A DNA stretch of 55,093 nucleotides from an uncultured virus (IMG/VR IMGVR_UViG_3300015171_000006) (Duplodnaviria > Heunggongvirae > Uroviricota > Caudoviricetes), in IMG/VR virus record IMGVR_UViG_3300015171_000006, positions 1 to 55,093 of that record. One strand, given 5' to 3'. The notes below the pieces were generated by a model. The model did not search any database. It worked only from the letters and a program-made list of their open reading frames with translations, and was not told where the DNA came from. How positions within the stretch are numbered: position 1 is the first letter of the stretch; each line of letters opens with the position of its first letter. Shown here one piece after another: positions 1 to 55,093 of this stretch. The position numbers were made by a program, and so were the translations under genes.

Positions 1-4
1 AACG

Positions 5-79
5 TTCGCTGTTATGATTTTTTAAGTAGCAAATAATTATAAAGGCAGATGGAACTACTTAAAAAATCATAACAGCGAA
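5..79. repeat. Perfect 25-bp inverted repeat (spacer hairpin), copy A
   Basis: TTCGCTGTTATGATTTTTTAAGTAG (5-29) / CTACTTAAAAAATCATAACAGCGAA (55-79), 25-nt loop; identical to 52327-52401. Confidence 0.95.
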
Positions 80-93
80 GCGGAAATTCAAGC

Positions 94-122
94 CTCACTT
101 ATAAGAAACTCTTATATTAAAT
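94..122 (+). other. dif-like XerC/XerD site 1 (7-bp central region)
   Basis: CTCACTTATAA-GAAACTC-TTATATTAAAT; right arm is 10/11 identical to the XerD box TTATGTTAAAT. Confidence 0.75.
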
Positions 123-211
123 TGGCGCTAACACAGCCATGAGTAAAAGCGTCAGGAAAATTGTAAAGACAGCCAACGCCACTTGTTTTTATCGGAATTT
201 GATATTTTATT

Positions 212-643
212 ATGGAGAAAAGCATTAGTGATAATCTTGCGAAGCATGTTGAATTATCAAACGACAAATTCCAAAAGTATTATAATTGGTTGCGTGGTTT
301 AATTGCTATAGCTGGAGGCTTGGTAGCTATTTTAATATCTTTAAAAAGCGGAATTTCAAAAAACCCAAATCAACACAAATTATTTATTTCTACTATAGGA
401 TTACTATCCGCAGGTATCCTTTTTGGATCAATCGTATTATATCAGGAAGTTTATATTGCAGGCAAATATCTTCAAGTGATGCACGATCACATAAAAGAAC
501 AATTTGAGGGCTACAAAGGAGACTTACTTGGCTGGATAGAAATCCCAAAAATTTATAAAATATGTTCTTACCTATGTATAATTTCTTTTGTTTTGTCGTT
601 AATATCTCTTGTAACTTATGCGGTATTTGCCGATTTGCCATAG
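212..643 (+). CDS. Hypothetical multi-pass membrane protein (module A cargo)
   Basis: 143-aa ORF with three hydrophobic segments, opposite to structural genes, inside a pair of dif-like sites. Confidence 0.8.
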   Translation: MEKSISDNLAKHVELSNDKFQKYYNWLRGLIAIAGGLVAILISLKSGISKNPNQHKLFISTIGLLSAGILFGSIVLYQEVYIAGKYLQVMHDHIKEQFEGYKGDLLGWIEIPKIYKICSYLCIISFVLSLISLVTYAVFADLP

Positions 644-730
644 TTTCTTTTAACAGTATAAAAAAATATTAGAAAAATTTAGAGGCATGATTGTTAATTT
701 ACAAACACAGCTTCATAAATCGCTTCAATA

Positions 731-985
731 ATGTACGTGTCTCTCCCTCTCCAATATTGGCAGCCTGCAGTCCTCCAAATCTTCAACAAGGGAAAGAAGT
801 TAAATTATGTAGTCCAGATCATGTTATACTGGTTTATTGGGACGTTAGTACTTTCTTTAGGGCTTAATGCGAAAGATATTATAAAATATTTTTTAGGGAG
901 AAATAAAGAGAAAGCCAAAACAACGACATCACAGCAATCCCTAAAAGGTCTTCAGAATCAATCCACGAAAGATACTTCCAAATAG
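731..985 (+). CDS. Small hypothetical membrane protein (true start may be ATG at 820)
   Basis: Hydrophobic stretch MLYWFIGTLVLSLGL followed by a basic tail. Confidence 0.45.
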   Translation: MYVSLPLQYWQPAVLQIFNKGKKLNYVVQIMLYWFIGTLVLSLGLNAKDIIKYFLGRNKEKAKTTTSQQSLKGLQNQSTKDTSK

Positions 986-1171
986 ATTTCAAAACATAAT
1001 TTTTCGCAGCTTTTACATTTTCAAATCAGTATCATGTTATGTTGTTAGAAAATGACAAAGGCAGTCATTTTCGCTTCGCCTTTTAGAACAACAATTTTCC
1101 CGCCCCTTTTGCCCTCACTTTCCCGGCGCTTTGGGGTTGCCTTCTTGAAAACTTACAACCCCTGCTAACCA

Positions 1172-1200
1172 AAATAACATAAGAGCTAATTATAGGCTTT
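1172..1200 (-). other. dif-like XerC/XerD site 2 (inverted relative to site 1)
   Basis: Minus strand AAAGCCTATAA-TTAGCTC-TTATGTTATTT, same 11-7-11 layout. Confidence 0.7.
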
Positions 1201-1345
1201 TTTCATAATCTGATTACTTTGTCCTTATGAATTTTTATTAATTATTGCCAACGCTTCTTAAAAAAAAGATTCTTATATTTAATGTGTCGACAAGATAGGA
1301 AGCCGGTTGCCAGTAGATTAATCTAATACCGCAACCACTTCCGAT

Positions 1346-1379
1346 AAGCCGCAAGCATCCAGTTTGCGGTTTCTTTTTT
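1346..1379 (+). terminator. Rho-independent terminator-like hairpin
   Basis: AAGCCGCAA...TTGCGGTTT followed by a T-rich tract. Confidence 0.55.
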
Positions 1380-1437
1380 CTATAATGCCTTAAGAAAATA
1401 ATTAATAAAAATTCAAAGAACAAGAACGGCCTGCTAA

Positions 1438-1486
1438 GTTGCGATCTTTTAAATAATCTTTTTTTAATTGCAGAAAAGATCGCAAC
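1438..1486. repeat. 13-bp perfect inverted repeat downstream of the gp10-like gene
   Basis: GTTGCGATCTTTT (1438-1450) / AAAAGATCGCAAC (1474-1486). Confidence 0.7.
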
Positions 1487-1505
1487 GCTTATGCTAAGGT
1501 AATAA

Positions 1506-2027
1506 TTATTTTAATGATTGCTTTAATTCTTCAAAATTCTTTTCTACTGCAGGCACAAAAAAAGGATGAGGCTTAATACCGTTTCTTAAAATACTTCTCG
1601 CTATTAAATAAGCAGCCCCATTACCTTCAATTCCTTTTCGTTTCACCCATCCCATTATTCTCAAAATAAAATCATCAAAATTTCCGCCTGAGCCACCTTT
1701 AAATTTTGCCGCATATTCTTGCCACGTTGCGGGTAATGTGCTTACGTAAGCTTCGGCAAATCTTCGTGTTCCAAACTCAATATAAGCGGCATAATTAGCG
1801 GCCACAACTATTTTAGTTTTTACTTTTACATCACCGGTATTTGCCGGCTCAAATGAGATGGCGTTTCTTAAAAAACCTTCATCAACAGGGGCATTTACTT
1901 TTGCCTGGTTAACTGTTTTAATAGCAAAATTATTCAGCTTATCAGCCATGATTTTATTTATGTCCTGCTTTGCTTTGCTGAATTTTGCCTCTACGCCTTT
2001 TGTATCTATATTTAAAGTAAGCCCCAT
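1506..2027 (-). CDS. HK97 gp10-family tail completion/neck protein
   Basis: Motifs AKVNAPVDEGFLRNAI, YAAYIEFGT, PHPFFVPA. Start re-set to ATG at 2027, just after the stop of the upstream gene. Confidence 0.88.
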   Translation of the reverse strand: MGLTLNIDTKGVEAKFSKAKQDINKIMADKLNNFAIKTVNQAKVNAPVDEGFLRNAISFEPANTGDVKVKTKIVVAANYAAYIEFGTRRFAEAYVSTLPATWQEYAAKFKGGSGGNFDDFILRIMGWVKRKGIEGNGAAYLIARSILRNGIKPHPFFVPAVEKNFEELKQSLK

Positions 2028-2028
2028 A

Positions 2029-2355
2029 TTAAGTAGTTGTTGCACTGCACCGGCATACGCAGTATTTACGGTTGCCTTCATCTAAATAGGATATGGATTT
2101 TATTTGCAAAACCTTACTATCATACTCAATAATAAAGTTTGATTTTACTACCCTGGTTTTTTCATATCTGAAGGTTACTTTATAATCATAATTCCATAAT
2201 GCCTGCTCTTGCCCTGTGTATAATGAACCGCTCCTTGCCTCTACTTTTGCCCAAATACTATAGAACTGATCAACTACAGCGCTAACACCCCCGCCTGCAT
2301 CTTTAGATGTAGTGTAAGATTTTAAAGTAATCTTCCTGTTCATTTCTCCTATCAT
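2029..2355 (-). CDS. Head closure protein (SPP1 gp16-like)
   Basis: MIGEMNRKITLKS...D.GGG...IWAKVE pattern and position. Confidence 0.85.
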   Translation of the reverse strand: MIGEMNRKITLKSYTTSKDAGGGVSAVVDQFYSIWAKVEARSGSLYTGQEQALWNYDYKVTFRYEKTRVVKSNFIIEYDSKVLQIKSISYLDEGNRKYCVCRCSATTT

Positions 2356-2364
2356 TACTTTATA

Positions 2365-2610
2365 TTAAGTAAGTGTTTTAATATATTTATTCATCTCATC
2401 AATTTGCTTTGATTGACTTTTTATAATATCCTTTGCCAATCCAACAACATATTCATCTTTACTTTTTGCAATTGCCTGTTTACTCATTGTTAATGCCATT
2501 TGGTGATGTTTTACCATGGCCTGCAGCCAATCTTTATCACTAAATTTATTCATTGGCATAGATTTCTTAAATTCAGTTAATGCCGATATAATTTCATTTG
2601 TCTGTATCAT
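2365..2610 (-). CDS. DUF305-like (ferritin-like, Met/His-rich) small protein
   Basis: D..WLQAMVKHHQMALTMS...LAKDIIKSQSKQIDEM matches the DUF305 half-domain pattern. Confidence 0.75.
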   Translation of the reverse strand: MIQTNEIISALTEFKKSMPMNKFSDKDWLQAMVKHHQMALTMSKQAIAKSKDEYVVGLAKDIIKSQSKQIDEMNKYIKTLT

Positions 2611-3155
2611 ACGCCTCTTACTTGTTGTAAATATACTTTTGCATTATCAGCAATTTTGCCATCACCGCGGTTCTCATACATATACGCTATCTGGCAAAGT
2701 ATTGCTATTTTATAATTTGCCGGCAAGGCGGTAAACCCTGCATTATATTCAGCAGTAAAATCACCATCGTAAGGCTCATTAAGATTGGATATTACCAAAG
2801 CATTCCCGTCCATATCTTTATAAATCACGTCTCCAATTACCGGACCGAAAGGAAGAGTAATATCTCCCAGGCCGTTATGAATTTTTGCCTTTACATTTCG
2901 GTTTATAAAAGAAAGGTTTGCGTAGTTTTCACATACACCCCTTGCTGCTGAAATAAGCATGGTTATTAAAGTATCATCATCTGTCACATCTACACGCAGC
3001 CAGTTTTTTGCCTCATCAAGTGTTATCCATTCACTGTCATTCTCCTCGCTGAATTTCACATTAGTAACCGCATTAAAAGCAATGCCGGTGCCGCCAATAA
3101 CACTTAGCCGGTTACGCTTTGCATCTTCACTGTCGCCTTCAAAAATGTAACTCAT
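2607..3155 (-). CDS. Head-tail connector (HK97 gp6/SPP1 gp15-like)
   Basis: ITLDEAKNWLRVD...DDTLITMLISAAR...AIL..IAYMYENRG. Confidence 0.9.
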   Translation of the reverse strand: MSYIFEGDSEDAKRNRLSVIGGTGIAFNAVTNVKFSEENDSEWITLDEAKNWLRVDVTDDDTLITMLISAARGVCENYANLSFINRNVKAKIHNGLGDITLPFGPVIGDVIYKDMDGNALVISNLNEPYDGDFTAEYNAGFTALPANYKIAILCQIAYMYENRGDGKIADNAKVYLQQVRGV

Positions 3156-3156
3156 A

Positions 3157-3792
3157 TTATTTCTTTTTTACAATTATCAATTCTTTATAAAAATGGATAA
3201 ATTCAAATTTATTATTAACCACATCTTCAGTTTTTAAATGCTCATAATTTAGCTGATGCGTTAATTGCTGAAAGTAATGCATGGAAGTATTTGCAGATAA
3301 GTCTTTGCTTCCTTCATATTCAGTATCCTCAAAATAGCTTGTATGCACATCTTCAATAAAATAAATATCCCCGCTCTGCAGCAGCGGAAATATCATCTCA
3401 AATGTTTTTATGGTTAGGCTGTTGTTGTGGCTGGCATCATCAATAATAATTCTTTTATCAGATCCTTTTTCCCTTTCCAATATTGAAGCAAATAAATTTT
3501 CATCTGCTTGAGAACCTTGCCAAAATTCAGTCCGGTCATTAACTATATTTATTTTATCATAAAGATCAATGCCAATTATTTTACCCTGCACAAAATAATC
3601 ATACCACATACGCAGGCTTTCGCCGCCCCTGTCTGCATAATGATAACCGCCAACTCCAATCTCAACTAAAGAAATTTTATTATTTCTTAATGGTTCAAGG
3701 TATAGCTCATAAGTTTTGCAATAATCATGGTAAGTGCTGCTTTTATCAGTACCGTATTTTAAAGCAAGGTTATCTAAGCTTTCCATGGCCAT
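3157..3792 (-). CDS. Class I SAM-dependent methyltransferase (sugar O-methyltransferase-like)
   Basis: KYGTDK...H.Y...YE, LVEIGVG, IIGIDL, IIIDDASH, GDIYFIEDV. Confidence 0.85.
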   Translation of the reverse strand: MAMESLDNLALKYGTDKSSTYHDYCKTYELYLEPLRNNKISLVEIGVGGYHYADRGGESLRMWYDYFVQGKIIGIDLYDKINIVNDRTEFWQGSQADENLFASILEREKGSDKRIIIDDASHNNSLTIKTFEMIFPLLQSGDIYFIEDVHTSYFEDTEYEGSKDLSANTSMHYFQQLTHQLNYEHLKTEDVVNNKFEFIHFYKELIIVKKK

Positions 3793-5270
3793 GTATTTAC
3801 ATAAGTTTCTAATTGCGGTTTACTCATTTCTTTCACCTTATAAAACTCCTGGTCATTCTTTTTAAAATGCGGGTGATTGGTGCTGCTGTTTGCCCCAATA
3901 AAGTGATCCATGTGATACATTTTCCCTTTTACCCTTTTCACTTTTAAGTCAAGCATATTAAACCTGTCATACCGCTCGCTATCTTCGGGGCCCCAGCTTA
4001 CAAAGTTTTCATTTTCCATACCGGCATTAATAAAAGATTGTTTACTCATTACAACTGCATGTCCTACGCTGCTATGCGTTTTAGGCAGGCATTTACTAAT
4101 ATTAATGTCATACACATCTAAGCTTTCAATCACATCGTTAAACATATAGCGTGGCACTCTTGCCACCCTTCCGTCAAAAGGATAAACAATATCAGCGCCT
4201 TCATTAATTAATTTAACCGATTCATAAAGCTGTGCCGGCGGGCAAATATTATCCCCGTCCCAATTAACAACTACCTCAGTTTTAGCTTTCTTAACTAAAT
4301 CGTTTATCATTTTTGTACGATGAAAATGCGGCATATGAAAGTTTACATAAGAAACATATTCACTCATAAAAGCAAACTCATTTCCGCCCTGCTCGCCAAT
4401 AATAATATTAGTATTAAAATTCTTAAGCATAAAGCCAACCGTAAGCATTATATTTAGCTTCCTGTCTAAGTGATCGTACATTACCGGAATAATAAATGTT
4501 GTATCTTTTAAATCAATCTTATCATTGTTCATCTTCCATTCACCGGGCCAGTAATCTTTCTCATCATACCGCAAAGCATCAAAGTTTTTTGCAGGCCTTA
4601 TCACATTTTTACTGTCTGATAAATAAGCGCCCCACCAGCTAAAAGTCGAGTTGCTTATAATAAAATTATCGCACATACTCATTAAACATAGCTGCTCAAT
4701 ATCATTTAAACCATCCGCAAAAAATACATTTTCCAAAGCTTCAAAATGCAGCCTGCAGTAACTAAAATCATCTGTAAAAATGATGATATTACAATCACTG
4801 AAATATTTATAATAAGCCGATAAATAATAACTTACAGGAACCTGGTAATAATTTTTGTTGTTTACAAAATCACCGCGGCGGATGCTTATTGCAACAGTAT
4901 GTTTTTGAAAGGCGCCGGAAAAATTAGATTTTAATCTTTCTTTTATTTCTGCCTTAAACTCAAATTGTTTTCTCACCTCACATTCAGCATTAGCCCAATA
5001 TTTTTCTGATTGAAAAAACCCCTCCAGATCATAATTTATAGCACTGTCAAGCTTAAATAATTCTTCATCAAAATGGAAGAACTTCTCTTTTAAAACTGTT
5101 GAGTTTGCGGCGCCATCATGCGGCAAATTATTTTCAAAATAATCTTCGTAATTCCATAAAGGGAAACTGCATGTTGTATCATTAGCTTTAGCAATACCCA
5201 TGCAGGAAGCCACTTGAAACAATTGATTTCCAAGCCTGCCTAAAGTTCCCAAAGAGGAAAAGGTTATCAT
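3774..5270 (-). CDS. Bifunctional glycosyltransferase: GT11 (alpha-1,2-fucosyltransferase-like) fused to a GT-A (GT2/GT7C-like) domain
   Basis: GT11 motifs GRLGNQLFQ, ISIRRGDF, SNSTFSWWGAYL; C-terminal TFIIPV, WDGD (DxD), WGPEDSER. Confidence 0.88.
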   Translation of the reverse strand: MITFSSLGTLGRLGNQLFQVASCMGIAKANDTTCSFPLWNYEDYFENNLPHDGAANSTVLKEKFFHFDEELFKLDSAINYDLEGFFQSEKYWANAECEVRKQFEFKAEIKERLKSNFSGAFQKHTVAISIRRGDFVNNKNYYQVPVSYYLSAYYKYFSDCNIIIFTDDFSYCRLHFEALENVFFADGLNDIEQLCLMSMCDNFIISNSTFSWWGAYLSDSKNVIRPAKNFDALRYDEKDYWPGEWKMNNDKIDLKDTTFIIPVMYDHLDRKLNIMLTVGFMLKNFNTNIIIGEQGGNEFAFMSEYVSYVNFHMPHFHRTKMINDLVKKAKTEVVVNWDGDNICPPAQLYESVKLINEGADIVYPFDGRVARVPRYMFNDVIESLDVYDINISKCLPKTHSSVGHAVVMSKQSFINAGMENENFVSWGPEDSERYDRFNMLDLKVKRVKGKMYHMDHFIGANSSTNHPHFKKNDQEFYKVKEMSKPQLETYVNTWPWKA

Positions 5271-5479
5271 GCTGGTACTTTAATTTTATTCTTTTTATTA
5301 ATCACATTCGGTTTATTACCCTGTAAATGTCTTAAAAGAATTGCTTCAGTTTTCGCCGGGTCAGCATCAGCACTTTCAGCTACATTGCATCTTATAAGAT
5401 AGCTTCCCATACTTTCATCAAAATCAACTTCTTCTCCCGGCTTCCAGTTAATGTGTTTTTTTAAAAACCTTATCAGCAT
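5267..5479 (-). CDS. Small protein downstream of major capsid gene
   Basis: 70-aa ORF overlapping the next start; IRFLK...KPGEEV pattern typical of post-capsid small proteins. Confidence 0.7.
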   Translation of the reverse strand: MLIRFLKKHINWKPGEEVDFDESMGSYLIRCNVAESADADPAKTEAILLRHLQGNKPNVINKKNKIKVPA

Positions 5480-5495
5480 AAATATTTATTAAAAT

Positions 5496-5527
5496 AAAAC
5501 CCCTGTTATATTTCAAACAAGGGTTTT
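5496..5527 (-). terminator. Terminator-like hairpin after major capsid gene
   Basis: AAAACCCCTGTT...AACAAGGGTTTT stem with a T-rich tract on the minus strand. Confidence 0.6.
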
Positions 5528-5545
5528 ACATAAGATTAAAAAATA

Positions 5546-6997
5546 TTAGCTCAATTGTAAAACGCCCTTTACAATAGCGGCATTATTAAATATTGCCAAC
5601 GTTGCACGCTCTTCAATCCTGAACATTAATTTATTTTTCTTAGCCAAGGCGGCATCTTCAAACAATCTTAACTCAGGCTGCATCCGCTTTACAAACATGG
5701 TGGCATTTTTATCAAAGCTTAAAAAAGTATCAAACGCCATTTGAGTAGTTGGCACTACATCAAGTCCGCCAATGGTAAGCTTGCCATTTACAAAGGCAAC
5801 TGAGCCAAGCGGTAAATCATACTCACCGCTGCCCGTGGCTTTATTCAATCCAACCCTCACAGCATCTCTCGGCCTTAATACTGTAGTTGTACCCTGGTAA
5901 AATTCATTGGTAGCATCTACTATCTGGCCGTAAGCAGCATCAATTACCCTGTCAACAAGGTTACTGTAGTTTCCATTGTAGGCAGATGCCGCAGTTAACA
6001 ACCCGTCTACAGGCTGGGCAGATGATGTGCCGTTTAAAATAAATGCGTTCTCAGCAGTCTTTAAGCTGATAAGCATTTTGTTTTGAATGTAGCTATTTAA
6101 AAAAGCAATATCATCAAGCATTGCACGGTCAATTACCACAATACCGGCTATCCATTTAAAATAACCAGGCTGCGCAATTAAATTCCAATCCATTTCCGGC
6201 TTATCAGTAGTAGGGTCTTCCCACACAGCGGCTCCGCCGTCCTGGCCGTTCTCTTTTGGATAAACCAACTGAGTACCTGTTGATGTTCCGCCAGGTAAAA
6301 GATCACCAAGCCACACACGGTTATAAGGAGTGCGAATCAATGGCTGTACATCCTGGAATAACTGCCCAGCTCCCGGAAAGTTTGTGGCAATGCTCATATC
6401 ACCTACGGCCTTCACTTCACGAACACCTTCTGCGTTAAGCTCTTTTACTTCAGGCATCATGTCCATGATAAGCACCGGAGAATTTCTTTTGTAATTTTTA
6501 ATATCCTTTGCATGGCGGTCAATAGTTTCACCCAAAATTTGATTAAAGGTTTTTACTTCTGCAGCAGATGATCCGCCGCCCCTGTTTTGGCTTTTTACAG
6601 ACAGGCCTAAACGATCAACTGATTTAATAGTGATAGCAAGATCATCTTTCATTTTTACCAAATCAGCAGCAGTTACATTTTCAGGCAACCCTTTTACTTC
6701 ACCTATCTTTTTATCAATCTCGGATAGTTTTTCTTCTGTAGCGGCTTTTACTTCGGCTTTCACTTCAGTTTTTACGGCTTCTTCCAAAGCAGATTTTGTT
6801 TCATTCAAATGCTTCAAAAGGTCAGCAGATGTTTTAATTTCTACCTGGCTTTCCTTTTCTTTTTTCTCTCTTGCGGTTTTTTCTTCTGCTGTTTCACCAT
6901 CAGATTTATAAGCGGCGGTTCTTGTTGAACCATCAAGGCCAAAACGCTTGCTCGCTATTTTAGGAGCGTGGTTAAATTTTATAAATATTTTTTCCAT
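5546..6997 (-). CDS. Major capsid protein, HK97 family
   Basis: Coiled-coil N-terminal delta-like region; YPKE...A.WE...KPE, AMLDD...L.SYI, EN.FILNG, FRIEER; follows the protease. Confidence 0.93.
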   Translation of the reverse strand: MEKIFIKFNHAPKIASKRFGLDGSTRTAAYKSDGETAEEKTAREKKEKESQVEIKTSADLLKHLNETKSALEEAVKTEVKAEVKAATEEKLSEIDKKIGEVKGLPENVTAADLVKMKDDLAITIKSVDRLGLSVKSQNRGGGSSAAEVKTFNQILGETIDRHAKDIKNYKRNSPVLIMDMMPEVKELNAEGVREVKAVGDMSIATNFPGAGQLFQDVQPLIRTPYNRVWLGDLLPGGTSTGTQLVYPKENGQDGGAAVWEDPTTDKPEMDWNLIAQPGYFKWIAGIVVIDRAMLDDIAFLNSYIQNKMLISLKTAENAFILNGTSSAQPVDGLLTAASAYNGNYSNLVDRVIDAAYGQIVDATNEFYQGTTTVLRPRDAVRVGLNKATGSGEYDLPLGSVAFVNGKLTIGGLDVVPTTQMAFDTFLSFDKNATMFVKRMQPELRLFEDAALAKKNKLMFRIEERATLAIFNNAAIVKGVLQLS

Positions 6998-6998
6998 T

Positions 6999-7922
6999 TT
7001 AATTTTTAATTAAAGATTTATTAAATGTTGTTAGTACACTTAACAACTCTTTTTCTTCAATGCTGGCAAGCGGCTTAGGTGGGTTATCCCCGGCGTAAGT
7101 GTCTGCGGTATCATATTCAGAGATCAGTTGTTTAGTATTGTCAATTTCTAAAAGAATAGATTTTATACATTCATCCGATGCAGTTGTGTTGCGGCAAAAG
7201 TTTTCAAGCGCTGCTGCATGGGCCTTAATTTGTTTAAGTTCTTTAGTATTATAGCGAAGCTGCGAGCGTAGCTCCCCCATCACATCTGCCCGCCTGCTTA
7301 TGTTCCACGTAACCCATGAGTACAGATCGCTTGCTTCATCAATAGAACCGCTTAAATTAACCAGCATCTGTAAAATATCCTGGTCGCTGGCAATAATTAA
7401 CTTCAAGGTATTTTGCTCATTATCGCTAAGGCTTTTTACCTCCGACAGATCAAAAAATGATTTAACTACATTCCTTACTCCCGCTTTTGGATGTGCTGGC
7501 ATTTTAGTAAGTACGCTTGTTTCTATATGCCTCACCTCTTTAAGTTCGCGAACCTTGCGGGCCTTAACTTCAATAATATTACTGCGCTCTGTTACATAAC
7601 CAAAGGATGCTTTTTTAATCACACCTTCATCCATCATCAGCAAAACATCGTTACCCAGGGTATGAGTGCCAAGCCATGCTTTTGTGTAAGCCTGCTTATC
7701 ATCTTCATACACATCAGTCACTTTGCCGGGCGCCTGTTCATCATTATGATTTAGGTAAAAAGAAATGTCAGATTTATTTTCATTCCAGCTTTTTGTAAAC
7801 ATGCCTTTGCGGGAAATATCACCAACGCGGTCAACAGAATCATAAACAGCATGGGCTATAATGGCCGTACGGCTGTTTTTATCCAAATCCTTAAGCTCAA
7901 AATTAATTGTCTTTCTTTCCAC
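6999..7922 (-). CDS. HK97-type prohead protease with C-terminal extension
   Basis: VYDSVDRVGDI..KGMF, LNHN, ASFGY, ELKEV..IETSVL..PAHPKA. Confidence 0.9.
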   Translation of the reverse strand: MERKTINFELKDLDKNSRTAIIAHAVYDSVDRVGDISRKGMFTKSWNENKSDISFYLNHNDEQAPGKVTDVYEDDKQAYTKAWLGTHTLGNDVLLMMDEGVIKKASFGYVTERSNIIEVKARKVRELKEVRHIETSVLTKMPAHPKAGVRNVVKSFFDLSEVKSLSDNEQNTLKLIIASDQDILQMLVNLSGSIDEASDLYSWVTWNISRRADVMGELRSQLRYNTKELKQIKAHAAALENFCRNTTASDECIKSILLEIDNTKQLISEYDTADTYAGDNPPKPLASIEEKELLSVLTTFNKSLIKN

Positions 7923-8086
7923 GCTTTTTAATTTTTACAGTTTTGGCATTCAAGATTTTAACCTCATAACCGTTTTTCACCTTAGTTTTCATACTTAACA
8001 TTAAATTCTATGTAAAATCTGTATCGAATTGAATAACAGAATCAAAAATATATTTTATCTTAGCAAGCGAATATTACTTTATACAA

Positions 8087-8539
8087 ATGCTGCCAACTGT
8101 AAAAGAAGGTGTTCGGGAATTAATTTTTAATTACTTCGGTTATGATGTGCTTGTTAACCACAGGGTGCAGCATGATCTACTAAAAAATATAATAGAAACA
8201 TTTACCTACGCTTACAACCGGCATCAAAACATTGAGGATATAGAAAAGGATTTAGAGTGGACTGAAATATGGGAGTTGAGGCAAAGGAGAATTAATTTAA
8301 AAGAAAGCAATTACAAGCCGTTTCCTATAAGGCTTGGTGATCTTAAGCCAATATTGCAAATGGAAGCCGCCGAGCATAAAAAAACCTTGCACGGCCATAT
8401 ACTTAACCTGCTTATGGAGCGGCAAAAAATACAAAAGAATTATATTGACGTTTACTGTGTACCTCGCTTAAGCAAGATGTACAGATATAAAAGATTACAC
8501 AATAGAGTAATTGTTAACCAGTTAGAATTATTTAATTAA
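8087..8539 (+). CDS. Hypothetical protein with putative ribbon-helix-helix DNA-binding segment
   Basis: KPFPIRLGDLKPILQMEAAEHKKTLHGHILNLLMER resembles an Arc/MetJ-type RHH; opposite strand to head genes. Confidence 0.55.
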   Translation: MLPTVKEGVRELIFNYFGYDVLVNHRVQHDLLKNIIETFTYAYNRHQNIEDIEKDLEWTEIWELRQRRINLKESNYKPFPIRLGDLKPILQMEAAEHKKTLHGHILNLLMERQKIQKNYIDVYCVPRLSKMYRYKRLHNRVIVNQLELFN

Positions 8540-8590
8540 AGTAAAATAATAAGTAAATTCAGTTTATCTTTAATCCCTAAATTTAAAATT

Positions 8591-8683
8591 ATGCAAGACA
8601 AAGAAACAGTAACAACAGAAACTACTACCACGGAAAAGCCTGCAACGGAAACAACTACCGTTACCGAGAAACCTGTAGGGTAG
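8591..8683 (+). CDS. 30-aa Thr-rich peptide (not in ORF track)
   Basis: MQDKETVTTETTTTEKPATETTTVTEKPVG*; AT-rich leader; internal repeat kept at protein level; terminator follows. Confidence 0.5.
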   Translation: MQDKETVTTETTTTEKPATETTTVTEKPVG

Positions 8684-8700
8684 AATTAAATTTTTTTGTG

Positions 8701-8738
8701 TAATACCCGCATCTGTAATGATTGCGGGTTTTTTATTA
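8701..8738. terminator. Bidirectional terminator-like hairpin between convergent genes
   Basis: ACCCGCA...TGCGGGT then TTTTT, flanked by TAATA/TATTA. Confidence 0.6.
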
Positions 8739-9542
8739 CTGTGGTAAAAATAATTGTGTACAGCGGCAATTTATAACCTCTTTTGCCGGCACTGGTAACT
8801 CACCTTTGCCGCCCCTATCTCCAGGATGCAAAGGTGAGTTACCAGGATCTATAAAAAAATCATTCATGCCAACAATTTGCCCCGATACATTTCTGTGGTC
8901 GTTTCTTACACGGCTATCACTGGCGGCAAGCCATTCTTTTTTAAGATCAAGACCTGTATCTTTAGCAACAAACAAGGCCCCGGCATTGGCAGCCGTTACC
9001 GTTTCTGTACGTGCAATCAACCTTGCTCTTATCCTACTGAGCTCAGTATTTTCAAGCTGCTTAATAATATCGTCTATGCCTTCACCCTTGGCATAAGCAT
9101 CCGTAAAAACCTGCATAATCAAATCTTTGGTTGTTTGGGTAATGCCTTCACTTGTAGTTAAAATATCATAGCTAAAATACTGCTCAATTTGCTGGCGCAT
9201 TGCTTCACTAAAACCCATGGCCAGTCGGTGCTTGGTTTCAATACCAACAACGTAACTTTTTACACTTCGCTTCATCTTTACAAGATCTGCTCTTACCTTG
9301 GCGCCATAAACTGTGCCTGCATCAATATAGAGAGGCTTAATTGCTGCTGATATTGTTGTGGCTGATATTCTGTTAATTGCTTCGTGCTCTGTTGAGCCTT
9401 TGTGCAAATACTGAAGCACAACATCGTACTGTGATCTTATTGCTTTGAAGATAGAAGGCGCAAAGTATTTCTCCCGGCTTTTTTGAAAACGGTGAAAGCG
9501 TTGTAAGTGGCTATGTTTTTCTTCCTGTTGCACGATATTCAT
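8736..9542 (-). CDS. Minor head protein (SPP1 gp7/Mu gpF family)
   Basis: RARLIARTET, KEWLAASDSRVR.DH, HPGD, EVINCRC. Confidence 0.92.
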   Translation of the reverse strand: MNIVQQEEKHSHLQRFHRFQKSREKYFAPSIFKAIRSQYDVVLQYLHKGSTEHEAINRISATTISAAIKPLYIDAGTVYGAKVRADLVKMKRSVKSYVVGIETKHRLAMGFSEAMRQQIEQYFSYDILTTSEGITQTTKDLIMQVFTDAYAKGEGIDDIIKQLENTELSRIRARLIARTETVTAANAGALFVAKDTGLDLKKEWLAASDSRVRNDHRNVSGQIVGMNDFFIDPGNSPLHPGDRGGKGELPVPAKEVINCRCTQLFLPQ

Positions 9543-9717
9543 TTATTAGTAATACATCCCCGGAATCTAAATCAGTTTCATGTATTTCTGCATAATCGTA
9601 AAGCTCATGCCAATTACTTCCTACTCTTGCCCTATCGGCTAAGTCTAATGATGAATAAACGCCTAAAAAATCAGAGGATTGGTAATCATGCCCGACTGAT
9701 AAAATATAAACTTTCAT
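9511..9717 (-). CDS. Hypothetical protein
   Basis: 68-aa ORF overlapping neighbours in the operon. Confidence 0.6.
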   Translation of the reverse strand: MKVYILSVGHDYQSSDFLGVYSSLDLADRARVGSNWHELYDYAEIHETDLDSGDVLLINEYRATGRKT

Positions 9718-9944
9718 GTTACTGATTTTGCGTTAAATTGATTTGATAATTGAGATTCCACATACTGATTAATCTTTCTTAGCAGCCATGCCCGCCTGGC
9801 AATATCGTTTGCCTTATCAGCTGCACATCCGGTTCTTAAAGGTATGGCCTGGTTAACGATCTTCACTAAATCCTCTTTCATAACAATCTTTACAAAATTT
9901 AAATTTAGTTTCAATTGGTTCATAACTGAACGGGCCGAATACAA
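9714..9944 (-). CDS. Hypothetical protein (start probably at MKEDLVK)
   Basis: Co-oriented; stop overlaps the next start. Confidence 0.5.
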   Translation of the reverse strand: MYSARSVMNQLKLNLNFVKIVMKEDLVKIVNQAIPLRTGCAADKANDIARRAWLLRKINQYVESQLSNQFNAKSVT

Positions 9945-10047
9945 ACATCTGAAACATCTTACTTGTTATTAATTCTTTGCACTCAAAACAAACACTGCCA
10001 TCCGGAGGCATCTCTGCAAAGCCTTCACTGTTTATCTCTGCTTCCAT
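9853..10047 (-). CDS. Small Zn-finger-like protein
   Basis: CFEC...CKDC pairs; directly after portal. Confidence 0.6.
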   Translation of the reverse strand: MEAEINSEGFAEMPPDGSVCFECKELITSKMFQMFVFGPFSYEPIETKFKFCKDCYERGFSEDR

Positions 10048-10061
10048 AGCAAAGCAAGATA

Positions 10062-11546
10062 CTAATTACCATTCGGAGTTGCAACAGGCAAGGGCGGCAT
10101 ATTTTCAAAATCATCCAATGGCGTATATCCTGTAGGTATCCATGGCAAATCAAATTTAGGATCATCATATCGCTCCCAATCCATCATCTCACGTTTTTCA
10201 TTTGGCGTTAAATGCCACATTATAGCCAGCGATGCAGCCTTCCTTTCCAAATCCTGATGCAGCTCCGATATACCGCTTATATCAGCATCTATGTATCTTG
10301 ATTTTCCGTCTCCCTTCACTCTTACCGGCTCACCGTCTTGCCCTGTAATTAAAACGCCATCTTTAAAGTCAGGCAATAAATGTTTAACCAATGCATCTCT
10401 TACCCTGAAAATATTCGGCAAAATAGTATTGGTATAAAGCCGTTTGGTATGTGTAAGCACGTTACTTTCCGTGCTTGCGCTGTCGCTGTTAAATAAAATA
10501 TCACTTACGCCCCACACATTGCACAGCTTTTTAAAATCCACATTGCCAAGCTCCAGCACTCCCAAATCTTTAAGGTGGCTACCAAGCTGTATAGCACCCA
10601 TTTCACCATTTGCAAAAAAAGGAGCGCCGGCATTATCAGGGTTACTTATAAAGCGGTGAAAATTTTGTTTTCGCTTTCCAATTATATCAACTCTTTCTTC
10701 ATCTACACCCAGCCCTTTTTCGTAAACAATAGTTTCCACACCGCCGTTCTGCAATCTTGCCACAGAAGTATTCATATTACTATCCAGCCTGGTAAGCCTT
10801 TTTTGAAGAACTTTTAAAGGAGAAAGCCCGCGAAGCTCGCTGCCCATTATATTCATTTCCGGGTTAAAATATTTAATATGAATAACATCTTCAGCAGGTA
10901 TATTTTCCATAATTATCTTGCCTTCATATCTATAATCATAGGCAACAATGGTTCTGGGTAAATCATTGCTTATTTTTAAAATAACACCTTGCGGATATAG
11001 TAAATGCAACTGTATAGGCAAGCCAATGTTTACGCCATCTTCCGGCCTTTCTTTTAAAATAAAAGCTTCGCCATGCAAAAAAAGATTTGAATAAACACCT
11101 TCAAAAAATTCATACTTACTCATATCCTGGTGCGGATTTTCTATAAGAGCAGCCACCGGATCATCTTCCGGCAAATCTGTTAATGCTTTTGTTTGAAGTG
11201 ATTTGTATTTTATAACATTGTTATAACCCTTAACCTCTTTTTTCAGGTTCGTAAAAGCTTTTTTATCTGGAGTAGATAGATAACCGTAAAGAGGAACCAG
11301 CGCCGCAGTAGTTGCCAGCAGGCGAATGATGGAATAAATATCATCTGTGTTTAAATACCTGTCATTGGCTGTTTTAATACTCCATGCGGGGTAAATAGCT
11401 ATGTTACTATTTAAATTGGCGGCAATGTTAGCCATTGCAATATTTTCAAACCCGGTAGTGGCTGCAGCAAATCTTTTTAATTCCGTTACTTCCTGCGATA
11501 GCTGCTTAATAGCCTTATCCTTTTTGCCAAAATCAAATAAACCCAT
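10062..11546 (-). CDS. Portal protein, HK97 family
   Basis: LIENPHQDMSKYEF, LHGEAFI, VIHIKYFNP, GLSPL, LTPNEKRE. Confidence 0.93.
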   Translation of the reverse strand: MGLFDFGKKDKAIKQLSQEVTELKRFAAATTGFENIAMANIAANLNSNIAIYPAWSIKTANDRYLNTDDIYSIIRLLATTAALVPLYGYLSTPDKKAFTNLKKEVKGYNNVIKYKSLQTKALTDLPEDDPVAALIENPHQDMSKYEFFEGVYSNLFLHGEAFILKERPEDGVNIGLPIQLHLLYPQGVILKISNDLPRTIVAYDYRYEGKIIMENIPAEDVIHIKYFNPEMNIMGSELRGLSPLKVLQKRLTRLDSNMNTSVARLQNGGVETIVYEKGLGVDEERVDIIGKRKQNFHRFISNPDNAGAPFFANGEMGAIQLGSHLKDLGVLELGNVDFKKLCNVWGVSDILFNSDSASTESNVLTHTKRLYTNTILPNIFRVRDALVKHLLPDFKDGVLITGQDGEPVRVKGDGKSRYIDADISGISELHQDLERKAASLAIMWHLTPNEKREMMDWERYDDPKFDLPWIPTGYTPLDDFENMPPLPVATPNGN

Positions 11547-11560
11547 TTCAAGATTTTAGC

Positions 11561-11608
11561 TAAAGATAAATTTAAGCAAATAGCTGTATTACAGCATTAG
11601 TATAAAGT
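11561..11608 (-). promoter_or_regulatory. Putative late promoter motif upstream of portal
   Basis: Minus strand ACTTTATAC-N23-CTTAAATTTATCTTTA; same motif and spacing at 47289-47336 and 51224-51271. Confidence 0.7.
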
Positions 11609-11641
11609 TTAATCAACAATTCTTACATTTGTGATGCAGGC

Positions 11642-11935
11642 TGATTTTTTAAGTAGTTCCATCTGCCTTTATAATTATTTGCTACTTAAAAAATCATAAC
11701 AGCGAACGTTCTTTATTTATCAGAGTATGAGAGCCTTGATTATAAGATAATATTATGTTACTCAGGTTAGCCGTTTAGCCGCAATTCAATTTTATATTTT
11801 TGCGTAAGCTTTTAAAATTGAGATTGCACGCTGGCTGCTGTAGCGTTGAAGGCTGGCTTAAAAAGTAAAATAAAAAATGTCTTTGAGAGCGAAGCAAGAT
11901 TGCTGGTTTTTGAGCAATCTTTCAATATCATACGT
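11642..11935 (-). repeat. Inverted partial copy of the module-end/spacer element
   Basis: 11642-11773 and 11851-11935 are reverse-complement matches to about 52260-52391 and 52095-52179; the middle differs. Confidence 0.92.
11735..11763 (+). other. dif-like XerC/XerD site 3
   Basis: CTTGATTATAA-GATAATA-TTATGTTACTC. Confidence 0.72.
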
Positions 11936-12038
11936 GGGTAAAAAACCCTTACCTTTATAAAAATAAAAAACCCATTACGCCAATAATGGGGGATTGCACA
12001 TACTATCAATATGAACATATCAAAGTTAATACTTTTTT

Positions 12039-12254
12039 ATGTTCAAATATTTTATTGTATTTACTTCTCTTATGTTTATTTTATATTCTTGCGAACACAA
12101 GAAAATACATCATCAGTCCATTTTAAAGCCTGACCCCTATATTACCAAGATGTACTTTCAGATGGATAGTTTAATAAAATCTGATGCAAAAAGCGGCACG
12201 TATGTAATAGAAGGAGACACTATTACTTTTTTAAAGTATCAATTGGGTGACTAA
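12039..12254 (+). CDS. Small putative lipoprotein (module C cargo)
   Basis: Signal peptide with lipobox-like LYS-C. Confidence 0.65.
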   Translation: MFKYFIVFTSLMFILYSCEHKKIHHQSILKPDPYITKMYFQMDSLIKSDAKSGTYVIEGDTITFLKYQLGD

Positions 12255-12972
12255 GCGGCAAAAGACTTATCCCTAATTCTGGCAACTCCGTTCCACTTAC
12301 GACTAAGTTCATACTAAAGTGAAATGTGTCTTTGTATTCTTTACCGTTTAAATCAAGACAATTTATTGTAAAAAGAGTTTTATTTGTAATTAAATCCGGT
12401 ACTACATAATAAGGGAAACTAAAACTTGCTGTACAAGCAATTGGTTCTAATGGATTCAATCTATATATTTTCTCCATATCAATAAGATTTGAATAACTGG
12501 CTTTAACGTTTATTGCTGTTGTATCCATATTCGGGGGAAGCAAAGAGGCTTTGCCACTCACTATTCCATATTTGGGCGTTTCTACAGTTAAGCCGTATGG
12601 GCCATTAATAAATAATGGCTTCTCTCCATTATTTTCTAAGATTCCTGAAATGATTACAACTTGGCCACTTTGCTTTTTTATTGGGTCTCTATATTGCCCT
12701 ACATACATTGCTCTTGGATGGTATTTAAAAGAAGGTCTGTCTGTAAAATATGACACGACTTTGAATATTCCTGGAATACCACCTATAGCGCCGATTAATA
12801 AGATTATGAGTGAAGAATAAATATATGAAGGCTTTTGGGAAATTTCCTTAATAGATAACTTTCTATCCCTTATGTTTTTAGGTTTTACAACATTTTTTTC
12901 ACTTATAGGAAGCTTTGGTTGCGGGAGAGGAAATTTTGGCTTTTGCTTTTTTGTAAATTTTGGCTTGCCCAT
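12223..12972 (-). CDS. Membrane-anchored hypothetical protein (module C cargo)
   Basis: Basic N-terminus, one TM segment, beta-rich remainder. Confidence 0.75.
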   Translation of the reverse strand: MGKPKFTKKQKPKFPLPQPKLPISEKNVVKPKNIRDRKLSIKEISQKPSYIYSSLIILLIGAIGGIPGIFKVVSYFTDRPSFKYHPRAMYVGQYRDPIKKQSGQVVIISGILENNGEKPLFINGPYGLTVETPKYGIVSGKASLLPPNMDTTAINVKASYSNLIDMEKIYRLNPLEPIACTASFSFPYYVVPDLITNKTLFTINCLDLNGKEYKDTFHFSMNLVVSGTELPELGISLLPLSHPIDTLKK

Positions 12973-13009
12973 TCGCTAAAATAAACATTCTTCGAAACAA
13001 ACCTCAATC

Positions 13010-13117
13010 AAAAACCAGTGGCGCTGGCTTTTTTATTTTACTTTTTCAGAGGCTGTGCAGTGCCTGTTTAACATAATGGTTTCTTATAAGTGAGGCTTGA
13101 ATTTCCGCTTCGCTGTT
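13010..13117 (-). repeat. Inverted copy of the module-start element
   Basis: Reverse complement matches about 52393-52500 with few substitutions. Confidence 0.92.
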
Positions 13118-13330
13118 GGGCATTTGTGCGTCGGCTGAATTAAGTGAGGGGCGGTCCAACGTGAGGAATGGCTCGCCGTACAAATTAAACCCAAGATCAC
13201 ACAGTTTATTTAAGTGGAGGTAATACCATTTACCACTTCCATATAATTTGTACGAAAGCTCACACATTATCTTATGAAACCACCATTTTACTGGCTTTTT
13301 AAACTGCTTATTAACCTTGCTACAAGCCAT
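13046..13330 (-). CDS. Hypothetical protein; C-terminus reads through the dif-like element
   Basis: Starts just after the terL stop; the last ~24 codons are repeat sequence, so the gene is possibly truncated. Confidence 0.45.
   Translation of the reverse strand: MACSKVNKQFKKPVKWWFHKIMCELSYKLYGSGKWYYLHLNKLCDLGFNLYGEPFLTLDRPSLNSADAQMPNSEAEIQASLIRNHYVKQALHSL
13066..13094 (-). other. dif-like XerC/XerD site 4
   Basis: Minus strand CTCACTTATAA-GAAACCA-TTATGTTAAAC. Confidence 0.8.
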
Positions 13331-13345
13331 ATATATATATTGGGT

Positions 13346-14884
13346 TTAATATTCTGCATCAGCATAAACTTTTTTAGGCACCAGCGTAAATATTTCACGC
13401 ATCATAAACATATCCATTAAATCAGGACTGTCACCATTTAACTTGGTTTTCATTTCATCTTTCTTTATAACCCGCAGCTTACCGTCACTATCAGGCTTTG
13501 CCCGCTTTATGGCTTTGCGCTCATATAAAAATCGTTGCCTCACAGTCATTTTAGTATCATACATCATATTTGCCACACGCTCATTAATTTTCATTTCACC
13601 ACGGTTAACTCTGTTACCGCTCCTGTAATAACATTGAGCCTTAAGGTGCTCATAATTTTCTGGCAATAACTTTCGTGTCTTGGGATCATATTTTGGGTTA
13701 GAATAATCTGGCAAAGCCGGGCTTCCATTATTAAACTCTTTGGCGCCAACAATATACCCGTCAATAAACTGGCCCACACCATCATTATCAAAAGCAATAT
13801 TGCTGTTTTGTGTTTTATGCTTTTTTGCCATATTCTCAATGCCGGCAATCACTTCATTACCCTTGCTCTTATCCATAATCAGCATATCATCCAGTTCAAA
13901 GCCGCTCCAATGCCCAACTATAAATTTATTACTTCCTTTCATAGCAATATCAGCCGTAATATAATTGCCATCATTTTTTACATCATACTTATTTTCAAAC
14001 ATGCCTATAAATTTATAATAATCATAAATATCAATGTCAGATAATATTACCTTCCAATTTCCTTCAAATAACTGAGCCTTGGTTTCTGCATCCTGCGCCA
14101 TCAGGTTTCCCAGGTACGAAGGGTTTACTTTTAAAAGCTCTTTATTATCATAAATACTACCTGATATAAAGGTTATAGACTTTACAAATTCCCTTGCATC
14201 TATGCCAGATTTTTGTACGGCATCTTCAATTAAATACCATCCTTTTTCAATCACCTCCTCATAACTATCCCCCCAAATATAATTCTCGCCATCTACAAGC
14301 ATATATCTTATCACGCCATCCCTTTCCGGTATAGGGAAGCCGGTATCTGCATCAATCCACCAATTAATTAAATCATAAACCCAGCTTTCAGGGTCAGGGT
14401 TGCATGTTGCCCTGCAGTAAGGCCGAACGCCTGATACGGATCTGTTCCTGGTAAGCAGGTAAAAAAACATTTTTTTTGAAAAATGGGTCAGCTCATCAAA
14501 ACCTATAAATGGTATCTGAGCTCCCTGCCAGTCAAATATATTTTTCTCATACTCTAAGTGGGAAAATTTAAGCTTGCATCCCGATTTAAAATACCATTCT
14601 AAGGAGCTTTCCTTAGGAACGGCGCCAATGCCAGGGTAAATCGTCATGGAAGTATCCCACAATCCACCCTCATTTCTTATCTGTGGAGATGTACGCCTGA
14701 ATATAACACCGCCAAAAGCAGGGTTATGAACGTCACGCAGCGGATCAAGTAAAAGAGTGAATGTTTTACCTACGCCTGCAGCAGCGCCGCCAATTATTAT
14801 ATCAGCAGCATTACTAAGCGCCTTGGTTTGATAACCCGGCTGCGGCTGTATCGTTAGCGTAGGTTTCTTTATTAGCTCTGCCAT
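13346..14884 (-). CDS. terL: Terminase large subunit
   Basis: Q motif PQPGYQ, Walker A GAAAGVGKT, Walker B FIGFDE, ATCNP, nuclease ITADIA and SPDLMD. Confidence 0.95.
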   Translation of the reverse strand: MAELIKKPTLTIQPQPGYQTKALSNAADIIIGGAAAGVGKTFTLLLDPLRDVHNPAFGGVIFRRTSPQIRNEGGLWDTSMTIYPGIGAVPKESSLEWYFKSGCKLKFSHLEYEKNIFDWQGAQIPFIGFDELTHFSKKMFFYLLTRNRSVSGVRPYCRATCNPDPESWVYDLINWWIDADTGFPIPERDGVIRYMLVDGENYIWGDSYEEVIEKGWYLIEDAVQKSGIDAREFVKSITFISGSIYDNKELLKVNPSYLGNLMAQDAETKAQLFEGNWKVILSDIDIYDYYKFIGMFENKYDVKNDGNYITADIAMKGSNKFIVGHWSGFELDDMLIMDKSKGNEVIAGIENMAKKHKTQNSNIAFDNDGVGQFIDGYIVGAKEFNNGSPALPDYSNPKYDPKTRKLLPENYEHLKAQCYYRSGNRVNRGEMKINERVANMMYDTKMTVRQRFLYERKAIKRAKPDSDGKLRVIKKDEMKTKLNGDSPDLMDMFMMREIFTLVPKKVYADAEY

Positions 14885-15371
14885 TATCAGGTAACTGAAT
14901 TATTTGAACAAACCCGCCTGTTATATCAGCATTAATTTTTTGAGGAGCATAATCGCCTTCCATTTTATTAAGCTCTGCAATAGCAGATATGCGGGAAGAA
15001 TGCGTAGCCAGCTCTACAAACTTAATAGTAACAAATTTCTTTTGTACAGCGTCCCACTTCACCTCTGTGTACGGAACTTTAATTTTACCATTTATTAATT
15101 TGGTTAAATATTCCTTCCTTTCCTCTGCGCTCATTATAGCCCTTTTTCGGGCTTCTATGGCTGCCTGCTTATCAACCTCTGCAAGTTCCTTCTTTAGTGC
15201 CTCCTGCCTTATTACGTGCTGTGCATTGGCTATTTTCCAGTGCCTGTCAAATGTCCTGTCACTCATTTGCCATTTTTTGACAGTTGTTGACAAAAGTGTG
15301 CCACGCGGCTTTCCTTCCTCAATTCCTTTAATTATAAAATCAATTATTATCTGCTTATCAGCTTTTGGCAT
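14814..15371 (-). CDS. Terminase small subunit (putative)
   Basis: Immediately upstream of terL; N-terminal HTH-like region; RISAIAELNKMEGDY. Confidence 0.75.
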   Translation of the reverse strand: MPKADKQIIIDFIIKGIEEGKPRGTLLSTTVKKWQMSDRTFDRHWKIANAQHVIRQEALKKELAEVDKQAAIEARKRAIMSAEERKEYLTKLINGKIKVPYTEVKWDAVQKKFVTIKFVELATHSSRISAIAELNKMEGDYAPQKINADITGGFVQIIQLPDNGRANKETYANDTAAAGLSNQGA

Positions 15372-15425
15372 ATAGCTTTATTACATTATGCAATTTAGTC
15401 CTATCATTATTATTTGACTTAATCT

Positions 15426-15620
15426 TTATACTTGCAAGATCACCTTCCTAAGCAGCCTTCCAATAACAACAACATTTTCACCTGCAAACTTTACCAGCAT
15501 ATTGCCATTTTTACCACGGATGCATTTGCCGTTCTTACGTTTAACGGCCACACAAATTCTGCCTTTATATTCCGAAGAAGTCAGCCGGTCTCCAAGGTAT
15601 TTATATTGCTGCTCAAGCAT
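15426..15620 (-). CDS. Small hypothetical protein
   Basis: 64-aa basic ORF, co-oriented. Confidence 0.55.
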   Translation of the reverse strand: MLEQQYKYLGDRLTSSEYKGRICVAVKRKNGKCIRGKNGNMLVKFAGENVVVIGRLLRKVILQV

Positions 15621-15780
15621 TTTATGCAGTTTCTAAAAAGGCCGTGTAATGTTACATTTTTTATTGGTATTTCTACAAAAACGTAGCATAAGTGCCTGAT
15701 TATTATAGCGTAAAAAAAAGGTAGTTTTACCTGTAATCTTACAATTATCTATTAATCCATATAACCAATGAGTTTACGTT

Positions 15781-16194
15781 TTACTTTTTCCTTCCTACTA
15801 CAAATCCGTTTTTTTTCAACTCCAATAAATATTTTTTCCACGCCTTATTATTTTCTTTTCTTTTAAAGTAGTCAGGTACATTGTTGGTAAAATCTACGGC
15901 AGCACTTACGAATTTATAATGTGATAATTCTATAGAATCACCTCTTTGCATTTGCTTTAAAAGCAAGCGTATTACTTTGATAGTATCGCCTTCAATGGTA
16001 ATAGTAGAATCCGGTATTGAAATATAAATTGCGTTTCTTTTATTTAAACTATCTGCATATACTATGCTGATAAACCCCACGTGCATACTGATATACGATG
16101 CGGAATCAAACCCATATTTGTTGTGTGCTGTATCATTTTGAGAATACACAATTGTTGATATTCCCATAAGTAATATTGATAATAATTTTTTCAT
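15781..16194 (-). CDS. Secreted hypothetical protein
   Basis: Signal peptide MKKLLSILLMGISTIVYS followed by Q. Confidence 0.7.
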   Translation of the reverse strand: MKKLLSILLMGISTIVYSQNDTAHNKYGFDSASYISMHVGFISIVYADSLNKRNAIYISIPDSTITIEGDTIKVIRLLLKQMQRGDSIELSHYKFVSAAVDFTNNVPDYFKRKENNKAWKKYLLELKKNGFVVGRKK

Positions 16195-16223
16195 TTTTTA
16201 CTGATTATACGTTAATAAATTAT

Positions 16224-17924
16224 TCATCTTCCCGGAAGTTCAAGCAACTCCGGGTTAAGCCTTATACGGCCTCCTTCTCTTTTTATAAGTTCCAATGTAT
16301 TTAATGCACTTAGCGCATTATTAAAACCGCCGGAGTTAAAAGAATATTTACTTTCCGTTTTATAGGCAAGCTCTTCTTTTGAAAAATCTTTATGAGTGTT
16401 TGCCAGCAACACATCATAAATTTCTCTTTCGCACTTACTTAGCTTATTGCGATATGTTTCAATTGAATATTCCTGGGGAGTAAAATTGAACTCAGATAGG
16501 TTTCCTGATGCCTGTAATTTACCGTTCTCTCTTTTTATCAATCCTTTTGTAAAAAGTTCACTAACTGCATTATTAAATCCGCCTGAATTTGGAGAGTAAC
16601 CCGCCGCTATCCCTACCTGGGCCTTAGAAAAAAACCGATCCTGGAAAGATGCTAAAAATTGAAGTACAGCATAAGAACATTTACCTAACTGTCCACTGCT
16701 GTTATTATTTTCAATTTTATTAATATTACCAGCAAATTTTTGATTGTGATTTACAAAATTTTTAGATGGATTTTCTACAACTTTACTGGCGATATTATTT
16801 ACAACTTCTGATTTAAAGTAAGCCATGGGTTCTAAGTCAAACGCACTTCTAACTTTATTAATTTGCTTATATAATTTTTGCAAATAATCTTTTTGCTGAA
16901 TTATCAGTGTGTCCTTACTTTTTAGTTCCTGTTTCAACTTTACATTTTCATCTTTTAATCGTACGATCTCATTATCATTTGATACAGTTTGTACTGATTT
17001 TATTACGCTTTTTTCTTTTTTCTGCTCAACAGGCTTATCTAATAATTTATTTAGCTTCTCAACCCATACAGTAACATCAATTTTCTTTTTAGCAGAATCA
17101 ATAATCTCAGTTGATTTTTTGGGATCCGGATGGAATGTTTTGCGCTCCAAAACCTGAATTAGTTGCGGGTTCTCTGTTAATCCTATAGCCCAGCATTCAC
17201 CCTGTTTTAACCCCGGCAAAGACTTTATGATATCTTTTGTATTATCAACCTGCCTCAGCTCCAGCCATTGCTGAATTGATTTTAATGAATTCTTTCCTAC
17301 TTGTTTATGCAATAAGCTGAAGGCTGATATTTCCAGGATGGCTTTATTTACTTCTTCAGCCCTTTGGTTTATCAGTGTGTAACCAAGCCGGGCATTTCTT
17401 CCCATACGGGCAAGGCGCTCCAGTGAGGCATATACTTTTGAATGTTGTGGCTGCAATCTTTGCGGAATAAACTCTGCAGCTTCTTCAATAAAAATGTGCC
17501 TCATCCCATAGCTTTTATTTTCATACATAAGCAGATCTACAGTTTCCTGAACGATCCTTATCCATGAACTTTTATTGATAAGCTCAGGAGAATAAAGATC
17601 AATTACAAGGCTTACGTTTTCCTTCATAGCAGCTCTCACAATATCAACCGCATTATTTACTGTAAGCCGGATATCACTTCCCTCGCCGCCGGCAGTTACA
17701 ACAGGATAACCAATATGTTTATCAATACCGATCTTTAAATTCTTCCATACTCCCACCGGATCATATACAATTATCGGGATGTTATTATCAAGCAACTCCT
17801 CAGCTGCTTTCATTGCTGTATAAGTTTTGCCTGCATCACGTATACCGAGAATGGCATTACCCTGGCCGGCATAATCTATTGCAGGAATAGAGAAAGTGTT
17901 GCTTAATACTAATTGATTATTCAT
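16224..17924 (-). CDS. HerA/DUF87-like P-loop ATPase with coiled coil and two tandem winged-helix-like repeats
   Basis: Walker A GIRDAGKT, YDPVG, Walker B FIEEAAE, GRNARLGYTLINQR; duplicated YS.NSGGFNNA.S.L...LIKRE.G. Confidence 0.85.
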   Translation of the reverse strand: MNNQLVLSNTFSIPAIDYAGQGNAILGIRDAGKTYTAMKAAEELLDNNIPIIVYDPVGVWKNLKIGIDKHIGYPVVTAGGEGSDIRLTVNNAVDIVRAAMKENVSLVIDLYSPELINKSSWIRIVQETVDLLMYENKSYGMRHIFIEEAAEFIPQRLQPQHSKVYASLERLARMGRNARLGYTLINQRAEEVNKAILEISAFSLLHKQVGKNSLKSIQQWLELRQVDNTKDIIKSLPGLKQGECWAIGLTENPQLIQVLERKTFHPDPKKSTEIIDSAKKKIDVTVWVEKLNKLLDKPVEQKKEKSVIKSVQTVSNDNEIVRLKDENVKLKQELKSKDTLIIQQKDYLQKLYKQINKVRSAFDLEPMAYFKSEVVNNIASKVVENPSKNFVNHNQKFAGNINKIENNNSSGQLGKCSYAVLQFLASFQDRFFSKAQVGIAAGYSPNSGGFNNAVSELFTKGLIKRENGKLQASGNLSEFNFTPQEYSIETYRNKLSKCEREIYDVLLANTHKDFSKEELAYKTESKYSFNSGGFNNALSALNTLELIKREGGRIRLNPELLELPGR

Positions 17925-17932
17925 TGTAATGT

Positions 17933-18217
17933 TTATTGATAAATTAAACCCGCTGCGTCTATAAATATTTCTGGTTCTTTTTCATAATATTCATCAGGCC
18001 TGCTTTCGGCTACTAAAAATATTTGCCACCTTTTTGCCTTACTTATTTTACTGATAAAAATTCCTTTCATATACTGCACATTTTCTTCAACTACTTTTTT
18101 TCTCCATTCAGTTCTTTCTTCCTCTGTAAGCTCGTTTTCATCCAGCCGCCGGAACAGATAATCTTCTATCTGCATCTCATTGTATAACGAGCCGTTTAAG
18201 TATAGCTGGAGCTTCAT
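17933..18217 (-). CDS. Hypothetical protein
   Basis: 94 aa, start overlaps the recombinase stop. Confidence 0.65.
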   Translation of the reverse strand: MKLQLYLNGSLYNEMQIEDYLFRRLDENELTEEERTEWRKKVVEENVQYMKGIFISKISKAKRWQIFLVAESRPDEYYEKEPEIFIDAAGLIYQ

Positions 18218-19086
18218 AGTGCCGCGATTAATTTTTCAGGAATTAATACCGCTGATAAAATAACATCCGCTTGGGCTATCCGGCTGCTAAGGGTTTTCTT
18301 AGAAAGCTTTAAATAAAAATCTGCCGTGGTTTTTATTTGCTGATGGCCAAGAAAATCGCTTACATCTTTTATATCAATTCCGGCATCATGTAAATGCGTA
18401 GCCCTGCTGTGCCGAAGGCTGTGCGGCTTCACTGCACGGTTAATACCAATTCTATGTACTCCCTGCCAAAATACCTGCTGGATAGATCTTACAGAATATT
18501 GCTCATTATACTGGCCTTCAAACAACCATTTCTTCGGTTTATTTTTTTCGGCTATGTAATAGGATTTAAGAAGCTCCAGTGTGTCTGCAGGTATGGGAAC
18601 TTCACGATCTTTAAAACCTTTGGCGCCTTTTACCCTAAGCAGCCGGGTATCGCTTTTAATATGAGACAATTCAATATTTATAATCTCGCCAATGCGAAGG
18701 GCACAGGAATAAAATAATTGAATGATTGCCCGGTGTTTTAAATTTTGGTAAGAATTTACAAGCCTGCTAATCTCCTGGATGCTGAATATTTCCGGCAGGT
18801 AATTGGTAGCTCTCGGATATGGTATATCCTCAAAGTTTACAGGCTTTTTTAATACAAGTTTATAAAAGTGCCTGATAGCTGCTGTGAATTGCTTATGATA
18901 GTTTTGGTTTTTTATGGCGCCAAGAAATATTTTTATTTCCTCAAATGGCAGTGGCTTTGGCTTACCATTCATTGCATGAAGAAAAATACCCAGGCAACTT
19001 GCATAAGTCTCAATGGTGCTATCAGCATATTTTAACGCCGTTAGCTCAATTTTAAATTTCCGCATTAGCTCATCATACCGGGTCAT
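18214..19086 (-). CDS. Tyrosine recombinase, integron-integrase-like (SAM-like N-terminus, no I2 insertion)
   Basis: Y..STIETY; catalytic ALRIGE, GAKGFKDR, HSLRHS, LGH, Y; adjacent to attI/attC-like sites. Confidence 0.9.
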   Translation of the reverse strand: MTRYDELMRKFKIELTALKYADSTIETYASCLGIFLHAMNGKPKPLPFEEIKIFLGAIKNQNYHKQFTAAIRHFYKLVLKKPVNFEDIPYPRATNYLPEIFSIQEISRLVNSYQNLKHRAIIQLFYSCALRIGEIINIELSHIKSDTRLLRVKGAKGFKDREVPIPADTLELLKSYYIAEKNKPKKWLFEGQYNEQYSVRSIQQVFWQGVHRIGINRAVKPHSLRHSRATHLHDAGIDIKDVSDFLGHQQIKTTADFYLKLSKKTLSSRIAQADVILSAVLIPEKLIAAL

Positions 19087-19104
19087 AAGTAATTGATTTT
19101 TATG

Positions 19105-19137
19105 AATGTTCGTTTATAAGCTTGTTAAATGCAATGC
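19105..19137 (+). other. attI-like site
   Basis: GTTAAATGCAATGC (19124-19137) just upstream of the divergent recombinase, complementary 13/14 to cassette end 19487-19500; no hairpin upstream. Confidence 0.65.
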
Positions 19138-19144
19138 CTACCAG

Positions 19145-19453
19145 TCATTCAGTTTGGGCAATCAACGACAAGTCCTGACCATAGTATTGCATAAGGTTAC
19201 AAATTTGCGGACGGCTATCAATGTATTTCATCAATGCACAGTCTTTAGAATGAAACCAACTGACACCGTACCACGGCTGATAATGTTCCTCACAAAATTT
19301 GCAATCACATTCAACCTTTCCGATTTTATGCCGCCACTTAAAATCAAACGGAACAATTATTTTGTAACCGTTATCAATCCAATTTTTAGGTTTGCGTTTT
19401 GACAACTTATTGAAGTTGCCGCTGATGTGTATTCCGTTAAAATATCCTCCCAT
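19145..19453 (-). CDS. Cassette 1 gene: Cys/His-rich hypothetical protein
   Basis: CDCKFC...H..DC; fills the space between attI-like and attC-like sites. Confidence 0.7.
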   Translation of the reverse strand: MGGYFNGIHISGNFNKLSKRKPKNWIDNGYKIIVPFDFKWRHKIGKVECDCKFCEEHYQPWYGVSWFHSKDCALMKYIDSRPQICNLMQYYGQDLSLIAQTE

Positions 19454-19486
19454 AGTTTTAATTTTTAGTTTCTAATTAATAGCCCA

Positions 19487-19595
19487 GCACTGCATTTAAC
19501 AATGTGTTTTGCGTCAGTCGGGTAGAAGTGCAAATCCGAGCAGCGGTTTTCCAAATTCCCGCCCGAACGCAAAGCACCACCGTTATGTGTAATTG
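19487..19595 (+). other. attC-like site 1
   Basis: ...TTTAAC-N5-GTTTTGCGTCA...CGAACGCAAAGC-N6-GTTATGT; imperfect hairpin with a bulged base. Confidence 0.8.
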
Positions 19596-19670
19596 TTACC
19601 AGCATACCATTTTTCAGCAGACGGATAACTGTATTATTTTTTTTGCCCAAGCCACACATTTGTTTTCAAT

Positions 19671-20540
19671 TCAACTTTGGTAATTAATTTTATTAGCCGT
19701 TTCCAATTTCCTTAAATCATTCGTTCCGCAAAAGCCATTACATTCAATCAATGGCTTTACTTCCCTTCCCTTCATCATTGAAATATCTTTGATGTCTGGA
19801 TATTTTGGATGCGGTTTTAGAAAAACTAAGCCGCCGCCTTTGCTTTGGTCTTTCAGCATCGTTACCGGCTCTCCTTTTATATCGGTCAAATCATGCTCTA
19901 CTTTTGCCATTGCGTCAAACTTTTCAGGAAATTCCCTGCCTATCTTTTGCCAGTAACCAATACCGCCCTGAACACATCCGGTTTTCCAGCAGTTATTATT
20001 TAAGTACCCAAGTTTATAAGTAATAGGCAGTTCGATTTTTGTAAACAAATCGTTTGCCTTCTGAATTATTTTTATGCAATCTTTCTTTTTCAGCAATTCG
20101 TTTATCAAAGGGAAAATAGGCTTTGATGCAGGATGATTAAGTTTCATTGATAACGCCCTGTCAATTTCATCTATATCAAAACCGAATGCCTGATATGAAT
20201 AATTATTTTTTCTTTGCCAGCGTTCCCGTACTAATCGTTTCAGCATTTGAGAACACTTTGCCCCGGTGGAAACATTTAAAGAAACATTGTCATACCAAAC
20301 GTCTTGTATGCAGGTAAAATCTGGATTAGTTATTGTTTCAATCTCCTTACCATACCACGCCTGACAATCCTTTAAAAAACGGTAACTATCATCATCTTCA
20401 TTTTTAGTATCAATAAAAACAATTCTTGTGTTTTCTTCTCCAAACCAATCAATACATAGTTTACAAGTAACCGCACTTGTTACACCACCACTCCACCAAG
20501 CAATGACCGGAAATTCTTTATTTATTTTATCAGTCCTCAT
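19671..20540 (-). CDS. Cassette 2 gene: PP-loop (PAPS reductase/adenine nucleotide alpha-hydrolase-like) protein
   Basis: WWSGGVTSA, FIDTKNE..DSYRFL, CSQMLK, NNNC..GCV.GG.GYW, C-terminal CNGFC. Confidence 0.75.
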   Translation of the reverse strand: MRTDKINKEFPVIAWWSGGVTSAVTCKLCIDWFGEENTRIVFIDTKNEDDDSYRFLKDCQAWYGKEIETITNPDFTCIQDVWYDNVSLNVSTGAKCSQMLKRLVRERWQRKNNYSYQAFGFDIDEIDRALSMKLNHPASKPIFPLINELLKKKDCIKIIQKANDLFTKIELPITYKLGYLNNNCWKTGCVQGGIGYWQKIGREFPEKFDAMAKVEHDLTDIKGEPVTMLKDQSKGGGLVFLKPHPKYPDIKDISMMKGREVKPLIECNGFCGTNDLRKLETANKINYQS

Positions 20541-20630
20541 TTTAAAGTTTTAAATACATGCTCCGCAGCTTCAAAAAAATAATACAGCCGAACAATAGTT
20601 TTTCATAGCAGCGACATCAATTAGCACCCA

Positions 20631-20730
20631 CAACTACACATAACAAACGGTTTTGCGTCATTGCCAGGACACTGTATTATAATTTTAAGGCTCTGCGTGG
20701 GCAACGAACGCAAAGCCGCAGACGTTATTT
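20631..20730 (+). other. attC-like site 2
   Basis: CATAAC-N5-GTTTTGCGTCA...CGAACGCAAAGC-N7-GTTATTT; both arm motifs identical to site 1. Confidence 0.8.
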
Positions 20731-21285
20731 TATTACCAGTTTATCTTTGCAATTAAACCCATAAACCAGCATTGCAGCATCCCGCCCATGTTCATTCGTG
20801 CTTTCTTTCCATCCTGTTATTTTTTTAAAGAGCGCTGCATCCACTTTTGTTTTATTATTCCGTGGCGCCACCAGCTCAAATGGGATTTTATGATCACTTA
20901 AAAAATCTTCCCAAATTTTGCAGTCCCTCTTTATGCTTCCTGCACCTTGCAGCTGCTCCCTTCCTGATTCTCCAAACCAGTTTCTTTTCCGTGCATCTTC
21001 AAGCCGAACAAGTTTTATCATACCAATCCAATTGTGTACTTTATCCAATGCTTCATGTATCGTCATACTCAGCACCTGTATTAATATTTTCCCATTCCAA
21101 ATTGCAATCCCGGTGTTAACACCCGGATCAATCCCTATTACATAATCTCCCTTATGAATAATTTTTATTGATTTTTGTGAATTATTTTTTTTCTTTTTTG
21201 TGCTGATTCCATAATTAGGTTCGTCATCGCAAACAAGCCCTTTTGCAATTAATTCTTTAATATGTGATTGATCCCAACCTTTCAT
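20725..21285 (-). CDS. RuvC-like (RNase H fold) Holliday junction resolvase, putative
   Basis: VIGIDPGVNTGIA, E, NEHGRDAAML; typical position after replication genes. Confidence 0.75.
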   Translation of the reverse strand: MKGWDQSHIKELIAKGLVCDDEPNYGISTKKKKNNSQKSIKIIHKGDYVIGIDPGVNTGIAIWNGKILIQVLSMTIHEALDKVHNWIGMIKLVRLEDARKRNWFGESGREQLQGAGSIKRDCKIWEDFLSDHKIPFELVAPRNNKTKVDAALFKKITGWKESTNEHGRDAAMLVYGFNCKDKLVIK

Positions 21286-22451
21286 GTGGTGGCAAGATTT
21301 TTATTTTTTTCTTTTAAAAAATATTCCAGCACAGCCATCCGCATAAGCTGAGGTTTATCTTCCAGCACCAATTTTGTTTCGGCTCCACCCTGGTAATGTT
21401 TGTATAATTCCATATCTGAATGTTTATTGCCGCCGATCAGTTGACCCATTCGCTTTTTTATAATTTCAGGAGTAATGATCAATCCGGCCTTTTTTGATAA
21501 CTCAATAAAATGATCCGGCATAATAAGCCGGCTATCAAATCCACCCTCCATAAATCTTTCAAAGAGATAATCAAGATCAGCAACAGGCGCTGCGGTTTGT
21601 TTTTTTGAAGATTGATTTTGAATAATTTTATCAAATTGTTTCTCTAAGTTTGAAAGAAGAAAATGTTCGCTCAGCCATTTATCCGTAAAAGCATTTTCAA
21701 GAAAAAAGCGGAGCCGCCGCGGACCGGTATCCTGGTTCCATTCAATATTTTTTTCTGCAGCCCGTTTTTTTAACCGCTGAATAATCCTTTTAAAAATTTT
21801 AGGGTGCTCCCCATCAAAGCTTGGCTTTACTTTAAATTTTTCAAGCCCAAAATCAAACCATGCATTCACCAGCTCCTGCCAGTAAGGCTCAGGCGGTTCT
21901 TCAATTTTTGGTTTAATAACTTTTTTTTGGGGTGCCGGTTTATCCGGCACAACATTCTCTTTAATTTCATCTAATTTCTTTTCATTTACTTTACTTTCCT
22001 TTTGTGTACTAAATGTAGTTGGCGGAGTAGTTTCTTCTGAAGTTACCGGCGTTTCTTCTGAATTAACCAGCCAATATTCAGAAGAAACCTCAACTTTCCG
22101 CCGCAACTGCTGCATGACAAGTAACCATTGTTTTTGGATTCCATTTGAGGTTAGCACCATGTGCCCGTCAAAAAGTTTCTCATTAAATAAACCGTGTTTT
22201 AAGCATGACCGCAATATATCCATCACTAACGCACCGGTAATTCCCTTACCAACACGCTTAGCAATAGTAAATTGAGAAGTGTTTGTCCACTCCATAAAGT
22301 AACCATGCTTATAAACCATAGCCATTAATCTAATAGCTACATACCCGCCTTTGATACCACAATCCTCTTCGATCATAACTATCTTATCATCGTCAAAGAA
22401 GTCAACATCCAAAGGAAAATATTTAAGGTTATATTTATTTGGTCTTGCCAA
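21282..22451 (-). CDS. Replication initiator, DUF4373 N-terminal domain
   Basis: MARP.K..LKYFPLDVDFFDDDKI...G..G...VY..G...LTS.GIQKQW. Confidence 0.85.
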   Translation of the reverse strand: MARPNKYNLKYFPLDVDFFDDDKIVMIEEDCGIKGGYVAIRLMAMVYKHGYFMEWTNTSQFTIAKRVGKGITGALVMDILRSCLKHGLFNEKLFDGHMVLTSNGIQKQWLLVMQQLRRKVEVSSEYWLVNSEETPVTSEETTPPTTFSTQKESKVNEKKLDEIKENVVPDKPAPQKKVIKPKIEEPPEPYWQELVNAWFDFGLEKFKVKPSFDGEHPKIFKRIIQRLKKRAAEKNIEWNQDTGPRRLRFFLENAFTDKWLSEHFLLSNLEKQFDKIIQNQSSKKQTAAPVADLDYLFERFMEGGFDSRLIMPDHFIELSKKAGLIITPEIIKKRMGQLIGGNKHSDMELYKHYQGGAETKLVLEDKPQLMRMAVLEYFLKEKNKNLATT

Positions 22452-22454
22452 TTA

Positions 22455-23303
22455 TTAAAATTTTGGAAACTCTCTAATTTGTAAATGTTTTGGAAACTCA
22501 TTAATATCCCCGCCATGCCTGTCACTCATTTTTAACTGCCTTGAAAGATGGGTGCCCATTTGTTTCACGAATACAGGTACACCTTCTTTTTTGCATTGTT
22601 CAATAATACTTTCAATCCATTCTAACTTACATTCCCTGTAACCATATTTTACAGATGGATCGTTTGGTATTTTACCGTGGCCGCTTTCTCCCCCAACAAT
22701 TACCCAACCTATACCGTGATTTAAAATTCCCCATGTGGCTGAGTTAAAGCCAAATATTTTAAGTTCGCCCCAAAGAGGCTCAGCGGATATAAATTTTATT
22801 CCTGAAAATTCACTTTTACATAACTCATGTATCCTGCGTTGTCCGTATTGTGTGCCTACTGAGGTTCCTAACCAAATTGACTTTGTGTATTCACCATGTA
22901 AAAAATCTTCTGGCGTTTGTTTATCAATTCTTTCAGGACGTTTTGTAAGAATTTGCTTTATAATACCAGGCGTTTTTCTTGCTATATTCCAATATTCATT
23001 TCTAAAAGGATCAATCGCTTGATGGTAAACATCAGTAAGAGAAGAAGTGAACATTAAAGGATTGCTACCCTCCCTTACATGCGATTCTTTTTCTTTATAT
23101 TTTAATGGGAGATCAAATACAGTTTTTGTTTTAACTACTGTTTTAGGATCGTACCGTGTTCCATCCATTGAATCCCGATACATATAACAATATTTACAAT
23201 CAGAAACTTTTTTACCGTCCGGCTTTTCATCTACAACTTTGGTACAACCTCTTGCGATATTATGTGTCGCATCCGTCCATTGTATGTTTGTTTTTTCTGA
23301 CAT
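22455..23303 (-). CDS. DUF5131 (Gp37/Gp68) family protein
   Basis: T.IQWTDATHN...GCTKV...CKYCY, LTKRPER, FISAEPL, WVIVGGESG, PVFVKQMG. Confidence 0.9.
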   Translation of the reverse strand: MSEKTNIQWTDATHNIARGCTKVVDEKPDGKKVSDCKYCYMYRDSMDGTRYDPKTVVKTKTVFDLPLKYKEKESHVREGSNPLMFTSSLTDVYHQAIDPFRNEYWNIARKTPGIIKQILTKRPERIDKQTPEDFLHGEYTKSIWLGTSVGTQYGQRRIHELCKSEFSGIKFISAEPLWGELKIFGFNSATWGILNHGIGWVIVGGESGHGKIPNDPSVKYGYRECKLEWIESIIEQCKKEGVPVFVKQMGTHLSRQLKMSDRHGGDINEFPKHLQIREFPKF

Positions 23304-23319
23304 GGTTATACTGCGGTTT

Positions 23320-24486
23320 TTATAAAAACATTCCTAATTCTTTTTTTAATCTCTTCTCGGCCATCTTTATATAGGCCGGGTTTAATTCTATACCAATAAA
23401 ATTTCTGTTTAGTTTTCTCGCTACAAGTGCAGTAGTTCCTGCGCCCATAAATGGATCAAGTACAATCCCATTTTCAGCGCATCCGGCTTTAATACAATCA
23501 ACAATTAAATCCTGCGGAAAGGTTGCAAAGTGTGCATTAAAGTAAGGTTTGGTAGTTACTGTCCACACACTTTTTTTATTTGCCATTCCTGATCCAATCA
23601 AATTATCATACGCATCAAAATTGCCTGAATGACCAGTTAATTTTTTATCACCTGCGCCGCGGTGAGCATAGGCTTTAATACCACTTTCAGAACCCTGGTT
23701 TCCGCCCTTTATATCAATTCCATTTCGTGACATTCGCCCTGGTCCAACGGCTTTCATTGCACCATTAGTTTTGCCAGGTACTATATCACTTCCTTTTTGA
23801 TCCTCTATTTGCTGCATCATTCTCTTAACGGTACTATCTTTTACAGGCGTTCTTATAGCATCAATATCGTAGTAATACCTAGGAGACTTGCTTAATAGAA
23901 AAATATATTCATGAGATTTTGTACAGCGGTCTGTAACGCTCTCTGGCATTGGATTGGGCTTGTTCCAAATAATATCCTGCCGCAAGTACCAGCCATCTTT
24001 ACGGAGGGCAAGTGCCAGAGTCCATGGAATGCCAATTAAATCTTTCGCTTTGATATCACCTGATGCCGGTATGTTACCACCTCCCCATCTGCTAACGCCG
24101 TTTACATTTCTTCCACGTTTACTTTTTTGCTGTTTACTAAATTCATAATTTCCTATGCCCTCAATTGAAGATGCAGACATTGATTTATGCACCCAGTTAG
24201 TATTAGAGCCTTTTTGCTGCCCGTTCATTCTTCCTGCATAAGAATCTCCCATATTCAACCACAGTGTGCCATCATTTCTAAGCACTCTTTTAGCCTCTCT
24301 GAATATTAATACCATTTTTCTGACATATGCTTGCGGTAATGCCTCCAGACCCAATTGTCCGCTAACTCCATAATTTCTTAACCCATAGTATGGCGGAGAG
24401 GTAACAATGCAATGAATACTTTTATCAGCAAAAGTTTTTAAAACTTTTAGTGCATCACCAGGATATATTTTATTCACAGCCATCAT
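23320..24486 (-). CDS. DNA amino-methyltransferase (N4-C/N6-A, beta class)
   Basis: VTSPPY, IIWNKPNPMPES, HFATFP, VLDPFMGAGTT, IGIELN. Confidence 0.93.
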   Translation of the reverse strand: MMAVNKIYPGDALKVLKTFADKSIHCIVTSPPYYGLRNYGVSGQLGLEALPQAYVRKMVLIFREAKRVLRNDGTLWLNMGDSYAGRMNGQQKGSNTNWVHKSMSASSIEGIGNYEFSKQQKSKRGRNVNGVSRWGGGNIPASGDIKAKDLIGIPWTLALALRKDGWYLRQDIIWNKPNPMPESVTDRCTKSHEYIFLLSKSPRYYYDIDAIRTPVKDSTVKRMMQQIEDQKGSDIVPGKTNGAMKAVGPGRMSRNGIDIKGGNQGSESGIKAYAHRGAGDKKLTGHSGNFDAYDNLIGSGMANKKSVWTVTTKPYFNAHFATFPQDLIVDCIKAGCAENGIVLDPFMGAGTTALVARKLNRNFIGIELNPAYIKMAEKRLKKELGMFL

Positions 24487-24688
24487 TTATAATAATTTTA
24501 AATACGGATTCTCTTACTTCATGAGAATAGTGATAAGTCCATAAATCAATAAGTCTCATCCTTCCATAGGAAGGAATAAAATGCCTTTATGGCAATTCTC
24601 TCCTCGAGAGAAAGTGTTTTATAATATGTAATAAAACTTCGCTTCTGCGGCTTAGAATTAATAAATTTTTTCTTTCTGCTTCCCATAA

Positions 24689-25429
24689 TCAAAATGCTGT
24701 TTTATTAAACAATAATTCCATTCCTGCAGAAGCAATGTGCACCGGCTTTCCGGTCTGCTCTTCTACTTCACGCTTAAATCTTTTTTCGTCACTGTTGCCA
24801 TCGCTAAGATGAATGAGCACAATGTTATTTACCTTGCTCAAATCATTGGCGCCAAGCATTTGTTTGCACGTTGCAAGGCTCATGTGAGAGGTGATCACAC
24901 GGTCTCTTAAAAATTTTGGGTTCATACCATCAGCCACTCTTTTATCCAGTATGGTTTGGCAATAGTTGGCTTCAATTATTATATTGTTTAGCCCGCTAAA
25001 GGTGTACTCGCAGTAATAGCTGTCGGTAACAAACAGCACCTTGCCACATTCATCATGGTATATTAAAAAGCCAACCGGCTCAGCCACATCATGCTTTACA
25101 TCAAAAGGCTTTATCCTGAAATTGCCGATCCTGAATTCATCCCCGGAAGAAGTAATAACAGCCCTGTGATGATTTACTAATCCTAATGCCTTAAAAGTTC
25201 CTTCTGTTGCATATACATTTATGCCGGCAGCAATTACCTGGGCAATGCTTTTGGAGTGATCTCCATGCTCATGCGTAACCAGGCAGCCGGCAATTTTTTT
25301 AATATCAAAATTCACTGCCTGCTTAATTTTATCAAAGTGAACCCCGCACTCTATCAGCAATGCTTCCTTGTCATTTTCCAGCAGGTATGCATTGCCGGCC
25401 GAGTTGCTATTGATTACTTTTAATTTCAT
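24689..25429 (-). other. MBL-fold metallohydrolase/nuclease
   Basis: SNSAGNAY, THEHGDH, HD, TD, EANY, SHMS, LIHLS. Confidence 0.9.
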
Positions 25430-26239
25430 TTAAAAGCCCATTTTTTCTTGATTGTTAACAAAGTCCATTGTTTGGCCGCCGGTTGTGTCAGTCATAACCG
25501 CCTCCTGAAAATCCATAGGTCTTGAGTTGCCATTTGCTTTTATTTCATCCTGCACCTGATCTGCAGCATCATCGTTTTCAATTGCGTTGATCATTTCCAC
25601 AGAAAGGATTCCCCAATGAGTTAGCATGTTTTTAAGCACAGTCTTTTTTGCCATTGCTGAAAACTCTTTTTGCCATGGGCCATAAGGCTGGCTATAAGAA
25701 GGGCTGTACTTACTTGCATGAGCCATAACTTTTTCTTTGGTCATGTAAAGTGTTTTTGAAAAACCGTTGTGCAATTCCATGTAAGCAAAATATCCTATCA
25801 CCTTATCACTTGTAGCCTGTCCGTTTACATCAAACTCACCGGTAAGTTTATTACGTGTGCGATATTCACCTTCATATACTTCATCGCAGTTAAGCGTTTT
25901 ATAATTACCTGTGCGCAAAGCCAATTGCACATACCCTTTATATCCAATCTGGAACTCTGGTTTTTGTTTGTATGCAATTACATAAGCAAAGCCAAGGTTC
26001 TTGTTAATTGGAAGCTTTAGCAGGGCTCCTTTAAGAGCTTCTTTTATTATTGACCCCGGGTTACATTGCTGCAGGTTGGTATCGCTTGTAAATAAATCAA
26101 TCAGCGAGGCAATGAATGATCCTGTATTCTCACCAAGGGCATTTTTAAACTGCGCCTGCACACTATCAGAATACATCATATTTTTTAGTGTGTCTACTTT
26201 TGATACGGCCACTTGCTGGCCGTTGTTATTTTGTTCCAT
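25430..26239 (-). CDS. recT: RecT-family single-strand annealing protein
   Basis: LGFAYVIAY, FQIGYKGYVQLALRTG, AMAKKTVLK. Confidence 0.9.
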   Translation of the reverse strand: MEQNNNGQQVAVSKVDTLKNMMYSDSVQAQFKNALGENTGSFIASLIDLFTSDTNLQQCNPGSIIKEALKGALLKLPINKNLGFAYVIAYKQKPEFQIGYKGYVQLALRTGNYKTLNCDEVYEGEYRTRNKLTGEFDVNGQATSDKVIGYFAYMELHNGFSKTLYMTKEKVMAHASKYSPSYSQPYGPWQKEFSAMAKKTVLKNMLTHWGILSVEMINAIENDDAADQVQDEIKANGNSRPMDFQEAVMTDTTGGQTMDFVNNQEKMGF

Positions 26240-26269
26240 ATTTAAAAATTTGTTTAGTTTAAAAAATAA

Positions 26270-28255
26270 TTATGCTGCCTGCTCTATCCTTAATTGCTTA
26301 TCAGGCTTGGAAGCAATAAGGCTTATCAGCTGGCTTTCACTTTCCGGGATGATAAATACACTCTCCCTGTTATCAATAAAAATGGGTGCTGAAATATTAT
26401 GGTGCCTGCACAGGGTATTTATGATGTCAACGCCGGCCTGTATCTTGCTTGCAGTGTTGGCATCAGCATAAGGAACGCCGTTTATCAATGTTTCGCAACA
26501 CGGCTCCTGGCCACCATTTATTTTATCGCGGAACATTTTAAACTTTACAATGGTAAACATGCTGTTAACCCTGCTTTCCAGCATATCCATCTTGGCCTTT
26601 TCAAATTGCATGATAGAAAATTCAATTCCTTCCAGCCGGGCCAGCTCCTGCGCCATGCTGCTTTCCTGGGTATGTAATTCTGCAATGCGAGCTTCTATTT
26701 TTTCACGCTGTCCTTTTGATGATAGTTGTTGTTTTAAATCATCTATCCCATTTTGAATAGTTGATTTTTTAGCAAGCAAATCAGCATTATCATCTGCATT
26801 TATTGGAGCCTTAATTTCATCATTCAATGAAGCTATTTGCGCTTTAAGATTTTTAAGATTTTCATTAGCAGCAATGGCATTTTGAAAAGCCAGATCATCA
26901 TTTGCAGAAAGGTTTAAATTTTCTTCCTCAACAAAAGAAATTTTAAGTTTTGTTTCATTGATAGCGATCTGCAATGCTTCATCTTCGGCTTTTAATTTTT
27001 CAATAGATTGATCAATATAGGCAATGCTCTCATTTACTTTTTTACCCTCTGCAGTAACCGATGCAAGCCTGGTAGATTTGTCCTGATTAAAGTTGCTTTG
27101 CATCTGTGCTTTCTTTGCTTCCACATCAGTTGCTTCATACGGCCTTTTACATGCCGGGCACATAAATTCATTTTCTTTAAATTCAAGCTTTTCAGAATCA
27201 ATGGCTGTCCATTTGGTTCTCAACTCCTGCTGCTGGGTAAGCAATGATTTTTTGCGTGACTGATCATTTGAAACGGCAATGGCATTGCGTGAAGCTTCAT
27301 CCAGCTTATCTTTTAAAGTGCGCTTTAAGTTTAAAATTTTTTGCTCCCTTTCACGCTTATTATCCTGCACTTTATTGCGTTCTGCAAACTCAATATTATT
27401 AACCTCTGATGTAAGTGAATGCACCTGCCTTACCTTATCATTTACTGCCTGCTGCTTTTGCTGCAGGGCGAGTGTTTTATCATTAATAAGCGCTTCCACC
27501 TGCTGCAATCCTGCTTTTTCTGTTTCAAGCTGTGCTTCAATAGCAGCGTAGTTTACAAAATCAGGCAGGCTTCTTTTTGCTTCATCAATGCGGGAAGGGA
27601 GAAGATCCTTTTCATCACGAATCAGTTTCTTTTTAGCGGCAATCTCATTGCGGTATTCATACAAAGTTTTCTTTGCATTTAATGCAGTTATAAGGCTGGT
27701 AAAGTCTATACCGGTGATGGCATCAAATACCATTTTGTTGGTAATTTCACCGGCAAGCTTTTCCAGTACCGATCTTCTGTCCTGCCAGGCAAGGGTTGCA
27801 AAATAGCTTGTATTGGTAATAAGCTTAAATAGCCCTTCATCCAGTATGCTGGCTATTTTCTTTTTAAATTCAGTTTCATTAAGAGGTACATCATTCCAAA
27901 AGAAATCCTGCTTATGGCCGCTAAAGGTTTCTGTGGCCGTGCCTTTTTTAGTAGGCCAGTTTTCTTTGTAAGATCTTCTTATAGTTACTTCATCACCATT
28001 CACTTCAATTACAGCAGAAACCTCATGGCTCATTTTATGGAACGCCTGGTTATTGCTGTCCAGCGTTTTGATATTAAAATCGGTTCTGTCCGCAGAATTT
28101 TTACCAAACATCAGCCATAAAAAGGCATCCATAATGGTAGTTTTTCCGGTGCCGTTATCACCAAAAATATTAGTGATATTGCTGAAGATAATTGTGCTCT
28201 CTCTTGCTCCTTTGAAATTCAGGAGCTTCATCTGTTTTAAAATTATTTTATCCAT
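26270..28255 (-). CDS. SbcC/Rad50-like coiled-coil ATPase
   Basis: L.NFKG, Walker A GDNGTGKTT, CPAC zinc hook, PIFIDNRES. Confidence 0.9.
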   Translation of the reverse strand: MDKIILKQMKLLNFKGARESTIIFSNITNIFGDNGTGKTTIMDAFLWLMFGKNSADRTDFNIKTLDSNNQAFHKMSHEVSAVIEVNGDEVTIRRSYKENWPTKKGTATETFSGHKQDFFWNDVPLNETEFKKKIASILDEGLFKLITNTSYFATLAWQDRRSVLEKLAGEITNKMVFDAITGIDFTSLITALNAKKTLYEYRNEIAAKKKLIRDEKDLLPSRIDEAKRSLPDFVNYAAIEAQLETEKAGLQQVEALINDKTLALQQKQQAVNDKVRQVHSLTSEVNNIEFAERNKVQDNKREREQKILNLKRTLKDKLDEASRNAIAVSNDQSRKKSLLTQQQELRTKWTAIDSEKLEFKENEFMCPACKRPYEATDVEAKKAQMQSNFNQDKSTRLASVTAEGKKVNESIAYIDQSIEKLKAEDEALQIAINETKLKISFVEEENLNLSANDDLAFQNAIAANENLKNLKAQIASLNDEIKAPINADDNADLLAKKSTIQNGIDDLKQQLSSKGQREKIEARIAELHTQESSMAQELARLEGIEFSIMQFEKAKMDMLESRVNSMFTIVKFKMFRDKINGGQEPCCETLINGVPYADANTASKIQAGVDIINTLCRHHNISAPIFIDNRESVFIIPESESQLISLIASKPDKQLRIEQAA

Positions 28256-28292
28256 AACTTTGCTTTTATTTAAGGATTGAAATTTGTTTTTT

Positions 28293-28323
28293 AAAAGCTG
28301 GCCGCTGAATACGACCAGCTTTT
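28293..28323. terminator. Terminator-like hairpin
   Basis: AAAAGCTGG...CCAGCTTTT. Confidence 0.55.
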
Positions 28324-28347
28324 AGTTTTTGAAAAAAGAAGAATGGC

Positions 28348-28425
28348 TTACTCTTCATCAGCCGCCTCATCAGAGGTTTCTTCTTCATCATCTTCAAGGT
28401 CTTTCGGACCGTAGTTAATGTTCAT
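28348..28425 (-). CDS. 25-aa highly acidic peptide (not in ORF track)
   Basis: MNINYGPKDLEDDEEETSDEAADEE*; AT-rich leader; co-oriented. Confidence 0.45.
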   Translation of the reverse strand: MNINYGPKDLEDDEEETSDEAADEE

Positions 28426-28447
28426 ATATGATTGGTTTAATGGTGAA

Positions 28448-28600
28448 CTAAACTTCTTTTTTTTCAATAGCATTAGCAATGATTTTAATTTTTGCTATCA
28501 GCACCTCTACTTTTATAAGGGTAAGCGCTTTCATGCCGCCAAGCTCCTCATTGCGCAATTGCTGCAATTCGTCGGCTATTTCATTTAACTGCTGATGCAT
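28448..28600 (-). CDS. 50-aa hypothetical protein (not in ORF track)
   Basis: MHQQLNEIADELQQLRNEELGG...; starts 3 nt after the upstream stop. Confidence 0.55.
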   Translation of the reverse strand: MHQQLNEIADELQQLRNEELGGMKALTLIKVEVLIAKIKIIANAIEKKEV

Positions 28601-28603
28601 CTT

Positions 28604-29011
28604 TTAATATTTGCGTTTAATAACATTTATAGTGATGGAAGTGCCAACCCGACACGTATCGCAGGGCACATCATACAGGCCCTTAACATCTTTAAATTTC
28701 ATGGTGTGGCCCTGCTTATAGGCAATAGTATAGCTGCCGGTTTTATGCAGGGTGGCAGATGGTTTGCAGCTTGCAACAGAGGCCGCAAGCAGCATTATCA
28801 GCCATACATTTAAATCAATTTTTTTAATAGGGTTGCTCCAGGTTATCTTTTGCTGGTCCCTTATATCGCGGTCAATAACTTTGCTTTTTTTCTTAAGCCG
28901 GCTTTGCCGCATTTTAATTTCTATAATAATGCAGATGGTTGTTATAACCATTGCAGCAAGCACCATTAGCAGGGTTAATAAAACCGGGCTTTTAATTATT
29001 TCTTTGAGCAT
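28604..29011 (-). CDS. Membrane protein with internal lipoprotein-like segment
   Basis: Two hydrophobic stretches, the second ending VAS-C. Confidence 0.6.
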   Translation of the reverse strand: MLKEIIKSPVLLTLLMVLAAMVITTICIIIEIKMRQSRLKKKSKVIDRDIRDQQKITWSNPIKKIDLNVWLIMLLAASVASCKPSATLHKTGSYTIAYKQGHTMKFKDVKGLYDVPCDTCRVGTSITINVIKRKY

Positions 29012-29125
29012 ATAAATTATAATTGTATGAAGCGGTGATCATATCTTTTAATGTGAAGAATGGAAGCCCGGAGGCTAAAGCATAAAGCTTTACAATGTGC
29101 ATGTAAGGCACGGCAGGTACGTCTT

Positions 29126-29476
29126 TCATCTGGATGCGGCATTTAAAATATTAAGAGAATCACTTATCACTTTATTTCTTACATGGTCAAAAACAGTATA
29201 TACCTTGTTGTAAGTTTTATCTGGCTTCTGCTCGCGGTATATTTCATACCAGTCAATATCTTCAATGATGTTGTCAAAATAATTTTTAAGGCCAGCTTTT
29301 TTGCAGCTAATAAGCTCAGTAGCATCAATGCTAAGGCCCAGGCGGGTATCTATAATCCTTACAGATATTATTTTATCAATGGTCGTGGTATCAGGGTTGT
29401 AATCAATTACAATTTCAAGGCAATCAGCCGGGCGGCCATCTTTGAAATGTTGAAATGTTTTTGTTAACTTTGCCAT
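29126..29476 (-). CDS. Hypothetical protein
   Basis: 116-aa ORF with AT-rich leader. Confidence 0.65.
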   Translation of the reverse strand: MAKLTKTFQHFKDGRPADCLEIVIDYNPDTTTIDKIISVRIIDTRLGLSIDATELISCKKAGLKNYFDNIIEDIDWYEIYREQKPDKTYNKVYTVFDHVRNKVISDSLNILNAASR

Positions 29477-29527
29477 CTATAAATTTTTAATTGTTGTTGA
29501 AAATTTTATTTAGGCCTTGTTATTATA

Positions 29528-29923
29528 TCAGTAATACAAGGCTTTTTCTATTTTAAGTTTTTCAATTTCCATTTTTAAATCAGCCGCTTCTTTCTTCAGC
29601 GAAGAAATTAACTTCCTGTAATGACTTACGTTCCCTTCATCTGAAATCCATTCTAAGTTTTCAACGCAATTGTTTGACTTGTCACCATCTTTGTGATTAA
29701 CAGAATTTAGACCTTCAATTTTGGCAATAAAACACATAGCAACCAAGCGATGAATTTTATATTTAGACCTAACTTTATTGGTGTAAAGTCCTATACACAA
29801 ATACCCCGTTTTATCTTTAAAGTGTCTAATAATTGATAAGGTTTTATTATTTCTTACCCTACCATAGTTACTCACCGAATAATTATTATTTGTCAATCCT
29901 ATAGGTATCCATGTTTCCATCAA
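29528..29923 (-). CDS. NUMOD4-HNH homing endonuclease
   Basis: ETWIPI...YSVSNYGRVR, IHRLVA, VNHKDGDKSNN...NLEW. Confidence 0.92.
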   Translation of the reverse strand: MMETWIPIGLTNNNYSVSNYGRVRNNKTLSIIRHFKDKTGYLCIGLYTNKVRSKYKIHRLVAMCFIAKIEGLNSVNHKDGDKSNNCVENLEWISDEGNVSHYRKLISSLKKEAADLKMEIEKLKIEKALYY

Positions 29924-30074
29924 GCAAGGCTTTTTTTATTTACAGAACCCTTCATTTTGCGTTTGTAATCATCAAGAGCTTTATCCCATCTCCTTTTATC
30001 CATCTCACGAAGAATGTAAAGCACCGGGCTTTCCGGCTGAGGTGATTTAGTTATGTGTCTTACAATTGCCATCG

Positions 30075-30452
30075 TTAATTAATTTTCGTTTTATCAATAG
30101 CAAGACCTGCTTCTATAAGTCCGAATAAATCAAAGTGCTTGGATAAAAGAAATAACCATTCAATAGATTCGTAAAAGTTTATATTGTGCCTGTAATAATC
30201 AATCACCTGATAAGCTTTTGTTTGTATATCCGTAGGATGGCATAACCGCCAAACTTCAATTGCTTCTTCCTGTGTCATATCACTTAATGGGCGGAGGATT
30301 AGTTTACACTTAGTGAGTATTGCAAGCCAAAGAGATATTTCCTTGTGTGTATCATCAGAACTAATAACCATTTTATTTATAAAGCCATCAGGTAACATAA
30401 CTTCACACCCTAAATACAAATGCAGGTAATCTTTAATTTCTTTGTTTTCCAT
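30075..30452 (-). CDS. Hypothetical phage protein
   Basis: KLILRPLSDMT, HFDLFGLIEAGLAID pattern recognisable from Bacteroidota phages. Confidence 0.75.
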   Translation of the reverse strand: MENKEIKDYLHLYLGCEVMLPDGFINKMVISSDDTHKEISLWLAILTKCKLILRPLSDMTQEEAIEVWRLCHPTDIQTKAYQVIDYYRHNINFYESIEWLFLLSKHFDLFGLIEAGLAIDKTKIN

Positions 30453-30748
30453 TACGCAAGGGCTTTTTTATTTGAAAAATTTTTAGGTTGCTTTGGCCTG
30501 TCTATTATCTTAAAGCCTTCCATCATCCTGTCCAGATCACTTACTTTATAAAAAATCATTTTAGTACCTTTTGCATACACTGATATGCTCTGGCTCATTT
30601 CTCTAAAAAGTCTGTCGCCAATTCCGCAGTAAATGGCTGCCTCTTTTCTTTGCAGATATGCAGGCTGAATCTTTGTAGTGCGTGGTCGTTTTTTAAGAGT
30701 TGTCATTTCAAATAATTTTTTAAAAAGAGAGCTACCTGCTTGCTGCAC
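30452..30748 (-). CDS. Excisionase-like HTH protein
   Basis: YLQRKEAAIYCGIG...FYKVSDLDRMM. Confidence 0.7.
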   Translation of the reverse strand: MQQAGSSLFKKLFEMTTLKKRPRTTKIQPAYLQRKEAAIYCGIGDRLFREMSQSISVYAKGTKMIFYKVSDLDRMMEGFKIIDRPKQPKNFSNKKALA

Positions 30749-30896
30749 AGGCAGCCCTTTATTTTTTATCCCTTTATATTCTGCTTTACTTGCCGCCGCC
30801 GGAGTTTTCTTATTTCGCTGTCATGAGCTAAAATCTTATTGTGCATGCTTTGCTTTTTTAGTTAACAATTGGTTTTCGGAAAAAATATTTAGTGTT

Positions 30897-31247
30897 CTAA
30901 AATTTTGTTTTTTCACTCTTATGAATTTCCAGATGACATGGCCTGCAATACCATTTAACATCCAGAGGTTTATTGTAATCTTCATGATGTGCTTCTGATT
31001 TTGGATTGTGGCAGTTTTCGCAGGGTTGCTTAGTAACTTTGCCTCGCCGTATGTAAACTCCTAAATATGACCTTGCACAATCTTTTTTCTTTTGCTCTGG
31101 ATTTAATTCTGAATAAGTAGGTCGGTTTGCCCTCATCCATTCAGCATGGCATGGGTTGCAATATCTTTTACTAAGAGTTTGTAATTGATTATCACAGTTG
31201 CTACAAGTTGTCTTTATTGCCATTTTAATTTCATTAACCATTTGCAA
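30897..31247 (-). CDS. Zn-finger/HNH-like protein
   Basis: CSNC, CNPC, PCENC, EAHHEDY.KPLDV.WYCRPCH. Confidence 0.75.
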   Translation of the reverse strand: MQMVNEIKMAIKTTCSNCDNQLQTLSKRYCNPCHAEWMRANRPTYSELNPEQKKKDCARSYLGVYIRRGKVTKQPCENCHNPKSEAHHEDYNKPLDVKWYCRPCHLEIHKSEKTKF

Positions 31248-31282
31248 TTCTTATAAAAACCTATTATGTTTGCACTCCCTTT

Positions 31283-31528
31283 CTATCTGCTTTCAGCAGG
31301 TTCAGCCTCAATTAGTAATTCACTATCGTTGGTTATTTTTAAATATTCCTTTAGGGTTCTTAGTGAAGATGCCTGTGTAAGTTTTGGGTCGTTATTATTT
31401 AATAATTGAAGCCCATAAGAAACAGTAGTATCAAGTCCGCCCGGTTCATCCCCAAAAATCTTAGCGAATAATTCAGGCGATTTTCTAATCTTGTCAATAA
31501 TGTCTTTTTTCAAAATCAACTCTGCCAT
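31283..31528 (-). CDS. Cro-like regulator (putative)
   Basis: First gene of the leftward early operon, divergent from the repressor; start re-set to MAELILKK. Confidence 0.55.
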   Translation of the reverse strand: MAELILKKDIIDKIRKSPELFAKIFGDEPGGLDTTVSYGLQLLNNNDPKLTQASSLRTLKEYLKITNDSELLIEAEPAESR

Positions 31529-31568
31529 ATTCTTAATATTTTGTATTTTGTAATTGATATTTCTAATA

Positions 31569-31599
31569 CAAATGTAAAACACATTTTCCAATTGTCAAA
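31569..31599 (-). promoter_or_regulatory. Bacteroidota sigma70-type promoter for the early operon, with overlapping operator-like repeats
   Basis: Minus strand TTTG (31596-31599)-N19-TACATTTG (31569-31576); direct repeats ACATTTT(T)CCAAT at about 31581 and 31600. Confidence 0.7.
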
Positions 31600-31634
31600 A
31601 CATTTTTCCAATAATTTTTAAAAAATATTTTTAC

Positions 31635-32024
31635 GTGTTAGAAAATGAAGGCCAGATTTTACGAAATCGCTTAAAGGGCACAGGCAAGAAAATGCCTGAA
31701 ATAGCATCTATTTTGGGTATGACAAGGCAAAACCTGAATTATCATTTAAGGAAAGAGAAGTTAGATGACGCCTTTAAAAGATTGATAAATGATAAAGAAA
31801 AAGCTGTTTTCCAGTTGGAAAGCATTAAAAAAAAGGAAAGCGCAAGCAAAACAATTGGAGGAATGGCAGAAGACATTCTTTATTTAAAAGCATCCGAAAA
31901 AATTCAAGGTGAACTTCTGTGTAAAATTCTTGCCAAGTTAAATAAAACTACTTTGGAATTTGAATCTGAAGAGTTGGGAAAAAGTGTTTCGGCGGAGGCA
32001 AGCAGGCTTTTCGATGAATTGTAA
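31635..32024 (+). CDS. CI-like HTH repressor
   Basis: KMPEIASILGMTRQNLNYHL helix-turn-helix; divergent arrangement. Confidence 0.75.
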   Translation: MLENEGQILRNRLKGTGKKMPEIASILGMTRQNLNYHLRKEKLDDAFKRLINDKEKAVFQLESIKKKESASKTIGGMAEDILYLKASEKIQGELLCKILAKLNKTTLEFESEELGKSVSAEASRLFDEL

Positions 32025-32397
32025 AGGAGAATACAATTTTTTTCTTTTTTAATTTTTTCTTTAGCATTAGGTATGATTAAACGGATTAAAATAAAGTTAC
32101 TAAATAAAATAGTACTATGTACTAAAATAATTAGTCATGCGGGATATTGGGCTGTTTAATCTTTGAGGGGCAGAAAGTAAATATACTTAGACAAACAAGT
32201 AATACTCTGTAGGAAATTTTCTATGATAAAATAATAAATACATGCAAAATTACAGACCGCAAAATCAGCGTTTACAATTACTTATCTGGCTCTTTAATTT
32301 GCCGGGTTTACTTTATAAAAAACTGGTTAAAAACAAAGAAAATTAAAGGCAGTGTTTAAACAATAGTAAAAAAATGAAAATCTTAACCCATTGCAAA

Positions 32398-32556
32398 GCC
32401 TTTACCAGACTGCATTTGAAGCCATTTGTTAATATACGTGTCGGGGTCACGAATATTAAACCGCTGAAACCCTTTACCAGTGCGGGTTTCAGCGTTTCGC
32501 TCTACGTAAAAATGATACTGCTATGTGGCATATTGATGGCCTATTGATGCCTTATT
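32398..32556 (+). other. Putative attP region
   Basis: TCGGGGTCAC (32441-32450) resembles a tRNA-Arg 3' end; followed by hairpin CGCTGAAACCC/GGGTTTCAGCG; short repeats CCTTTACCAG and TATTGATG; directly upstream of the integrase. Confidence 0.45.
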
Positions 32557-32607
32557 AATTAAAATTTGTTTACACAAAAAAACACCCGCAACCCTGTTTA
32601 AACATTT

Positions 32608-33678
32608 ATGGATAAATTAAACCTTACTCCTACTATTAATCTTCAGCGCCGGGACAAAGACGGCAAGTGTGCTGTGAGAATAAGATCCACCATAAAACGT
32701 AAGGTTACCTACTATCCAACCAGTATAAGTGTTTTTCCTGATCAATTCAAAAACAGGGAAATTGTAAAGCATCCCAATAAAATAATTTTCAACACGGCTA
32801 TCAGAAATAAGATGTATGAAATTGAGCGGGATTATCTTGAAGGAAAACTAACCGGCAAATCTAAAAATACTGATTTTTATGCCTTCTCTCAAAAAAAGAT
32901 AACACAGCAAAAAGGTAAAGATTCTGTGGGTACCTGGAAGCACAAAAAAAGTTATCTGAATAAACTGCAGGAGTTTAAACCAGTTCTGCATTTCTCAGAT
33001 GTTACTCCTTCCTTTATGCTTGATCTTGAAAATTATTGCAGGGCAAAAGGCAACAAGCCAACAACTGTATGGAGCACGGTAAAATTTATAAAAACAATGA
33101 TCAATGCTGCGCTCAATGATGAAGTGATAAGCAGCAACCCGCTGAAAGGTTATAAAGGAAAAGCTTATGTCAATCCTGAGAGACAATATTTAACTGATGA
33201 AGAAATTGAGAAGATTGAAAACTTTGCAGCAACTTCCAAAAATAAAACGCTTGTAAAGGTGTCTTATTGGTTCTTGTTTGGAGTTTTTAGCGGTTTGAGA
33301 TACGCGGATATTAAAAACTTTGATAAGAAAAAAATTATAGACGGCCGCATAATTTTAAGGACTGGCAAATCTGATATTGATGTAAGTATTAAAATTCATC
33401 CCAAACTAAAAAATGTTTTGGATAAAATAAGTCCGGATGTTTTTACCAATCAAAAGATGAATGATTACTTGAAGCATATTGCTATTGCTTGCGGTATTGA
33501 AAAGAATTTAACGATGCATATCGGTCGTCATACACATGCCGTTTATTTCCTCAATCATGGCGGCTCCATGGAAACACTTAGCAAACTGCTTGGCCACTCA
33601 AAAATAGGCACGACATTAATTTATGGCCGGATAACCAATCAGAGGATAGATAGTGAAGTGGACAGAGTTTGGAGTTAA
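32608..33678 (+). CDS. Lysogeny integrase (tyrosine recombinase with arm-binding and SAM-like domains)
   Basis: N-terminal arm-binding pattern; SGLRYAD, K, HIGRHT, LLGHS, Y. Confidence 0.93.
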   Translation: MDKLNLTPTINLQRRDKDGKCAVRIRSTIKRKVTYYPTSISVFPDQFKNREIVKHPNKIIFNTAIRNKMYEIERDYLEGKLTGKSKNTDFYAFSQKKITQQKGKDSVGTWKHKKSYLNKLQEFKPVLHFSDVTPSFMLDLENYCRAKGNKPTTVWSTVKFIKTMINAALNDEVISSNPLKGYKGKAYVNPERQYLTDEEIEKIENFAATSKNKTLVKVSYWFLFGVFSGLRYADIKNFDKKKIIDGRIILRTGKSDIDVSIKIHPKLKNVLDKISPDVFTNQKMNDYLKHIAIACGIEKNLTMHIGRHTHAVYFLNHGGSMETLSKLLGHSKIGTTLIYGRITNQRIDSEVDRVWS

Positions 33679-33740
33679 AAAAGGCCGGTATAGAAATACC
33701 AGCCGCTTATCAAAACTAACTGCTTATGATAAAAAAAAGT

Positions 33741-34340
33741 TTACAAACCTTTCCAGTGAGGTAAATTTAAAACATCACATATCCTGTTATAATTATTTAT
33801 TCTTTCAGATAGTCCGTTGAAACCGCCATTTACAATAAGACAAACCCACTCTTGCGGAGTGTAATCCTTATTACGAATTGTTGAATGAACCTTACCCTCA
33901 ATTCCCATATCTGCATACTTGTTTAAATTTCTGGTAGTCCAATACCAAAAGGCTGATTGCATTGCGCCGGGATATTCGGCTAACTTTTCAGGGTTGTCTA
34001 AAAGAACATAAGCATCATTATAAAGATAATGGCTCACGGCTGCATAATTATTTCTGCCAGTAACTTGTATTAAGCCCCTGCCTTTAAACTTCATTCCGTC
34101 ACCTTTTTGATTATTACCTAATGATAACCGGCCTTCATATTCTGCACCGCTGGCATATTCTGTAGTGGCTTTAAAAGCATTACTCTCATGTATTACTTGC
34201 GCAAAAAAACTTGCAATTCTTAACGGTGTATTTACTTCGTACTTATCAGAAAAAAGATTGAAGTTATCACTTACTACAGGCAATAAATTTGCATGTGTAT
34301 TGGGTGAAAATCTTTGCAGTATGTCAGGTGTAATTGTCAT
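33741..34340 (-). CDS. Endolysin, glycoside hydrolase family 19
   Basis: RIASFFAQVIHES, YEGR..LGN.Q.GDG.KFKGRGLIQVTGRNNY, VNGG.NGL.ER. Confidence 0.93.
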   Translation of the reverse strand: MTITPDILQRFSPNTHANLLPVVSDNFNLFSDKYEVNTPLRIASFFAQVIHESNAFKATTEYASGAEYEGRLSLGNNQKGDGMKFKGRGLIQVTGRNNYAAVSHYLYNDAYVLLDNPEKLAEYPGAMQSAFWYWTTRNLNKYADMGIEGKVHSTIRNKDYTPQEWVCLIVNGGFNGLSERINNYNRICDVLNLPHWKGL

Positions 34341-34537
34341 TATGCGCTCATCTTATTTAAAACAGTTTCTAAAAAATCCTTCTCACTTTTGGTAAGAAGA
34401 TTTTGTTTTCTTTCCGCAATCATTTTTTTGACATCTTTGAATAGATTGTCATAATAATCTACCCTATCCCGAAGATGTTTGGTTGCCTGCTTATACTCTT
34501 CAATCTCGCCTTCAAGTATTTTCTGTTCTGGTGTCAT
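34340..34537 (-). CDS. Small coiled-coil hypothetical protein
   Basis: 65 aa, overlaps the endolysin start. Confidence 0.6.
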   Translation of the reverse strand: MTPEQKILEGEIEEYKQATKHLRDRVDYYDNLFKDVKKMIAERKQNLLTKSEKDFLETVLNKMSA

Positions 34538-34549
34538 GCGGCTTTGGTT

Positions 34550-34864
34550 TTAGTTAAAACATTCCCGGTTTAAATTAATAGGCTTTCTCAATTCTTCTAA
34601 ATACAACAATCTCTTTTCTCTCCAATTTGAAGTATCTCTTACACTCCCGCTTGTTGTATTATCGCCATCTCTTATTTCAAAATAAAAAAATCGCTCACCA
34701 CGAAAATAAAATGGCTGAACCTCTGGCTGCCTTACTTTAGTAATACAGATATTGCCGGATAACGATACTTTAGTATAATATACTTTATTACAGGATTGCG
34801 TGAGCAATAAAAATATAAAACACATCAAAGGTTTCACGCAGCGGCTTGTTGTGATTGTAACCAT
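34550..34864 (-). CDS. Putative lipoprotein (spanin-like position)
   Basis: FIFLLLTQS-C lipobox-like motif in the lysis region. Confidence 0.5.
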   Translation of the reverse strand: MVTITTSRCVKPLMCFIFLLLTQSCNKVYYTKVSLSGNICITKVRQPEVQPFYFRGERFFYFEIRDGDNTTSGSVRDTSNWREKRLLYLEELRKPINLNRECFN

Positions 34865-35310
34865 GATTGATACATGCTTTCAGCCAGAGATGCAGCTTCG
34901 CCGAATGTTACCTTTTGCCCATCCTTTACCTGCTTTAAAAGTTTGTAAATTTTTGCCGCAACTGAAGTATAAAATTCTTCTTTCCTGTCTGTCGAAAATC
35001 CGCCAAAACTATCAACAATTTTTTTAGCCAATGCCTGCACATCCGCCTCTGTTGAGTTTTCATTTATGCCTTGCAAAAGCATTTCATCTGCTAAAATGAT
35101 TGGCAGGTTCTTTCTTAAAATGGTTACAATCTCATTATCAATATTACCAGGGATAAGTCCGGTAACAAGATCAACAATGCCAGAATTTAAGCCATCTTTA
35201 ACAGCTTGCGTTACATCAATTGCGGTTTGTAAAAAAGTGTGATTTGCATTGTGGAATAGGTCTCCTATCCATCCGAATAATTTACCAAAAAAGGTGTGGT
35301 GTTGTGCCAT
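34834..35310 (-). CDS. Hypothetical helical protein (lysis region)
   Basis: 158 aa with amphipathic N-terminus. Confidence 0.7.
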   Translation of the reverse strand: MAQHHTFFGKLFGWIGDLFHNANHTFLQTAIDVTQAVKDGLNSGIVDLVTGLIPGNIDNEIVTILRKNLPIILADEMLLQGINENSTEADVQALAKKIVDSFGGFSTDRKEEFYTSVAAKIYKLLKQVKDGQKVTFGEAASLAESMYQSWLQSQQAAA

Positions 35311-35336
35311 GATTTTTAAATTTTTATGATTAATAA

Positions 35337-35558
35337 TTAGTGACTTAGTTTAATAAGAATATAAAGAATAATACCAGCGAATAAGAACATAGCAGCTATA
35401 ATAAATCTCCATACATTTTTTTTCAAAGGATCATCATAAGGGTTATGCAATTTTCTTACAATAGCCTTTTGCTTGCGCCTCTTTGCTTCCATCTTCATCA
35501 GTTGGCAGAATGAAAGTCCGCTAAACCATTCACGATAATTTTTCATCTTTCGGATCAA
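35337..35558 (-). CDS. Small membrane protein
   Basis: C-terminal TM segment. Confidence 0.5.
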   Translation of the reverse strand: MIRKMKNYREWFSGLSFCQLMKMEAKRRKQKAIVRKLHNPYDDPLKKNVWRFIIAAMFLFAGIILYILIKLSH

Positions 35559-35925
35559 TTATTTTAGGCGCTTCTGTCTTTGTTGTAAAAGGCAAATCTG
35601 CACATGGCTTTTGTAAAAGAGTTCCATTGTCAGTTTCTATTACATGAGGATCCGCTACTGTTAATTTGTTCATCATTAATCCCCAGGCCGCAGCAAAAGC
35701 AACTATCTTTAAAACGATCTTCATACCATTCCCAGGTAATATTTCACTGGCATCAAATGAGAATGTTTTTTGCGCCCAATCAATCACAGTTGGGAGACCT
35801 GATAAGAGAAGCATTATTTTATTTATCCATCCCCAAACCTTAAAGAACTTTGGAGACCGGGCCTGAAACCTTACAAGGTTTTCTCTAAGCCATGCTCCTA
35901 CATCTGATTGCTTTTGTGTGTCCAT
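35530..35925 (-). CDS. Holin-like membrane protein (putative)
   Basis: RFQARSPKFFK followed by two TM segments; upstream of the endolysin. Confidence 0.55.
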   Translation of the reverse strand: MDTQKQSDVGAWLRENLVRFQARSPKFFKVWGWINKIMLLLSGLPTVIDWAQKTFSFDASEILPGNGMKIVLKIVAFAAAWGLMMNKLTVADPHVIETDNGTLLQKPCADLPFTTKTEAPKIIDPKDEKLS

Positions 35926-35929
35926 AATT

Positions 35930-36334
35930 TTATATTATATTGGTTACATCAAGTGCTGTGTGAATAATTATTTTTATGTTTCCTTCCTTGTTTAAAACAG
36001 GATAGCTTTCCGGTGTCCAGTATCTTATCTGAAATTCATCAGTGCCGGGAATTGGTATATCATACCTCACAATTGGCATCAAATCTTTTTGCTTTTTAGT
36101 GATTACATTCATCATACTTTGCATAAGAATATTTTCATTCCTCACCTCTCCGTTTGGGTTATCAGGAAATCTTTCAAACAGTCCATAGCCTACAACATCT
36201 TCTCTTTTCATTCCCAGTGTTTTTAAAAAAACATCAGAAATATCAACAATGGTAAACTTTGGCACATCAGGCGCAAACAAAATATAATTGTGCGCCAGGT
36301 ACTCAAAAACTTCTTTATAATCTACCTCAATCAT
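35930..36334 (-). CDS. Stand-alone PAS-domain protein
   Basis: FTIVDISDVFLKTLGMKREDVVG..LFERFPDNP, RYDIP...F..RYW.P...PVL..EG.IK.IIH. Confidence 0.85.
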   Translation of the reverse strand: MIEVDYKEVFEYLAHNYILFAPDVPKFTIVDISDVFLKTLGMKREDVVGYGLFERFPDNPNGEVRNENILMQSMMNVITKKQKDLMPIVRYDIPIPGTDEFQIRYWTPESYPVLNKEGNIKIIIHTALDVTNII

Positions 36335-36767
36335 TTTGCTTTTTTACACCGTAAAATCCTCTTGCCGAGAAACTTAAAAGAGTGCTGTTATGGTCTCTTA
36401 CCATTGTTCTCAACTCATCAATTTTTTGAACCATCATTTCAACCTTGCTATCACTTGCAGTTTTAATATTTTGCAAATCTTCTCTCACATCTGTAAGCCC
36501 TTCTGAAATTTCTTTATAATCAGAAAGTATTTCGGCAACCTGTTTAGTTGTTAAAGCATTATACTTCGCCAGTTCAATCTGGGAAGTGTACTCATATTGA
36601 ATTTTTTTAAACTCCCGGTCAGCAAGCTCAATAACTTCATCTTTTTTTACCTTAGCCTTTTCAAGGTTGTTGGCTAACCACCACTGGCCATATTTTAACG
36701 CACCTCCAAAAAAGCTAACTATCATTATAAAAATTCCGGATAATTTACCCCAGTCTGTGCCATTCAT
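36327..36767 (-). CDS. Single-TM coiled-coil protein
   Basis: N-terminal TM then heptad-rich helix; overlaps both neighbours. Confidence 0.7.
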   Translation of the reverse strand: MNGTDWGKLSGIFIMIVSFFGGALKYGQWWLANNLEKAKVKKDEVIELADREFKKIQYEYTSQIELAKYNALTTKQVAEILSDYKEISEGLTDVREDLQNIKTASDSKVEMMVQKIDELRTMVRDHNSTLLSFSARGFYGVKKQND

Positions 36768-37258
36768 GTTCTTGCTATATTTATTAATTCATCAAAAGCA
36801 TCCTCAATCATCTGTGAACCTCTTTGCGCTGTTTCATAAAAAGCATCTATATAATGAATGTGATCAACAATTTCATTTATATGCGTTACCAACGTAATTA
36901 TTAAAGAAGATGCAGATCCCTTTTCAATAAACTTTGAACCGTAAACGCTGTTCATGTAATCGATAATTTCGCTTTTATGACTATCCCCGCTAACCATTAT
37001 AAAACAGCAATGCTTATTAATCTTTGCAATTTTCTTAACAAGTTCAAGTCCTGTTATATCACTATTTAATTTGTTGTCAACAATAACAATATGAACATCT
37101 TCCGTTAGTTCGTCAAGCAACTTGTATGGATCATTAAAGAGCTTATAATTTTTGAAGCCACTTTCTTTTAAGATGATGTCTATTAGTTCAGTCATTGCCG
37201 GATCATCGTCAACGCCTAATATTCTTATGTCTAATGGTTGTTTCATAATCAATTCCAT
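36764..37258 (-). CDS. Response-regulator receiver domain protein
   Basis: ILGVDDD, VIVDNKL (phosphoacceptor Asp), GLELVKKI, MVSG, FIEK. Confidence 0.88.
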   Translation of the reverse strand: MELIMKQPLDIRILGVDDDPAMTELIDIILKESGFKNYKLFNDPYKLLDELTEDVHIVIVDNKLNSDITGLELVKKIAKINKHCCFIMVSGDSHKSEIIDYMNSVYGSKFIEKGSASSLIITLVTHINEIVDHIHYIDAFYETAQRGSQMIEDAFDELINIART

Positions 37259-39357
37259 TTACCTCCCTTAAGCCCTTGCGGATATTTACCTCCATTCGTT
37301 GCAGGAGGTATTGTACTTGCACCTCGCAAAGCAACATTTCCCGTATATGGTATCTCTATAAGAGGATTAATTGTTGTTTGAAAAACTGTGCCTATGGCAT
37401 CCGTCCAAAGCCATGTACTTAGATTTGGAGTTGCATTGCTTTGTGTTGCATTAAAATCATTCCTGATAACCGAACCTGTGGAATAGTTTGTAAGCAGAGC
37501 ATTAGCGTCGAAACCTGTTGCTGCCTTCCATCCTGTAAATGTGTAATAAGTTGTAGTAACCGAATTAAGAGTAATCCTAAAAGGCTGCGTTATTGTATTT
37601 AAAAATTCATAGTACGTGCTATCCCATGTTATAACTAATGGGATAACGGTTGTGTCTGAAAGAATATAAAAACTATGCACAGGTGCTCCCCATACAATAT
37701 TTCTTTTTCCATTGAAAGTCTGTGGTAACGAATCAGTTGTTACGTTCAAATAAAAACCGTAGCTCAGAGGGTTTACAATTGTATTACCAGTCATAGAAAC
37801 ACCCCCGGTTCCTCTCCCTAAAAAAAAGCCGCCATCGCCTGTATTTTGTATCCAATTACTGTCTGCTATAAGACCAGCATTTAGATACTTTCCGTGGGTA
37901 GTCTGGGCATCACAATAAAGCCCGTAACTCAAACTATTTACCGGTGTTCCTGTTCCGCTTGTTGGTGTCCCTACATCGCCAATATAATTGCGCCTAAACC
38001 AACGGCCTGAGTGCGCCTCATTAACCGTAGCCGTTCCGCAATAAACAACAGCGCCATCATTTTTGTTTTGCAGCGCACTGTCAAAAACATTATATTGAAG
38101 TGTGATGCTGTCAGTAGGCAATACGCTTATAGAATTGCCCGGAATAATAACATCGCAATAACCCGATTTAGAAAAAGTGGAATACTCAACTAATAAATCT
38201 TTTGACGTTGCTATTAAAGCATTCCCGTTTCCGTCTCCATTTCGTCCAAGCCCAGGGATCAGAGATGTATTTTTTACATAACACCTTCTTACTACAGTTA
38301 ATTGTGTATTATAGCCGTGATTAATGCCATTGTTAAGTGAATTGAGTATGCTATCATCCTGCATCAGCCACGATGTTGAGCTATTGATGTAAATGCCGGT
38401 ATTACCTGTATTGTTAATAGTGCAATTCAAAATTTGAATACCGATATTACCGCCTGATGTAATGTTATGGTCATTGCACCCGCTAAAGTTGAGGTTAGAA
38501 AAAGTTATATAGTTTTTATTAATAGGAAGCGAGACATTATTATTTCTTGTTGCCACCTGAACATTAACAGGCGCACCGGATGAATAAACAGTTAAACGAT
38601 TTGTAGATTTATCATAAAACCATTCGTTTTGCTGATCTAAAGTTGATAAACTGTTTTGAATGAAATATCCCCATCCGTTTTGAAGTGTGTAAGGGCTTGA
38701 AGTTGATAGTGTAAATTGTTTTGTGGAGGTATTAAATGATATGATTGAATCTGCATCAATTATCCATCGCCTTGTGCGAAGAACTGCCGCTGCGCCTGTC
38801 CAGTCAGGACTGGCTGATAAAGTGTTATCAGTGAATTGAGTTGTTCCTGAAACTGCTGTGCTTGTTGCCCATCCTGTGTTGGGTGTGCGCCCCATTCCTA
38901 CAGGTGTACTACCATTAATTAAAACTATGTAAAGAGATGAAGAAAATACAGGCAGTGCTTCACTTTGCCAGATATTCGCACCCATGTTAGTCCATGTAGT
39001 AATTGTGTAGAATGATGACAAGATTGGTTTGTTGCCAGTACCATAAGCCCCGTAAACAATAGGGTTTCCGCTTGTTCCTGATTTGTTTATTAATAAAGTA
39101 GTATCGTTAAAATTATCCCCTCTGTTGAATAAAATTGAATCCCCTACAGCAACGGTATTATTTAAAGTTATCAGGTTGCATTTAGAAATTGTTCTAAAAG
39201 GATTACCAATTGAGCCGTTGCCTGTTACATCATTACCTGCATTAGCAAAATACCAGTTTGTTGCAAGCAAATGAAATTGCACCGGCTTCATCCAATCCAT
39301 AAATGAACCGTAAGAATGAGCAATAAAGAATAATAATATCGTTAGTAAATATTTCAC
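37249..39357 (-). CDS. Right-handed beta-helix (pectin lyase-like) protein with N-terminal signal peptide
   Basis: YF...GND...G...NPFRTI, GDSILFNRG, PIVYGAYGTGNKP, Asn-rich beta-helix repeats. Confidence 0.82.
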   Translation of the reverse strand: MKYLLTILLFFIAHSYGSFMDWMKPVQFHLLATNWYFANAGNDVTGNGSIGNPFRTISKCNLITLNNTVAVGDSILFNRGDNFNDTTLLINKSGTSGNPIVYGAYGTGNKPILSSFYTITTWTNMGANIWQSEALPVFSSSLYIVLINGSTPVGMGRTPNTGWATSTAVSGTTQFTDNTLSASPDWTGAAAVLRTRRWIIDADSIISFNTSTKQFTLSTSSPYTLQNGWGYFIQNSLSTLDQQNEWFYDKSTNRLTVYSSGAPVNVQVATRNNNVSLPINKNYITFSNLNFSGCNDHNITSGGNIGIQILNCTINNTGNTGIYINSSTSWLMQDDSILNSLNNGINHGYNTQLTVVRRCYVKNTSLIPGLGRNGDGNGNALIATSKDLLVEYSTFSKSGYCDVIIPGNSISVLPTDSITLQYNVFDSALQNKNDGAVVYCGTATVNEAHSGRWFRRNYIGDVGTPTSGTGTPVNSLSYGLYCDAQTTHGKYLNAGLIADSNWIQNTGDGGFFLGRGTGGVSMTGNTIVNPLSYGFYLNVTTDSLPQTFNGKRNIVWGAPVHSFYILSDTTVIPLVITWDSTYYEFLNTITQPFRITLNSVTTTYYTFTGWKAATGFDANALLTNYSTGSVIRNDFNATQSNATPNLSTWLWTDAIGTVFQTTINPLIEIPYTGNVALRGASTIPPATNGGKYPQGLKGGKWN

Positions 39358-39620
39358 GGCTTTTTCATTGCATATTTAACCTGTAAAAAATAGTTGTATA
39401 GCTGCATAAATTCTTCATACTTTTTAGCAGAGAGATTGTCATATACAAAGCCTTTAAAATCTTTTAAAGATGTTACCTGAACTGTGCTGTCAATGAATTT
39501 TGATACCTGCAATTCAAGTGCTTTTTGAATAGCAACTGAATCAATTGTTACAACTGGTTTGTTTTTTTGCGCAAAGGCAAGTGAGATTAATAACGATAAT
39601 GTGATAATTGTTTTTTTCAT
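39354..39620 (-). CDS. Small secreted hypothetical protein
   Basis: Signal peptide MKKTIITLSLLISLAFA followed by Q. Confidence 0.7.
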   Translation of the reverse strand: MKKTIITLSLLISLAFAQKNKPVVTIDSVAIQKALELQVSKFIDSTVQVTSLKDFKGFVYDNLSAKKYEEFMQLYNYFLQVKYAMKKP

Positions 39621-39946
39621 ATTTTATTTTTTAAAAACCATACACCTGAAATTGGGTCGTACCTCCATGATATACACCCGGATGCTGATAATGATATTGT
39701 ATTATTAATTGCGCCGGCAGGCAATCCCATTGGAATTGCCGTAGTTAGTATGAGGTTAGTAATTCCGAAAAAAGAGGCAATAGTTAATGTTTGAGAATCT
39801 GCCGGCGAGGTCGGCACCACATAAGTTAAAGTATCAACTAAAGCATTAGAAGAAGCATAATGAGAAACAAAAACATCTTGTTTTTCATCAAGGATTGTTA
39901 CTGTTCCTGAAATTTCAGGCGACGGCTGATTATATAAATTTCCCAT
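39617..39946 (-). CDS. Hypothetical tail-fibre-associated protein
   Basis: 109 aa ending WRYD...VWF, like fibre terminal modules. Confidence 0.6.
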   Translation of the reverse strand: MGNLYNQPSPEISGTVTILDEKQDVFVSHYASSNALVDTLTYVVPTSPADSQTLTIASFFGITNLILTTAIPMGLPAGAINNTISLSASGCISWRYDPISGVWFLKNKI

Positions 39947-39955
39947 ATTAAAAGT

Positions 39956-42900
39956 TTAAAAAGTTCCTGTTACATCATAAGTAGTTCCGTTGCTTGTTAA
40001 TACTATTCCTCCATACTGCACGTTTAAAGTTTTTGTACTTGAAGCATCCATATTAACACCGCTTACTGTGATAGTTCCTGATCCTGTATTTTTTATTATA
40101 AAAGTGCTGCCTGCGGGTGTAGCTATTAAAGTGACAGTAAAAGTTCCATTACAGGGTAAGTAAAAATCATTTGCCGTAATAGTGTAGTTCGCACTTTTGG
40201 CGGCATACTTATATTGCATACCTTCAAAACGAGAACCGCCAATTACCCACAACGCTTTTGCAATACCACCGTTATTCGTAGGTGCAAGACCTGTCGGCGC
40301 ACCGTTTACAATTAAACTCGCTTCATCAGCGATTGTGCCTAAAGTTCCTGCTGTAAAAGTTGGAGCATTTATAAGTACATTATATCCGTATGGATGGCTA
40401 CCTGCACCTGTTGATGTGGTGTTTGCAACCGCCCCAAAAATGGCATTACCTATATTAAAATTTGCATTAGCTACCGAGTTAGTACCCCCATTAAATGCCG
40501 ATCTAAACATTGTGGATGTTGCACCCCCCGCCAGTAAACCAGCAGCGCTACTGGTTGCACTGGCTGTGCCAGCCGCTGCGCCAAAATTTGATGCCTGAGT
40601 TGAGCTGCTTGTTGCCATACCTCCATCTGCCCTTAGCAGTCCCGATAAAATTCTTAATGCTGCGGTTTGGCTTATTATTACATTGCTTCCAGATACAGGC
40701 GGCCCTTCAATTGTAAATGTAGAGCCTGATGTGAAAGTTGTTGATGAACTTGCAGCAACAGTAGGTATTCCTATATCATGTACGGTCATATTTGCAACCG
40801 TTCCTGAACTGGAATTGTCTGTATAAGTAGCGGCTGCATACCTTAATCCTATTCCATTTGTAGTCCATGCTGCTGCTGTTATGTTACCCGCCAAATGAAG
40901 TTGAGATGTTGGTGATGCTGTGCCGATGCCCATAAAATTTAATGCGCCATCATAAGCAGATGCGCCAGATGCTCCTAATATGATTTTACCTTTAATTGCA
41001 TTTGATGTAGATACTAAAGTTAAATTACCACCTGCATTTATATCACCTATTACAGATTGTCCACCAGCTATACCAGTTGACAAATCAACCGTCCATGTTC
41101 TTGCTATCGTTCCATCAAAATTACCACCAGATAAGCCAGTGCCTGTTGAGTGTGTCAGAATGGATGCTGCACTCGTCCCAACATCGTTCCATGTATTGTC
41201 AGACGTTCTAAACCACCTGTATCTATGAGTAACATTATCATAGACCAATTCACCATCTTCAGGAGAAGATATTGCATTTGTCTGCGCTGTTGTCTGAGAG
41301 GCCAGAATAACTCCTTTTGTTGTGGCATTTACAACAAATTGAGATGAAGGGTGTGAGCCAGCACTATCATTTAGAATTAACTGCTTATTGCTTGTTAGCC
41401 GCATCACTTCTTGAGTATAAGCAGATGGATATTTGATTTTAAAAGTCCAATCAGTAGTTTCCGCAGCAGTGGTATATACTTGGTTTTTTAATCCCATGTA
41501 CGCCATGACAATATTGTTGTTGGCGTTATTACTTAATCCAAAACCTACGGAAGCAGTATCAATGATTACCTCCGATGAGTTAAGTCCTCCTGTTGAAACT
41601 GCCAATTGAGGTGTATAGCTGGCTGAAGCATTTGATATTCTTGCAGAGCCTACCGATGCTACTGTAGATGTCCCAACCCTTAAAGAGGGAGTGGTAAGTG
41701 AAAATGATACACCTATGGCGGCTAAATTACTCAGTTGCCTTGATGATTCATTTAATATAGCCCCAAATACATAATTACTTGTTCCTTTAGTGGCATTTCT
41801 TGTACCAGATATATATCCATTTTGGCTTGCATTTAAGCCAAAGAAAATTGAATCTGTTCCTGCAATACCTGTAATTAAATCATTTGCAAAGTGTGTTATA
41901 GAATCTGTTGCAGTTCGTGTAAGGGTTATTCCGTTACCGCCCTGTTGAGCGAACATTTTAAACTTTAGTCCTTGCTGAACAAAAATATTAAAGATACCTG
42001 CGCTTACTGCAACACTATCAAGTTCTGCTATGTTTGCATTATAGATAGTTGTATCTAATTTCGCCCCTATTAGCGGACCAAAAACACCCCTGTAATAATT
42101 TTCAGTATGATGTCCCACTGCTAAATAATTACTGTCTAATCCGGTTCTCCATGTAGGAGCAGCAGTTGAACTTCCTGTTGCAAGAACATTATATGCAGGA
42201 TGTGTTGCAAGGGTTTGAGTGATAGTTGCAGTGTGTCCGCTATAGCTAAATGTTGCAGGGGAAGTGTGTATAAGCCCTGAATTATTAAAAACGATATTAT
42301 TTACATAGGTTGCTGATGTGTCAAGTTTTGAAGCAAGCTTTGTATTTACTCTATTGCTGTCAGCGAAGGGAGGAAAAATATTTGTAGGGTCGGCTAAGTT
42401 TTTATTTATAAGCGTTTGATTCGTCTCAACTGTAGCCATTGTGCCTGATGTAGGCAGGCTTATATTTGTGTTCCCGATTGAGGTAAATGTGACAGCATTA
42501 GCTCCGTTAAACGCAATATTTCCACCCATAGTAAGTGTAAAACTTCCGTTATTAATGCCTGTACCACCTCTGCTGGGAGGTATAATTGAAGGAATCAATG
42601 ACTTCACCTGATTGCTGTCAAATACAGGTAAGGGAATTGCGCCTAAAGTATTTGCATGATAAGTTGTGCCATTTACGGTAGCGCCTTCTGCAACTGTACC
42701 TGTTACATTTGGTGCTTCTAAAACCTTGTCAGTTGTTGTTATATTATCTGCATATAAATCAAAATGTCTGCCTGCTGAATTACCTATCTCTAATTGGCCT
42801 GTTGCATTGTTGGCTTGTATAACAGCATAAGGTTGTCCGGGCGTATTCCTCGCATAATATGAACCCATAGTATAGCCACCATCTATAAAAATATTACTGA

Positions 42901-44257
42901 GTGCATTATTACTCCTTCCTAATATCGTTTGAAGATTATTTAAGTTATTTTGATAACCTGTTACATAACCTGCATTGCCGGTGCTGTCTGATTTATCTTT
43001 CTTTAGTCCGAGGTTTGCATAAATAGTTGTTGTGTCCTGCGTGTGTGCAGATACAGAACTATCAACATATTTCTTTGGAGTTAGAGAATTATTATCTAAA
43101 AGCGAATTGAAATTGTAGGTGTATTTAATCGGTTTTGTGCTGGTAATTTTTCCGTAAGGATTAAAATTAAAATTGCTGTCAATATTTAAAATTGAATTGT
43201 TGCCTGCCTTCTGATATTCTAAATTGAAGCCGCTGTTTAAAGTTGCGCCGAAATAAATATGCCCGGTGTTATCAGCCGTTGATATGATATTATTAAAATC
43301 AGTATTTCTGAAATAGTAGGTACCATTCAGGGAATTATAAATTTGAAATTGAGGCGTGTTATCTATTTTGAAATTATAACCTGCTGCATCAATTATATTG
43401 GGTTGAGTAAGAGCAGGATTGGATGTAATTACTGCCTGCAAGCCGGGGGTTCCCGGGGAGAAGGCCGCTAATTGGTCAACAACCCATTTTTTATTTACAA
43501 GGCTGTTATCAGTAAATATTCCTGATAAATCAGTCTTATACTGCACCGGGTAAATAGCCGTTAAATTACCGGCATTATTAAAGTAAGCTGATAAGCCACC
43601 GTTCTTTGTGATAACTCTTAAAGCTGAATCAGAAGCGCCGTTGGTGTTGGCGTTCAATTCGAGATAGTCATCCGTTTTTATTTGTAAAGGCCTGTATGCT
43701 TTTGTAACAATCTGGCAGATATAATCTGAAACAAAATTCATCATATCCGCCCCGGATGCTGTATTAGTAGAACCTAATTTCATAACAGTACCGGACGGGC
43801 TTGATGTGACTGATAACGGCGGATATGCCGTTGATCCTGATATTATAGAAATATTGCCGTTTGGTGTGTGCGTAATATTTATGCCTTTATCTCCAATTTT
43901 TAAAGTGTCGGTGAATGTTTTTTTGCCGGTGATAGTTTCCGGGCCACCCAAATGAACTAAAAGAGAATCGTAAATTGTAGATTTTACTGTGTCATAAGGG
44001 AACGTGTTTGAGTGAGACAATCCATTACCAGTAATTATTTTTGCCGATTTGAATTTCTGAGCAGTATCTATATACTTGCTTAAATCAATTATCTTTTGTA
44101 AGTCCGTGTTTAGCATAGATGCCGAGATGGCCCTGGTGCCATTGGTTCTAATTGTTGTATCTACCGCGTAGCGGGTTTGGGTGATCTTATCATCAAGTGT
44201 TTGAGCGCCGGCATGATAGCCTGCAGCAATCAAAAGTAAAATCAGTAATTTTTTCAT
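39956..44257 (-). CDS. Tail fibre/adhesin-like protein with N-terminal signal peptide
   Basis: 1433 aa, G/S/T/N-rich; fibre motifs ETITGKKTF, KKYVD, RGGTG, GIGTASP, FIIKNTGSGTITV; starts MKKLLILLLIAAGYHAGA-Q. Confidence 0.78.
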   Translation of the reverse strand: MKKLLILLLIAAGYHAGAQTLDDKITQTRYAVDTTIRTNGTRAISASMLNTDLQKIIDLSKYIDTAQKFKSAKIITGNGLSHSNTFPYDTVKSTIYDSLLVHLGGPETITGKKTFTDTLKIGDKGINITHTPNGNISIISGSTAYPPLSVTSSPSGTVMKLGSTNTASGADMMNFVSDYICQIVTKAYRPLQIKTDDYLELNANTNGASDSALRVITKNGGLSAYFNNAGNLTAIYPVQYKTDLSGIFTDNSLVNKKWVVDQLAAFSPGTPGLQAVITSNPALTQPNIIDAAGYNFKIDNTPQFQIYNSLNGTYYFRNTDFNNIISTADNTGHIYFGATLNSGFNLEYQKAGNNSILNIDSNFNFNPYGKITSTKPIKYTYNFNSLLDNNSLTPKKYVDSSVSAHTQDTTTIYANLGLKKDKSDSTGNAGYVTGYQNNLNNLQTILGRSNNALSNIFIDGGYTMGSYYARNTPGQPYAVIQANNATGQLEIGNSAGRHFDLYADNITTTDKVLEAPNVTGTVAEGATVNGTTYHANTLGAIPLPVFDSNQVKSLIPSIIPPSRGGTGINNGSFTLTMGGNIAFNGANAVTFTSIGNTNISLPTSGTMATVETNQTLINKNLADPTNIFPPFADSNRVNTKLASKLDTSATYVNNIVFNNSGLIHTSPATFSYSGHTATITQTLATHPAYNVLATGSSTAAPTWRTGLDSNYLAVGHHTENYYRGVFGPLIGAKLDTTIYNANIAELDSVAVSAGIFNIFVQQGLKFKMFAQQGGNGITLTRTATDSITHFANDLITGIAGTDSIFFGLNASQNGYISGTRNATKGTSNYVFGAILNESSRQLSNLAAIGVSFSLTTPSLRVGTSTVASVGSARISNASASYTPQLAVSTGGLNSSEVIIDTASVGFGLSNNANNNIVMAYMGLKNQVYTTAAETTDWTFKIKYPSAYTQEVMRLTSNKQLILNDSAGSHPSSQFVVNATTKGVILASQTTAQTNAISSPEDGELVYDNVTHRYRWFRTSDNTWNDVGTSAASILTHSTGTGLSGGNFDGTIARTWTVDLSTGIAGGQSVIGDINAGGNLTLVSTSNAIKGKIILGASGASAYDGALNFMGIGTASPTSQLHLAGNITAAAWTTNGIGLRYAAATYTDNSSSGTVANMTVHDIGIPTVAASSSTTFTSGSTFTIEGPPVSGSNVIISQTAALRILSGLLRADGGMATSSSTQASNFGAAAGTASATSSAAGLLAGGATSTMFRSAFNGGTNSVANANFNIGNAIFGAVANTTSTGAGSHPYGYNVLINAPTFTAGTLGTIADEASLIVNGAPTGLAPTNNGGIAKALWVIGGSRFEGMQYKYAAKSANYTITANDFYLPCNGTFTVTLIATPAGSTFIIKNTGSGTITVSGVNMDASSTKTLNVQYGGIVLTSNGTTYDVTGTF

Positions 44258-44259
44258 TT

Positions 44260-44730
44260 TTATCCTATTAAAAAGTCAGCACTAAAATCTTCATTAAAAT
44301 CACCACCTTCAAACACAGGTGTTAATTGCCCGCTACCTTTAAAATCAATGGTAAACACCGCCATGCTATCTATATTTCCCACATAAGAACTGCTTGTTAT
44401 AAAGCAGGCTCCTTCTTCTGAATAAACACTCCCCTCATCATCCGTGTATTGAAATTTTAACAGCAATAATTTTTGCGCCATTTGAATTGCGCTTAGCTCC
44501 TTTATAGTAAGCTTGCCCGCTTCATTAAAAGAAACCACACCATCACACGACCCGCTAAAACTGTTTTTTGTTGGTAAAAATGTTGCCCATTTGCCTGTAC
44601 CTGACACGCTCGTTTCTATGCTGTCTGTTACTTTTGTCAGGGTTAAGCTGCTGGCACATGCGTAGCCCTTCCATGTGCCGTCTGCTGTGTCAAAGGCAAG
44701 AAGAACAACGTTTTTTCCACGTACAGTCAT
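44260..44730 (-). CDS. Tail-tube-like protein (major tail paralogue)
   Basis: G.NVVL...C..SL.L....DSIETS...F.G..DG...G..FITS.S.....F...F.G.G resembles the 50526-51206 product. Confidence 0.7.
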   Translation of the reverse strand: MTVRGKNVVLLAFDTADGTWKGYACASSLTLTKVTDSIETSVSGTGKWATFLPTKNSFSGSCDGVVSFNEAGKLTIKELSAIQMAQKLLLLKFQYTDDEGSVYSEEGACFITSSSYVGNIDSMAVFTIDFKGSGQLTPVFEGGDFNEDFSADFLIG

Positions 44731-47285
44731 TTAGATGCATATAAAAATTCAAAGGTGTAATAATACAGCAGGTCGCTGTCTTGCTCAGTATCTTTATACA
44801 TCTCATAAAGGGTTCCTGAAGCATGGTTATTTCGGTAATCAATCTCTAACCTGCCAAATACAAAGTTGAGGTCTGCGAAGTAGGTGTACCTGCAAACTGA
44901 GAGTAAAGAAAGATGATCACCCGCTAAGGAGCGAAGGCCGTAAAAAGTACCTTCAAGCAGGTTTCTTGGCACTCTCCTTAAAAACAAATTTTCTGATGTA
45001 GTTATTTCGCCAAGTTTCTTCTGTTCTGTTCTTACAGCCCTTTTCCATAGGCCGCAGCGTTTTTGTAGCACACCTGATTTTTCATTCAAAAACAAAGTGC
45101 CTGATATAGAGTTTCGCGGCGAATTGTCAATATAAATTTCATCTGCCTTATTATTCTTTGCATTGATGTTTTGAGATGAGGTATGAACCTGCCCTGTTAT
45201 CTTAGTGCTTTGGTTTATCATTGGCTGATAATCCAGGCGTATGTCGCGGTAAAAAGTTCCGTTATCAGTTCCGCTTACATCCATAATGGATAAGCCGAAA
45301 TACAAAAGACCGTCAAATGGCACGGTGCCATTTAAATCGAAAGTATGTGTTTGATTAGTATTGTCGCCCGGCTGTACAATTGCATTCCATCCCAGAACAT
45401 TTCTCCATGCGCCCGACTCGTCTAAAAATTTTGTTTGCGTGCCGTCAGTAATTTTAATACTAAAAATGCCAGTCACGCTCCCTGACTGGCTGTCAGCAGT
45501 TTGAACTGTGAATGAGTATGTAAAAACATCTCCCATGTTGGCCTGAATGGGTGCTGATTCAATATAAACCTGCTTTAATACAGCATATCTTTCAATCTCA
45601 TTGCCAAGGTTATCAGTAACAACTCTTATGAAATATGTTGCACCAGTATTTGCTGAAACAATGTGCCACCACGGCATTGCATACTCTTTTACATTATGCA
45701 GGTTAACGCCACTCCCAGTTGTATAAGAATTTAAAAGAGTGCCTAACTGATTAAGAGCGTGATTCCTTAAAAGCTCACCCGGTTCTTTATAGTTAAAAGT
45801 TTCTTTAGTAAAATTATAAGGCCTGGTAATCCTTTGCAGCAACCCCGTTTCAGCTTTGCTTTGTTCATCTTTGCCTATCAAAAATTTAGGCCAGCCGGCA
45901 AATCTGTATCCGCTTTCACTATAAAATACATGGTCTAAAAAATTAAAATTCTCATCATAATAAAACCCCGGAATATTAAAATCATAATACCGCATTTCAT
46001 CCCACCGTACAATGTTCCATCTGCCTTTAGCCTGAAATAAAGTAAGATTGAACCGCTGCAATACTTTGGTTAAAACAGTATAGCAATCTTCATAATTAGT
46101 ATCAATTAAAAAAGTTTGCGGATCAATAAATGTTTGCTCTAAAAAGCATTTGTTACTGTCCTGTGTTACTTCATTTATGTTAGCATAAACAATTGTTTTC
46201 AATTTTAATCCTGTTGCGCTTAAGCACAATTTTACTACTGTCAGCAGGCTCATTAAATCATTCAATAAAATATTCCTGAACACTCCCAAGGTGCCGGATG
46301 TAGAGGCCACGTTTGCAGGATGTTCTACGAGGTAAGCATTCCAAAAAGTGCCACCATTAAATAAAGATTTAACCTCATAAGGCCCGGCGCCGTTCACGCT
46401 TATCTTATCGCCCACAAATAAACTGCTACCAAAGCCTTCACTTACAAGTAATGCAGAATTTCCAGCATATTCGTTTATTTCATAAGTCTCCGGGCTGGTA
46501 AAAATAAGGTCATAGCTTGCCGGCGCTTTATTAAAAGCAACATCTTTAAGCAACCCTAAATTATCAGTGGCAGACAAAGTAATTTCATGCGCATAATCTA
46601 CCATTATCTCGCTGCTGTCATCCTGCACTATAAAACCGTGAAACAAAGGCAGATCCGAATTGTCTCCAAAGTGCCAGATAAGGTCAACTTTAAATTCTTC
46701 ATCATCTGTACTTAAGAGATCACTCAATTTTATATTGTTACCCTGGTTAACCAAAGTAATTTCTAATGAGCTTCCTTTAATCGGTGCTTTAGGGTCATCC
46801 GTTTCCCACCGGTGAACAGCAGCCACAGCGCCGCCTGTTACATTTATAGTATTGCCATTATAATTTTTTTGAAAAATCTGTAAAGAATATTTAGGGAAAA
46901 CTGTATCTACCCGGTCAAACTCACACAGATATTTTAAAGCGTTTGGGATAAGTATCGGCGCCGGCGGTTGTGGTATTGGCGGCGGTGTAACAGGAGTACT
47001 GCCTGAATCCTGAACGGTTATTGATGAAATAGTACTAATTTGTTTAACTGTATATTCCGCAGTATATAAATTATCCCGATAGTCTGTACTTGTACTGTTA
47101 AATAAGCCTGCGGCTATTGTAGCGGCATTTTCGCCGGGTGCGGCTGTGTAGGCCGAAATAACAGTAGGAGAAGAGTAACCGTTAATTATACCATTAATGG
47201 TAATCACCGTTTCCACGCTTACCGGTGGGCCGGAGACGGATATTAAAAATTCTGCGCCTGATGGAAATGAATTAACTGTCATCAA
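44727..47285 (-). CDS. Tail tip/hub protein (putative)
   Basis: 852 aa directly after tape measure. Confidence 0.7.
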   Translation of the reverse strand: MMTVNSFPSGAEFLISVSGPPVSVETVITINGIINGYSSPTVISAYTAAPGENAATIAAGLFNSTSTDYRDNLYTAEYTVKQISTISSITVQDSGSTPVTPPPIPQPPAPILIPNALKYLCEFDRVDTVFPKYSLQIFQKNYNGNTINVTGGAVAAVHRWETDDPKAPIKGSSLEITLVNQGNNIKLSDLLSTDDEEFKVDLIWHFGDNSDLPLFHGFIVQDDSSEIMVDYAHEITLSATDNLGLLKDVAFNKAPASYDLIFTSPETYEINEYAGNSALLVSEGFGSSLFVGDKISVNGAGPYEVKSLFNGGTFWNAYLVEHPANVASTSGTLGVFRNILLNDLMSLLTVVKLCLSATGLKLKTIVYANINEVTQDSNKCFLEQTFIDPQTFLIDTNYEDCYTVLTKVLQRFNLTLFQAKGRWNIVRWDEMRYYDFNIPGFYYDENFNFLDHVFYSESGYRFAGWPKFLIGKDEQSKAETGLLQRITRPYNFTKETFNYKEPGELLRNHALNQLGTLLNSYTTGSGVNLHNVKEYAMPWWHIVSANTGATYFIRVVTDNLGNEIERYAVLKQVYIESAPIQANMGDVFTYSFTVQTADSQSGSVTGIFSIKITDGTQTKFLDESGAWRNVLGWNAIVQPGDNTNQTHTFDLNGTVPFDGLLYFGLSIMDVSGTDNGTFYRDIRLDYQPMINQSTKITGQVHTSSQNINAKNNKADEIYIDNSPRNSISGTLFLNEKSGVLQKRCGLWKRAVRTEQKKLGEITTSENLFLRRVPRNLLEGTFYGLRSLAGDHLSLLSVCRYTYFADLNFVFGRLEIDYRNNHASGTLYEMYKDTEQDSDLLYYYTFEFLYASK

Positions 47286-47288
47286 TCA

Positions 47289-47336
47289 TAAAAATAAATT
47301 AAAGCTTAAGCTATAATTTGCAGGTTCGTATAAAGT
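47289..47336 (-). promoter_or_regulatory. Putative late promoter motif
   Basis: Minus strand ACTTTATAC-N23-CTTTAATTTATTTTTA. Confidence 0.7.
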
Positions 47337-47352
47337 AATTTACTTTAGATAA

Positions 47353-47769
47353 ATGAAAAAATATATACTATTTCTGCTGGTTATTGTTTCTGCAAATGCT
47401 ATGGCTCAAAAGAAAGGCGATAACACAATAATTTTACCCTACACTTCTTTATCTCAGATAAAAAACGTTCTTTTCCAAAACGGATATTCAACAAATTCTG
47501 ATACTGTTTATATAGCAACATCTTCTAAAGAATTAGCCAAGGCTGCCATGTCTGTAAAGCTGATGATTTTAAGAACAGATACCGCCACCTTCATAAAAGG
47601 AATGACAAAATCAACTGTATCACTTTATTTATCATCCGTAAAGTATGAAGATGATTTTTCCCAAATTTCTTTTATAGGAATGAAAGGAAGCTCCTACAGA
47701 AAAGTATGGGAAGAAATGGATAGAATAGCAAAACTTTTATCTTCGAATCTTATTTATATAAAACAGTAA
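47353..47769 (+). CDS. Secreted protein (moron-like)
   Basis: Signal peptide ...SANAMA-Q; opposite strand inside the tail operon. Confidence 0.8.
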   Translation: MKKYILFLLVIVSANAMAQKKGDNTIILPYTSLSQIKNVLFQNGYSTNSDTVYIATSSKELAKAAMSVKLMILRTDTATFIKGMTKSTVSLYLSSVKYEDDFSQISFIGMKGSSYRKVWEEMDRIAKLLSSNLIYIKQ

Positions 47770-49881
47770 TTAACCGTTTCTTGAAATTTGAGACTGCGCC
47801 CTTTGAACTGCAGCAACTAATCTGTTCCCCTTTATTTCAAAGTCTCCATAAATTTCTATAGCTTGCCCGCCGCCAATGTTTGAACTCCCTACGCTTCCGC
47901 CCGTTGCAAATTTTTGAGGAATAAACCCGTTGTTCAACATATCAAAAAATGATGAGCCGAATTTAGCCACGGTATCAGCTTTTATCACATACTCACCACG
48001 GCTTAACCTTGCAAAAATGCTGTCTGATGTAGATGAGCCCGGCCCATTGATATAACCACCTGTTGCAAAGCCGGGTGCCACTTTACCTACCTGAGATTTG
48101 ATGATAGCACCCAAAGCTATTAACCCAACTCCAACGGCAATTGAGGCCACCGGGTTTGCTAAAAGCTTTTTAAAGGCGCTCTTTGCAATTTGAATTTCAA
48201 TTGCAGATTGTATTAAAAATTTACCAAGATTTTTAAGCTGATCTCCTACGGATCCAAATATACCATCAAACAAGCCTTTAAAAGAATCTTTACCGCCGCC
48301 AATAGCATTACCGATTGATTCGCCAAGGCTTGACAATGCATCAACATTAATTGCCTTTAACGAATCACTTACCTGCTTTTGCAGTTCAGCCATTTGCTTG
48401 GTAACTATTGTGGGTAAAGGCTTTAAAGTGTTTGCTAAATCTGAAGGCTTTGGCGGTAACAAAGAAAGGCCAATATTAATCTTAGCATCTTCGGGTTTCT
48501 TAAAAATCAGCTTTCGTAAATCATCCCTTTCTTTTAAATCAGCAATTTTAAATTCTAAATCTAAAACAATAGGGCTTTCTGCTGTCTGTTTAAACTTATC
48601 AACTAAAGTATGAATTGTACTCTCTACTGCTGATACTTTTTCTTTTACTTTATCGGTTTTAAAAATTAATTCTTCCTGGGAGATAAGGTCGAGTTGCCTT
48701 TGAAGTTTTACAAGAACATCGTTTATAGTTTCTGCCTGCTTTGCTACTTTTGGCTTAGCGTCTTTATGTTTATCCTGATCTTCAACTGCTTTAGCAAGCA
48801 AGGGAAGGCTGGCAAATTTCGTAAGAAAATCAATTTGAGACTGAAGCGATTTTGCGTTTGCTTTATTTTGGTCTAAATCTTTTTGGGTAGCAGCCTTTTT
48901 ATACAGCGCATTTGTTTGATCAAGTCCACGCGTTTCTGCATCCCGGCTATCTTTAAGATTTGCTTTGGTATTCTCCAAATCAACCTTCCTCATATTCTGA
49001 AGAATCTTAAAATTTTCCTGCTCGTTATCAAGTATTTTGCCAGATAAATCCTCAATCTTGCTCAGTGCCGCTCTTGCTTTTGCATTAGCAATAATTGACA
49101 GGGTAGCATTGTCATAAGCAGTTTTGGAATCCCCGTTTAGAATACTCTCTGTTTTCAGATTTTTAAAAAAATCAGGAAACTCTTTTTGTAATCCTTTCAC
49201 AGCAGCAAGCCTATCTTTCATTGAAAGATTTACATTAGTTGCGGCATCATATAGTATTTTTAAATCCGCGGTTTGTTTCCCGGCATCTTTGTTGGCATCT
49301 TTTAATACATCGTTTAAATTAGCCTGATTTACCTTTAATTGCGCGGCTGCATCTGATACCTTATTCATGCTTGCAAACCATAGGCTAAAGGCCTCAATTA
49401 CCGGACCTGAGATAAGGCTAACAAGTCCCGCAATACCAATACCAGGTAATATGTAAGCGAGTTTTCTAAGCCCGCCCCAGACTGAACTAATACCGCCAGC
49501 GAGCCCTGTGCCCGCCTTCTCAGCAGTTTTCATTTCTGTAACTGATAATTTCAGTGCAGTAGTGGTATTTGCCAGTTCAGTTTTTGCAGTAGCAAGTGAT
49601 GTGCTTAAAGTATTTGAATTGGCTGAAAGCCTTACAATTTCTTCTCTCAGCGCTGCCGCTGCACTCTTACCATCGGAACTATTTTTATTTAATTTTTGGA
49701 GATTTACCGCCGCTGTAGTTAGCTCTTTTTCATTGAGCCGGAGCGAAGTATTAAGATCATTTATAACGACCTTTAACTGGCCCTGATTTTCTGTTAACTG
49801 GCCTACCTTGGCTTTTGCCGCATCTATCTTTGAAAGAAAGCCGGTAATATCAGCGCCGACCGTTACCTGCATATCTTCCAT
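47770..49881 (-). CDS. Tape measure protein
   Basis: MQVTVGADI start, long Ala/Lys helical region, FATGGYINGPGSSTSDSI.ARLS.GEYVI. Confidence 0.92.
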   Translation of the reverse strand: MEDMQVTVGADITGFLSKIDAAKAKVGQLTENQGQLKVVINDLNTSLRLNEKELTTAAVNLQKLNKNSSDGKSAAAALREEIVRLSANSNTLSTSLATAKTELANTTTALKLSVTEMKTAEKAGTGLAGGISSVWGGLRKLAYILPGIGIAGLVSLISGPVIEAFSLWFASMNKVSDAAAQLKVNQANLNDVLKDANKDAGKQTADLKILYDAATNVNLSMKDRLAAVKGLQKEFPDFFKNLKTESILNGDSKTAYDNATLSIIANAKARAALSKIEDLSGKILDNEQENFKILQNMRKVDLENTKANLKDSRDAETRGLDQTNALYKKAATQKDLDQNKANAKSLQSQIDFLTKFASLPLLAKAVEDQDKHKDAKPKVAKQAETINDVLVKLQRQLDLISQEELIFKTDKVKEKVSAVESTIHTLVDKFKQTAESPIVLDLEFKIADLKERDDLRKLIFKKPEDAKINIGLSLLPPKPSDLANTLKPLPTIVTKQMAELQKQVSDSLKAINVDALSSLGESIGNAIGGGKDSFKGLFDGIFGSVGDQLKNLGKFLIQSAIEIQIAKSAFKKLLANPVASIAVGVGLIALGAIIKSQVGKVAPGFATGGYINGPGSSTSDSIFARLSRGEYVIKADTVAKFGSSFFDMLNNGFIPQKFATGGSVGSSNIGGGQAIEIYGDFEIKGNRLVAAVQRAQSQISRNG

Positions 49882-49882
49882 A

Positions 49883-50137
49883 TCACTTCATTTTATGGGC
49901 TTTTTTAATTTGCGCCAGTAAGTCTTTACTTATTGTAAATGTATCGTGGCTTATTACTTTATCTGATGATAGCGGCAAAAATTCTTTAAGCGAAAGAGGC
50001 TTTTGAACAAGGCTTTGGTGAATCTTAAATAAACCCATCCTTAAAAAAGAAAATTGAACATCCTGTTTATCTTCATAACCCATGACCTTGCAGTAATTCA
50101 CATAAGCGCTGTTGGTGTAATACTCCCTTTCCGTCAT
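49883..50137 (-). CDS. Tail assembly chaperone, frameshift-extension part (gpT-like)
   Basis: Between the chaperone and tape measure; open in the -1 frame back to an A9 run in the upstream gene. Confidence 0.7.
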   Translation of the reverse strand: MTEREYYTNSAYVNYCKVMGYEDKQDVQFSFLRMGLFKIHQSLVQKPLSLKEFLPLSSDKVISHDTFTISKDLLAQIKKAHKMK

Positions 50138-50184
50138 GCCTAATACACCAAAGAAAAATTTATGCGTTTCAAATAACTCTAATT

Positions 50185-50526
50185 CTACTTCTTTACTGCT
50201 TTGCTTTTTTTTTCTTTTTCTGGCTTTTGAGTGATTATAGATTGATACATCTGCGTTCCTGTAAACACTGTTGAAACTTCTTTAATAATTTCAGCAGCAT
50301 TGGGCTTTATGTAAATTTCATCTACCCAGTCACAAACATCCTCAAAAGTATAATCCGGGTGTTCTTCTTTTACAAAACTGTTACCTCTTAAACCGCCATA
50401 AAATAAGGCATACACATTTTGAATATCAGAATCAGGATTGCTCTTTGTTCTTATTATTTCAAGAGCAAGCTGGTTAAATTTTAACCCACGTTCTTTGCCG
50501 CCTAATTCTATTTTAATATAACTCAT
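50185..50526 (-). CDS. Tail assembly chaperone (gpG-like)
   Basis: IELGGKERGLKFN..AL; follows the major tail gene. Confidence 0.8.
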   Translation of the reverse strand: MSYIKIELGGKERGLKFNQLALEIIRTKSNPDSDIQNVYALFYGGLRGNSFVKEEHPDYTFEDVCDWVDEIYIKPNAAEIIKEVSTVFTGTQMYQSIITQKPEKEKKSKAVKK

Positions 50527-51206
50527 TAAGGTATAATTGTAGCTACAGGAATTGAGAAGCCGGAGCCAGTACCGCCAATATTAGCAGCCAAAGCAGTAAG
50601 TGTATTACCCACCACATAACCAGATCCACCGTCATCCAAAATACATGCTGTTACTGAACCGCCTGATACGGTTATATCTGCAGTTGCGCCTAAACCCGCC
50701 CCGCCTGTTAATGGAACATCTGTGTAAACACCGTTAGTATATAAAGTACCTGCTGTAATGCTTCCAAGAGTAGCAATTGCACCGCTGGCCTCTACTTTTG
50801 TAATGTCACCAACTACCTGGAACTGGCCCTGAAAAGTAGAGTTTCCGGCGCCGTATGTATCTGAAAGAGAAGTTAAAAACCCTTTGCCTGAATAAGTAAT
50901 ATCATCATCCTGCGGCAAGGCTACCCCTACTTTCCATCCAAATATTGCTTTAACAGCCCAAAGATCATGCAGGTTAGCGCCGCTTATTCGTCCGCTGGCA
51001 GGATCCCACATTTGCACACCATCAAAGGTCACATCAGCTTTATTATCACCCGGTGCAGATTTTAAACCGCACTGCGTAGCCGTTTCAATACTCGTTGTTG
51101 TTCGCTGAATCGATTTTGTGGTTAAACAAACAAGTGTGCTGTAGTTAGTGCCACCCGTGGGGTCAATGAATAAAAATATATCATTGCCATTTATTTCTCT
51201 TTCCAT
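50526..51206 (-). CDS. Major tail (tube) protein with Gly-rich C-terminal decoration domain
   Basis: INGNDIFL...VCLT......IETATQC...YSGKGFLTSLS; C-terminal GG.G.GATADITV.GG.V. Confidence 0.85.
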   Translation of the reverse strand: MEREINGNDIFLFIDPTGGTNYSTLVCLTTKSIQRTTTSIETATQCGLKSAPGDNKADVTFDGVQMWDPASGRISGANLHDLWAVKAIFGWKVGVALPQDDDITYSGKGFLTSLSDTYGAGNSTFQGQFQVVGDITKVEASGAIATLGSITAGTLYTNGVYTDVPLTGGAGLGATADITVSGGSVTACILDDGGSGYVVGNTLTALAANIGGTGSGFSIPVATIIP

Positions 51207-51223
51207 CTTAAATTAATTTGTAG

Positions 51224-51271
51224 TAAAAATAATTTAAAGACTATCTTATTTTTGGCTGTGTTGTATAAAGT
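51224..51271 (-). promoter_or_regulatory. Putative late promoter motif
   Basis: Minus strand ACTTTATAC-N23-CTTTAAATTATTTTTA. Confidence 0.7.
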
Positions 51272-51272
51272 A

Positions 51273-51707
51273 TTACCGGTGAAAGATGCTATGCTGAAAA
51301 GTTAGCACCCGATCAACATACTCCCTGGTATTATTAATGTTGTAATTCTGCGTAAAGTCGCCAGAAAGTTTTGTTGTTACACATTGAAGATTATCAGTTA
51401 ATTCAAGAGCAGTTTGTCTGTCAGGATAAATGGCCATTAATACAAGCCCGGCAATAGCATCAGCCGCCGCACCGTCATTATATTTCTCTTTAAATGTGTG
51501 AATCGTTACCCGCATAGATGTTGATGTATCTGCTTTGTATTGAGAAGAAGTATCATTATTAGTAATGCCGCCAAATACAATATAATTTTCATCCTCAATA
51601 TTATCAGGCGCTTTTTGATAAAAAACAGGGATAGGCACATCATTATATTTCAGCACCGATAAGGCAGAATTGTAAGCCACTCTTAAAGGATAATTTACAT
51701 CTCTCAT
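51273..51707 (-). CDS. Tail terminator (DUF3168-like)
   Basis: LR.AY..AL....VPVF..P......YIV pattern; upstream of the major tail gene. Confidence 0.78.
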   Translation of the reverse strand: MRDVNYPLRVAYNSALSVLKYNDVPIPVFYQKAPDNIEDENYIVFGGITNNDTSSQYKADTSTSMRVTIHTFKEKYNDGAAADAIAGLVLMAIYPDRQTALELTDNLQCVTTKLSGDFTQNYNINNTREYVDRVLTFQHSIFHR

Positions 51708-52269
51708 GTAAAGTAAAAGTAAAATCTTAATGTTTTTTGTTCAATAAGTTTATACTTAAAAACTATTTGGACCTTCCACTTAATTCAGCCCGGCCAACAG
51801 GCTATTCAAAAAAAACAAATATGCGACTAATTATATAACTTGCAAATTATAAGTACTTGCCCAAGCGCTTAATTTGAAGGTAAAAAAAGTCTTTTAGTAG
51901 ATAACAAAAATACTACTAAATGACAAAGTTTTGCCTAATTGGGCTAATATTTTTTTCTTGCAATATTTACCGAAAAATCCCATCTAAAATGTCAACTGTT
52001 CATCCCAAGCATGAATACAGAATTGGTGATACAATTATTATAAAAAATAAGAAATACTGTGTAATAGATGTGAGAATGTAAAGGGATTTTATCTACGTAT
52101 GATATTGAAAGATTGCTCAAAAACCAGCAATCTTGCTTCGCTCTCAAAGACATTTTTTATTTTACTTTTTAAGCCAGCCGGCCAAGCTATGCAGCTCCTA
52201 TGAAAGCTGATTTTTTGCCGCATACGCTAAATTAAAAAATCACTTTCCAGCCAGTCTCTCGGCTAACCT

Positions 52270-52298
52270 GAGTAACATAATATTATCTTATAATCAAG
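52270..52298 (-). other. dif-like XerC/XerD site 5
   Basis: Minus strand CTTGATTATAA-GATAATA-TTATGTTACTC, identical to site 3. Confidence 0.72.
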
Positions 52299-52415
52299 GC
52301 TCTCATACTCTGATAAATAAAGAACGTTCGCTGTTATGATTTTTTAAGTAGCAAATAATTATAAAGGCAGATGGAACTACTTAAAAAATCATAACAGCGA
52401 AGCGGAAATTCAAGC

Positions 52416-52444
52416 CTCACTTATAAGAAACCATTATGTTAAAC
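52416..52444 (+). other. dif-like XerC/XerD site 6
   Basis: CTCACTTATAA-GAAACCA-TTATGTTAAAC, identical to site 4. Confidence 0.8.
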
Positions 52445-52517
52445 AGGCACTACACAGCCCCCAAAAAAGTAAAATAAAAAAGCCCGCGCCACTGGTTTTT
52501 ATTATGTAGAATGTATA

Positions 52518-53183
52518 TTGTGGAGAATGGGAATTTATAAACTATACTTGTTTCTTTTACTGCTTTCACCTATAGCCTCTTTTCCTCAAATAAAAAGAAT
52601 AAATAATATTAACGTGAGCCTTAAAAACCTTATATCAGAAACATCCAAAATTATGGATATTTTGCACATAAGTAAAAGGGTCAATTTAAAAAAAGATTCT
52701 CCATCCATAAACGTTCTTATAGATAGTACCGTCCTTCCATTTAATGCGTTTTTTGGCGGATTACATAAAAATGAAAGAGGTGTTATAACTCCATCAGGCA
52801 ACCATGCTTTAAGGTACTACAGATATCCTGCTATAAGGATGAATCCGCTTTTGCATTTAATAGTTTCAAAGAAGAAAGATACTACTGCTTTTGTCAGGCT
52901 TAAGGCAATATCAATTTTTGTTCACGAATTGGTTCATTATTTACAAGCTACTTGGTGGGTACACAACATTACTGTAACCTCGTATGATCAAATGGAATCT
53001 TATATATCTCAACCTGATGAATTTGAGGCTTATGGAGCAGAAGCATATTTCCTTTTAAAATATTACAATGAAAAATTATTAAGTAGTATAATGTACTCCA
53101 AAAACACACAAGAAACAAAAATGAAATTATTAATCAAATCATACTACTCAACCGTATATCCGTGGAGAGCTAAAATTTTTTAA
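52518..53183 (+). CDS. Secreted HExxH zincin-like protein (module B cargo)
   Basis: Hydrophobic N-terminus; FVHELVHYLQ and downstream Y..QPDEFEAY. Confidence 0.72.
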   Translation: MWRMGIYKLYLFLLLLSPIASFPQIKRINNINVSLKNLISETSKIMDILHISKRVNLKKDSPSINVLIDSTVLPFNAFFGGLHKNERGVITPSGNHALRYYRYPAIRMNPLLHLIVSKKKDTTAFVRLKAISIFVHELVHYLQATWWVHNITVTSYDQMESYISQPDEFEAYGAEAYFLLKYYNEKLLSSIMYSKNTQETKMKLLIKSYYSTVYPWRAKIF

Positions 53184-53535
53184 TCTTTACTTATTATACT
53201 ATCAGGATAAATACAAATATTATACATAACGGTATCCATTCTGTTTATATTAATGGTATCGCATTTTACTAAATGTAAAGGCCTATGACACTTCTTTGAA
53301 GTATTGCAGCTTGTTAAAGTAAAAAACACAAACCACCGGAGGGAAAAAAATTTTCATTTGTTCAATGAATTAATATGAGTAATTTTGTTACTCATTTAAA
53401 CCATTAAACCTTATGATATTAATATAATTGCAGGCTGCTAACGCAGTCTGTTTGTGTTTTATAAAGGTAAGAAAATAATTTTTTCCCATATCCTGTTTTT
53501 TTGTACTTTGTACAGGATTTCAAAACTAAACAATC

Positions 53536-53883
53536 ATGGCTAAGATTCTAATAGTTGATGATGAGCAAGACCTTTTATATGTTGTAAAAATCCTTTTAAC
53601 AAAAGAAGGTTTTGAAGTTATAACACATTCCACTTATTCAAATGTTGAAGAAATTGTACTAAGGCATTCTCCTGATTTAATTCTTTTGGATGGAGTGATT
53701 CACGGAGGTTCAGGTCGGGAAATTTGTAAAGAACTCAAAAAAAATTACCCTATACCAGTTGTATTGTTTTCAGCACATAGCCCAATTTCAAAAACCTATA
53801 AAGATTACGATGCAGACGGTTTTATTCAAAAGCCTTTTGATATACCGGACTTTATAAATACTATTAAGTCATACCTCAATTAA
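53536..53883 (+). CDS. Single-domain response regulator (CheY-like, module B cargo)
   Basis: KILIVDDE, PDLILLD, GREICKELK, PVVLFSA, ADGFIQKPF. Confidence 0.93.
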   Translation: MAKILIVDDEQDLLYVVKILLTKEGFEVITHSTYSNVEEIVLRHSPDLILLDGVIHGGSGREICKELKKNYPIPVVLFSAHSPISKTYKDYDADGFIQKPFDIPDFINTIKSYLN

Positions 53884-54151
53884 TAGTTTTAGGTTATCGG
53901 TTTAAGTTGTCTACCTTACTGCTGGTTTTCACAAGTATAGCGAATTTTTAAGGGAGGTGAATCTTTATTCTGCCTCCCAATTTTTTTTCACTCCCCCTTG
54001 GTATAATGCCTTGATTACTCACCATATTTTAATTTAATAGAATTATTTATTACCTTTCTTTTCTCATAGACCAGTTAGTTTGGTATATAACCGAGGGCGA
54101 ATTTTTATTCTGCCCTCCTGTTTTTATGTTGTAAGATTGGTATATTAGCGA

Positions 54152-54811
54152 ATGGAAAGAAGGAAGTTTATAATTACCGTGAAGCAAAGGATTATTCTTG
54201 GACTTGTAGGCCTTTTCTTCACTTTTGCTATTGCATATATTAAAGGATGCTTTAATAAAACGGAAGCTAAAAAAATGCCAGTAGTCAATTCTCATATTAG
54301 TAATTATCAATCGAGCATCGGTCAACAATATAATGCGGGTAGAGATATAGTATTTTCTTCGCCAACCTCAAAGGTTGATACAAACACCACTAATCCATTG
54401 TTAACCAAAGTGCATACAGGGCAAAAAAACCAAAGAAAATTTAACAGCACTAAAAAAGATACTCTAATTGTTAACAATGGTTTTATAAATAATGGAGGAG
54501 TTGGCAATACGTATAACCAAACAATGAACCCTCCTTCGGAACAAAGGCACTTAAGCCCACTGGATAAAATTTACCTTGATACTGCCTTTTCTCCTAACTT
54601 AAAATTTTTCTTATTAGATGTTTACAATTTTGACAAGGAAAGTTTGAACTTATCAAATGAAATAAGTAATTACTTGGAATCAAAAAACTATACACCAATG
54701 ATGCGGCAACCAGAAAATATTCTTGGCGGAGTTCCGAAGGATAGCTTAGGCAAAATTAATATTATAAAATATGATGGGAGTTTTAAGATAATTATTTATC
54801 CATTGAAATAA
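54152..54811 (+). CDS. Membrane-anchored hypothetical protein (module B cargo)
   Basis: Basic N-terminus, one TM segment, low-complexity linker, globular C-terminus. Confidence 0.72.
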   Translation: MERRKFIITVKQRIILGLVGLFFTFAIAYIKGCFNKTEAKKMPVVNSHISNYQSSIGQQYNAGRDIVFSSPTSKVDTNTTNPLLTKVHTGQKNQRKFNSTKKDTLIVNNGFINNGGVGNTYNQTMNPPSEQRHLSPLDKIYLDTAFSPNLKFFLLDVYNFDKESLNLSNEISNYLESKNYTPMMRQPENILGGVPKDSLGKINIIKYDGSFKIIIYPLK

Positions 54812-54932
54812 TTTTTACCCAAGGATTAATCCTATTACAATGCCAATTCTAATTGCTTTCACTATAAGTCTATAAGGGATACCAAATAACAATTTTAATT
54901 AACGCAGTCAGTTTTAGAACGGTAAATTTACC

Positions 54933-55093
54933 ACGTATGATATTGAAAGATTGCTCAAAAACCAGCAATCTTGCTTCGCTCTAAAAGACATTTTTTATTT
55001 TACTTTTTAAGCCAATCGGCCAAGCTATGCAGCTCCTATGAAAGCTGATTTTTTGCCGCATACGCTAAATTAAAAAATCACTTTCCAGCCAGT
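54933..55093 (+). repeat. Left part of module-junction element (copy A), cut by the contig end
   Basis: Matches 52095-52255. Confidence 0.93.

Follow-up and report, generated by a model that had tools for sequence, protein, structure and literature searches.

How does a tailed phage come to carry small groups of accessory genes between inverted sites that look like targets of the Xer recombinases? The question is raised by a stretch of 55,093 nt, here called the window in its entirety, from a temperate tailed soil phage, in which six sites share the layout TATAA-N7-TTATRTTA. All six (s1 to s6) were found at the positions and on the strands given in a preliminary description of the locus (Table 1), and the motif stands well above the AT-rich background, with six matches, whereas 100 shuffles that preserve dinucleotides gave 0.05 on average and at most two, none of them reaching six. 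The sites fall into two classes, "a" (s1, s4 and s6), of the form TTATGTTAAACAGGC, and "b" (s2, s3 and s5), of the form TTATGTTA-N4-GGTTAGC. Their right, XerD-like arms read TTATGTTAAAC in s4 and s6, TTATATTAAAT in s1, TTATGTTACTC in s3 and s5, and TTATGTTATTT in s2, while the spacer, which is identical within s3/s5 and within s4/s6, measures 7 bp in all phage sites and in every bacterial a or b site discussed below. No plausible dif with a 6-bp spacer was found in the phage, the single loose match to such a site (at 21138) being at chance level. A Chitinophagaceae MAG (L205) contains a site that matches s2 over 58 nt with 86% identity.

The proposed arrangement of the sites holds for the most part. 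The TTATRTTA arms face inward in s1(+)/s2(-), around 122-1172, and in s3(+)/s4(-), around 11763-13066, and the XerC-like TATAA arms of s5(-)/s6(+) face inward across 117 non-coding bases. Of module B, only the left site, s6, is inside the window. Nor do the sites alternate throughout: the order s1+, s2-, s3+, s4-, s5-, s6+ is broken between s4 and s5, both of which lie on the minus strand. The missing site may formerly have been part of junction X (~51770-51810), a decayed junction in module D.

Table 1. Positions of sites, modules and recombinase genes in the window
Feature	Position	Strand	Details
Right part of b'-H-a composite	1-93	+	hairpin H stems 5-29/55-79, loop 25 nt, flank_a 71-93
Site s1	94-122	+	a-type, CTCACTTATAA-GAAACTC-TTATATTAAAT
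Module A cargo	123-1171	+	ORFs 212-643 (143 aa) and 731-985 (84 aa)
Site s2	1172-1200	-	b-type, dif-like left arm GCCTATAA, spacer TTAGCTC
Inner hairpin H and flank_b	11642-11734	+	H at 11643-11695, reverse orientation; from repeat comparison
Site s3	11735-11763	+	b-type, spacer GATAATA
Module C	11764-13065	-	b-inner ~11764-11987, cargo ORF 12223-12972, a-inner 13010-13065
Site s4	13066-13094	-	a-type, spacer GAAACCA
flank_a of module C	13095-13117	-	from reverse-complement repeat 13010-13117
290-aa Xer-like tyrosine recombinase	18214-19086	-	intact R-K-H-R-H-Y; at least 5 kb from any module
356-aa Bacteroidota-type integrase	32608-33678	+	Arm-DNA-bind_5, SAM_5 and catalytic domain
Module D, leftmost unit of main array	51708-52269	+	junction X, ORF 51920-52081 (53 aa), b-inner 52075-52269
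Site s5	52270-52298	-	b-type, identical to s3
C-type segment	52299-52415	+	flank_b, H (52327-52351/52377-52401), flank_a; unit boundary 52392, by inference from module C
Site s6	52416-52444	+	a-type, spacer GAAACCA
Module B cargo	52445-55093	+	ORFs 52518-53183, 53536-53883 and 54152-54811; b-inner 54918-55093, cut by contig end

The sites are not free-standing. Sites a and b form the two arms of an imperfect palindrome of ~190 nt, b'-H-a, with a hairpin (H) at its centre, and such a composite stands after each cassette. The segment between s5 and s6, earlier taken as a plain non-coding spacer, forms a perfect hairpin whose stems measure 25 bp, and the 25-nt arms of H at 5-79 are likewise 100% complementary. 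Long repeats surround the sites, namely 132 nt at 100% identity (11642-11773, the reverse complement of 52260-52391), 108 nt at 95% (13010-13117, the reverse complement of 52393-52500) and 115 nt at 91%. The start of the window (1-130) is a 95% repeat of 52323-52452, and its last 176 bases repeat the sequence preceding s5 at 94%, so that a further b'-H-a copy probably bridges the contig end and start. This is consistent with the sequencing depth of the 132-nt b+H repeat in Logan contigs, 55.7 versus ~18 for the backbone, or roughly three copies.

The composite of the window is predicted to fold as one hairpin (-41.1 kcal/mol, z -8.3), as are 10 of 10 composites examined, with dG from -36 to -58 kcal/mol and z from -7 to -17. 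Compensatory changes are found in H and in the first two spacer positions; judged by eye, these two bases are common to a and b (or to dif and a) in 13 of 14 partner pairs, the lone exception being s1/s2 of module A. While the outer stem covaries, the inner-stem motif (GATTTTT...AAAAATC) is conserved in phage and bacterial copies and occurs five times in the window versus 0.16 expected. Covariation inside a palindrome could also come from gene conversion. Searches with these elements gave no match in Rfam at the gathering threshold (window and seven bacterial loci), in IMG/VR (exact hairpin stem) or among 50,697 phage records (blastn of the composite). A "degenerate hairpin" considered behind s2 was rejected, the fold of 1165-1310 having a z of +0.66.

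The modules carry unrelated cargo: among 21 cargo ORFs, no two are similar to each other at E<0.01. The larger ORF of module A has two predicted membrane helices (by eye) and a weak SLATT match below cutoff, but neither ORF of this module has a family above cutoff, and no family was found for the 249-aa product of module C. Module B encodes, in this order, a 221-aa protein with an HELVH motif (by eye), a stand-alone response-regulator receiver and a 219-aa protein; the receiver domain was all that PHROGs and PADLOC returned for the cargo. Module D contains a second H-like hairpin (52209-52241). None of the seven cargo ORFs in the window has a recombinase domain, and no HUH or Rep gene was recognised in the cassettes or the scanned ORFs.

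Module boundaries, which the preliminary description placed at the sites, are of two kinds. The main array ends on its right in the core of s2, with no hairpin behind it, and arrays in bacterial chromosomes also terminate at site cores. Solo modules of phages, on the other hand, meet the backbone at the inner hairpin stem, at its 3' base, in three of three cases, i.e. module C (junctions 11641/11642 and 13117/13118) and the modules of two other phage contigs, G003 and L279, whose junctions are derived from internal symmetry only. Each solo unit spans from just after one inner stem to the end of the next, and such a junction is not what a Xer crossover at a or b would produce. By eye, no clear target motif is common to the three. 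A motif X/Y is common to both arrays and lies upstream of each.

Comparison with related phages reveals the module between terL and portal as an insertion. The matches to these two genes lie at most 580 bp apart in 52 of the 54 relatives that hold both, and the module cargo is present in 0 of 80 relatives; portal comes directly after terL in these, with no cargo between. G003 and L279 hold a/b modules with different cargo at other head-gene junctions. A second soil sample, in which the phage backbone is absent, contains a b'-H-a junction with other cargo on both sides, and run X2, in which parts of the window are without cover, shares 11642-11906 with one difference and diverges beyond 11987. 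Run X3 gave no cover of the window. The loose site pattern gave 100 single matches in IMG/VR, none with an inverted partner of the genuine type, and these were taken as chance.

The closest counterparts lie in bacterial chromosomes. A search of 185,579 species genomes for the b-type pattern returned 19 matches, 18 of them in Chitinophagaceae or Chitinophagales, and chromosomes of Chitinophagaceae show the same a/b/H architecture. Of the 18 loci, 14 have a canonical site with a 6-bp spacer, CCTATAA-TTAAYA-TTATGTTAAACAGGCGCAC, inverted and at a distance of 0.5-3.2 kb; the remaining four loci end less than 600 bp inside b. Within one genus, 42 of 81 genomes hold exactly one copy of this canonical site, with no control matches, and it is located ~2-8 kb from the cumulative GC-skew maximum in two of three contigs (G005 and G006), while G004 has no skew switch at the site within the 400 kb sampled. 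With its 6-bp centre, its copy number and its position in two of the three contigs it resembles a chromosomal dif, and we read it as that of the host. The 6-bp spacer is confined to this single-copy chromosomal site, whereas the phage has several sites, each with a 7-bp centre. The right arm and flank of the phage a site (TTATGTTAAACAGGC) are identical to those of the 6-bp dif, and bacterial a/b/hairpin units, single or in tandem, directly adjoin it, which bears out the suggested kinship of the phage sites with Xer/dif. In the tandem pair of G007, the unit ends are alike (92% over 271 nt) and the cargo is different; L218 and L220 likewise have flank and site in common and differ in cargo. The exact b pattern occurs in one of 201 sampled genomes of the family, the query genome itself, and the strict hairpin-plus-a pattern in 11 of 81 genomes of the genus (~7 of them convincing). 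The elements are therefore patchy.

Taken together, the Xer/dif reading is largely supported. The explanation that we favor, with a probability of roughly 0.6, is that the core sites are of genuine Xer/dif type and belong to a family of enzyme-less cassettes, apparently at home in the dif region of Chitinophagaceae, which the phage ferries. These cassettes are best described as a hairpin-containing variant of dif modules or IMEX elements and are probably run by host XerC/D. A unit would consist of a cargo segment between a and an inverted b, with XerD-like arms facing inward, and of a short segment with the conserved hairpin H, so that b', H and a of adjoining units would jointly build the ~190-nt imperfect palindrome. 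In the folded single strand, a could pair with b to give one dif-like duplex site that has a small bubble at its centre, and this composite, which would resemble the attP of CTX phage or the attC of integrons, may be the actual substrate. The home genera are likely Ferruginibacter, Flavisolibacter and relatives, where units beside the 6-bp dif form the arrangement expected if host XerC/XerD integrated circles. The phage appears to have gained at least four units, three in an array at the neck/tail-terminator genes and one between terL and portal, hence its putative role as a carrier of host-type accessory cassettes, which may still be mobile. Several observations count against this explanation, among them the lack of a plausible 6-bp dif in the phage, the solo junctions at the hairpin base, the missing skew switch in G004 and the patchy distribution. 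Inside the sites lie conserved a-inner and b-inner segments, and it is within these that the cargo changes. Furthermore, no cassette holds a Rep gene that could supply single strands.

Tentatively, the scheme could be extended to an Xer-based, integron-like platform, in which dif would be the counterpart of attI and the ~190-nt palindrome that of attC or the CTX attP. A second cut at the hairpin base might then free unit-length single-stranded circles that land in structural operons of tailed phages and are ferried between hosts. This extension is possible, although we would not call it probable.

A scheme along the lines of the preliminary description, which we consider rather unlikely, is classic shuffling of double-stranded dif modules, with XerC/D acting on duplex a and b sites with matching spacers and H being mere content of a "C module" that never folds. 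It would account for the alternating orientation over most of the genome, where D-type (cargo) segments alternate with C-type (H) segments, for the array and chromosomal boundaries at site cores, and for the identical spacers of s3/s5 and s4/s6; moreover, the unit of gain is a C+D pair, as for dif modules (PMC13141974). However, the spacer has 7 instead of 6 bp in all a/b sites, s4 and s5 point the same way, the backbone junction of three solo phage modules lies at the hairpin base, and duplex sites would have no need of the long covarying palindrome present in 10 of 10 composites.

The hairpin-base junctions would be a direct outcome if an HUH-type nickase, a Rep or relaxase acting in trans, or another recombinase cut the 3' base of the inner stem and thereby released or inserted unit-length, nick-to-nick copies, the dif-like sites serving only for docking at dif. 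All three solo phage units do run from inner stem to inner stem, whose motif is overrepresented and conserved despite the covarying outer stem. Tandem arrays of CTX prophage yield unit-length copies and offer a precedent. Single-stranded phages that integrate at dif are described in Bacteroidota (PMC3091885, PMC9719478). Still, we regard this route as unlikely, since an HUH or Rep gene is missing from the cassettes and scanned ORFs, the three targets are without a clear common motif (by eye), two of the three junctions (G003, L279) come from internal symmetry only, and s2 and the chromosomal arrays stop at site cores.

Alternatively, capture could be driven by the 290-aa Xer-like recombinase of the phage instead of host XerC/D. 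The enzyme is intact, with R131, K156, H222, R225, H248 and Y258 conserved in 33 homologues, and is of the Xer/XerA/IntI type, scoring 116.7 bits with the integron-integrase model (cutoff 265) and 181.7 with that for XerA (cutoff 220); its gene lies 5 kb from module C, and 7-bp centres are common for non-Xer tyrosine recombinases. The link to the phage's own recombinases suggested at the outset nevertheless found no support in their distribution, which makes this alternative improbable. Homologues with 57-60% identity occur in G001, a 94%-complete phage, and in G002, in both of which sites do not exceed the control level and the hairpin motif is absent, and 21 metagenome loci (126.7 kb) with homologues of 27-72% identity hold 0 sites and 0 hairpins. 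The unit-bearing bacterial genomes possess only relatives with 25-36% identity, none of them near units, and no homologue was found in G003, a contig that is 53% complete. A single-protein search of IMG/VR returned only three loci with the recombinase. No short inverted repeats of note were found near its gene, and a lox-like 12-7-12 palindrome seen in G002 is absent from the window. The 356-aa integrase is presumably the phage's own integration enzyme, and no link between it and the sites was found.

Finally, regulatory palindromes or terminators around phage morons, or mis-assembly of repeats, are largely refuted: the composites are indeed strong intergenic hairpins and the contig breaks inside a repeat, but the H stem is not followed by a T-run (by eye) and has no Rfam match, independent Logan contigs of the source run, which cannot reveal rare inversions or circles, reproduce the joins at an even depth of ~18 that is three-fold on the repeat, and the same units adjoin dif with varying cargo in 14 of 18 bacterial loci.

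In the literature searched, which mostly excluded subscription journals, we found neither Bacteroidota nor tailed phages described as carrying such cassettes. The favored explanation would add another phylum and double-stranded tailed phages to the known range of cassettes that exploit Xer, and in a form in which two flanking sites and a conserved hairpin make up one foldable structure. If the cassettes are active, phage morons of these lineages would be gained by site-specific instead of illegitimate recombination, and dif would be a hot spot for the exchange of accessory genes between chromosome and phage.

Among known systems, dif modules are described from Acinetobacter, where they are bounded by pdif sites in Rep_3/OrfX plasmids and chromosomes (PMC13141974, PMC12907356, PMC6449649). 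In a pdif site, a 6-bp spacer separates two 11-bp arms, one for XerC and one for XerD, the latter close to TTATGTTAAAT (PMC13141974, Table 1 therein). Like these, the cassettes are small accessory-gene modules with unrelated cargo and no recombinase of their own; their boundaries are inverted sites of XerC/XerD type whose right arm resembles TTATGTTAAAT, XerD-inward cargo segments alternate for the most part with XerC-inward ones, and gain occurs as C+D pairs. In contrast to pdif, the centres have 7 bp, conserved flanks lie inside the sites, and the carriers are Chitinophagaceae chromosomes (beside dif) and tailed phages, so that strict membership among the Acinetobacter modules fails on spacer length and replicon type. 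Further differences are the backbone junction of solo phage copies, which lies at the hairpin and not at a site, and the XerC-inward segment, which in every case is one and the same conserved hairpin, by which neighbouring sites form a foldable palindrome.

With IMEX elements and CTX phage, the cassettes share integration next to the chromosomal dif and tandem arrays (bacterial relatives in 14 of 18 loci; the phage copies are not at dif), and the seven cargo ORFs of the window encode no recombinase, as in these elements. In the CTX attP, inverted dif-like sites ~100-140 nt apart are paired in the single strand with an unpaired centre, and a similar pairing of two inverted sites into one folded site is predicted here. 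Unlike these elements, the units are only 0.6-2.7 kb long and devoid of Rep, capsid and morphogenesis genes, which makes them cassettes rather than viruses, and they also occur inside a double-stranded tailed-phage genome, away from dif. IMEX elements are described from filamentous and other single-stranded phages and a few islands, and their centres, too, are longer than 6 bp (PMC3025954, PMC3091885). In Bacteroidota, dif is also exploited by prophages of single-stranded DNA phages (Alpavirinae microviruses and Flavobacterium PhiCjT23-like phages), some with an extra inverted dif-like site; those described are viruses of 4.5-8.4 kb that encode Rep and capsid proteins and have 28-nt sites centred on a hexanucleotide (PMC3091885, PMC9719478), in contrast to gene cassettes carried by a 55-kb tailed phage.

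Integron cassettes are likewise enzyme-less, carry unrelated cargo and form arrays at one docking site, and they end in an imperfect palindrome, attC, that is thought to act as a folded single strand. The solo phage boundary inside the right stem arm adds to this likeness, as it takes the opening bases of the next unit to complete the palindrome. Integron integrases, moreover, descend from Xer-like enzymes (PMC4792948). On the other hand, no IntI or attI lies next to the array or near the bacterial arrays, and no GTTRRRY/RYYYAAC boxes were seen by eye in H or the composites, geometry alone being alike. The palindrome is also about twice as long, with recognisable dif-type arms, and the docking site is dif itself. 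The foldable structure thereby connects dif modules, CTX-type attP and integron attC, which are usually treated apart.

All six TATAA-N7-TTATRTTA sites (s1 to s6) of the preliminary description are recovered, position and strand included, as the six matches of this motif in the window, compared with a mean of 0.05 in 100 dinucleotide-preserving shuffles of it, none of which reached six. The sites fall into two classes, a and b, and a self-comparison of the window places them within long repeats (see table). The short non-coding spacer previously noted between s5 and s6 is present, and it additionally encloses a hairpin (H) whose 25-bp stems pair perfectly. Inverted b, H and a together form an imperfect palindrome of ~190 nt (b'-H-a, the composite). 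Folding prediction for 52240-52470 yields one long single-strand hairpin (-41.1 kcal/mol, z -8.3) in which site b is paired with site a. A second hairpin with the stem motif of H (TGATTTTTT ... AAAAAATCA) is found in two units, at 52209-52241 and 55047-55079, within a conserved segment inside the b site (b-inner).

Features of the phage genome and its cassettes
Feature	Position	Strand	Detail
a sites (s1, s4, s6)			right arm and flank TTATRTTAAA..GGC
b sites (s2, s3, s5)			TTATGTTA-N4-GGTTAGC
Repeat	11642-11773 vs 52260-52391		complementary, 100%
Repeat	13010-13117 vs 52393-52500		95% match
Repeat	11841-11955 vs 52075-52189		91% match
Repeat	1-130 vs 52323-52452		95%
Repeat	last 176 bases vs 52080-52255		94%
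Neck/tail-completion gene	1506-2081	minus	
MuF	8736-9542	minus	
Portal	10062-11546	minus	
terL	13346-14884	minus	
Prohead protease and capsid		minus	
Tail terminator	51273-51707	minus	
Pre-array motif, module C copy	13125-13150	minus	3' end of orf94
Pre-array motif, main-array copy	51770-51810 (about 51775-51800)	plus	decayed; in 33-aa ORF remnant 51737-51838
Integrase, Bacteroidota-type			356 aa
Xer-like tyrosine recombinase			290 aa; all catalytic residues present

In a search of 185,579 species, one genome each, with the b-type pattern, 18 of the 19 matches fell in Chitinophagaceae or Chitinophagales (Ferruginibacter, Flavisolibacter ginsengisoli, MAGs), mostly one per genome and near ordinary, species-dependent chromosomal genes (gyrA, hisG, DbpA helicase, GH3 enzyme, LpxR). 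Many of these b sites have an inverted a-type site 120-150 bp away, i.e. the composite known from the phage. In each of the five whole genomes searched, the b site is accompanied at a distance of 0.5-1.8 kb by a site with a canonical 6-bp centre (CCTATAA-TTAAYA or TTTATA-TTATGTTAAACAGGCGCAC); this 6-bp site was seen in 14 of the 18 bacterial loci, the remaining four of which end <600 bp inside b. We read it as the putative chromosomal dif, since its 20-mer ATAATTAAYATTATGTTAAA occurs in exactly one copy in 42 of 81 genomes of the genus of one carrier, G006 (control pattern: no match in the same 81) and since it lies near the cumulative GC-skew maximum in two carriers, ~2 kb away in G005 (388-kb contig) and within ~8 kb in G006 (200-kb contig). 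In the carrier genome G004, a skew switch at this site was not seen in the 400 kb sampled. In the comparison with the host dif that had been suggested, the phage a sites are identical to this 6-bp site in right arm and flank. The commonest chromosomal layout is dif(+) - cargo - b(-) - H - a(+), and one genome, G007, carries two tandem units. The distribution of these elements is patchy: the exact b pattern is present in one of 201 sampled family genomes and a strict hairpin-plus-a pattern in 11 of the 81 genus genomes, about seven of which were judged convincing. The dif region of the Chitinophagaceae MAG contig L207 comprises three b sites and one 6-bp site; between two of its b-type sites lies an IS21-type pair (3108-5473; IstA-like, 518 aa, and IstB, 263 aa), which recalls insertion sequences targeting dif regions in Acinetobacter (PMC10132070, in part).

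The single-hairpin fold is predicted for all ten aligned composites (the phage composite, eight bacterial b/a and one dif/a), with dG values of -36 to -58 kcal/mol and z of -7 to -17. Of the 36 pairs in its consensus, 14 show compensatory changes, located in the upper H stem and at two spacer positions beside the TATAA arm. By eye, these two spacer bases (GA, CT, GG, CG or TT) are equal between partners in 13 of 14 pairs, the exception being s1/s2 of module A. The outer stem of H varies among elements with its complementarity kept, and phage and bacterial copies alike retain the inner stem motif GATTTTT...AAAAATC (five in the window vs 0.16 expected). The predicted structure is built like a CTX-type attP or integron attC in folded form: a dif-like site in duplex, interrupted by a small bubble, carries a variable stem-loop as its cap. 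The covariation could also arise by gene conversion inside the palindrome.

In the phage, module C lies between terL and portal, and the main array (units D, B and A) between the tail terminator and the neck gene, with the contig break inside the array. The record (55,093 bp, linear class, CheckV estimate 60% in IMG/VR) has its joins reproduced by assembled Logan contigs of the source run; their depth is ~18 on the backbone and rises to 55.7 on the 132-nt b+H repeat, pointing to about three copies, which fits a third composite bridging contig end and start. Among 80 IMG/VR loci with a terL at 53-70% identity, 54 also have a portal match, which in 52 lies ≤580 bp from the terL match (smallest gap 2 bp, where the portal alignment begins at residue 1); the distance in the window is 1.8 kb, and module C cargo was found in none of the 80. 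Relatives with an empty terL-portal position, one of the suggested checks, were found. orf94 (13046-13330, minus), weakly matched in one of the 80 loci at another place, crosses the backbone/module junction; its stop at 13046 lies in the conserved a-inner segment just past s4, and cassette DNA encodes its last 24 residues. Two further viral contigs contain modules. G003, a distant relative (portal 24%, MuF 26% identity), has, between portal and a terL-like gene, b(+) and a(-) around a 1.4-kb stretch in which three small ORFs lie. L279, a closer one (MuF 54%, portal 31%), has a(+) ... b(-) plus hairpin around a 211-aa ORF between MuF and protease. Hence, position and cargo vary among related phages; different cargo in relatives was among the suggested checks. 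A 498-aa protein with glycosyltransferase family 11, family 2 and galactosyltransferase domains (3774-5270, minus) is encoded between the capsid and neck genes, a structural-operon accessory gene without flanking a or b sites.

When 21 cargo ORFs (window, G003 and five bacterial genomes) were compared with one another, no pair was similar at E<0.01, and in the window only B2, a stand-alone response-regulator receiver domain, belongs to a family. The tandem units of G007 share the composite (92% over 271 nt) and ~110 nt adjoining a or dif (69%), but not their cargo. In two different species (L218 vs L220), site and chromosomal flank are 84-88% alike and enclose 0.7 kb vs 1.5 kb of different content. 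The a-inner (60-110 nt) and b-inner (100-225 nt) segments, inside the sites, are conserved, and cargo switches within them. A second soil sample without the phage backbone contains a 388-nt contig that joins 13117 to 11642 with one base between, i.e. the b'-H-a junction; on the b side it has one difference in 265 nt, and past 11987 and 13005 its sequence is another one. In both samples, several different loose ends adjoin the a-inner segment (Logan contigs). The cargo between b and dif in the MAG G004 (L275, 1330-2637) consists of three small ORFs (140, 141 and 145 aa), one HTH antitoxin-like by eye, which would be akin to Acinetobacter dif modules, where toxin-antitoxin cargo is common.

The junctions depart from a simple Xer picture. 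Module C meets the backbone at 11641/11642 and 13117/13118, which in the composite corresponds to 52392; this position follows immediately on the 3' side of the inner stem (..AAAAAATCA / T / AACAGCG..) and is not in a site centre. A crossover in the site centre does not account for this boundary at the hairpin base. In G003 and L279, the a-side flank ceases to match the b-side flank exactly at the expected hairpin start, an internal symmetry suggesting that their boundaries would also lie at the hairpin base. By contrast, the main array ends on the right at s2, beyond which there is no hairpin, and chromosomal arrays likewise terminate at site cores. Both window arrays are preceded by a motif, TTGGACC..CC.CACTTAATTCAGCC, that has CCTCACTTA in common with the left arm of a sites; it could be a target sequence, or else one array may derive from the other by copying.

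The cassettes encode no recombinase gene. Host XerC/D most likely act on them, as suggested by the match of the a-site right arm to the host dif and by the units adjoining dif; in host genomes carrying units, the Xer-like genes are just 25-36% identical to the phage 290-aa enzyme, and none lies near the units. This Xer-like enzyme, one of two tyrosine recombinases of the window, has archaeal XerA as best curated model (below cutoff) and XerA, IntI4 and XerD as closest solved relatives, but its action on the sites, offered as an option before, is disfavoured by homologues in G001 (94% complete) and G002 (57-60% identity) and in 21 metagenome loci (126.7 kb in total, 27-72%), all without any site or hairpin. 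The G002 contig (record of L188) has at 23985-24020, ~3 kb from its homologue (57% identity), a lox-like site (12-bp inverted arms, 7-bp centre) that may be the target proper to this enzyme family; the window showed no counterpart.

Taken together, the observation of the preliminary description holds and its Xer/dif reading is largely right, with the module C junction as a point against it. The most fitting description is of Xer-exploiting cassettes in a new variant that includes a hairpin, common to Chitinophagaceae chromosomes and tailed phages; a literature search found no description of such cassettes in Bacteroidota or tailed phages. The putative hairpin-base crossover and the still presumptive choice of enzyme leave room for a more novel mechanism, integron-like or nick-dependent. 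To integron cassettes, the likeness is in geometry only. CTX-type IMEX resemble the units in tandem integration at dif, inverted foldable dif-like sites and centres >6 bp (PMC3025954, in part), whereas the units, as cassettes, lack Rep and capsid genes; single-stranded phages using dif are documented in Bacteroidota (PMC3091885 and PMC9719478, each in part). In Acinetobacter dif modules, XerD-inward cargo segments alternate with XerC-inward segments, the two are gained as pairs, and they bring no recombinase of their own (PMC13141974, in part). The phage and Chitinophagaceae arrangement works in a similar way, yet the window units differ from strict members in spacer (6 bp there) and replicon.

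What the first reader, a model, noticed from the sequence alone, without database searches (positions are those of the whole stretch)
94..190. Identity between repeat copies breaks inside the 7-bp central region, like a crossover scar
Seen: 1-109 is identical to 52323-52431. Divergence begins within the centre (GAAAC|TC versus GAAAC|CA), and beyond it the XerD-side flank is homologous but diverged (TTATATTAAATTGGCGCTAACACAGCC versus TTATGTTAAACAGGCACTACACAGCC). The two sites bounding module A share the XerD-proximal CTC (GAAACTC, TTAGCTC). Known: tyrosine recombinases exchange strands at the edges of the central region. Inference: module A is a foreign family member joined to the resident spacer by site-specific recombination.
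Basis: partly seen in the sequence, partly recalled or inferred. Interest (0 to 1): 0.75.

Follow-up and report, generated by a model that had tools for sequence, protein, structure and literature searches.

The report
Phage-borne dif-like cassette junction
The break in repeat identity sits at the edge of a dif-like recombination site that joins two gene cassettes in a phage genome, and the same kind of cassette array sits next to the chromosome's own dif site in soil and freshwater Chitinophagaceae bacteria.

Summary
Window 1-109 equals 52323-52431, the first differences are at 110-111, and the flank beyond is homologous at 57 of 83 positions.

The window is a whole, circularly permuted tailed-phage genome. 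The repeat is a quasi-palindrome: two inverted dif-like sites (11-nt arm, 7-nt centre, 11-nt TTATGTTA-type arm) flank a 27-bp hairpin. Three identical copies separate gene cassettes.

A pattern for this twin site found nothing in IMG/VR. It found 20 genome loci, all those named being Chitinophagaceae or other Bacteroidota, and 32 metagenome loci. In the genome loci it lies 0.5-1.3 kb from a canonical single-copy dif at the replication terminus, in arrays built like the phage's.

One occupied-versus-unoccupied pair puts the junction at the centre/XerD-arm boundary. The phage break is 2 nt from that boundary.

The Xer-type joining reading is supported. "Crossover scar inside the centre" rests on one informative phage junction. 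In 34 host pairs, sustained divergence always started outside the conserved XerD arm. A second class of breakpoint lies in the hairpin arm. The substrate, the enzyme and the module order across a 253-nt exact repeat remain unproven.

The parts
3..81 (+). Hairpin 'C module', copy 1: arms 3-29 and 55-81, 25-nt loop. It is identical to 52325-52403 and, up to position 69, to 11642-11708 on the minus strand.
   Evidence: 25-nt perfect arms at 5-29 and 55-79; fold z-score -9.5; the unitig at 11642-11773 has depth 55.7 against about 18, which is three copies.
94..122 (+). Site R1, a hybrid dif-like site: C arm 94-104, 7-nt centre 105-111 (GAAACTC), D arm 112-122 (TTATATTAAAT). Identity with copy 2 ends after 109.
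123..192 (+). Leader of cassette A. It is homologous to the leaders of cassettes B and C; together with the last two centre bases and the D arm, 110-192 matches copy 2 at 57 of 83 columns. It ends in a GCC..CGCCACT.GTTTTT motif that host cassette leaders also carry.
212..985 (+). Cargo of cassette A: ORFs 212-643 (143 aa) and 731-985 (84 aa). No family match.
1172..1200 (-). Site LA, an inverted dif-like site that closes cassette A: D arm 1172-1182, centre 1183-1189 (TTAGCTC on the minus strand), C arm 1190-1200.
1219..1454 (+). Second, different hairpin (19-bp perfect arms at 1228-1246 and 1397-1415), followed by a weak candidate partner site at 1429-1454. I read it as cassette A's own hairpin module. 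The partner site is uncertain.
11642..13117 (-). Cassette C, inserted between the large terminase and portal genes. On the minus strand it runs: repeat positions 71-190 with site R3 (13066-13094); ORF 12223-12972 (249 aa); trailer X3 (11764-11955); site L3 (11735-11763); hairpin positions 1-69 (11642-11710). Both ends lie in the right arm of the hairpin.
   Evidence: 48 of the 50 relatives that hold both genes have the portal gene within 507 nt of the terminase match, against 1803 nt here.
52080..52255 (+). Trailer X, the end of an upstream cassette, with two small hairpins. X' at 54918-55093 differs at 10 of 176 positions, the last at 52178. X3 at 11764-11955 is a mosaic: identical, then diverged, then identical.
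52270..52298 (-). Site L2, an inverted dif-like site: D arm 52270-52280, centre 52281-52287 (GATAATA on the minus strand), C arm 52288-52298.
52325..52403 (+). Hairpin 'C module', copy 2.
52416..52444 (+). Site R2: C arm 52416-52426, centre 52427-52433 (GAAACCA), D arm 52434-52444 (TTATGTTAAAC). One metagenome-assembled genome (L113) has the same 23-nt core.
52445..54917 (+). Cassette B: leader 52445-52502, then ORFs 52518-53183 (221 aa), 53536-53883 (receiver domain, 115 aa) and 54152-54811 (219 aa).
54918..55093 (+). Trailer X' at the contig end. About 67 nt that hold site L1 are missing between 55093 and 1.
   Evidence: three-fold depth of the core, and the loose end at 11937.
16224..19086 (-). 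Possible partner enzymes; any link to the sites is not shown. A Xer-like tyrosine recombinase (18214-19086, 290 aa), a 94-aa ORF, and a HerA/FtsK-like ATPase (16224-17924, 566 aa).
   Evidence: XerA_Arch 181.7 bits, below the cut-off of 220; XerC 138.6; XerD 131.2. HerA models.

Best explanation
Bases 94-190 are a hybrid dif-like site (R1) followed by the leader of gene cassette A.

The window is a tailed-phage genome. It carries an array of Xer-type cassettes between its head and tail genes, and one more cassette between the terminase and portal genes. Gene modules are bounded by XerD-type arms that face inward. They alternate with a small, invariant hairpin module bounded by XerC-type arms.

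The same element family sits beside the chromosomal dif site in Chitinophagaceae. There, units made of leader, cargo, trailer, inverted site, hairpin and direct site are inserted on the XerD side of dif and stack into arrays.

R1 is the junction where the hairpin module of one unit (the B lineage) meets the XerD arm and leader of a unit from a diverged lineage (A). It was made by tyrosine-recombinase exchange at or next to the centre/XerD-arm boundary. That is why identity stops 2 nt before the arm.

Shown: the anatomy, the homology to host dif-linked arrays, the position of the host junction, and variable cargo between constant ends.

Inferred: that Xer recombinases do the joining, that the twin sites may act as a folded hairpin, and that the phage can ferry the cassettes between hosts.
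For: (1) Identity 1-109, and a break at centre positions 6-7.

(2) Twin inverted sites around a hairpin. The fold pairs arm with arm and leaves the centres unpaired; z-scores are -7.7 and -9.5.

(3) The core is present three times at identical sequence: depth 55.7 against about 18.

(4) The twin-site pattern has 0 hits in IMG/VR. It has 20 loci in species genomes, whose record titles name Chitinophagaceae, Chitinophagia, Sphingobacteriia or Bacteroidota in 19 and only 'bacterium' in one. It has 32 metagenome loci. All 21 elements tested have 15-33-bp perfect stems of differing sequence.

(5) Host dif. A 22-nt pattern hits 170 of 301 family genomes: once in 169, twice in 1, and 0 in the reversed control. 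In a complete 3.30-Mb chromosome it lies within 20 kb of the cumulative GC-skew peak.

(6) In 14 of 20 host loci this dif lies within the 2 kb of flank fetched, always in the order dif(+), module, L(-), hairpin, R(+). Three loci hold two units. A metagenome contig has three.

(7) The element is occasional. It occurs in 1 of 301 family genomes, the centre genome itself, and in 3 of 30 genus loci. Another 25 of those 30 have a bare dif with an ordinary flank.

(8) Occupied versus unoccupied, with flanks 91-92% identical: chromosome identity resumes at the first base of the XerD arm, and the dif-side site keeps its own C arm and 6-nt centre.

(9) Three species share flanking genes at 95-99% amino-acid identity but hold unrelated cargo between the same ends.

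(10) In 14 of 14 genomes the XerD-side 3 nt of the dif centre equal those of the L-type site. This includes ACA twice and ATG once. The R-type site matches in 0 of 14. The phage's R1 and LA pair shows the same rule with CTC.
Against: - Only one heterologous junction exists in the window, and its left side is identical for at least 176 nt. Only one limit of the exchanged block is fixed.
- The break is 2 nt inside the centre. Simple strand-exchange models do not predict a chimeric centre. It fits equally if the target simply had the centre GAAACTC.
- In 34 host or metagenome pairs that share a hairpin module, none of the 20 R-side breaks and none of the 23 L-side breaks fell in the centre or D arm. 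They fell at 19-66 and 24-133. Those pairs are few families and were chosen for equal hairpins.
- Within-genome copies also run 12-110 nt past the arm.
- Cassette C, and a solo site in L114, begin inside the hairpin's right arm. Another process therefore also cuts these elements.
- The 7-nt centres differ from the 6-nt dif centre.
- No close relative of the phage or of its repeat was found, so no population data exist.
- The left end of the phage array (51708-52080) shows no recognisable site.
- No binding or cleavage was tested.
Confidence: 0.68

Rival explanations
1. The repeats are regulatory or terminator palindromes that flank phage morons. The copies are kept identical by homologous recombination or gene conversion. 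The edge of the identical tract falls at a dif-like word by coincidence, with no site-specific recombinase involved.
For: - The identical tracts are long: at least 176 nt, and 253 nt between copies 1 and 2.
- Trailer X3 is a mosaic of identical, diverged and identical stretches.
- Host breaks lie outside the sites.
- Tandem duplication of whole units occurs (L201).
- The phage encodes RecT.
- Cargo changes between conserved leaders and trailers, as expected if those ends serve as homology anchors.
Against: - The same architecture sits beside the single-copy chromosomal dif in 14 of 20 host loci.
- The D arm equals the dif D arm.
- L-type centres co-vary with the dif centre in 14 of 14 genomes.
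- In the occupied-versus-unoccupied pair, the change falls exactly at the arm boundary.
- A gene-conversion tract ending within a 7-nt centre of an element about 370 nt long is roughly a 2% event (my estimate, not a test).
Confidence: 0.15
2. The recombination partner is a folded single strand, as with CTXphi. The L and R copies pair into one forked-hairpin site, and one strand exchange with dif (or with a dif-like target in the phage) is completed by replication. This concerns how the best explanation works, not whether it holds.
For: - Two inverted dif-like sites lie about 127 nt apart and pair arm to arm, with unpaired 7-nt centres.
- The outer leader and trailer also pair, through 18-nt perfect arms at 52153-52170 and 52464-52481.
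- Stem structure is conserved with changed sequence in 21 of 21 elements.
- The L-type centre follows the dif centre, although it is the R side that is joined to dif. A folded site would explain this, because L supplies the strand opposite R.
- CTXphi has attP1 and attP2 in opposite orientation about 90 bp apart, forming a 150-nt forked hairpin (PMC3089051, passages read).
Against: - The carrier here is a double-stranded tailed phage and a chromosome.
- No replication or nicking gene is seen in any cassette.
- In hosts the dif-side junction keeps the dif centre. That fits exchange on the XerD side, not the XerC-only exchange described for CTXphi.
- Nothing was tested on single strands.
Confidence: 0.3
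3. The phage's own Xer-like recombinase (18214-19086), perhaps with the neighbouring HerA/FtsK-like ATPase, acts on the sites in the phage genome, rather than the host's XerC/XerD.
For: - A 290-aa Xer-type recombinase lies next to a HerA-like ATPase.
- The 7-nt centres differ from the host's 6-nt dif centre.
- The phage also has a separate Bacteroidota-type integrase for lysogeny.
Against: - Host arrays exist without this phage.
- The recombinase is only 30-37% identical to any homologue in the four host genomes tested.
- Among the 79 terminase relatives, only 1 locus encodes a homologue nearby.
- Its scores are below the curated cut-offs of every Xer model.
Confidence: 0.2
4. Assembly artefact. 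The array, or the order of its modules, is a mis-join across repeats, or a piece of host dif region is chimerically attached to a phage contig.
For: - A 253-nt exact repeat cannot be bridged by k-mers.
- The contig starts and ends inside the repeat, with 67 nt missing.
- Only one run holds the sequence, and it may be the source sample.
Against: - An independent assembler's unitigs cover each unique junction. Record 2 spans 86-11671, running from R1 into cassette A and the head genes. Records 6 and 8 cover cassette C and its terminase-side junction. Depth is even at 17.8-23.6.
- The array lies between the head and tail genes of one permuted genome, and the contig holds no host genes.
- The alternative path consistent with the graph is an excised circular unit B, which would itself be the predicted mobile form.
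Confidence: 0.04

Closest known systems
[quoted passage not shown]
   Same: - Modules are bounded by dif-like sites of alternating orientation.
- Modules with XerD arms inward (here, the gene cassettes) alternate with modules with XerC arms inward (here, the hairpin).
- A C-plus-D pair is the unit bounded by direct sites.
- Cargo varies on a constant frame.
- The XerD arm is the same word as in that paper's table of pdif sites.

Source: PMC13141974, abstract and passages read; window and host anatomy.
   Different: - There the spacers are 6 bp, and crossovers were shown by PCR between sites with identical or near-identical spacers. Here the internal sites have 7-nt centres, and no event has been observed.
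- The C module here is always a 15-33-bp hairpin of about 120-140 nt with no gene.
- Cassettes carry long conserved leaders and trailers that are inverted repeats of each other.
- The carriers are a Bacteroidota chromosome terminus and a tailed phage, not Rep_3 plasmids.
CTXphi-type integrative elements that exploit Xer (IMEX) with a forked-hairpin attP(+)
   Same: - Two dif-like sites lie in opposite orientation, separated by a spacer of the order of 100 nt.
- They can pair into a stem with an unpaired centre.
- Insertion is at the chromosomal dif.
- The element has no recombinase of its own.
- Units stack at dif, and the dif-type site is kept after insertion.

Source: PMC3089051, passages read.
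   Different: - CTXphi is a single-stranded filamentous phage with its own replication genes. These units are 0.7-2.8 kb, hold 0-3 unknown ORFs and no replication gene.
- The host junction here keeps the dif centre on the dif side. That points to exchange at the XerD edge, not the XerC-only exchange described for CTXphi.
- Here the units also sit in a double-stranded tailed-phage genome.
Integron gene cassettes with folded attC sites
   Same: Arrays of promoterless-looking small cassettes, each ending in an imperfect palindrome whose structure is conserved more than its sequence. One cassette (C) is bounded inside the right arm of the hairpin. The comparison with attC is from my own knowledge.
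   Different: - There is no integron integrase. The NCBIfam integron-integrase models score 116.7 and 80.1 bits, against cut-offs of 265 and 435.
- There is no attI or Pc.
- The palindromes carry canonical Xer-type arms and sit at dif.
Phage morons bounded by conserved boundary sequences
   Same: Extra genes with their own flanking hairpins lie between conserved late genes: head-tail, and terminase-portal, the latter absent from 48 of 50 relatives. The moron concept is from my own knowledge.
   Different: The boundaries here are homologous to a host chromosomal dif-linked element and carry Xer-type arms. Moron boundaries are not known to.

Membership tests
Xer/dif-type recombination site | Two 11-nt arms around a 6-8-nt centre, with a TTATGTTAAAT-like XerD arm and an ..ATAA XerC arm | tested here: met
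   R2, R3 and L sites match. R1 has one change in the arm (TTATATTAAAT). Arms were compared with the host dif and with the published site tables seen.
Xer/dif-type recombination site | Homology to the carrier's or host's own chromosomal dif | tested here: met
   The D arm is identical or near-identical to the single-copy Chitinophagaceae dif, found in 170 of 301 genomes and at the terminus. The C arm and centre differ. The phage's actual host is not known.
Xer/dif-type recombination site | Bound and cut by XerC/XerD or a Xer-like enzyme | not testable with these tools
Acinetobacter-type dif module array | Alternating C and D modules bounded by inversely oriented sites | tested here: met
   the order (+) site, cargo, (-) site, hairpin, (+) site holds in the phage and in the 14 host loci where dif lies in range.
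Acinetobacter-type dif module array | 6-bp spacers, with exchange between sites that have identical or near-identical spacers | tested here: not met
   The internal sites have 7-nt centres, and centres differ between L-, R- and dif-type sites. Only the XerD-side 3 nt are shared, between dif and L.
Acinetobacter-type dif module array | Observed inversion, deletion or replacement with joints in the sites | tested here: inconclusive
   Cargo replacement between constant ends occurs in three related species, and there is one occupied-versus-unoccupied pair. No event was caught in reads; laid contigs only.
IMEX of the CTXphi type | Two inverted dif-like sites that fold into a forked hairpin | tested here: met
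   By in-silico fold only.
IMEX of the CTXphi type | Integrated at the chromosomal dif, which is kept functional | tested here: met
   This applies to the host relatives. Dif lies within 0.5-1.3 kb in 14 of 20 loci. The dif-side junction keeps the dif C arm and centre. It does not apply to the phage copies.
IMEX of the CTXphi type | Single-stranded replicative form, with XerC-only exchange | tested here: inconclusive
   No replication gene is present. The junction anatomy points to the XerD edge. The co-variation of L with dif favours a folded substrate.
Integron | IntI integrase with attI and Pc next to the array | tested here: not met
   the integron-integrase models score far below their cut-offs. 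The recombinase gene lies about 5 kb from cassette C and more than 17 kb from the main array.

The most novel reading that the evidence does not exclude
A tailed phage of Chitinophagaceae acts as a vehicle for small recombinase-less cassettes that normally live at the host's chromosomal dif.

Each cassette carries a large palindromic attachment structure. Its two inverted dif-like copies fold into one site, in which each strand is matched to dif for its own exchange. That would explain why the L-copy centre tracks the host dif centre in 14 of 14 genomes.

The units would hop between dif and dif-like targets in the phage genome by Xer recombination at the XerD edge of the centre. A second, hairpin-arm cleavage, seen in cassette C and in L114, would offer another route of insertion.
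Probability: 0.3. Interest if true: 0.85.

Novelty: new variant of a known kind. Interest (0 to 1): 0.72.

Why it matters
Mobile modules that depend on Xer are well documented in Acinetobacter plasmids and in filamentous phages of Vibrio and a few other Proteobacteria.

If this reading holds, a related system exists in Bacteroidota with a distinct design: an invariant hairpin module, 7-nt centres, and long inverted leader and trailer. It occupies the replication terminus of many soil and freshwater Chitinophagaceae. It is also carried inside a double-stranded tailed-phage genome, which would give such cassettes a route between hosts.

The co-variation between the host dif centre and the element's inverted site is a concrete handle on how strand exchange is specified.

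My four searches of the held paper library for dif, Xer, IMEX or dif modules together with Bacteroidetes, Chitinophagaceae or bacteriophage found no description of this. That library lacks most subscription journals.

Tried and rejected
- Rfam and tRNA scans of the window found nothing.
- Exact words from the hairpin and from the R site had 0 hits in IMG/VR and in JGI metagenomes. The window's own record may be left out of those scans.
- A single-site degenerate pattern gave 6 hits in IMG/VR. All look like chance: they lie in coding DNA, with no hairpin.
- blastn of the element against cultured-phage records gave no match. The best terminase match there is 32.7% identity over full length.
- The 79 terminase relatives (at most 70% amino-acid identity) hold no copy of the element. 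The 5 tail-tube relatives are too distant to use.
- A suspected shared boundary motif 5' of both arrays (51770-51790 and 13133-13155) scored 35 against a shuffled mean of 36.5, so I dropped it.
- An 8-nt direct repeat (CACAAATG) near both ends of cassette C is not flush with the ends. I left it as unexplained.
- tblastn of the phage cargo proteins against the 20 host loci gave no hit.
- PADLOC, Pfam, PHROGs and NCBIfam gave nothing for the cargo apart from the receiver domain.
- The ESM Atlas search for the 249-aa cargo returned only unnamed clusters at scores near chance.
- Logan contigs of the single holder run showed no joint that excises or inverts a cassette. Contigs cannot show rare forms.
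- The search of earlier findings returned nothing for this genome.
- The twin-site search among 120 viral loci with single dif-like sites gave 7 loose pairs, none convincing.
Full report
OBSERVATION. Window 1-109 is identical to 52323-52431. Ungapped, the first differences are at repeat positions 110 and 111, then 116, 122, 123 and 127. With gaps, 110-192 matches 52432-52502 at 57 of 83 columns. The dif-like site reads C arm 94-104, centre 105-111 and D arm 112-122, so the first two differences are the last two bases of a 7-nt centre.

The bare 10-mer of the D arm is not remarkable in this AT-rich window. It occurs 4 times against 1.99 expected, and 17 of 100 shuffles reach 4. The composite twin-site pattern occurs twice against none in 100 shuffles.

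WHAT THE WINDOW IS. It is a whole IMG/VR virus record, classed as linear, with a CheckV completeness estimate of 60%. Pfam finds terminase, portal, MuF, protease, capsid, connectors, tail tube, an endolysin-like GH19, RecT, a methylase and two tyrosine recombinases, nearly all on the minus strand. Head genes run from 11546 down to 1509, and tail genes from 51707 down to about 34000. The contig is therefore a circular permutation whose ends fall between the head and tail genes.

ANATOMY OF THE REPEAT. The full element spans 52080-52502. In order it holds:
- a trailer, X (52080-52255);
- an inverted dif-like site, L2 (52270-52298);
- a hairpin with 27-bp arms and a 25-nt loop (52325-52403);
- a direct dif-like site, R2 (52416-52444);
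- a leader (52445-52502).
As a single strand it folds into one long stem in which L pairs with R arm to arm and the 7-nt centres stay open; z-scores are -7.7 and -9.5.

The copies are as follows.
- R1 with the hairpin lies at 1-192.
- X' lies at 54918-55093.
- A split, inverted copy bounds cassette C at 11642-13117. On the minus strand, repeat positions 71-190 lie upstream of a 249-aa ORF, and X3, L3 and hairpin positions 1-69 lie downstream.

Logan unitigs of the one run that holds the phage give depth 55.7 for 11642-11773, against about 18 for unique phage DNA. The L-plus-hairpin core therefore exists three times with the same sequence, and the roughly 67 nt missing between 55093 and 1 hold the third L site.

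On the plus strand the array reads: X, L2, hairpin, R2, cassette B, X', L1, hairpin, R1, cassette A, LA, a different hairpin (1228-1415), then the end of the gp10-like gene. Cassette C is an insertion. In the 50 of 79 terminase relatives that hold both genes, 48 have the portal match within 507 nt of the terminase match. Thirteen of them show a gap of 2 nt with the portal aligned from residue 1. Here the distance is 1803 nt.

RELATIVES OF THE ELEMENT. The following searches found no relative:
- exact words from the repeat, in IMG/VR and in JGI metagenomes;
- blastn against cultured phages;
- blastn against the terminase relatives' loci.

A structural pattern was more productive: D arm, 7 nt, TTATAA, 112-142 nt, TTATAA, 7 nt, D arm. 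It had 0 hits in IMG/VR. In one-per-species genomes it had 20 loci, whose titles name Chitinophagaceae, Sediminibacterium, Flavisolibacter, Ferruginibacter, Chitinophagia, Sphingobacteriia or Bacteroidota in 19, and only 'bacterium' in one. It had 32 metagenome loci. In 5 of 5 genomes checked the pair occurs once. All 21 elements examined, the 20 host loci plus the phage, have a perfect stem of 15-33 bp with a 6-30-nt loop. The stem sequences differ between species, often with a ..GATTTTT.. run near the loop, as in the phage. One metagenome-assembled genome (L113) has an R site whose 23-nt core equals the phage's R2.

THE HOST SETTING. Most host loci hold a third site with a 6-nt centre and canonical arms. 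A 22-nt pattern for it hits 170 of 301 sampled family genomes: once in 169, twice in 1, and never in the reversed control. A looser pattern hits 43 of 61 genomes of one genus, once each.

In a complete 3.30-Mb chromosome this site lies at 1,851,941 and the twin site at 1,852,458. The cumulative GC skew, sampled first across the chromosome and then contiguously over 450 kb, peaks at about 1,832,457. I therefore take the third site to be the chromosomal dif.

In all 14 of the 20 loci where dif lies within the 2 kb of flank fetched, the order is dif(+), module, L(-), hairpin, R(+). Three loci carry two units, and others carry extra single sites. A metagenome contig has three units in tandem, two of them duplicates.

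The element is occasional. The twin-site pattern hits 1 of 301 family genomes, the centre genome itself. Of 30 genus loci, 25 have a bare dif with an ordinary flank, 3 have the element, and 2 have only a leader remnant. Flanking genes are housekeeping genes that differ between genera. Three close species share flanking genes at 95-99% amino-acid identity, yet hold unrelated cargo between the same ends.

WHERE THE JOINTS LIE. One unoccupied comparator exists: L164 against L172, with flanks 91-92% identical. The occupied genome has about 830 extra bases. Its dif-side junction keeps the dif C arm and 6-nt centre. At the far junction the element's C arm and 7-nt centre are followed by chromosome sequence that resumes at the first base of the D arm. 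The D arm and about 30 nt of leader are present on both sides. This puts the exchange at, or to the right of, the centre/D-arm boundary. The phage's R1 break is 2 nt to the left of that boundary.

Among 54 host and metagenome elements, 34 pairs share at least 93% identity in the hairpin module. Sustained divergence (at least 7 mismatches in 20 nt) began at positions 19-66 on the R side (20 pairs; 14 pairs had none). On the L side it began at 24-133 (23 pairs; 11 had none). Positions count from the first centre base. None began in the centre or the D arm.

These pairs come from few families and were chosen for equal hairpins. Their D arms are identical, so they cannot resolve a crossover inside the site. 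They do show that the breaks are not scattered. They cluster just past the arm or at the end of the conserved leader (about 60 nt) or trailer (about 100 nt). Within-genome copies behave the same way.

In the phage, R2 and R3 stay alike for about 75 nt before their cargo diverges. R1 is the only junction where a different D arm meets the common hairpin module.

A CO-VARIATION. In 14 of 14 genomes that hold both sites, the last three centre bases on the XerD side are the same in dif and in the L-type site. The count is ATA eleven times, ACA twice and ATG once. The R-type site matches in 0 of 14. Cassettes B and C do not follow it (CCA against ATA), nor do second-position host cassettes. This is what would be expected if every unit enters at the dif-type site and older units are pushed outward. 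That last step is inference.

A SECOND KIND OF BREAK. Cassette C begins at repeat position 71 and ends at 69, in the right arm of the hairpin. A solo R-type site in L114 also starts in the right arm, at the matching place just after ..ATC(A/G)TA. Two cases are too few to call this a cleavage site, and I leave it unexplained. The ends of C behave like a circular unit opened in the hairpin arm.

MECHANISM. The best-supported reading is that R1 is a junction made by Xer-type recombination between two units of one cassette family, with exchange at the XerD edge of the centre. The array as a whole is a phage-borne copy of the dif-linked arrays of Chitinophagaceae.

Whether the substrate is duplex DNA or a folded strand is open. 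Duplex DNA is the substrate for Acinetobacter dif modules (PMC13141974, abstract and passages). A folded strand is the substrate for CTXphi (PMC3089051, passages). The L-dif co-variation and the conserved pairing favour folding. The lack of any replication gene, and the double-stranded carriers, argue against it.

The phage's own 290-aa Xer-like recombinase sits beside a HerA-like ATPase. It is only 30-37% identical to homologues in four host genomes, and its role is unknown.

CAVEATS.
- No relative of this phage closer than 70% terminase identity was found.
- Only one run holds the phage, and that run may be the source of the assembly.
- X and X' differ last at 52178, so a 253-nt exact repeat links copies 1 and 2. 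The order of modules across it is not proven by k-mers. The other path the graph allows is an excised circle of unit B.
- The left end of the array (51708-52080) has no recognisable site.
- The partner site after the second hairpin (1429-1454) is weak.
- Cargo functions are unknown.
- The phage's host is inferred only from site similarity and a Bacteroidota-type integrase.

LITERATURE. Four searches of the held library combined IMEX, dif, Xer or dif modules with Bacteroidetes, Chitinophagaceae, bacteriophage or hairpin. They returned one unrelated paper, or none, apart from two CTXphi reviews. A fifth search returned 43 Acinetobacter papers (listing only, apart from the one paper read). Supplements were not consulted.

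Noticed in passing
L070 about 2250-2280, L072 about 430-458, L078 about 1050-1078 (minus strand of each locus): Three terminase relatives carry a canonical-looking dif-like site (11-6-11, D arm TTATGTTAAAT) in non-coding DNA about 650-730 nt upstream of the large terminase gene. Its position is conserved while the flanks differ.
   Followed up: partly
Recurring C-arm and centre types suggest that dif-like sites are common in Bacteroidota viral contigs. None showed a convincing twin site.
   Followed up: partly
window 16224-19086 (-): An operon-like trio: a Xer-like recombinase (290 aa), a 94-aa ORF, and a 566-aa HerA/FtsK-like ATPase. It lies upstream of the small and large terminase genes. 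A separate Bacteroidota-type integrase lies at 32608-33678.
   Followed up: partly
window 52181-52258 and 11790-11860; host loci: The trailer next to every L-type site holds a further hairpin. Its stem differs between copies and species, but its loop keeps an ..ACGC.. / ..TTAGCG.. motif. In the phage, X and X3 are identical on both sides of this hairpin and diverged within it.
   Followed up: partly
window 13010-13088: A 1687-nt Logan contig at depth 7 (phage depth about 18) matches the R3 and leader stretch with 7 differences. A second variant of the element is therefore present in the same run.
   Followed up: no
window 8792-8845: An 18-bp perfect inverted repeat lies inside the MuF-like gene. 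The Logan contig differs from the window at 8831-8848 by 7 substitutions and 4 indels. This looks like an alternative reading of the right arm.
   Followed up: no
window 35930-37258 (-) and 53536-53883 (+): The phage encodes two stand-alone receiver-domain proteins and a PAS-like protein. One receiver is cassette cargo. The other lies among the tail genes.
   Followed up: no
window 2365-2610 and 3774-5270 (-): A DUF305 fragment and a 498-aa fused glycosyltransferase (GT11 plus GT2/GT7C) are embedded among the head and connector genes. These look like further moron-type cargo, without the repeat.
   Followed up: no
L201 (metagenome contig, 3 units) and L116: Tandem arrays of units with about 700-nt spacing, in which two units are near-identical duplicates. 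Arrays therefore also grow by duplication of a unit. L116 has a run of N inside one hairpin.
   Followed up: partly
L164 and L173: Two genomes have dif followed by a cassette-type leader, with no L or R site within 1.5 kb. These are possibly scars of lost units.
   Followed up: no

Follow-up and report, generated by a model that had tools for sequence, protein, structure and literature searches.

A site-specific gene-cassette platform working in the manner of an integron is very probably carried by this phage, in which a gene for an Xer-type tyrosine recombinase adjoins an insertion site and an array of two cassettes. The window, by which the whole stretch of 55,093 nucleotides is meant, was analysed together with related phage and chromosomal loci. 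These comparisons give the integron-like reading good support; it does not rest on any activity assay, and no excision, circle or integration was observed, the public sequencing runs that could be compared consisting of contigs only.

The array lies within the replication and recombination gene block of the phage, and every gene listed from 14814 to 24486 is on the minus strand. The recombinase gene (18214..19086, minus strand; 290 aa) was assigned by Pfam/NCBIfam models and structure comparison and is the candidate cassette integrase. From its start codon to the first G|TT extends an attI-like insertion site of 38 nt (19087..19124, no strand assigned), which was defined by motif and contig comparison. 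The G|TT rule then delimits two cassettes on the plus strand. Cassette 1 (19125..19582) consists of a start arm, a gene for a 102-aa protein (19145-19453, minus strand), an end arm (19487-19500) and a hairpin core (19501-19581), while cassette 2 (19583..20724) carries a 289-aa gene of the PAPS-reductase family (19671-20540, minus strand), an end arm (20631-20644) and a hairpin core (20645-20723). At the end opposite the recombinase, the array is followed by a backbone gene, a Holliday-junction resolvase homologue (20725..21285, minus strand; phrog_1770, 1.2e-26), whose stop codon is the TTA directly following the last G of the array. The G|TT junctions (19124|19125, 19582|19583 and 20724|20725) and the two end arms, both ending in AAC, were located as claimed in a preliminary description of this DNA, which had proposed an integron-like layout. 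A second tyrosine recombinase of the arm type is encoded outside the array at 32608..33678 on the plus strand (Pfam Arm-DNA-bind_5, Phage_int_SAM_5 and Phage_integrase); it is noted as context and is probably the lysogeny integrase, and its presence counts in favour of the integron-like reading. Neither the window nor the related loci L003-L005 gave a tRNA or tmRNA in the tRNA search.

The two ends of each cassette were found to pair with each other. In cassette 1 an inverted repeat joins 19122-19137 with 19487-19502 (16 nt, 94%), and in cassette 2 it joins 19582-19596 with 20630-20644 (15 nt, 93%). The start of each window cassette is complementary to its own end at 13 of 14 positions, and between the start of cassette 1 and the end of cassette 2 no more than 8 of 14 positions match, in accordance with the earlier claim that each cassette pairs with its own end and not with that of its neighbour. 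The same comparison over 27 cassettes gave a mean of 12.8/16 for cognate ends, with 19 of the 27 scoring at least 13, against a mean of 8.2/16 for 1342 non-cognate pairs, of which 12 scored at least 13; these twelve have closely similar end sequences, as judged by reading the printed ends. Cassettes bounded by GTA...TAC in place of GTT...AAC are altered at both of their own ends. The integron criterion that the first bases of a cassette be complementary to the inverse core of its own site is met by this comparison, which demonstrates the pairing at the level of sequence.

The hairpins measure 87 nt (hairpin 1) and 85 nt (hairpin 2) from AAC to GTT. The window contains their common stem pattern twice, and none of 100 shuffles contains it. 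The bulged A of the preliminary description corresponds to an extra A found on the GTT-proximal arm in both. A covariance model was built from a seed of 22 related hairpins. With filters off it returned only these two sites in 13000-28000, both over the full model length, at 19492-19590 for cassette 1 (62.7 bits) and 20636-20732 for cassette 2 (60.4 bits). The search of the window and 11 related loci gave 40 sites at E<=0.001, 18 of which are absent from the seed alignment; all 40 are antisense to the recombinase gene, and all except one (L012:8557-8692, about 5 kb on the other side) are upstream of it. Among the 22 hairpins the stem positions are paired in 91.1% of cells, compared with 60.8% after shuffling and 37-44% when the partners are slid. 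Compensatory changes altering both sides were observed for 15 of the 17 stem pairs, the covariation score was reached by 0 of 500 shuffles, and a T.G wobble is kept in 16 of the 22 sites. This comparison demonstrates the structure of the sites and meets the integron criterion of imperfect hairpins bounded by AAC and GTT in which structure is conserved over sequence. The folding energy of hairpin 1 is below that of shuffles (z -4.4 on the plus strand and -4.0 on the minus strand). For hairpin 2 the z values are only -0.8 and -1.0, with 39 and 32 of 200 shuffles folding equally well or better, and its support therefore comes from covariation across relatives and not from energy. No Rfam family reached its gathering score in the whole window, and nothing relevant was returned at E<=1 in 19050-20800. 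A chance origin of the locus was considered and rejected on the shuffled stem pattern, the cassette-end pairing and the covariation.

Array content changes at the site adjoining the recombinase gene. Throughout the 15 loci whose recombinase is 50% or more identical, the array, if present, begins 38-41 nt from the recombinase start codon. A motif block of the attI-like site is common to the window, L003, L006 and L024; phages of other clades have identical sites as far as GTT and differ from one another beyond it, and the insertion-site sequence co-varies with the recombinase clade. The locus L008 agrees with L009 and L010 at 99.8-99.96% of positions across 6.9 kb and becomes different after ...GATGTT, while L011, L012 and L014 share an identical insertion site followed by three different first cassettes. 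The first cassette of L008 is the fourth of L012 (174/174 nt, from the GTT on). The preliminary description had suggested related phages as the place to look for variable cassettes, and there the cassettes vary from exactly the GTT adjoining the recombinase gene. The integron criterion of a content-changing insertion site beside the integrase gene is met in these relatives. For the window itself the variation is inferred from the family, since no near-identical relative of this phage was found and the recombinases of the closest loci are 57-72% identical; the change at its own site is seen only through a contig of another study whose likeness ends at 19124. The DNA search of a phage collection gave likeness to methyltransferase genes only and no relative of the locus, and a scan of metagenomes gave 8 loci, mostly short, of which L033 alone was informative.

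Cassette 1 was found in other surroundings. It recurs as the second cassette of L033, bounded exactly by GTT...AAC, in a locus whose recombinase is only 59% identical to that of the window; the DNA agrees at 310/370 positions (84%) within 19124-19500, and a homologue of the protein with 91% identity is encoded at L033:1655-1960. A contig of 425 nt from another study (run X3) aligns to 19124-19486, differing at 5 of 363 nt (98.6% identity), and the 62 letters that it carries ahead of 19124 are unlike. In metagenome contigs of other studies the likeness ends at 19124 and at 19584/19585. For cassette 2, the first 88 nt and the last 93 nt or so before AAC resemble, at about 92% identity, both ends of an L011 cassette with different genes inside. 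The junction positions and the exchange of cassettes between arrays are demonstrated by these comparisons.

The hairpin core appears from the alignments to travel with the cassette on its distal side, not always. The chromosomal array L056 has four copies of a 279-bp cassette (92-100% alike), and the cores following them are 99-100% alike while those preceding them are 51-64% alike. Of 703 pairs of cores compared, the most alike (80%; median 56%) belong to L007c1 and L014c2, two homologous methyltransferase cassettes. The hairpin cores of cassette 1 and its L033 counterpart are unrelated (only 42/81), and a run X3 contig matches only 19497-19585 with both flanks unlike. These two cases indicate that the core does not always move with the cassette and that a single crossover point is insufficient to explain all the observations. 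No homogenisation of cores inside arrays was seen, as the likeness within arrays (65.3%) is close to that between arrays (64.7%, p=0.22).

The recombinase was matched by Pfam Phage_integrase (PF00589, 2.3e-32) and by Phage_int_SAM_4. Its best NCBIfam match was XerA_Arch (181.7 bits, cut-off 220); the XerC model gave 138.6 bits (cut-off 335) and the XerD model 131.2 bits (cut-off 330), so that the criterion of the curated XerC, XerD and XerA families was not met by any of the three; the best solved structural relatives were XerA 4a8e and 5hxy. The integron-integrase model TIGR02249 matched in two pieces with 116.7 bits, below its cut-off of 265. In the comparison with IntI4 (2a3v), the 20 aa of recombinase residues 182-201 align with 61 aa of the IntI4 chain (186-246), which leaves the phage enzyme without about 41 residues where IntI4 has its extra domain. 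The lack of the IntI insertion, which had been predicted from the sequence, was confirmed by these results, and the integron criterion of an additional IntI-specific domain near patch III is not met. The domain is likewise missing from the enzymes of the relatives L003 and L016 and of the chromosomal loci L056 and L057. The additional insertion of IntI is described as essential for integron function in the part of PMC8138268 that was accessible, and its lack here therefore speaks against the integron-like reading. The residues R131, K156, H222, R225, H248 and Y258 are invariant in an alignment of three homologous sequences, which meets the integron criterion of an intact tyrosine recombinase catalytic set. 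The role of this candidate as catalyst is inferred.

Present activity in this phage is likewise an inference, and the platform may instead be real in evolution and a fossil here, with two cassettes that have become fixed and immobile. Such a state would be compatible with the small size of the array, the absence of any close relative found with another array and the thermodynamic weakness of hairpin 2. It is considered unlikely, however, as the recombinase gene is intact with all its catalytic residues, the two sites reach 60-63 bits along the whole model, and the near-identical copy of cassette 1 in the contig of the other study stands beside unlike sequence.

The preliminary description had regarded the locus as a Bacteroidota-type integron analogue carried by a phage and had put forward a covariance scan of Bacteroidota. 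The scan, when run, gave matches to the hairpin family in 109 of 151 sampled Chitinophagaceae genomes and, across the phylum, in 57 of 151 sampled genomes. The system is therefore not confined to phages, being widespread in Chitinophagaceae chromosomes. A chromosomal array of 23 sites adjoins a longer recombinase, and two chromosomal arrays begin beside a related, longer recombinase. For the cultured Polaribacter phages Freya_10 and Leef_1, a simple hairpin finder gave spurious hits only. The covariance model, applied to the Freya loci alone (L060 and L061; not Leef_1), gave nothing convincing (best E 0.13), and membership of these phages in the hairpin family is not claimed.

The abundance of the family in chromosomes of the host family also raises the question of which enzyme acts on the sites. 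They could be real and form a passive cluster served by a host recombinase, with the neighbouring Xer-type gene of the phage acting in dimer resolution or some other process. No recombinase gene is near 3 of the 5 chromosomal clusters that were fetched, and integrase-less attC clusters are reported from phages, as exemplified by a Polaribacter phage with two methyltransferase genes in the accessible text of PMC9892861. An uninvolved neighbour would nevertheless not be expected to have the arrays start, and diverge, at 38-41 nt from its start codon wherever an array is present in the 15 loci, nor to share its clade structure with the insertion site, and the two chromosomal arrays also begin at the related, longer enzyme; this explanation is held to be improbable.

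Among the 36 phage-type cassettes that contain an ORF of at least 40 aa, 35 have their gene antisense to the site and pointing at the recombinase gene, as had been described for the window. The integron criterion of cassette genes facing away from the insertion site, where a platform promoter can express them, is therefore not met in the phage arrays. In two chromosomal arrays the genes are co-oriented with the sites (22/22 and 5/5), each gene being followed by its site, so that the orientation in phage arrays is the mirror image of that in chromosomal arrays. Site polarity goes with the side on which the recombinase lies and not with transcription. Folding energy is biased to the gene-sense strand in the phage arrays (31/38, p=1.7e-4); the bias is absent from the chromosomal arrays (18/33, not significant). 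In integrons a single folded strand is recombined and extrahelical bases set which one it is; the observations that bear on this point here are the T.G wobble, the extra A of both window sites and the energy bias of the phage arrays alone. The three features first noted as atypical of an integron, namely the missing IntI insertion, the GTT-proximal bulge and the gene direction, proved common across the phage-type family. The Bacteroidota -7 promoter motif TAnnTTTG does not occur on the gene-sense strand of 18900-21500, and a promoter borne by the cassettes is therefore not supported.

A function of the hairpins at the level of RNA or transcription (terminator, processing or stabilising element), with genes shuffled by homologous recombination as proposed for the promoter stem-loop cassettes of T4-type phages, would account for intergenic elements of conserved structure whose cores recur beside different neighbours, yet it is scarcely tenable when polarity tracks the recombinase side (opposite to transcription in phage arrays and along it in chromosomal ones), junctions fall at the hairpin-less site adjoining the recombinase gene, the pairing arms are cassette-specific down to the GTA...TAC variants, which homologous exchange would not be expected to produce, and no Rfam family matches.

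The integron-like reading suggests the following mechanism. The Xer-type recombinase would act from beside an insertion site ending at G 19124, after which the two cassettes follow on the plus strand in the order TT-arm, gene, arm-AAC, hairpin core and G. The hairpin would be recognised through its shape and not its sequence, and strand exchange may take place at or next to G|TT on the distal side of the hairpin, the exact bond cleaved being inferred. Cassettes would be excised as circles with their two arms paired and would enter at the site adjoining the recombinase gene. The substrate is probably single-stranded DNA, an inference by analogy with integrons and with Xer recombination on folded phage DNA. 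The cassette genes, which run toward the recombinase gene, are inferred to be read through from upstream phage promoters, probably. As to their content, the protein of cassette 1 has no Pfam, NCBIfam, PHROG or Atlas match and the gene of cassette 2 matches phrog_424 (4e-45) and Pfam PAPS_reduct (4.3e-06); DNA methyltransferases make up 12 of 35 cassette genes. The cargo in this phage family being mainly DNA-modification genes, a changeable kit against host restriction is suggested, and this anti-restriction role is inferred.

A broader proposal, toward which the evidence inclines only slightly, is that of a second, IntI-free integron lineage in which a plain Xer-type enzyme captures and shuffles cassettes at shape-defined hairpins across Bacteroidota chromosomes, the phages using a mirror-image version with antisense genes as an exchangeable kit of methyltransferase and other DNA-modification genes, along with a tmRNA, against host defences. 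The IntI-specific domain is the basis on which integrons are defined and searched. If the platform works without it, the domain is not required for the capture of cassettes at hairpin sites, and surveys keyed to it may overlook a system matched as widely as in the genome samples above. The system would then offer a natural test case for the origin of integron integrases from Xer enzymes, and phages would have, in a store of methyltransferase cassettes driven by a recombinase, a new way of altering their protection from restriction. No paper describing such an Xer-type cassette system was found in the literature.

The locus shares with integrons a recombinase gene beside an insertion site followed by one-gene cassettes, a cassette end formed by an imperfect AAC...GTT hairpin of conserved shape, first bases that pair with the cassette's own end box, and new content at the recombinase-proximal site. 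The closest integron forms are the sedentary chromosomal integrons and those whose integrase gene is co-oriented with the cassettes. It differs in that the phage recombinase lacks the IntI-specific domain and does not reach the cut-off of the IntI model, the pairing arms have 14-16 nt whereas the canonical integron arm has 7 nt, the extra bases are on the GTT-proximal arm, the genes of phage arrays are antisense to the site and aimed at the recombinase gene, and in some cases the core has been exchanged on its two sides. CTX-type elements exploit XerC/XerD on folded single-stranded phage DNA, and the likeness lies in an Xer-family enzyme without the IntI domain and in a substrate that is a folded hairpin left unpaired in its middle; there, however, a whole phage is integrated into the host dif site by host enzymes, without cassettes, arrays or an element-encoded recombinase. 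In Acinetobacter plasmids, Xer-type enzymes likewise move genes that lie between inverted recombinase sites (pdif modules), but those sites are short, duplex, dif-like and similar to one another, unlike the cassette-specific arms and long structured cores found here. A further comparison is with clusters of attC sites lacking integrases (CALINs), in which at least two sites are recognised by the standard attC model and no IntI is nearby. According to the accessible part of PMC9892861, attC-like sites flank DNA methyltransferase genes in Polaribacter phage P12002L, a Bacteroidota phage, where they were found with standard tools, and one of these sites recombined with attI1 under IntI1 in that paper's assay. 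In that part of the source they are treated as integron fragments with no recombinase linked to the sites, whereas the array described here has at its end an insertion site and an Xer-type gene of its own.

The locus is best read as an integron-like cassette platform run by an Xer-type recombinase. It lies in a 55-kb virus record in which the minus strand carries every gene within 14814-24486. The tyrosine recombinase gene (18214-19086, -; 290 aa) is followed, in the reading order of the plus strand, by a 38-nt stretch ending with G 19124, a 102-aa gene and the 87-nt AAC...GTT hairpin 1, and a 289-aa gene and the 85-nt hairpin 2, directly after which a Holliday-junction resolvase homologue has its stop codon. 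This arrangement of two gene cassettes (19125-19582 and 19583-20724), each with its own hairpin, had been reported in the preliminary description and was confirmed; the inverted repeats named there were found at 94% over 16 nt and 93% over 15 nt. The window contains two occurrences of the stem pattern common to both hairpins; none of 100 shuffles contains it. The folding energy of hairpin 1 was much better than that of shuffles; that of hairpin 2 was not better than its shuffles, so the case for this site rests mainly on evidence other than single-sequence energy. An N6_N4 DNA methyltransferase of 388 aa (23320-24486, -) belongs to the phage backbone; it lies outside the array, and no sites flank it.

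The recombinase scored 181.7 bits with the NCBIfam model XerA_Arch (cut-off 220), 138.6 bits with XerC (cut-off 335), 131.2 bits with XerD (cut-off 330) and, in two pieces, 116.7 bits with IntI (TIGR02249; cut-off 265). The alignment with XerA was colinear, and in that with the sequence of the solved IntI4 structure 61 residues stood opposite only 20. The catalytic residues were conserved. Judged by the model scores, the enzyme is Xer-like. A separate arm-type integrase (32608-33678, +; Arm-DNA-bind_5, SAM_5 and catalytic domains) adjoins a GH19 lysozyme-like gene. The phage thus looks temperate independently of the Xer-type enzyme, which leaves the latter free for another task. Both record ends repeat sequence about 2.8 kb inside the right end (1-130 with 52323-52452, 54918-55093 with 52080-52255; 94-95% identity), which may mean that the genome is circular or terminally redundant and the record wraps around, or that a tandem duplication has diverged.

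With the recombinase as query, 13 viral loci and two genome contigs were retrieved at 50-70% identity, the contigs being Sediminibacterium and Ferruginibacter assemblies, both Chitinophagaceae. A simple hairpin scan of these relatives revealed equal geometry upstream of the recombinase gene, on the antisense strand every time. In the alignment of 22 sites the stem has 17 pairs, 15 of which show compensatory changes; 91.1% of stem cells were paired, a share that fell to 60.8% on shuffling and to 37-44% when the partners were slid, and none of 500 shuffles reached the covariation score. A covariance model derived from these 22 sites found 40 sites (E<=0.001; 18 of them new) in the window and 11 loci, all on the strand antisense to the recombinase gene. 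With filters off, no site besides the two known hairpins was found in window 13000-28000. One related locus also holds a lone family site (L012:8557-8692, -; 57.6 bits) on the opposite side of the recombinase gene, at a distance of about 5 kb and away from the array.

The same model matched 109 of the 151 Chitinophagaceae genomes sampled (E<=0.001) and, at E<=1e-6, 57 of the 151 sampled from the phylum; scoring was limited to 22 candidates per genome. One chromosomal array (L056, G103:C1:275000-294900) showed 23 sites in 17 kb directly past a 385-aa recombinase gene, whose product scored 218.7 bits with XerA_Arch and 189.1 bits with IntI, the latter again in two pieces. Another (L057) has 6 sites past a 404-aa recombinase gene; three other fetched chromosomal clusters had no recombinase gene nearby. 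The gene precedes its site in 22/22 and 5/5 cassettes of these two arrays, respectively. Site polarity follows the recombinase side in both phage and chromosomal architectures and is opposite to transcription in the phage type only, which argues against an RNA-level role of the hairpins.

Cognate cassette ends (16 nt from GTT against the 16 nt ending in the next AAC) paired at a mean of 12.8/16 positions in the 27 cassettes with a site on both sides, compared with 8.2/16 for non-cognate combinations (n=1342). Only 12 of the latter reached 13, and their end sequences were closely similar as judged by eye. At position 11 the start nearly always has A and the end C, which makes a constant mismatch on one strand and, on the opposite strand, a wobble. 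Cassettes opening with GTA instead of GTT close with their own TAC instead of AAC, so the two bases after G move with the cassette. The chemistry of the platform is inferred.

Over 6.9 kb that include the recombinase gene, the viral locus L008 shares 99.8-99.96% identity with L009 and L010; it departs from them at the GTT 38 nt past the start codon. The backbones of loci L011, L012 and L014 share 89-93% identity; their insertion sites are identical, and each array begins with a different cassette. The fourth cassette of L012 is the first of L008, identical over 174 nt from GTT onward. A cassette 1 homologue (91% protein, 84% DNA identity) is the second cassette of a metagenomic locus (L033) whose adjacent recombinase is only 59% identical to that of the window, the likeness starting at GTTAAATGCAGTG and stopping at CATTGCATTTAAC. 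In metagenome contigs of three other studies, likeness to the window stops at 19124, 19584/19585, 19497 and 20640; being contigs, these data indicate presence and junctions, not activity. Structure and evolutionary dynamics of the platform are demonstrated by comparison. Two cultured Polaribacter phages carry an integrase distantly related to the window recombinase (27% identity): Freya_10 (L060, 1-6500) and Freya_1 (L061, L062) share 99.8% identity beginning 67 nt upstream of the integrase gene and are unlike upstream of an AAC, in a region where Freya_10 carries ten small genes. Among the ten Freya records, lengths vary by as much as 4.9 kb, and hairpins of the window's site family were not found in the Freya_10/Freya_1 variable region.

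The boundaries first proposed, with each hairpin core staying with the cassette it follows, fit three cases. The four copies of a 279-bp cassette in L056 have following cores 99-100% alike and preceding cores 51-64% alike; the cores of two homologous methyltransferase cassettes, L007c1 and L014c2, are more alike than those of any other of the 703 phage-array pairs; and the following core begins alike in the first cassette of L004 and the fifth of L008. However, the cores of cassette 1 and its L033 homologue are unrelated. One contig of another study matches hairpin 1 only, with unlike sequence on both sides. Exchange seems to occur also at the AAC side, and this is unexplained. The ends of cassette 2 (19582-19667 and 20552-20644; about 88 and 93 nt) share roughly 92% identity with those of an L011 cassette whose 2.1-kb interior holds other genes, a methyltransferase among them; within the cassette 2 ends lies another complementary block (19629-19643 with 20573-20587; 15 nt, 100%). 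A 1345-nt contig of sequencing run X3 likewise has only 19582-19678 in common with the window. The pattern, also unexplained, is one of exchanged cargo within a conserved frame of cassette ends.

Among phage-type cassettes with an ORF of at least 40 aa, 35 of 36 contain one compact gene on the recombinase strand. DNA methyltransferases account for 12 of 35 cassette proteins in phage-type arrays (seven N6_N4, three C-5, one N6_Mtase and one D12), and an anti-restriction role is inferred from this cargo. The cassette 2 protein belongs to the PAPS-reductase family (phrog_424, 4e-45); that of cassette 1 gave no family match. One L003 cassette without a protein gene (L003:4826-5159), adjoining the insertion site, holds a full-length match to permuted tmRNA RF04321 (L003:4863-5090, +; 67.6 bits, gathering score 47), so cargo can also be an RNA gene; ARAGORN made no call for this match.

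The full-text literature search found no Xer-type cassette platform described for Chitinophagaceae or their phages. The IntegronFinder 2.0 paper reports only one complete integron in Bacteroidetes (PMC9024848). According to PMC8138268, the insertion is less than fully conserved in one subgroup of recombinases, described as 'integron-like'. Canonical integron parts do occur in phages according to PMC9892861; in one of its examples, a Polaribacter phage, an attC cluster that lacks an integrase includes two methyltransferase genes.

Follow-up and report, generated by a model that had tools for sequence, protein, structure and literature searches.

The locus and its three element copies

The window analysed here, by which we mean the whole stretch of 55,093 nucleotides, is a temperate tailed phage from soil. 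It contains three copies of a palindromic element of about 400 bases, in which two inverted dif-like sites flank a hairpin: copy A is intact, copy B is split over the contig ends, and copy C is permuted (Table 1). The ends of element A were defined by aligning it to copies B and C with self-BLAST. The initial annotation had placed the element at 52118-52500, where it is indeed present, but the repeats put its ends slightly wider, at 52095-52502. The copies lie in a phage genome, away from dif, and each module is bounded by inverted Xer sites, running from an R-site to an L-site.

Table 1. Junction elements and modules in the window
Feature	Position	Strand	Description
Junction element A, intact	52095..52502	+	Order L-outer, L-site, hairpin, R-site, R-outer
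Local hairpin, 9 bp, at start of L-outer	52109..52134	+	AAGATTGCT / AGCAATCTT
Outer stem, L half	52153..52170	+	TTTTTTATTTTACTTTTT; perfect 18-nt complement of 52464-52481
L-site, dif-like, XerD-to-XerC	52273..52293	+	TAACATAA-TATTATC-TTATAA; arms equal to Chitinophagaceae dif
Central perfect hairpin	52327..52401	+	25-bp stem, 25-nt loop, apical A/T tract
R-site, dif-like, XerC-to-XerD	52421..52444	+	TTATAA-GAAACCA-TTATGTTAAAC
R-outer	52464..52500	+	Outer-stem R half 52464-52481, CTGGTTTTT 52492-52500, then module 1 leader
Module 1, between junctions A and B	52503..54932	+	ORFs 52518-53183, 53536-53883, 54152-54811
Junction B, left part	54933..55093	+	98% identical to A 52095-52255; runs off contig end
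Junction B, right part	1..192	+	Hairpin, R-site 98-122, R-outer unlike that of A
Module 2	193..1196	+	ORF 212-643; degenerate L end
Copy C, R half	13010..13117	-	Last 9 letters of hairpin right arm, R-site 13090-13067, R-outer
Module C gene	12223..12972	-	249 aa; no family matched
Copy C, L half	11642..11955	-	L-outer, L-site 11760-11740, entire left arm 11706-11682, loop

The loop of the local 9-bp hairpin overlaps the outermost stem half, AAAAACCAG, and the second element of locus L093, in a Chitinophagaceae genome, keeps a 9-bp hairpin of other sequence at the same place. Homology between copies A and B stops within the central region of the R-site. In module 1, the ORF 53536-53883 is a receiver-only response regulator. 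The degenerate L end of module 2 comprises a hairpin (1048-1072) and an L-like site (1175-1196), and the cognate stem of this module is 10 nt (155-164/1091-1100). Copy C, located between terminase and portal, has the element permuted round a single gene, and its L half also holds the 15 apical letters of the right arm (11656-11642). The breakpoints of copy C, of the cassette at L284 and of the L093 array end fall within the hairpin and not at a Xer site.

Fold of element A

Folded as single-stranded DNA, positions 52095-52520 reach -70.6 kcal/mol, whereas 100 dinucleotide shuffles give -37.0 +/- 4.3 (z -7.74) and none of them was as good. The nested complementarity described in the initial annotation is thereby borne out, as each listed pair was found and the helices are part of the minimum-energy fold. 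From the outside in, these are AAAAACCAG (52119-52127) with CTGGTTTTT (52492-52500), the 18-nt A/T outer stem (52153-52170/52464-52481, 100%), CCTG (52267-52270) with CAGG (52444-52447), TAACATAAT (52273-52281) with ATTATGTTA (52433-52441), TCTTATAA (52286-52293) with TTATAAGA (52421-52428), AGGCT (52297-52301) with AGCCT (52413-52417), and the two arms of the perfect hairpin (52327-52351/52377-52401). The spacer 52293-52421 by itself folds with a z of -8.6. In the folded element, the XerD-core and XerC-core letters of both sites pair, the central TC pairs with GA beside the XerC arm, and the remainder of the 7-letter centre is mostly unpaired; this agrees with the earlier description of a hybrid Xer site with a central bubble and two paired bases at the XerC arm.

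The host dif site and the arrays beside it

A dif site for the Chitinophagaceae was identified in this analysis. Its pattern, TATAA-TTWAYR-TTATGTTAAR, occurs in 83 of 121 genomes of the family, in single copy except for two in G001, and its reversed control in 0/121. The XerC core of this dif, (C/T)TATAA, and its XerD arm, TTATGTTAA(A/G), are the same as the arms of the junction sites, while the centre has 7 letters in the junction sites vs 6 in the host dif. The junction sites themselves were rejected as the family dif on account of the 7-letter centre and the rarity of their patterns in genomes: the R-site pattern was found in 2 of 81 genomes, vs 5 of 81 for the reversed control, and the L-site pattern in 3 of 81.

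Junctions of this kind separate cassettes of 0.4-2.4 kb in arrays beside dif (L093, L110/L160, L112, L114 and L204). A junction with a strong hairpin was present at 5 of 30 unselected dif loci, at none of 29 control loci from the same family and at none of 80 related-phage loci. Furthermore, one genome (G002) carries a site that is identical to the window R-site over 27 nt and adjoins dif. The dif-like character proposed for the two sites thus stands, since their arms equal the single-copy dif of the host family and the element family is found in arrays at dif.

A family of junctions with variable hairpins

Members of the element family occur in Chitinophagaceae genomes and soil metagenomes, and share a layout of inverted dif-like site, hairpin with unrelated sequence, and direct dif-like site. 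Among 95 loci fetched by the R-site pattern, 21 have an inverted L-site up to 260 nt upstream, three of which look spurious. Twenty junction spacers were folded: 16 gave z values of -6.5 or lower, two gave about -3.7 and two were non-significant, and for each of the 18 significant spacers 0/200 shuffles were as good. The cases without a convincing hairpin comprise two of these 20 and two others folded by script only. The hairpins have in common an apical tract, (C/T)GATTTTT...AAAAATC(G/A), and some are followed by a T run. In the central regions, the L-site keeps TAT(A/T) beside the XerD arm and the R-site does not; the centres of most R-sites show little homology to genuine dif on either side.

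The stem sequences of the central hairpins differ from member to member while the structure is kept, which argues against a protein-binding site. The cer and psi sites have an accessory sequence of about 180 bp by the XerC arm, bound by PepA, ArgR or ArcA. Unlike such a fixed protein site, the sequence between the junction sites varies freely as long as pairing is kept, and the alternative of an accessory-protein site, raised in the initial annotation with cer and psi as models, therefore finds little support.

Covariation at three levels

Compensatory changes, which the initial annotation had singled out as decisive for the stem, were found at three levels. The first concerns the stems of element A and of its homologue in L093 (82% identical), for which 56 consensus pairs were compared: four show changes on both sides with pairing kept, one shows a one-side change with pairing kept, and 0 are broken. 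Two of the both-side changes counted lie in the central hairpin. A third, apical both-side change is seen in the sequences, outside the counted pairs.

The second level is the dinucleotide next to the XerC arm, which is complementary between the L- and R-sites in 18 of 22 junctions and falls into four letter classes (GA/TC, GG/CC, CT/AG, TT/AA). When partners were shuffled in 20,000 trials, the mean was 7.5 complementary dinucleotides and the maximum 15, in a test that overstates independence because the sequences are related. Position by position, the centre pairs in 21/22 junctions at position 1 and in 19/22 at position 2, compared with 2/22 at each of positions 3 and 5. This set was drawn from 29 distinct site pairs, of which eight were dropped (L100, L170 twice, L195, L197 and L210 three times), with L112 added by hand. 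The pairs from L100, L197 and L210 had poor arms or overlapping parses, and those from L170 and L195 were not true junctions; in the row for L178 the centre was entered two letters too long, which leaves positions 1-2 unaffected. Such covariation of the dinucleotide would equally follow if L and R shared overlap letters for double-stranded recombination.

The third level is the outer stem, which is cassette-specific: its structure is kept while its sequence is unrelated between members. In 10 of 15 modules the cognate R-outer and L-outer ends are perfectly complementary over 13-19 nt (nine of these over 18-19 nt), and the remaining five have a cognate stem of only 7-10 nt. Among 210 non-cognate combinations of ends the median is 8 nt and the 95th centile 10 nt; only two reach 13, and both join the two window modules with identical ends. 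The outer-stem energies agree with this result.

Enzymes, module genes and searches in other collections

No recombinase gene was found among the 10 neighbouring proteins scanned beside the arrays. All five host genomes encode a XerD above the NCBIfam cut-off, with two to five XerD-like matches per genome. The phage itself encodes an integrase of Bacteroidota type (32608-33678; Arm-DNA-bind_5, SAM_5 and Phage_integrase domains), encoded 18 kb away from the closest junction; it scores 62.6 bits vs the 329.6-bit XerD cut-off and 36.5 bits vs the 265-bit integron-integrase cut-off. PADLOC and NCBIfam searches of the module proteins returned only the receiver domain and, below threshold, a hint of SLATT, and neither Rep, nor a phage replication family, nor any other single-strand source was recognised in these proteins. 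The cassettes seem to bring a promoter-like leader of their own.

Searches in other collections gave few further copies. A 1.2-kb region had no match among plasmids and a 3.1-kb region none among phages; the R-side 19-mer and a 29-letter L-side pattern were each found in 0 viral contigs. A hairpin-arm 19-mer did match viral contig L129, where an unrelated integrase gene has its 3' end; the match was judged to be chance, and the end of the window integrase is unlike it. The three viral contigs retrieved by the R-site pattern and the 28 retrieved by the L-site pattern held no L-hairpin-R junction with a convincing hairpin, L306 being an A/T-rich false positive. A permuted solitary cassette does occur in a second phage (L284), unrelated to the window phage. 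In the 80 related-phage loci, with terminases 53-70% identical, no element copy was present (best matches 18-28 nt, E >= 0.07), and hence an exact empty site for copy C was not obtained; terminase and portal matches are at most 600 nt apart in 52 of 54 relatives. By element BLAST of 401 family genomes, a strong match was obtained in G001 only, with matches of 24-30 nt in four others, and among 21 TPR loci the site stands downstream of the TPR gene only in L245. The sole sequencing run with the phage (contigs only; 1-14500 compared) yielded only alternative paths through the repeats, together with a single contig of lower depth that has 79 nt in common with the R end; it gave no circle or empty-site joint, which weighs neither way.

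A proposed mechanism and its alternatives

We consider it rather probable that small mobile cassettes, miniature elements of the IMEX type that exploit the XerC/XerD chromosome-dimer resolution of the host, have their attachment region in this element. The cassette unit would run from the R-site through R-outer, one to three genes, L-outer and the inverted L-site to the perfect hairpin. When free, the cassette would be a circle, presumably single-stranded or else with an extruded cruciform, in which the two ends come together and the region forms a single long hairpin made up, from the outside in, of the cassette-specific outer stem, the XerD-arm duplex, the centre, the XerC-arm duplex and the apical hairpin. 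With its centre paired only at the two letters beside the XerC arm, the fold would present XerC and XerD, the likely enzymes, with a duplex-like site with an unpaired centre, comparable to the folded attP of phage CTX. The cassette would then recombine with a dif or dif-like site in duplex DNA and so become inserted, presumably through exchange of a strand, and replication would finish the event. Repeated insertions could have built the arrays beside Chitinophagaceae dif and, in the window, those within the phage structural operon, and the process may be active at present.

The idea, put forward in the initial annotation, of a folded site resembling CTX attP on mobile cassettes is supported by the compensatory changes, by arms equal to those of dif and by the arrays at its side. 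On the other hand, the lack of a recognisable single-strand source in the cassettes counts against a folded single-stranded substrate, and the breaks inside the hairpin in copy C, L284 and the L093 array end count against a folded Xer site. The slight homology of most R-site centres to genuine dif, the spacers lacking a convincing hairpin and the five modules with short cognate stems weigh against the folded-cassette mechanism as well. None of the strand-exchange paths tried, on the XerC or the XerD side and with single or double strands, fits every layout.

The strongest competitor in substance is that these are ordinary double-stranded Xer sites, as in pdif modules or IMEX of the VGJ/TLC type, with palindromes that are accessory architecture and never a folded substrate, for example a cruciform or bend for synapsis control, excision block or transcription insulation. 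We regard this as unlikely, even though double-stranded recombination between R-type sites in direct repeat would suffice for the arrays and for the breakpoint in the R-site centre, no way of making single strands is visible in the cassettes, and overlap letters common to L and R would mimic the covariation. It leaves unexplained the cassette-specific outer stems, which meet only when the cassette ends are joined, the perfect hairpin with free sequence and an A/T apex, and the conserved inverted L-site; for tyrosine recombinases, a distance of about 130 bp is too short for two sites to synapse as duplexes. Still less probable, in our judgement, is a dedicated tyrosine recombinase other than XerC/XerD, either the phage integrase or an unlinked host enzyme, with dif likeness through mimicry or shared ancestry. 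The Bacteroidota-type integrase of the phage would suit this explanation, as would the many tyrosine recombinases in Bacteroidota, of which the several XerD-like matches per host genome are a sign; yet both arms equal a single-copy chromosomal dif, the chromosomal arrays stand at dif with no recombinase among the scanned neighbours, and the phage enzyme is distant from the junctions and far below both cut-offs.

A role of the structure at the RNA level, be it terminator, insulator, processing site or small RNA between modules, seems very improbable. Its position between convergent or tandem transcription units and the T run after some hairpins (e.g. L110) would be in keeping with such a role, but the T runs are not conserved, and Rfam gave no family at threshold, the sole match being a plant microRNA model at 29.9 bits vs a 74-bit gathering score, so that the structured RNA raised in the initial annotation has little in its favour. 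The halves of the outer stem, moreover, flank the genes and precede the promoter-like leader, which means that a single transcript would rarely hold both, and two copies of the dif arms would go unexplained. We give equally little credence to the palindromes as functionless by-products, for instance of fold-back synthesis or template switching when cassettes formed. A copying mechanism, rather than selection, could account for the striking perfection of the stems and for their nearly uniform length (18-19 nt in the outer stem); however, the L and R centres differ consistently, pairing at positions 3 and 5 is at a level that a decaying perfect palindrome would not show, and both-side changes keep the pairing between diverged copies.

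Returning to folded cassettes inserted by host XerC/XerD, a broader reading is possible and is offered tentatively: an integrase-less counterpart of the integron in Chitinophagaceae and their phages, in which XerC/XerD insert folded cassettes, dif serves as the capture platform, tailed phages act as shuttles, and the foot of the apical hairpin is a second, Xer-independent point of breakage and joining or of nicking. In such a system, the hairpin foot, just basal to the (C/T)GATTTTT...AAAAATC(G/A) tract, could generate single strands, and a second break point there would explain the permuted solitary cassettes, namely copy C of the window and L284.

Meaning and relation to known systems

If the folded-cassette mechanism holds, folded-DNA recombination sites would not be peculiar to filamentous phages of Vibrio and integrons, but would be a recurrent solution for the movement of single genes by a tyrosine recombinase, here the universal Xer with no dedicated integrase. 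The cassette-specific outer stem, formable only in the free cassette, would in that case be a simple one-way integration device. The analysis names the Chitinophagaceae dif, marks it as a hot spot of gene capture and provides a testable Xer/dif system in Bacteroidota, together with a route by which a tailed phage may gain accessory genes ('morons') and perhaps trade them with the host chromosome. The arrays and the hairpin junctions point to integron-like gene capture by housekeeping Xer recombinases.

Among the related systems known are microvirus-like proviruses of Bacteroidales, described as flanked by dif-like sites and as candidates for integration of Xer type; in some of them there is an additional inverted dif-like site, compared by the authors to CTX (Krupovic and Forterre 2011, PMC3091885). 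Chromosome dimer resolution was, according to a 2011 paper, then unstudied in Bacteroidota. Unlike the cassettes here, those proviruses are complete genomes of single-stranded DNA phages, encode Rep and capsid, and come from gut Bacteroidales; the hairpin junction family and the cassette arrays are features of the present loci, neither being described in PMC3091885.

The modules of the window and of the family resemble the pdif modules in being bounded by inverted Xer-type sites. Neighbouring pdif modules share one site, unlike the junctions here, each of which consists of two inverted sites with a hairpin and outer stems. The pdif modules belong to Acinetobacter plasmids, with inverted bounds of XerC/XerD type, and are believed to move by way of host Xer (PMC11705084, PMC7399989, PMC12907356). 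The present elements, in contrast, lie on the chromosome and in phage, not on plasmids, and in another phylum.

With integron cassettes and attC sites they have in common small, mostly one-gene cassettes in arrays and an imperfect palindromic site in which structure prevails over sequence. An attC site has two pairs of short boxes, extrahelical bases, a variable terminal stem-loop and an unpaired central spacer, and is acted on by an integron recombinase akin to Xer. The likeness of the junction to it is of a general kind, in that the site is paired, the spacer unpaired and the terminal hairpin variable; the spacing is that of dif, with 6-7 letters between cores of 6-8 letters. Unlike in integrons, neither an integron integrase nor attI nor a common promoter came to light (10 array neighbours; phage integrase scored), and the cassettes seem to have their own promoter-like leader. 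The junction arms are those of the host dif, with dif geometry, unlike attC, and the crossover here splits the halves of the outer stem, so that the hairpin is complete in the free cassette alone.

A close parallel is the CTX-phi type of IMEX in Vibrio cholerae, with its folded single-stranded attP(+) and inverted attP1/attP2. The units here differ in being cassettes of 0.4-2.4 kb without phage or rolling-circle genes, in junctions with two additions, an apical hairpin that is perfect and an outer stem peculiar to each cassette, in a centre of 7 letters vs 6 in the host dif, and in a host from Bacteroidota, not Vibrio, with window copies that ride a tailed double-stranded DNA phage. Both systems have two close inverted dif-like XerC/XerD sites, for which the computed fold here predicts, as for CTX-phi, a duplex site with unpaired bases in its centre. 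They also agree in having no visible recombinase of their own and in forming dif-side arrays with an inverted site pair between units, as accounts of tandem CTX-type prophages, with inverted attP2/attP1 pairs in between, describe (PMC3442271, PMC9226527).

Junction elements of the phage genome

The 55,093-bp IMG/VR virus contig encodes a terminase, a portal, tail proteins and a Bacteroidota-type tyrosine integrase (see the table), as well as a Mu-F-like head protein and an HK97 gp10-like protein. By full-length terminase its closest named phages infect Bacteroides and Phocaeicola (33% identity); it is thus a tailed, temperate phage whose host belongs to the Bacteroidota. Junction B contains both ends of the contig, and about 67 nt of it are absent between them; this probably represents a circular or permuted genome that was opened within the repeat. 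Closing the circle would bring the head genes at the contig start beside the tail genes at its end, which makes it probable that the genome is whole or nearly so, although its completeness was estimated at 60%. In the one sequencing run that contains the phage, the corresponding contig differs from the window at 8831-8848, in the Mu-F-like gene region, by seven substitutions and four single-letter indels within 18 nt, which is a local variant or assembly difference.

Features of the phage contig and of the related locus L093
Feature	Position	Strand	Remarks
Junction A	52095-52502		intact
Junction B	54933-55093 + 1-192		spans contig ends
Copy C	R half 13117-13010, 249-aa gene, L half 11955-11642	minus	permuted
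Module 1	52503-54932		three ORFs incl. receiver-only response regulator; bounded by A and B
Module 2	193 to ~1196		after junction B; ends in degenerate L end
Shared leader	52505-52530, 54135-54155		
Shared leader	12990-12970	minus	
Shared leader	L093 1075-1095		
Terminase large subunit	13346-14884	minus	
Portal	10062-11546	minus	
Tail terminator	51273-51707		
Major tail protein	50526-51206		
Tyrosine integrase	32608-33678		Arm-DNA-bind_5, SAM_5, Phage_integrase

Junctions A and B have head-tail joining genes on one side and tail genes on the other. Copy C separates terminase from portal; in 52 of 54 related phages, matches to these two are at most 600 nt apart. From the L side through the hairpin and the XerC arm to centre letter 5 of the R-site, A and B have the same sequence, and beyond it they diverge. 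This breakpoint, between centre letters 5 and 6, places the homology switch within the overlap region of a Xer-type site. As for cargo, the response regulator (115 aa, 53536-53883) matches Pfam Response_reg (E 1e-19), and the remaining proteins (221, 219, 143, 249 and 53 aa) gave no family match, with a below-threshold SLATT hint in the 143-aa protein.

Folding and covariation

The initial annotation had proposed that 52118-52500 folds as a single-stranded hairpin pairing two dif-like sites. Every stem that it listed is present, and folding of 52095-52520 as ssDNA gave -70.6 kcal/mol against -37.0 +/- 4.3 for shuffled sequences (z -7.74; 0/100 as good). Homologues likewise bear out the pairing, with compensatory changes at hairpin and stem pairs, at the dinucleotide on the XerC side and in the cassette outer stems. 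Over 56 consensus pairs, junction A and its relative L093, from a Chitinophagaceae genome, differ by four both-side changes that keep the pair (two in the hairpin, one in the CCTG/CAGG stem and one at the pair adjoining the XerC arm) and one pair-keeping one-side change, with none broken.

The two centre letters beside the XerC arm are complementary in 18/22 junctions, in the classes GA/TC, GG/CC, CT/AG and TT/AA; with partners shuffled 20,000 times the mean was 7.5 and the highest count 15 of 22, although the relatedness of the junction sequences means that such tests overstate independence. Counted from the XerC side, centre positions 1-6 are paired in 21, 19, 2, 9, 2 and 9 of the 22. Two paired bases and a central bubble, noted earlier for a single element, are thus a family trait.

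Beyond the sites, the R-outer segment starts 8-34 nt past the XerD core and the L-outer segment ends 58-119 nt before the L-site. The perfect complement between cognate R-outer and L-outer segments, for which pairing energies were also computed, reaches 18-19 nt in 9/15 modules, 13 nt in one more, 10 nt in four and 7 nt in one; by eye, the phage locus L284 adds a further stem of 19-20 nt. Non-cognate ends, compared in 210 combinations, give a median of 8 and a 95th centile of 10; a value of 18 occurs only for the two window modules whose ends are identical. These halves are opposite ends of a cassette, and they flank one junction only if the ends are joined or if neighbours share halves. Neighbouring cassettes do share them at junction A, which is why clean nesting was seen there, and at junction B the outer halves mismatch. 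Since cognate halves can meet only in a joined cassette, they are the strongest argument that the selected structure would be the long hairpin of the free cassette; all of the evidence is comparative.

A family of junctions

No copies of the element were found in plasmids, named phages or 80 related-phage loci. Scanning one genome per species for the R-site pattern (TTATAA, usually 7 letters, TTATGTTAAA) gave 30 matches, about the chance expectation, several of them in Chitinophagaceae or Chitinophagia genomes; metagenomes gave 65 loci. An inverted L-site (TAACATAA, 5-8 letters, usually 6-7, then TTATAA) lies within 260 nt upstream in 21 of these 95 matches; three of the 21 look spurious. In L093 there is an element of 340 nt with 82% identity, and another L end lies 1.3 kb beyond it; L112, L110 and L114 share the architecture with wholly different hairpins. 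Junctions also occur in arrays: L219 has three at intervals of 0.8-1 kb, and L198/L185/L186 two.

Between the sites, the spacer forms a palindrome centred on a perfect stem of 8-34 bp. When 20 spacers were folded, z was -6.5 or lower in 16 and about -3.7 in two, 0/200 shuffles being as good for all 18; the hairpin was not significant in the other two, and two further spacers, folded by script only, formed weak hairpins. Most stems share an apical A/T tract, (C/T)GATTTTT ... AAAAATC(G/A), and are otherwise unrelated in sequence.

Two further motifs accompany the junctions. AAAACTTA(C/A) is common to many family members, about 45-50 nt upstream of the L-site (L112, L110, L185, L181, L219 and the window, 1148-1160); it sits in the L-outer segment, between outer stem and L-site, has no R-side partner, and might bind a protein or act as an outward promoter. 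The leader (G)TATATTAGCGAATGG, or a close variant, precedes module gene starts; lying directly in front of the ATG, it looks like a -7 promoter box of Bacteroidota, and expression signals may therefore travel with the cassettes. The one run that contains the phage (depth ~18) also has a contig of 1687 nt, at depth 7, that matches 79 nt of the R end (window 13010-13088) with 7 differences and continues into different sequence bearing the TATATTAGCG leader; it is probably another cassette of the same community.

Probable dif of the family and arrays beside it

That the junction sites are themselves the dif of the family was rejected, the R pattern being present in 2/81 genomes against 5/81 for its reversed control, and the L pattern in 3/81. 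A candidate dif first surfaced as one recurrent site under a general dif-shaped pattern, and its exact pattern was counted afterwards: TATAA-TTWAYR-TTATGTTAAR is found in 83/121 Chitinophagaceae genomes, in single copy in 82 and twice in G001, and its reversed control in 0/121. It appears to be the chromosomal dif of this family. The junction sites, described at first as dif-like, prove so in the strict sense: XerC core and XerD arm are those of the Chitinophagaceae dif, and only the centre differs (6 letters in dif, 7 in the junction site). XerD scored above the curated cut-off in 5/5 host genomes examined, four of which hold a second Xer-like paralogue (254-263 bits). Loci with this dif include L093:27-47 and L313-L342, and in many genomes dif lies within a few kb downstream of an operon of gyrA and a TPR-protein gene.

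Arrays in L093, L112, L110/L160, L114 and L204 run in the order dif, 550-1000 nt, L-hairpin-R and an optional further module; the TPR-protein gene and gyrA operon comes next in L093, L112, L114 and L160. In L168, of the sequence family of L204, the junction adjoins this operon, and the stretch covered is without dif. Two loci, L114 and L226, have the genuine dif itself in the R position opposite an L-site and hairpin. Among 30 loci picked by the dif pattern only, with up to 1.5 kb on each side, a junction with a strong hairpin occurs in five: dif is the partner in three, the junction lies 0.7-1.1 kb away in three, and one locus has both. The same test found 0/29 in control loci of the same family, 0/80 in related-phage loci and 1/24 in TPR loci. 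Neighbouring array genes include GNAT, HD, DUF2975, thioredoxin-like and biosynthetic genes, with no recombinase among the 10 proteins scanned.

Breaks in the hairpin

Copy C is opened in the right hairpin arm directly after AAAAAATCA, so the apical 15-bp hairpin remains at the 3' end of the cassette. On the two flanks of copy C, TCAGCC...CAAATG is repeated imperfectly in direct orientation. Upstream of each of the two cassette regions lies the 14-mer CACTTAATTCAGCC (51777-51790, before junction A, and 13150-13137, minus strand); AACAG, with which the basal right hairpin arm begins, follows within 5-15 nt in both places, and 51790-51850 may be a decayed R end. A lone cassette from a different subfamily, in the unrelated phage contig L284 with portal and HNH endonuclease genes nearby, is broken at the apical hairpin's foot, on the side opposite to copy C, and the L093 array ends inside the left hairpin arm. 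One idea is a second breakage or nicking point at this foot. The L284 record is a 48-kb IMG/VR contig, the same as metagenome locus L170; its permuted cassette (8560-9130, L178 subfamily) lies just after the HNH endonuclease gene in the head-gene cluster, between inverted repeats.

Mechanism and comparison with known systems

The layout reads C-to-D site, module, D-to-C site, hairpin, C-to-D site, and would arise if a circle carrying L-hairpin-R recombined through its R-type site with a dif-type site. In the predicted fold the XerC side is base-paired and the XerD side open. Cognate outer stems, and the 6-letter dif centre that is retained left of its cognate module, shift the boundaries of a unit towards the XerD side of the centre. 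Of the 17 junctions whose R partner is not of dif type, 15 have an L centre with TAT as its first letters, beside the XerD arm (TAT(A/T) in 14); these letters are those of the dif bottom strand, and R centres are without them. We found no single strand-exchange path for the XerC-side pairing, the XerD-side boundaries, the A/B breakpoint and the TAT of L centres together. Were both strands fully exchanged, with replication settling the heteroduplex centre, crossovers at either border would be possible. No source of single strands was seen in the cassettes, and the one run that contains the phage, available as contigs, showed no circle or empty-site joint.

No account of comparable junctions or arrays in Bacteroidota came up in our literature searches. 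Closest are a paper on Bacteroidales microvirus proviruses flanked by dif-like sites, which also states that chromosome dimer resolution had not been studied in the phylum (PMC3091885), work on CTX and TLC (PMC3442271, PMC9226527) and the Acinetobacter pdif papers. Tandem CTX prophages are separated by inverted attP2/attP1 pairs, a layout that matches the one described here (PMC3442271). The fold is CTX-like too, as XerC-side pairing with an open XerD side is the CTX design for XerC-only exchange.
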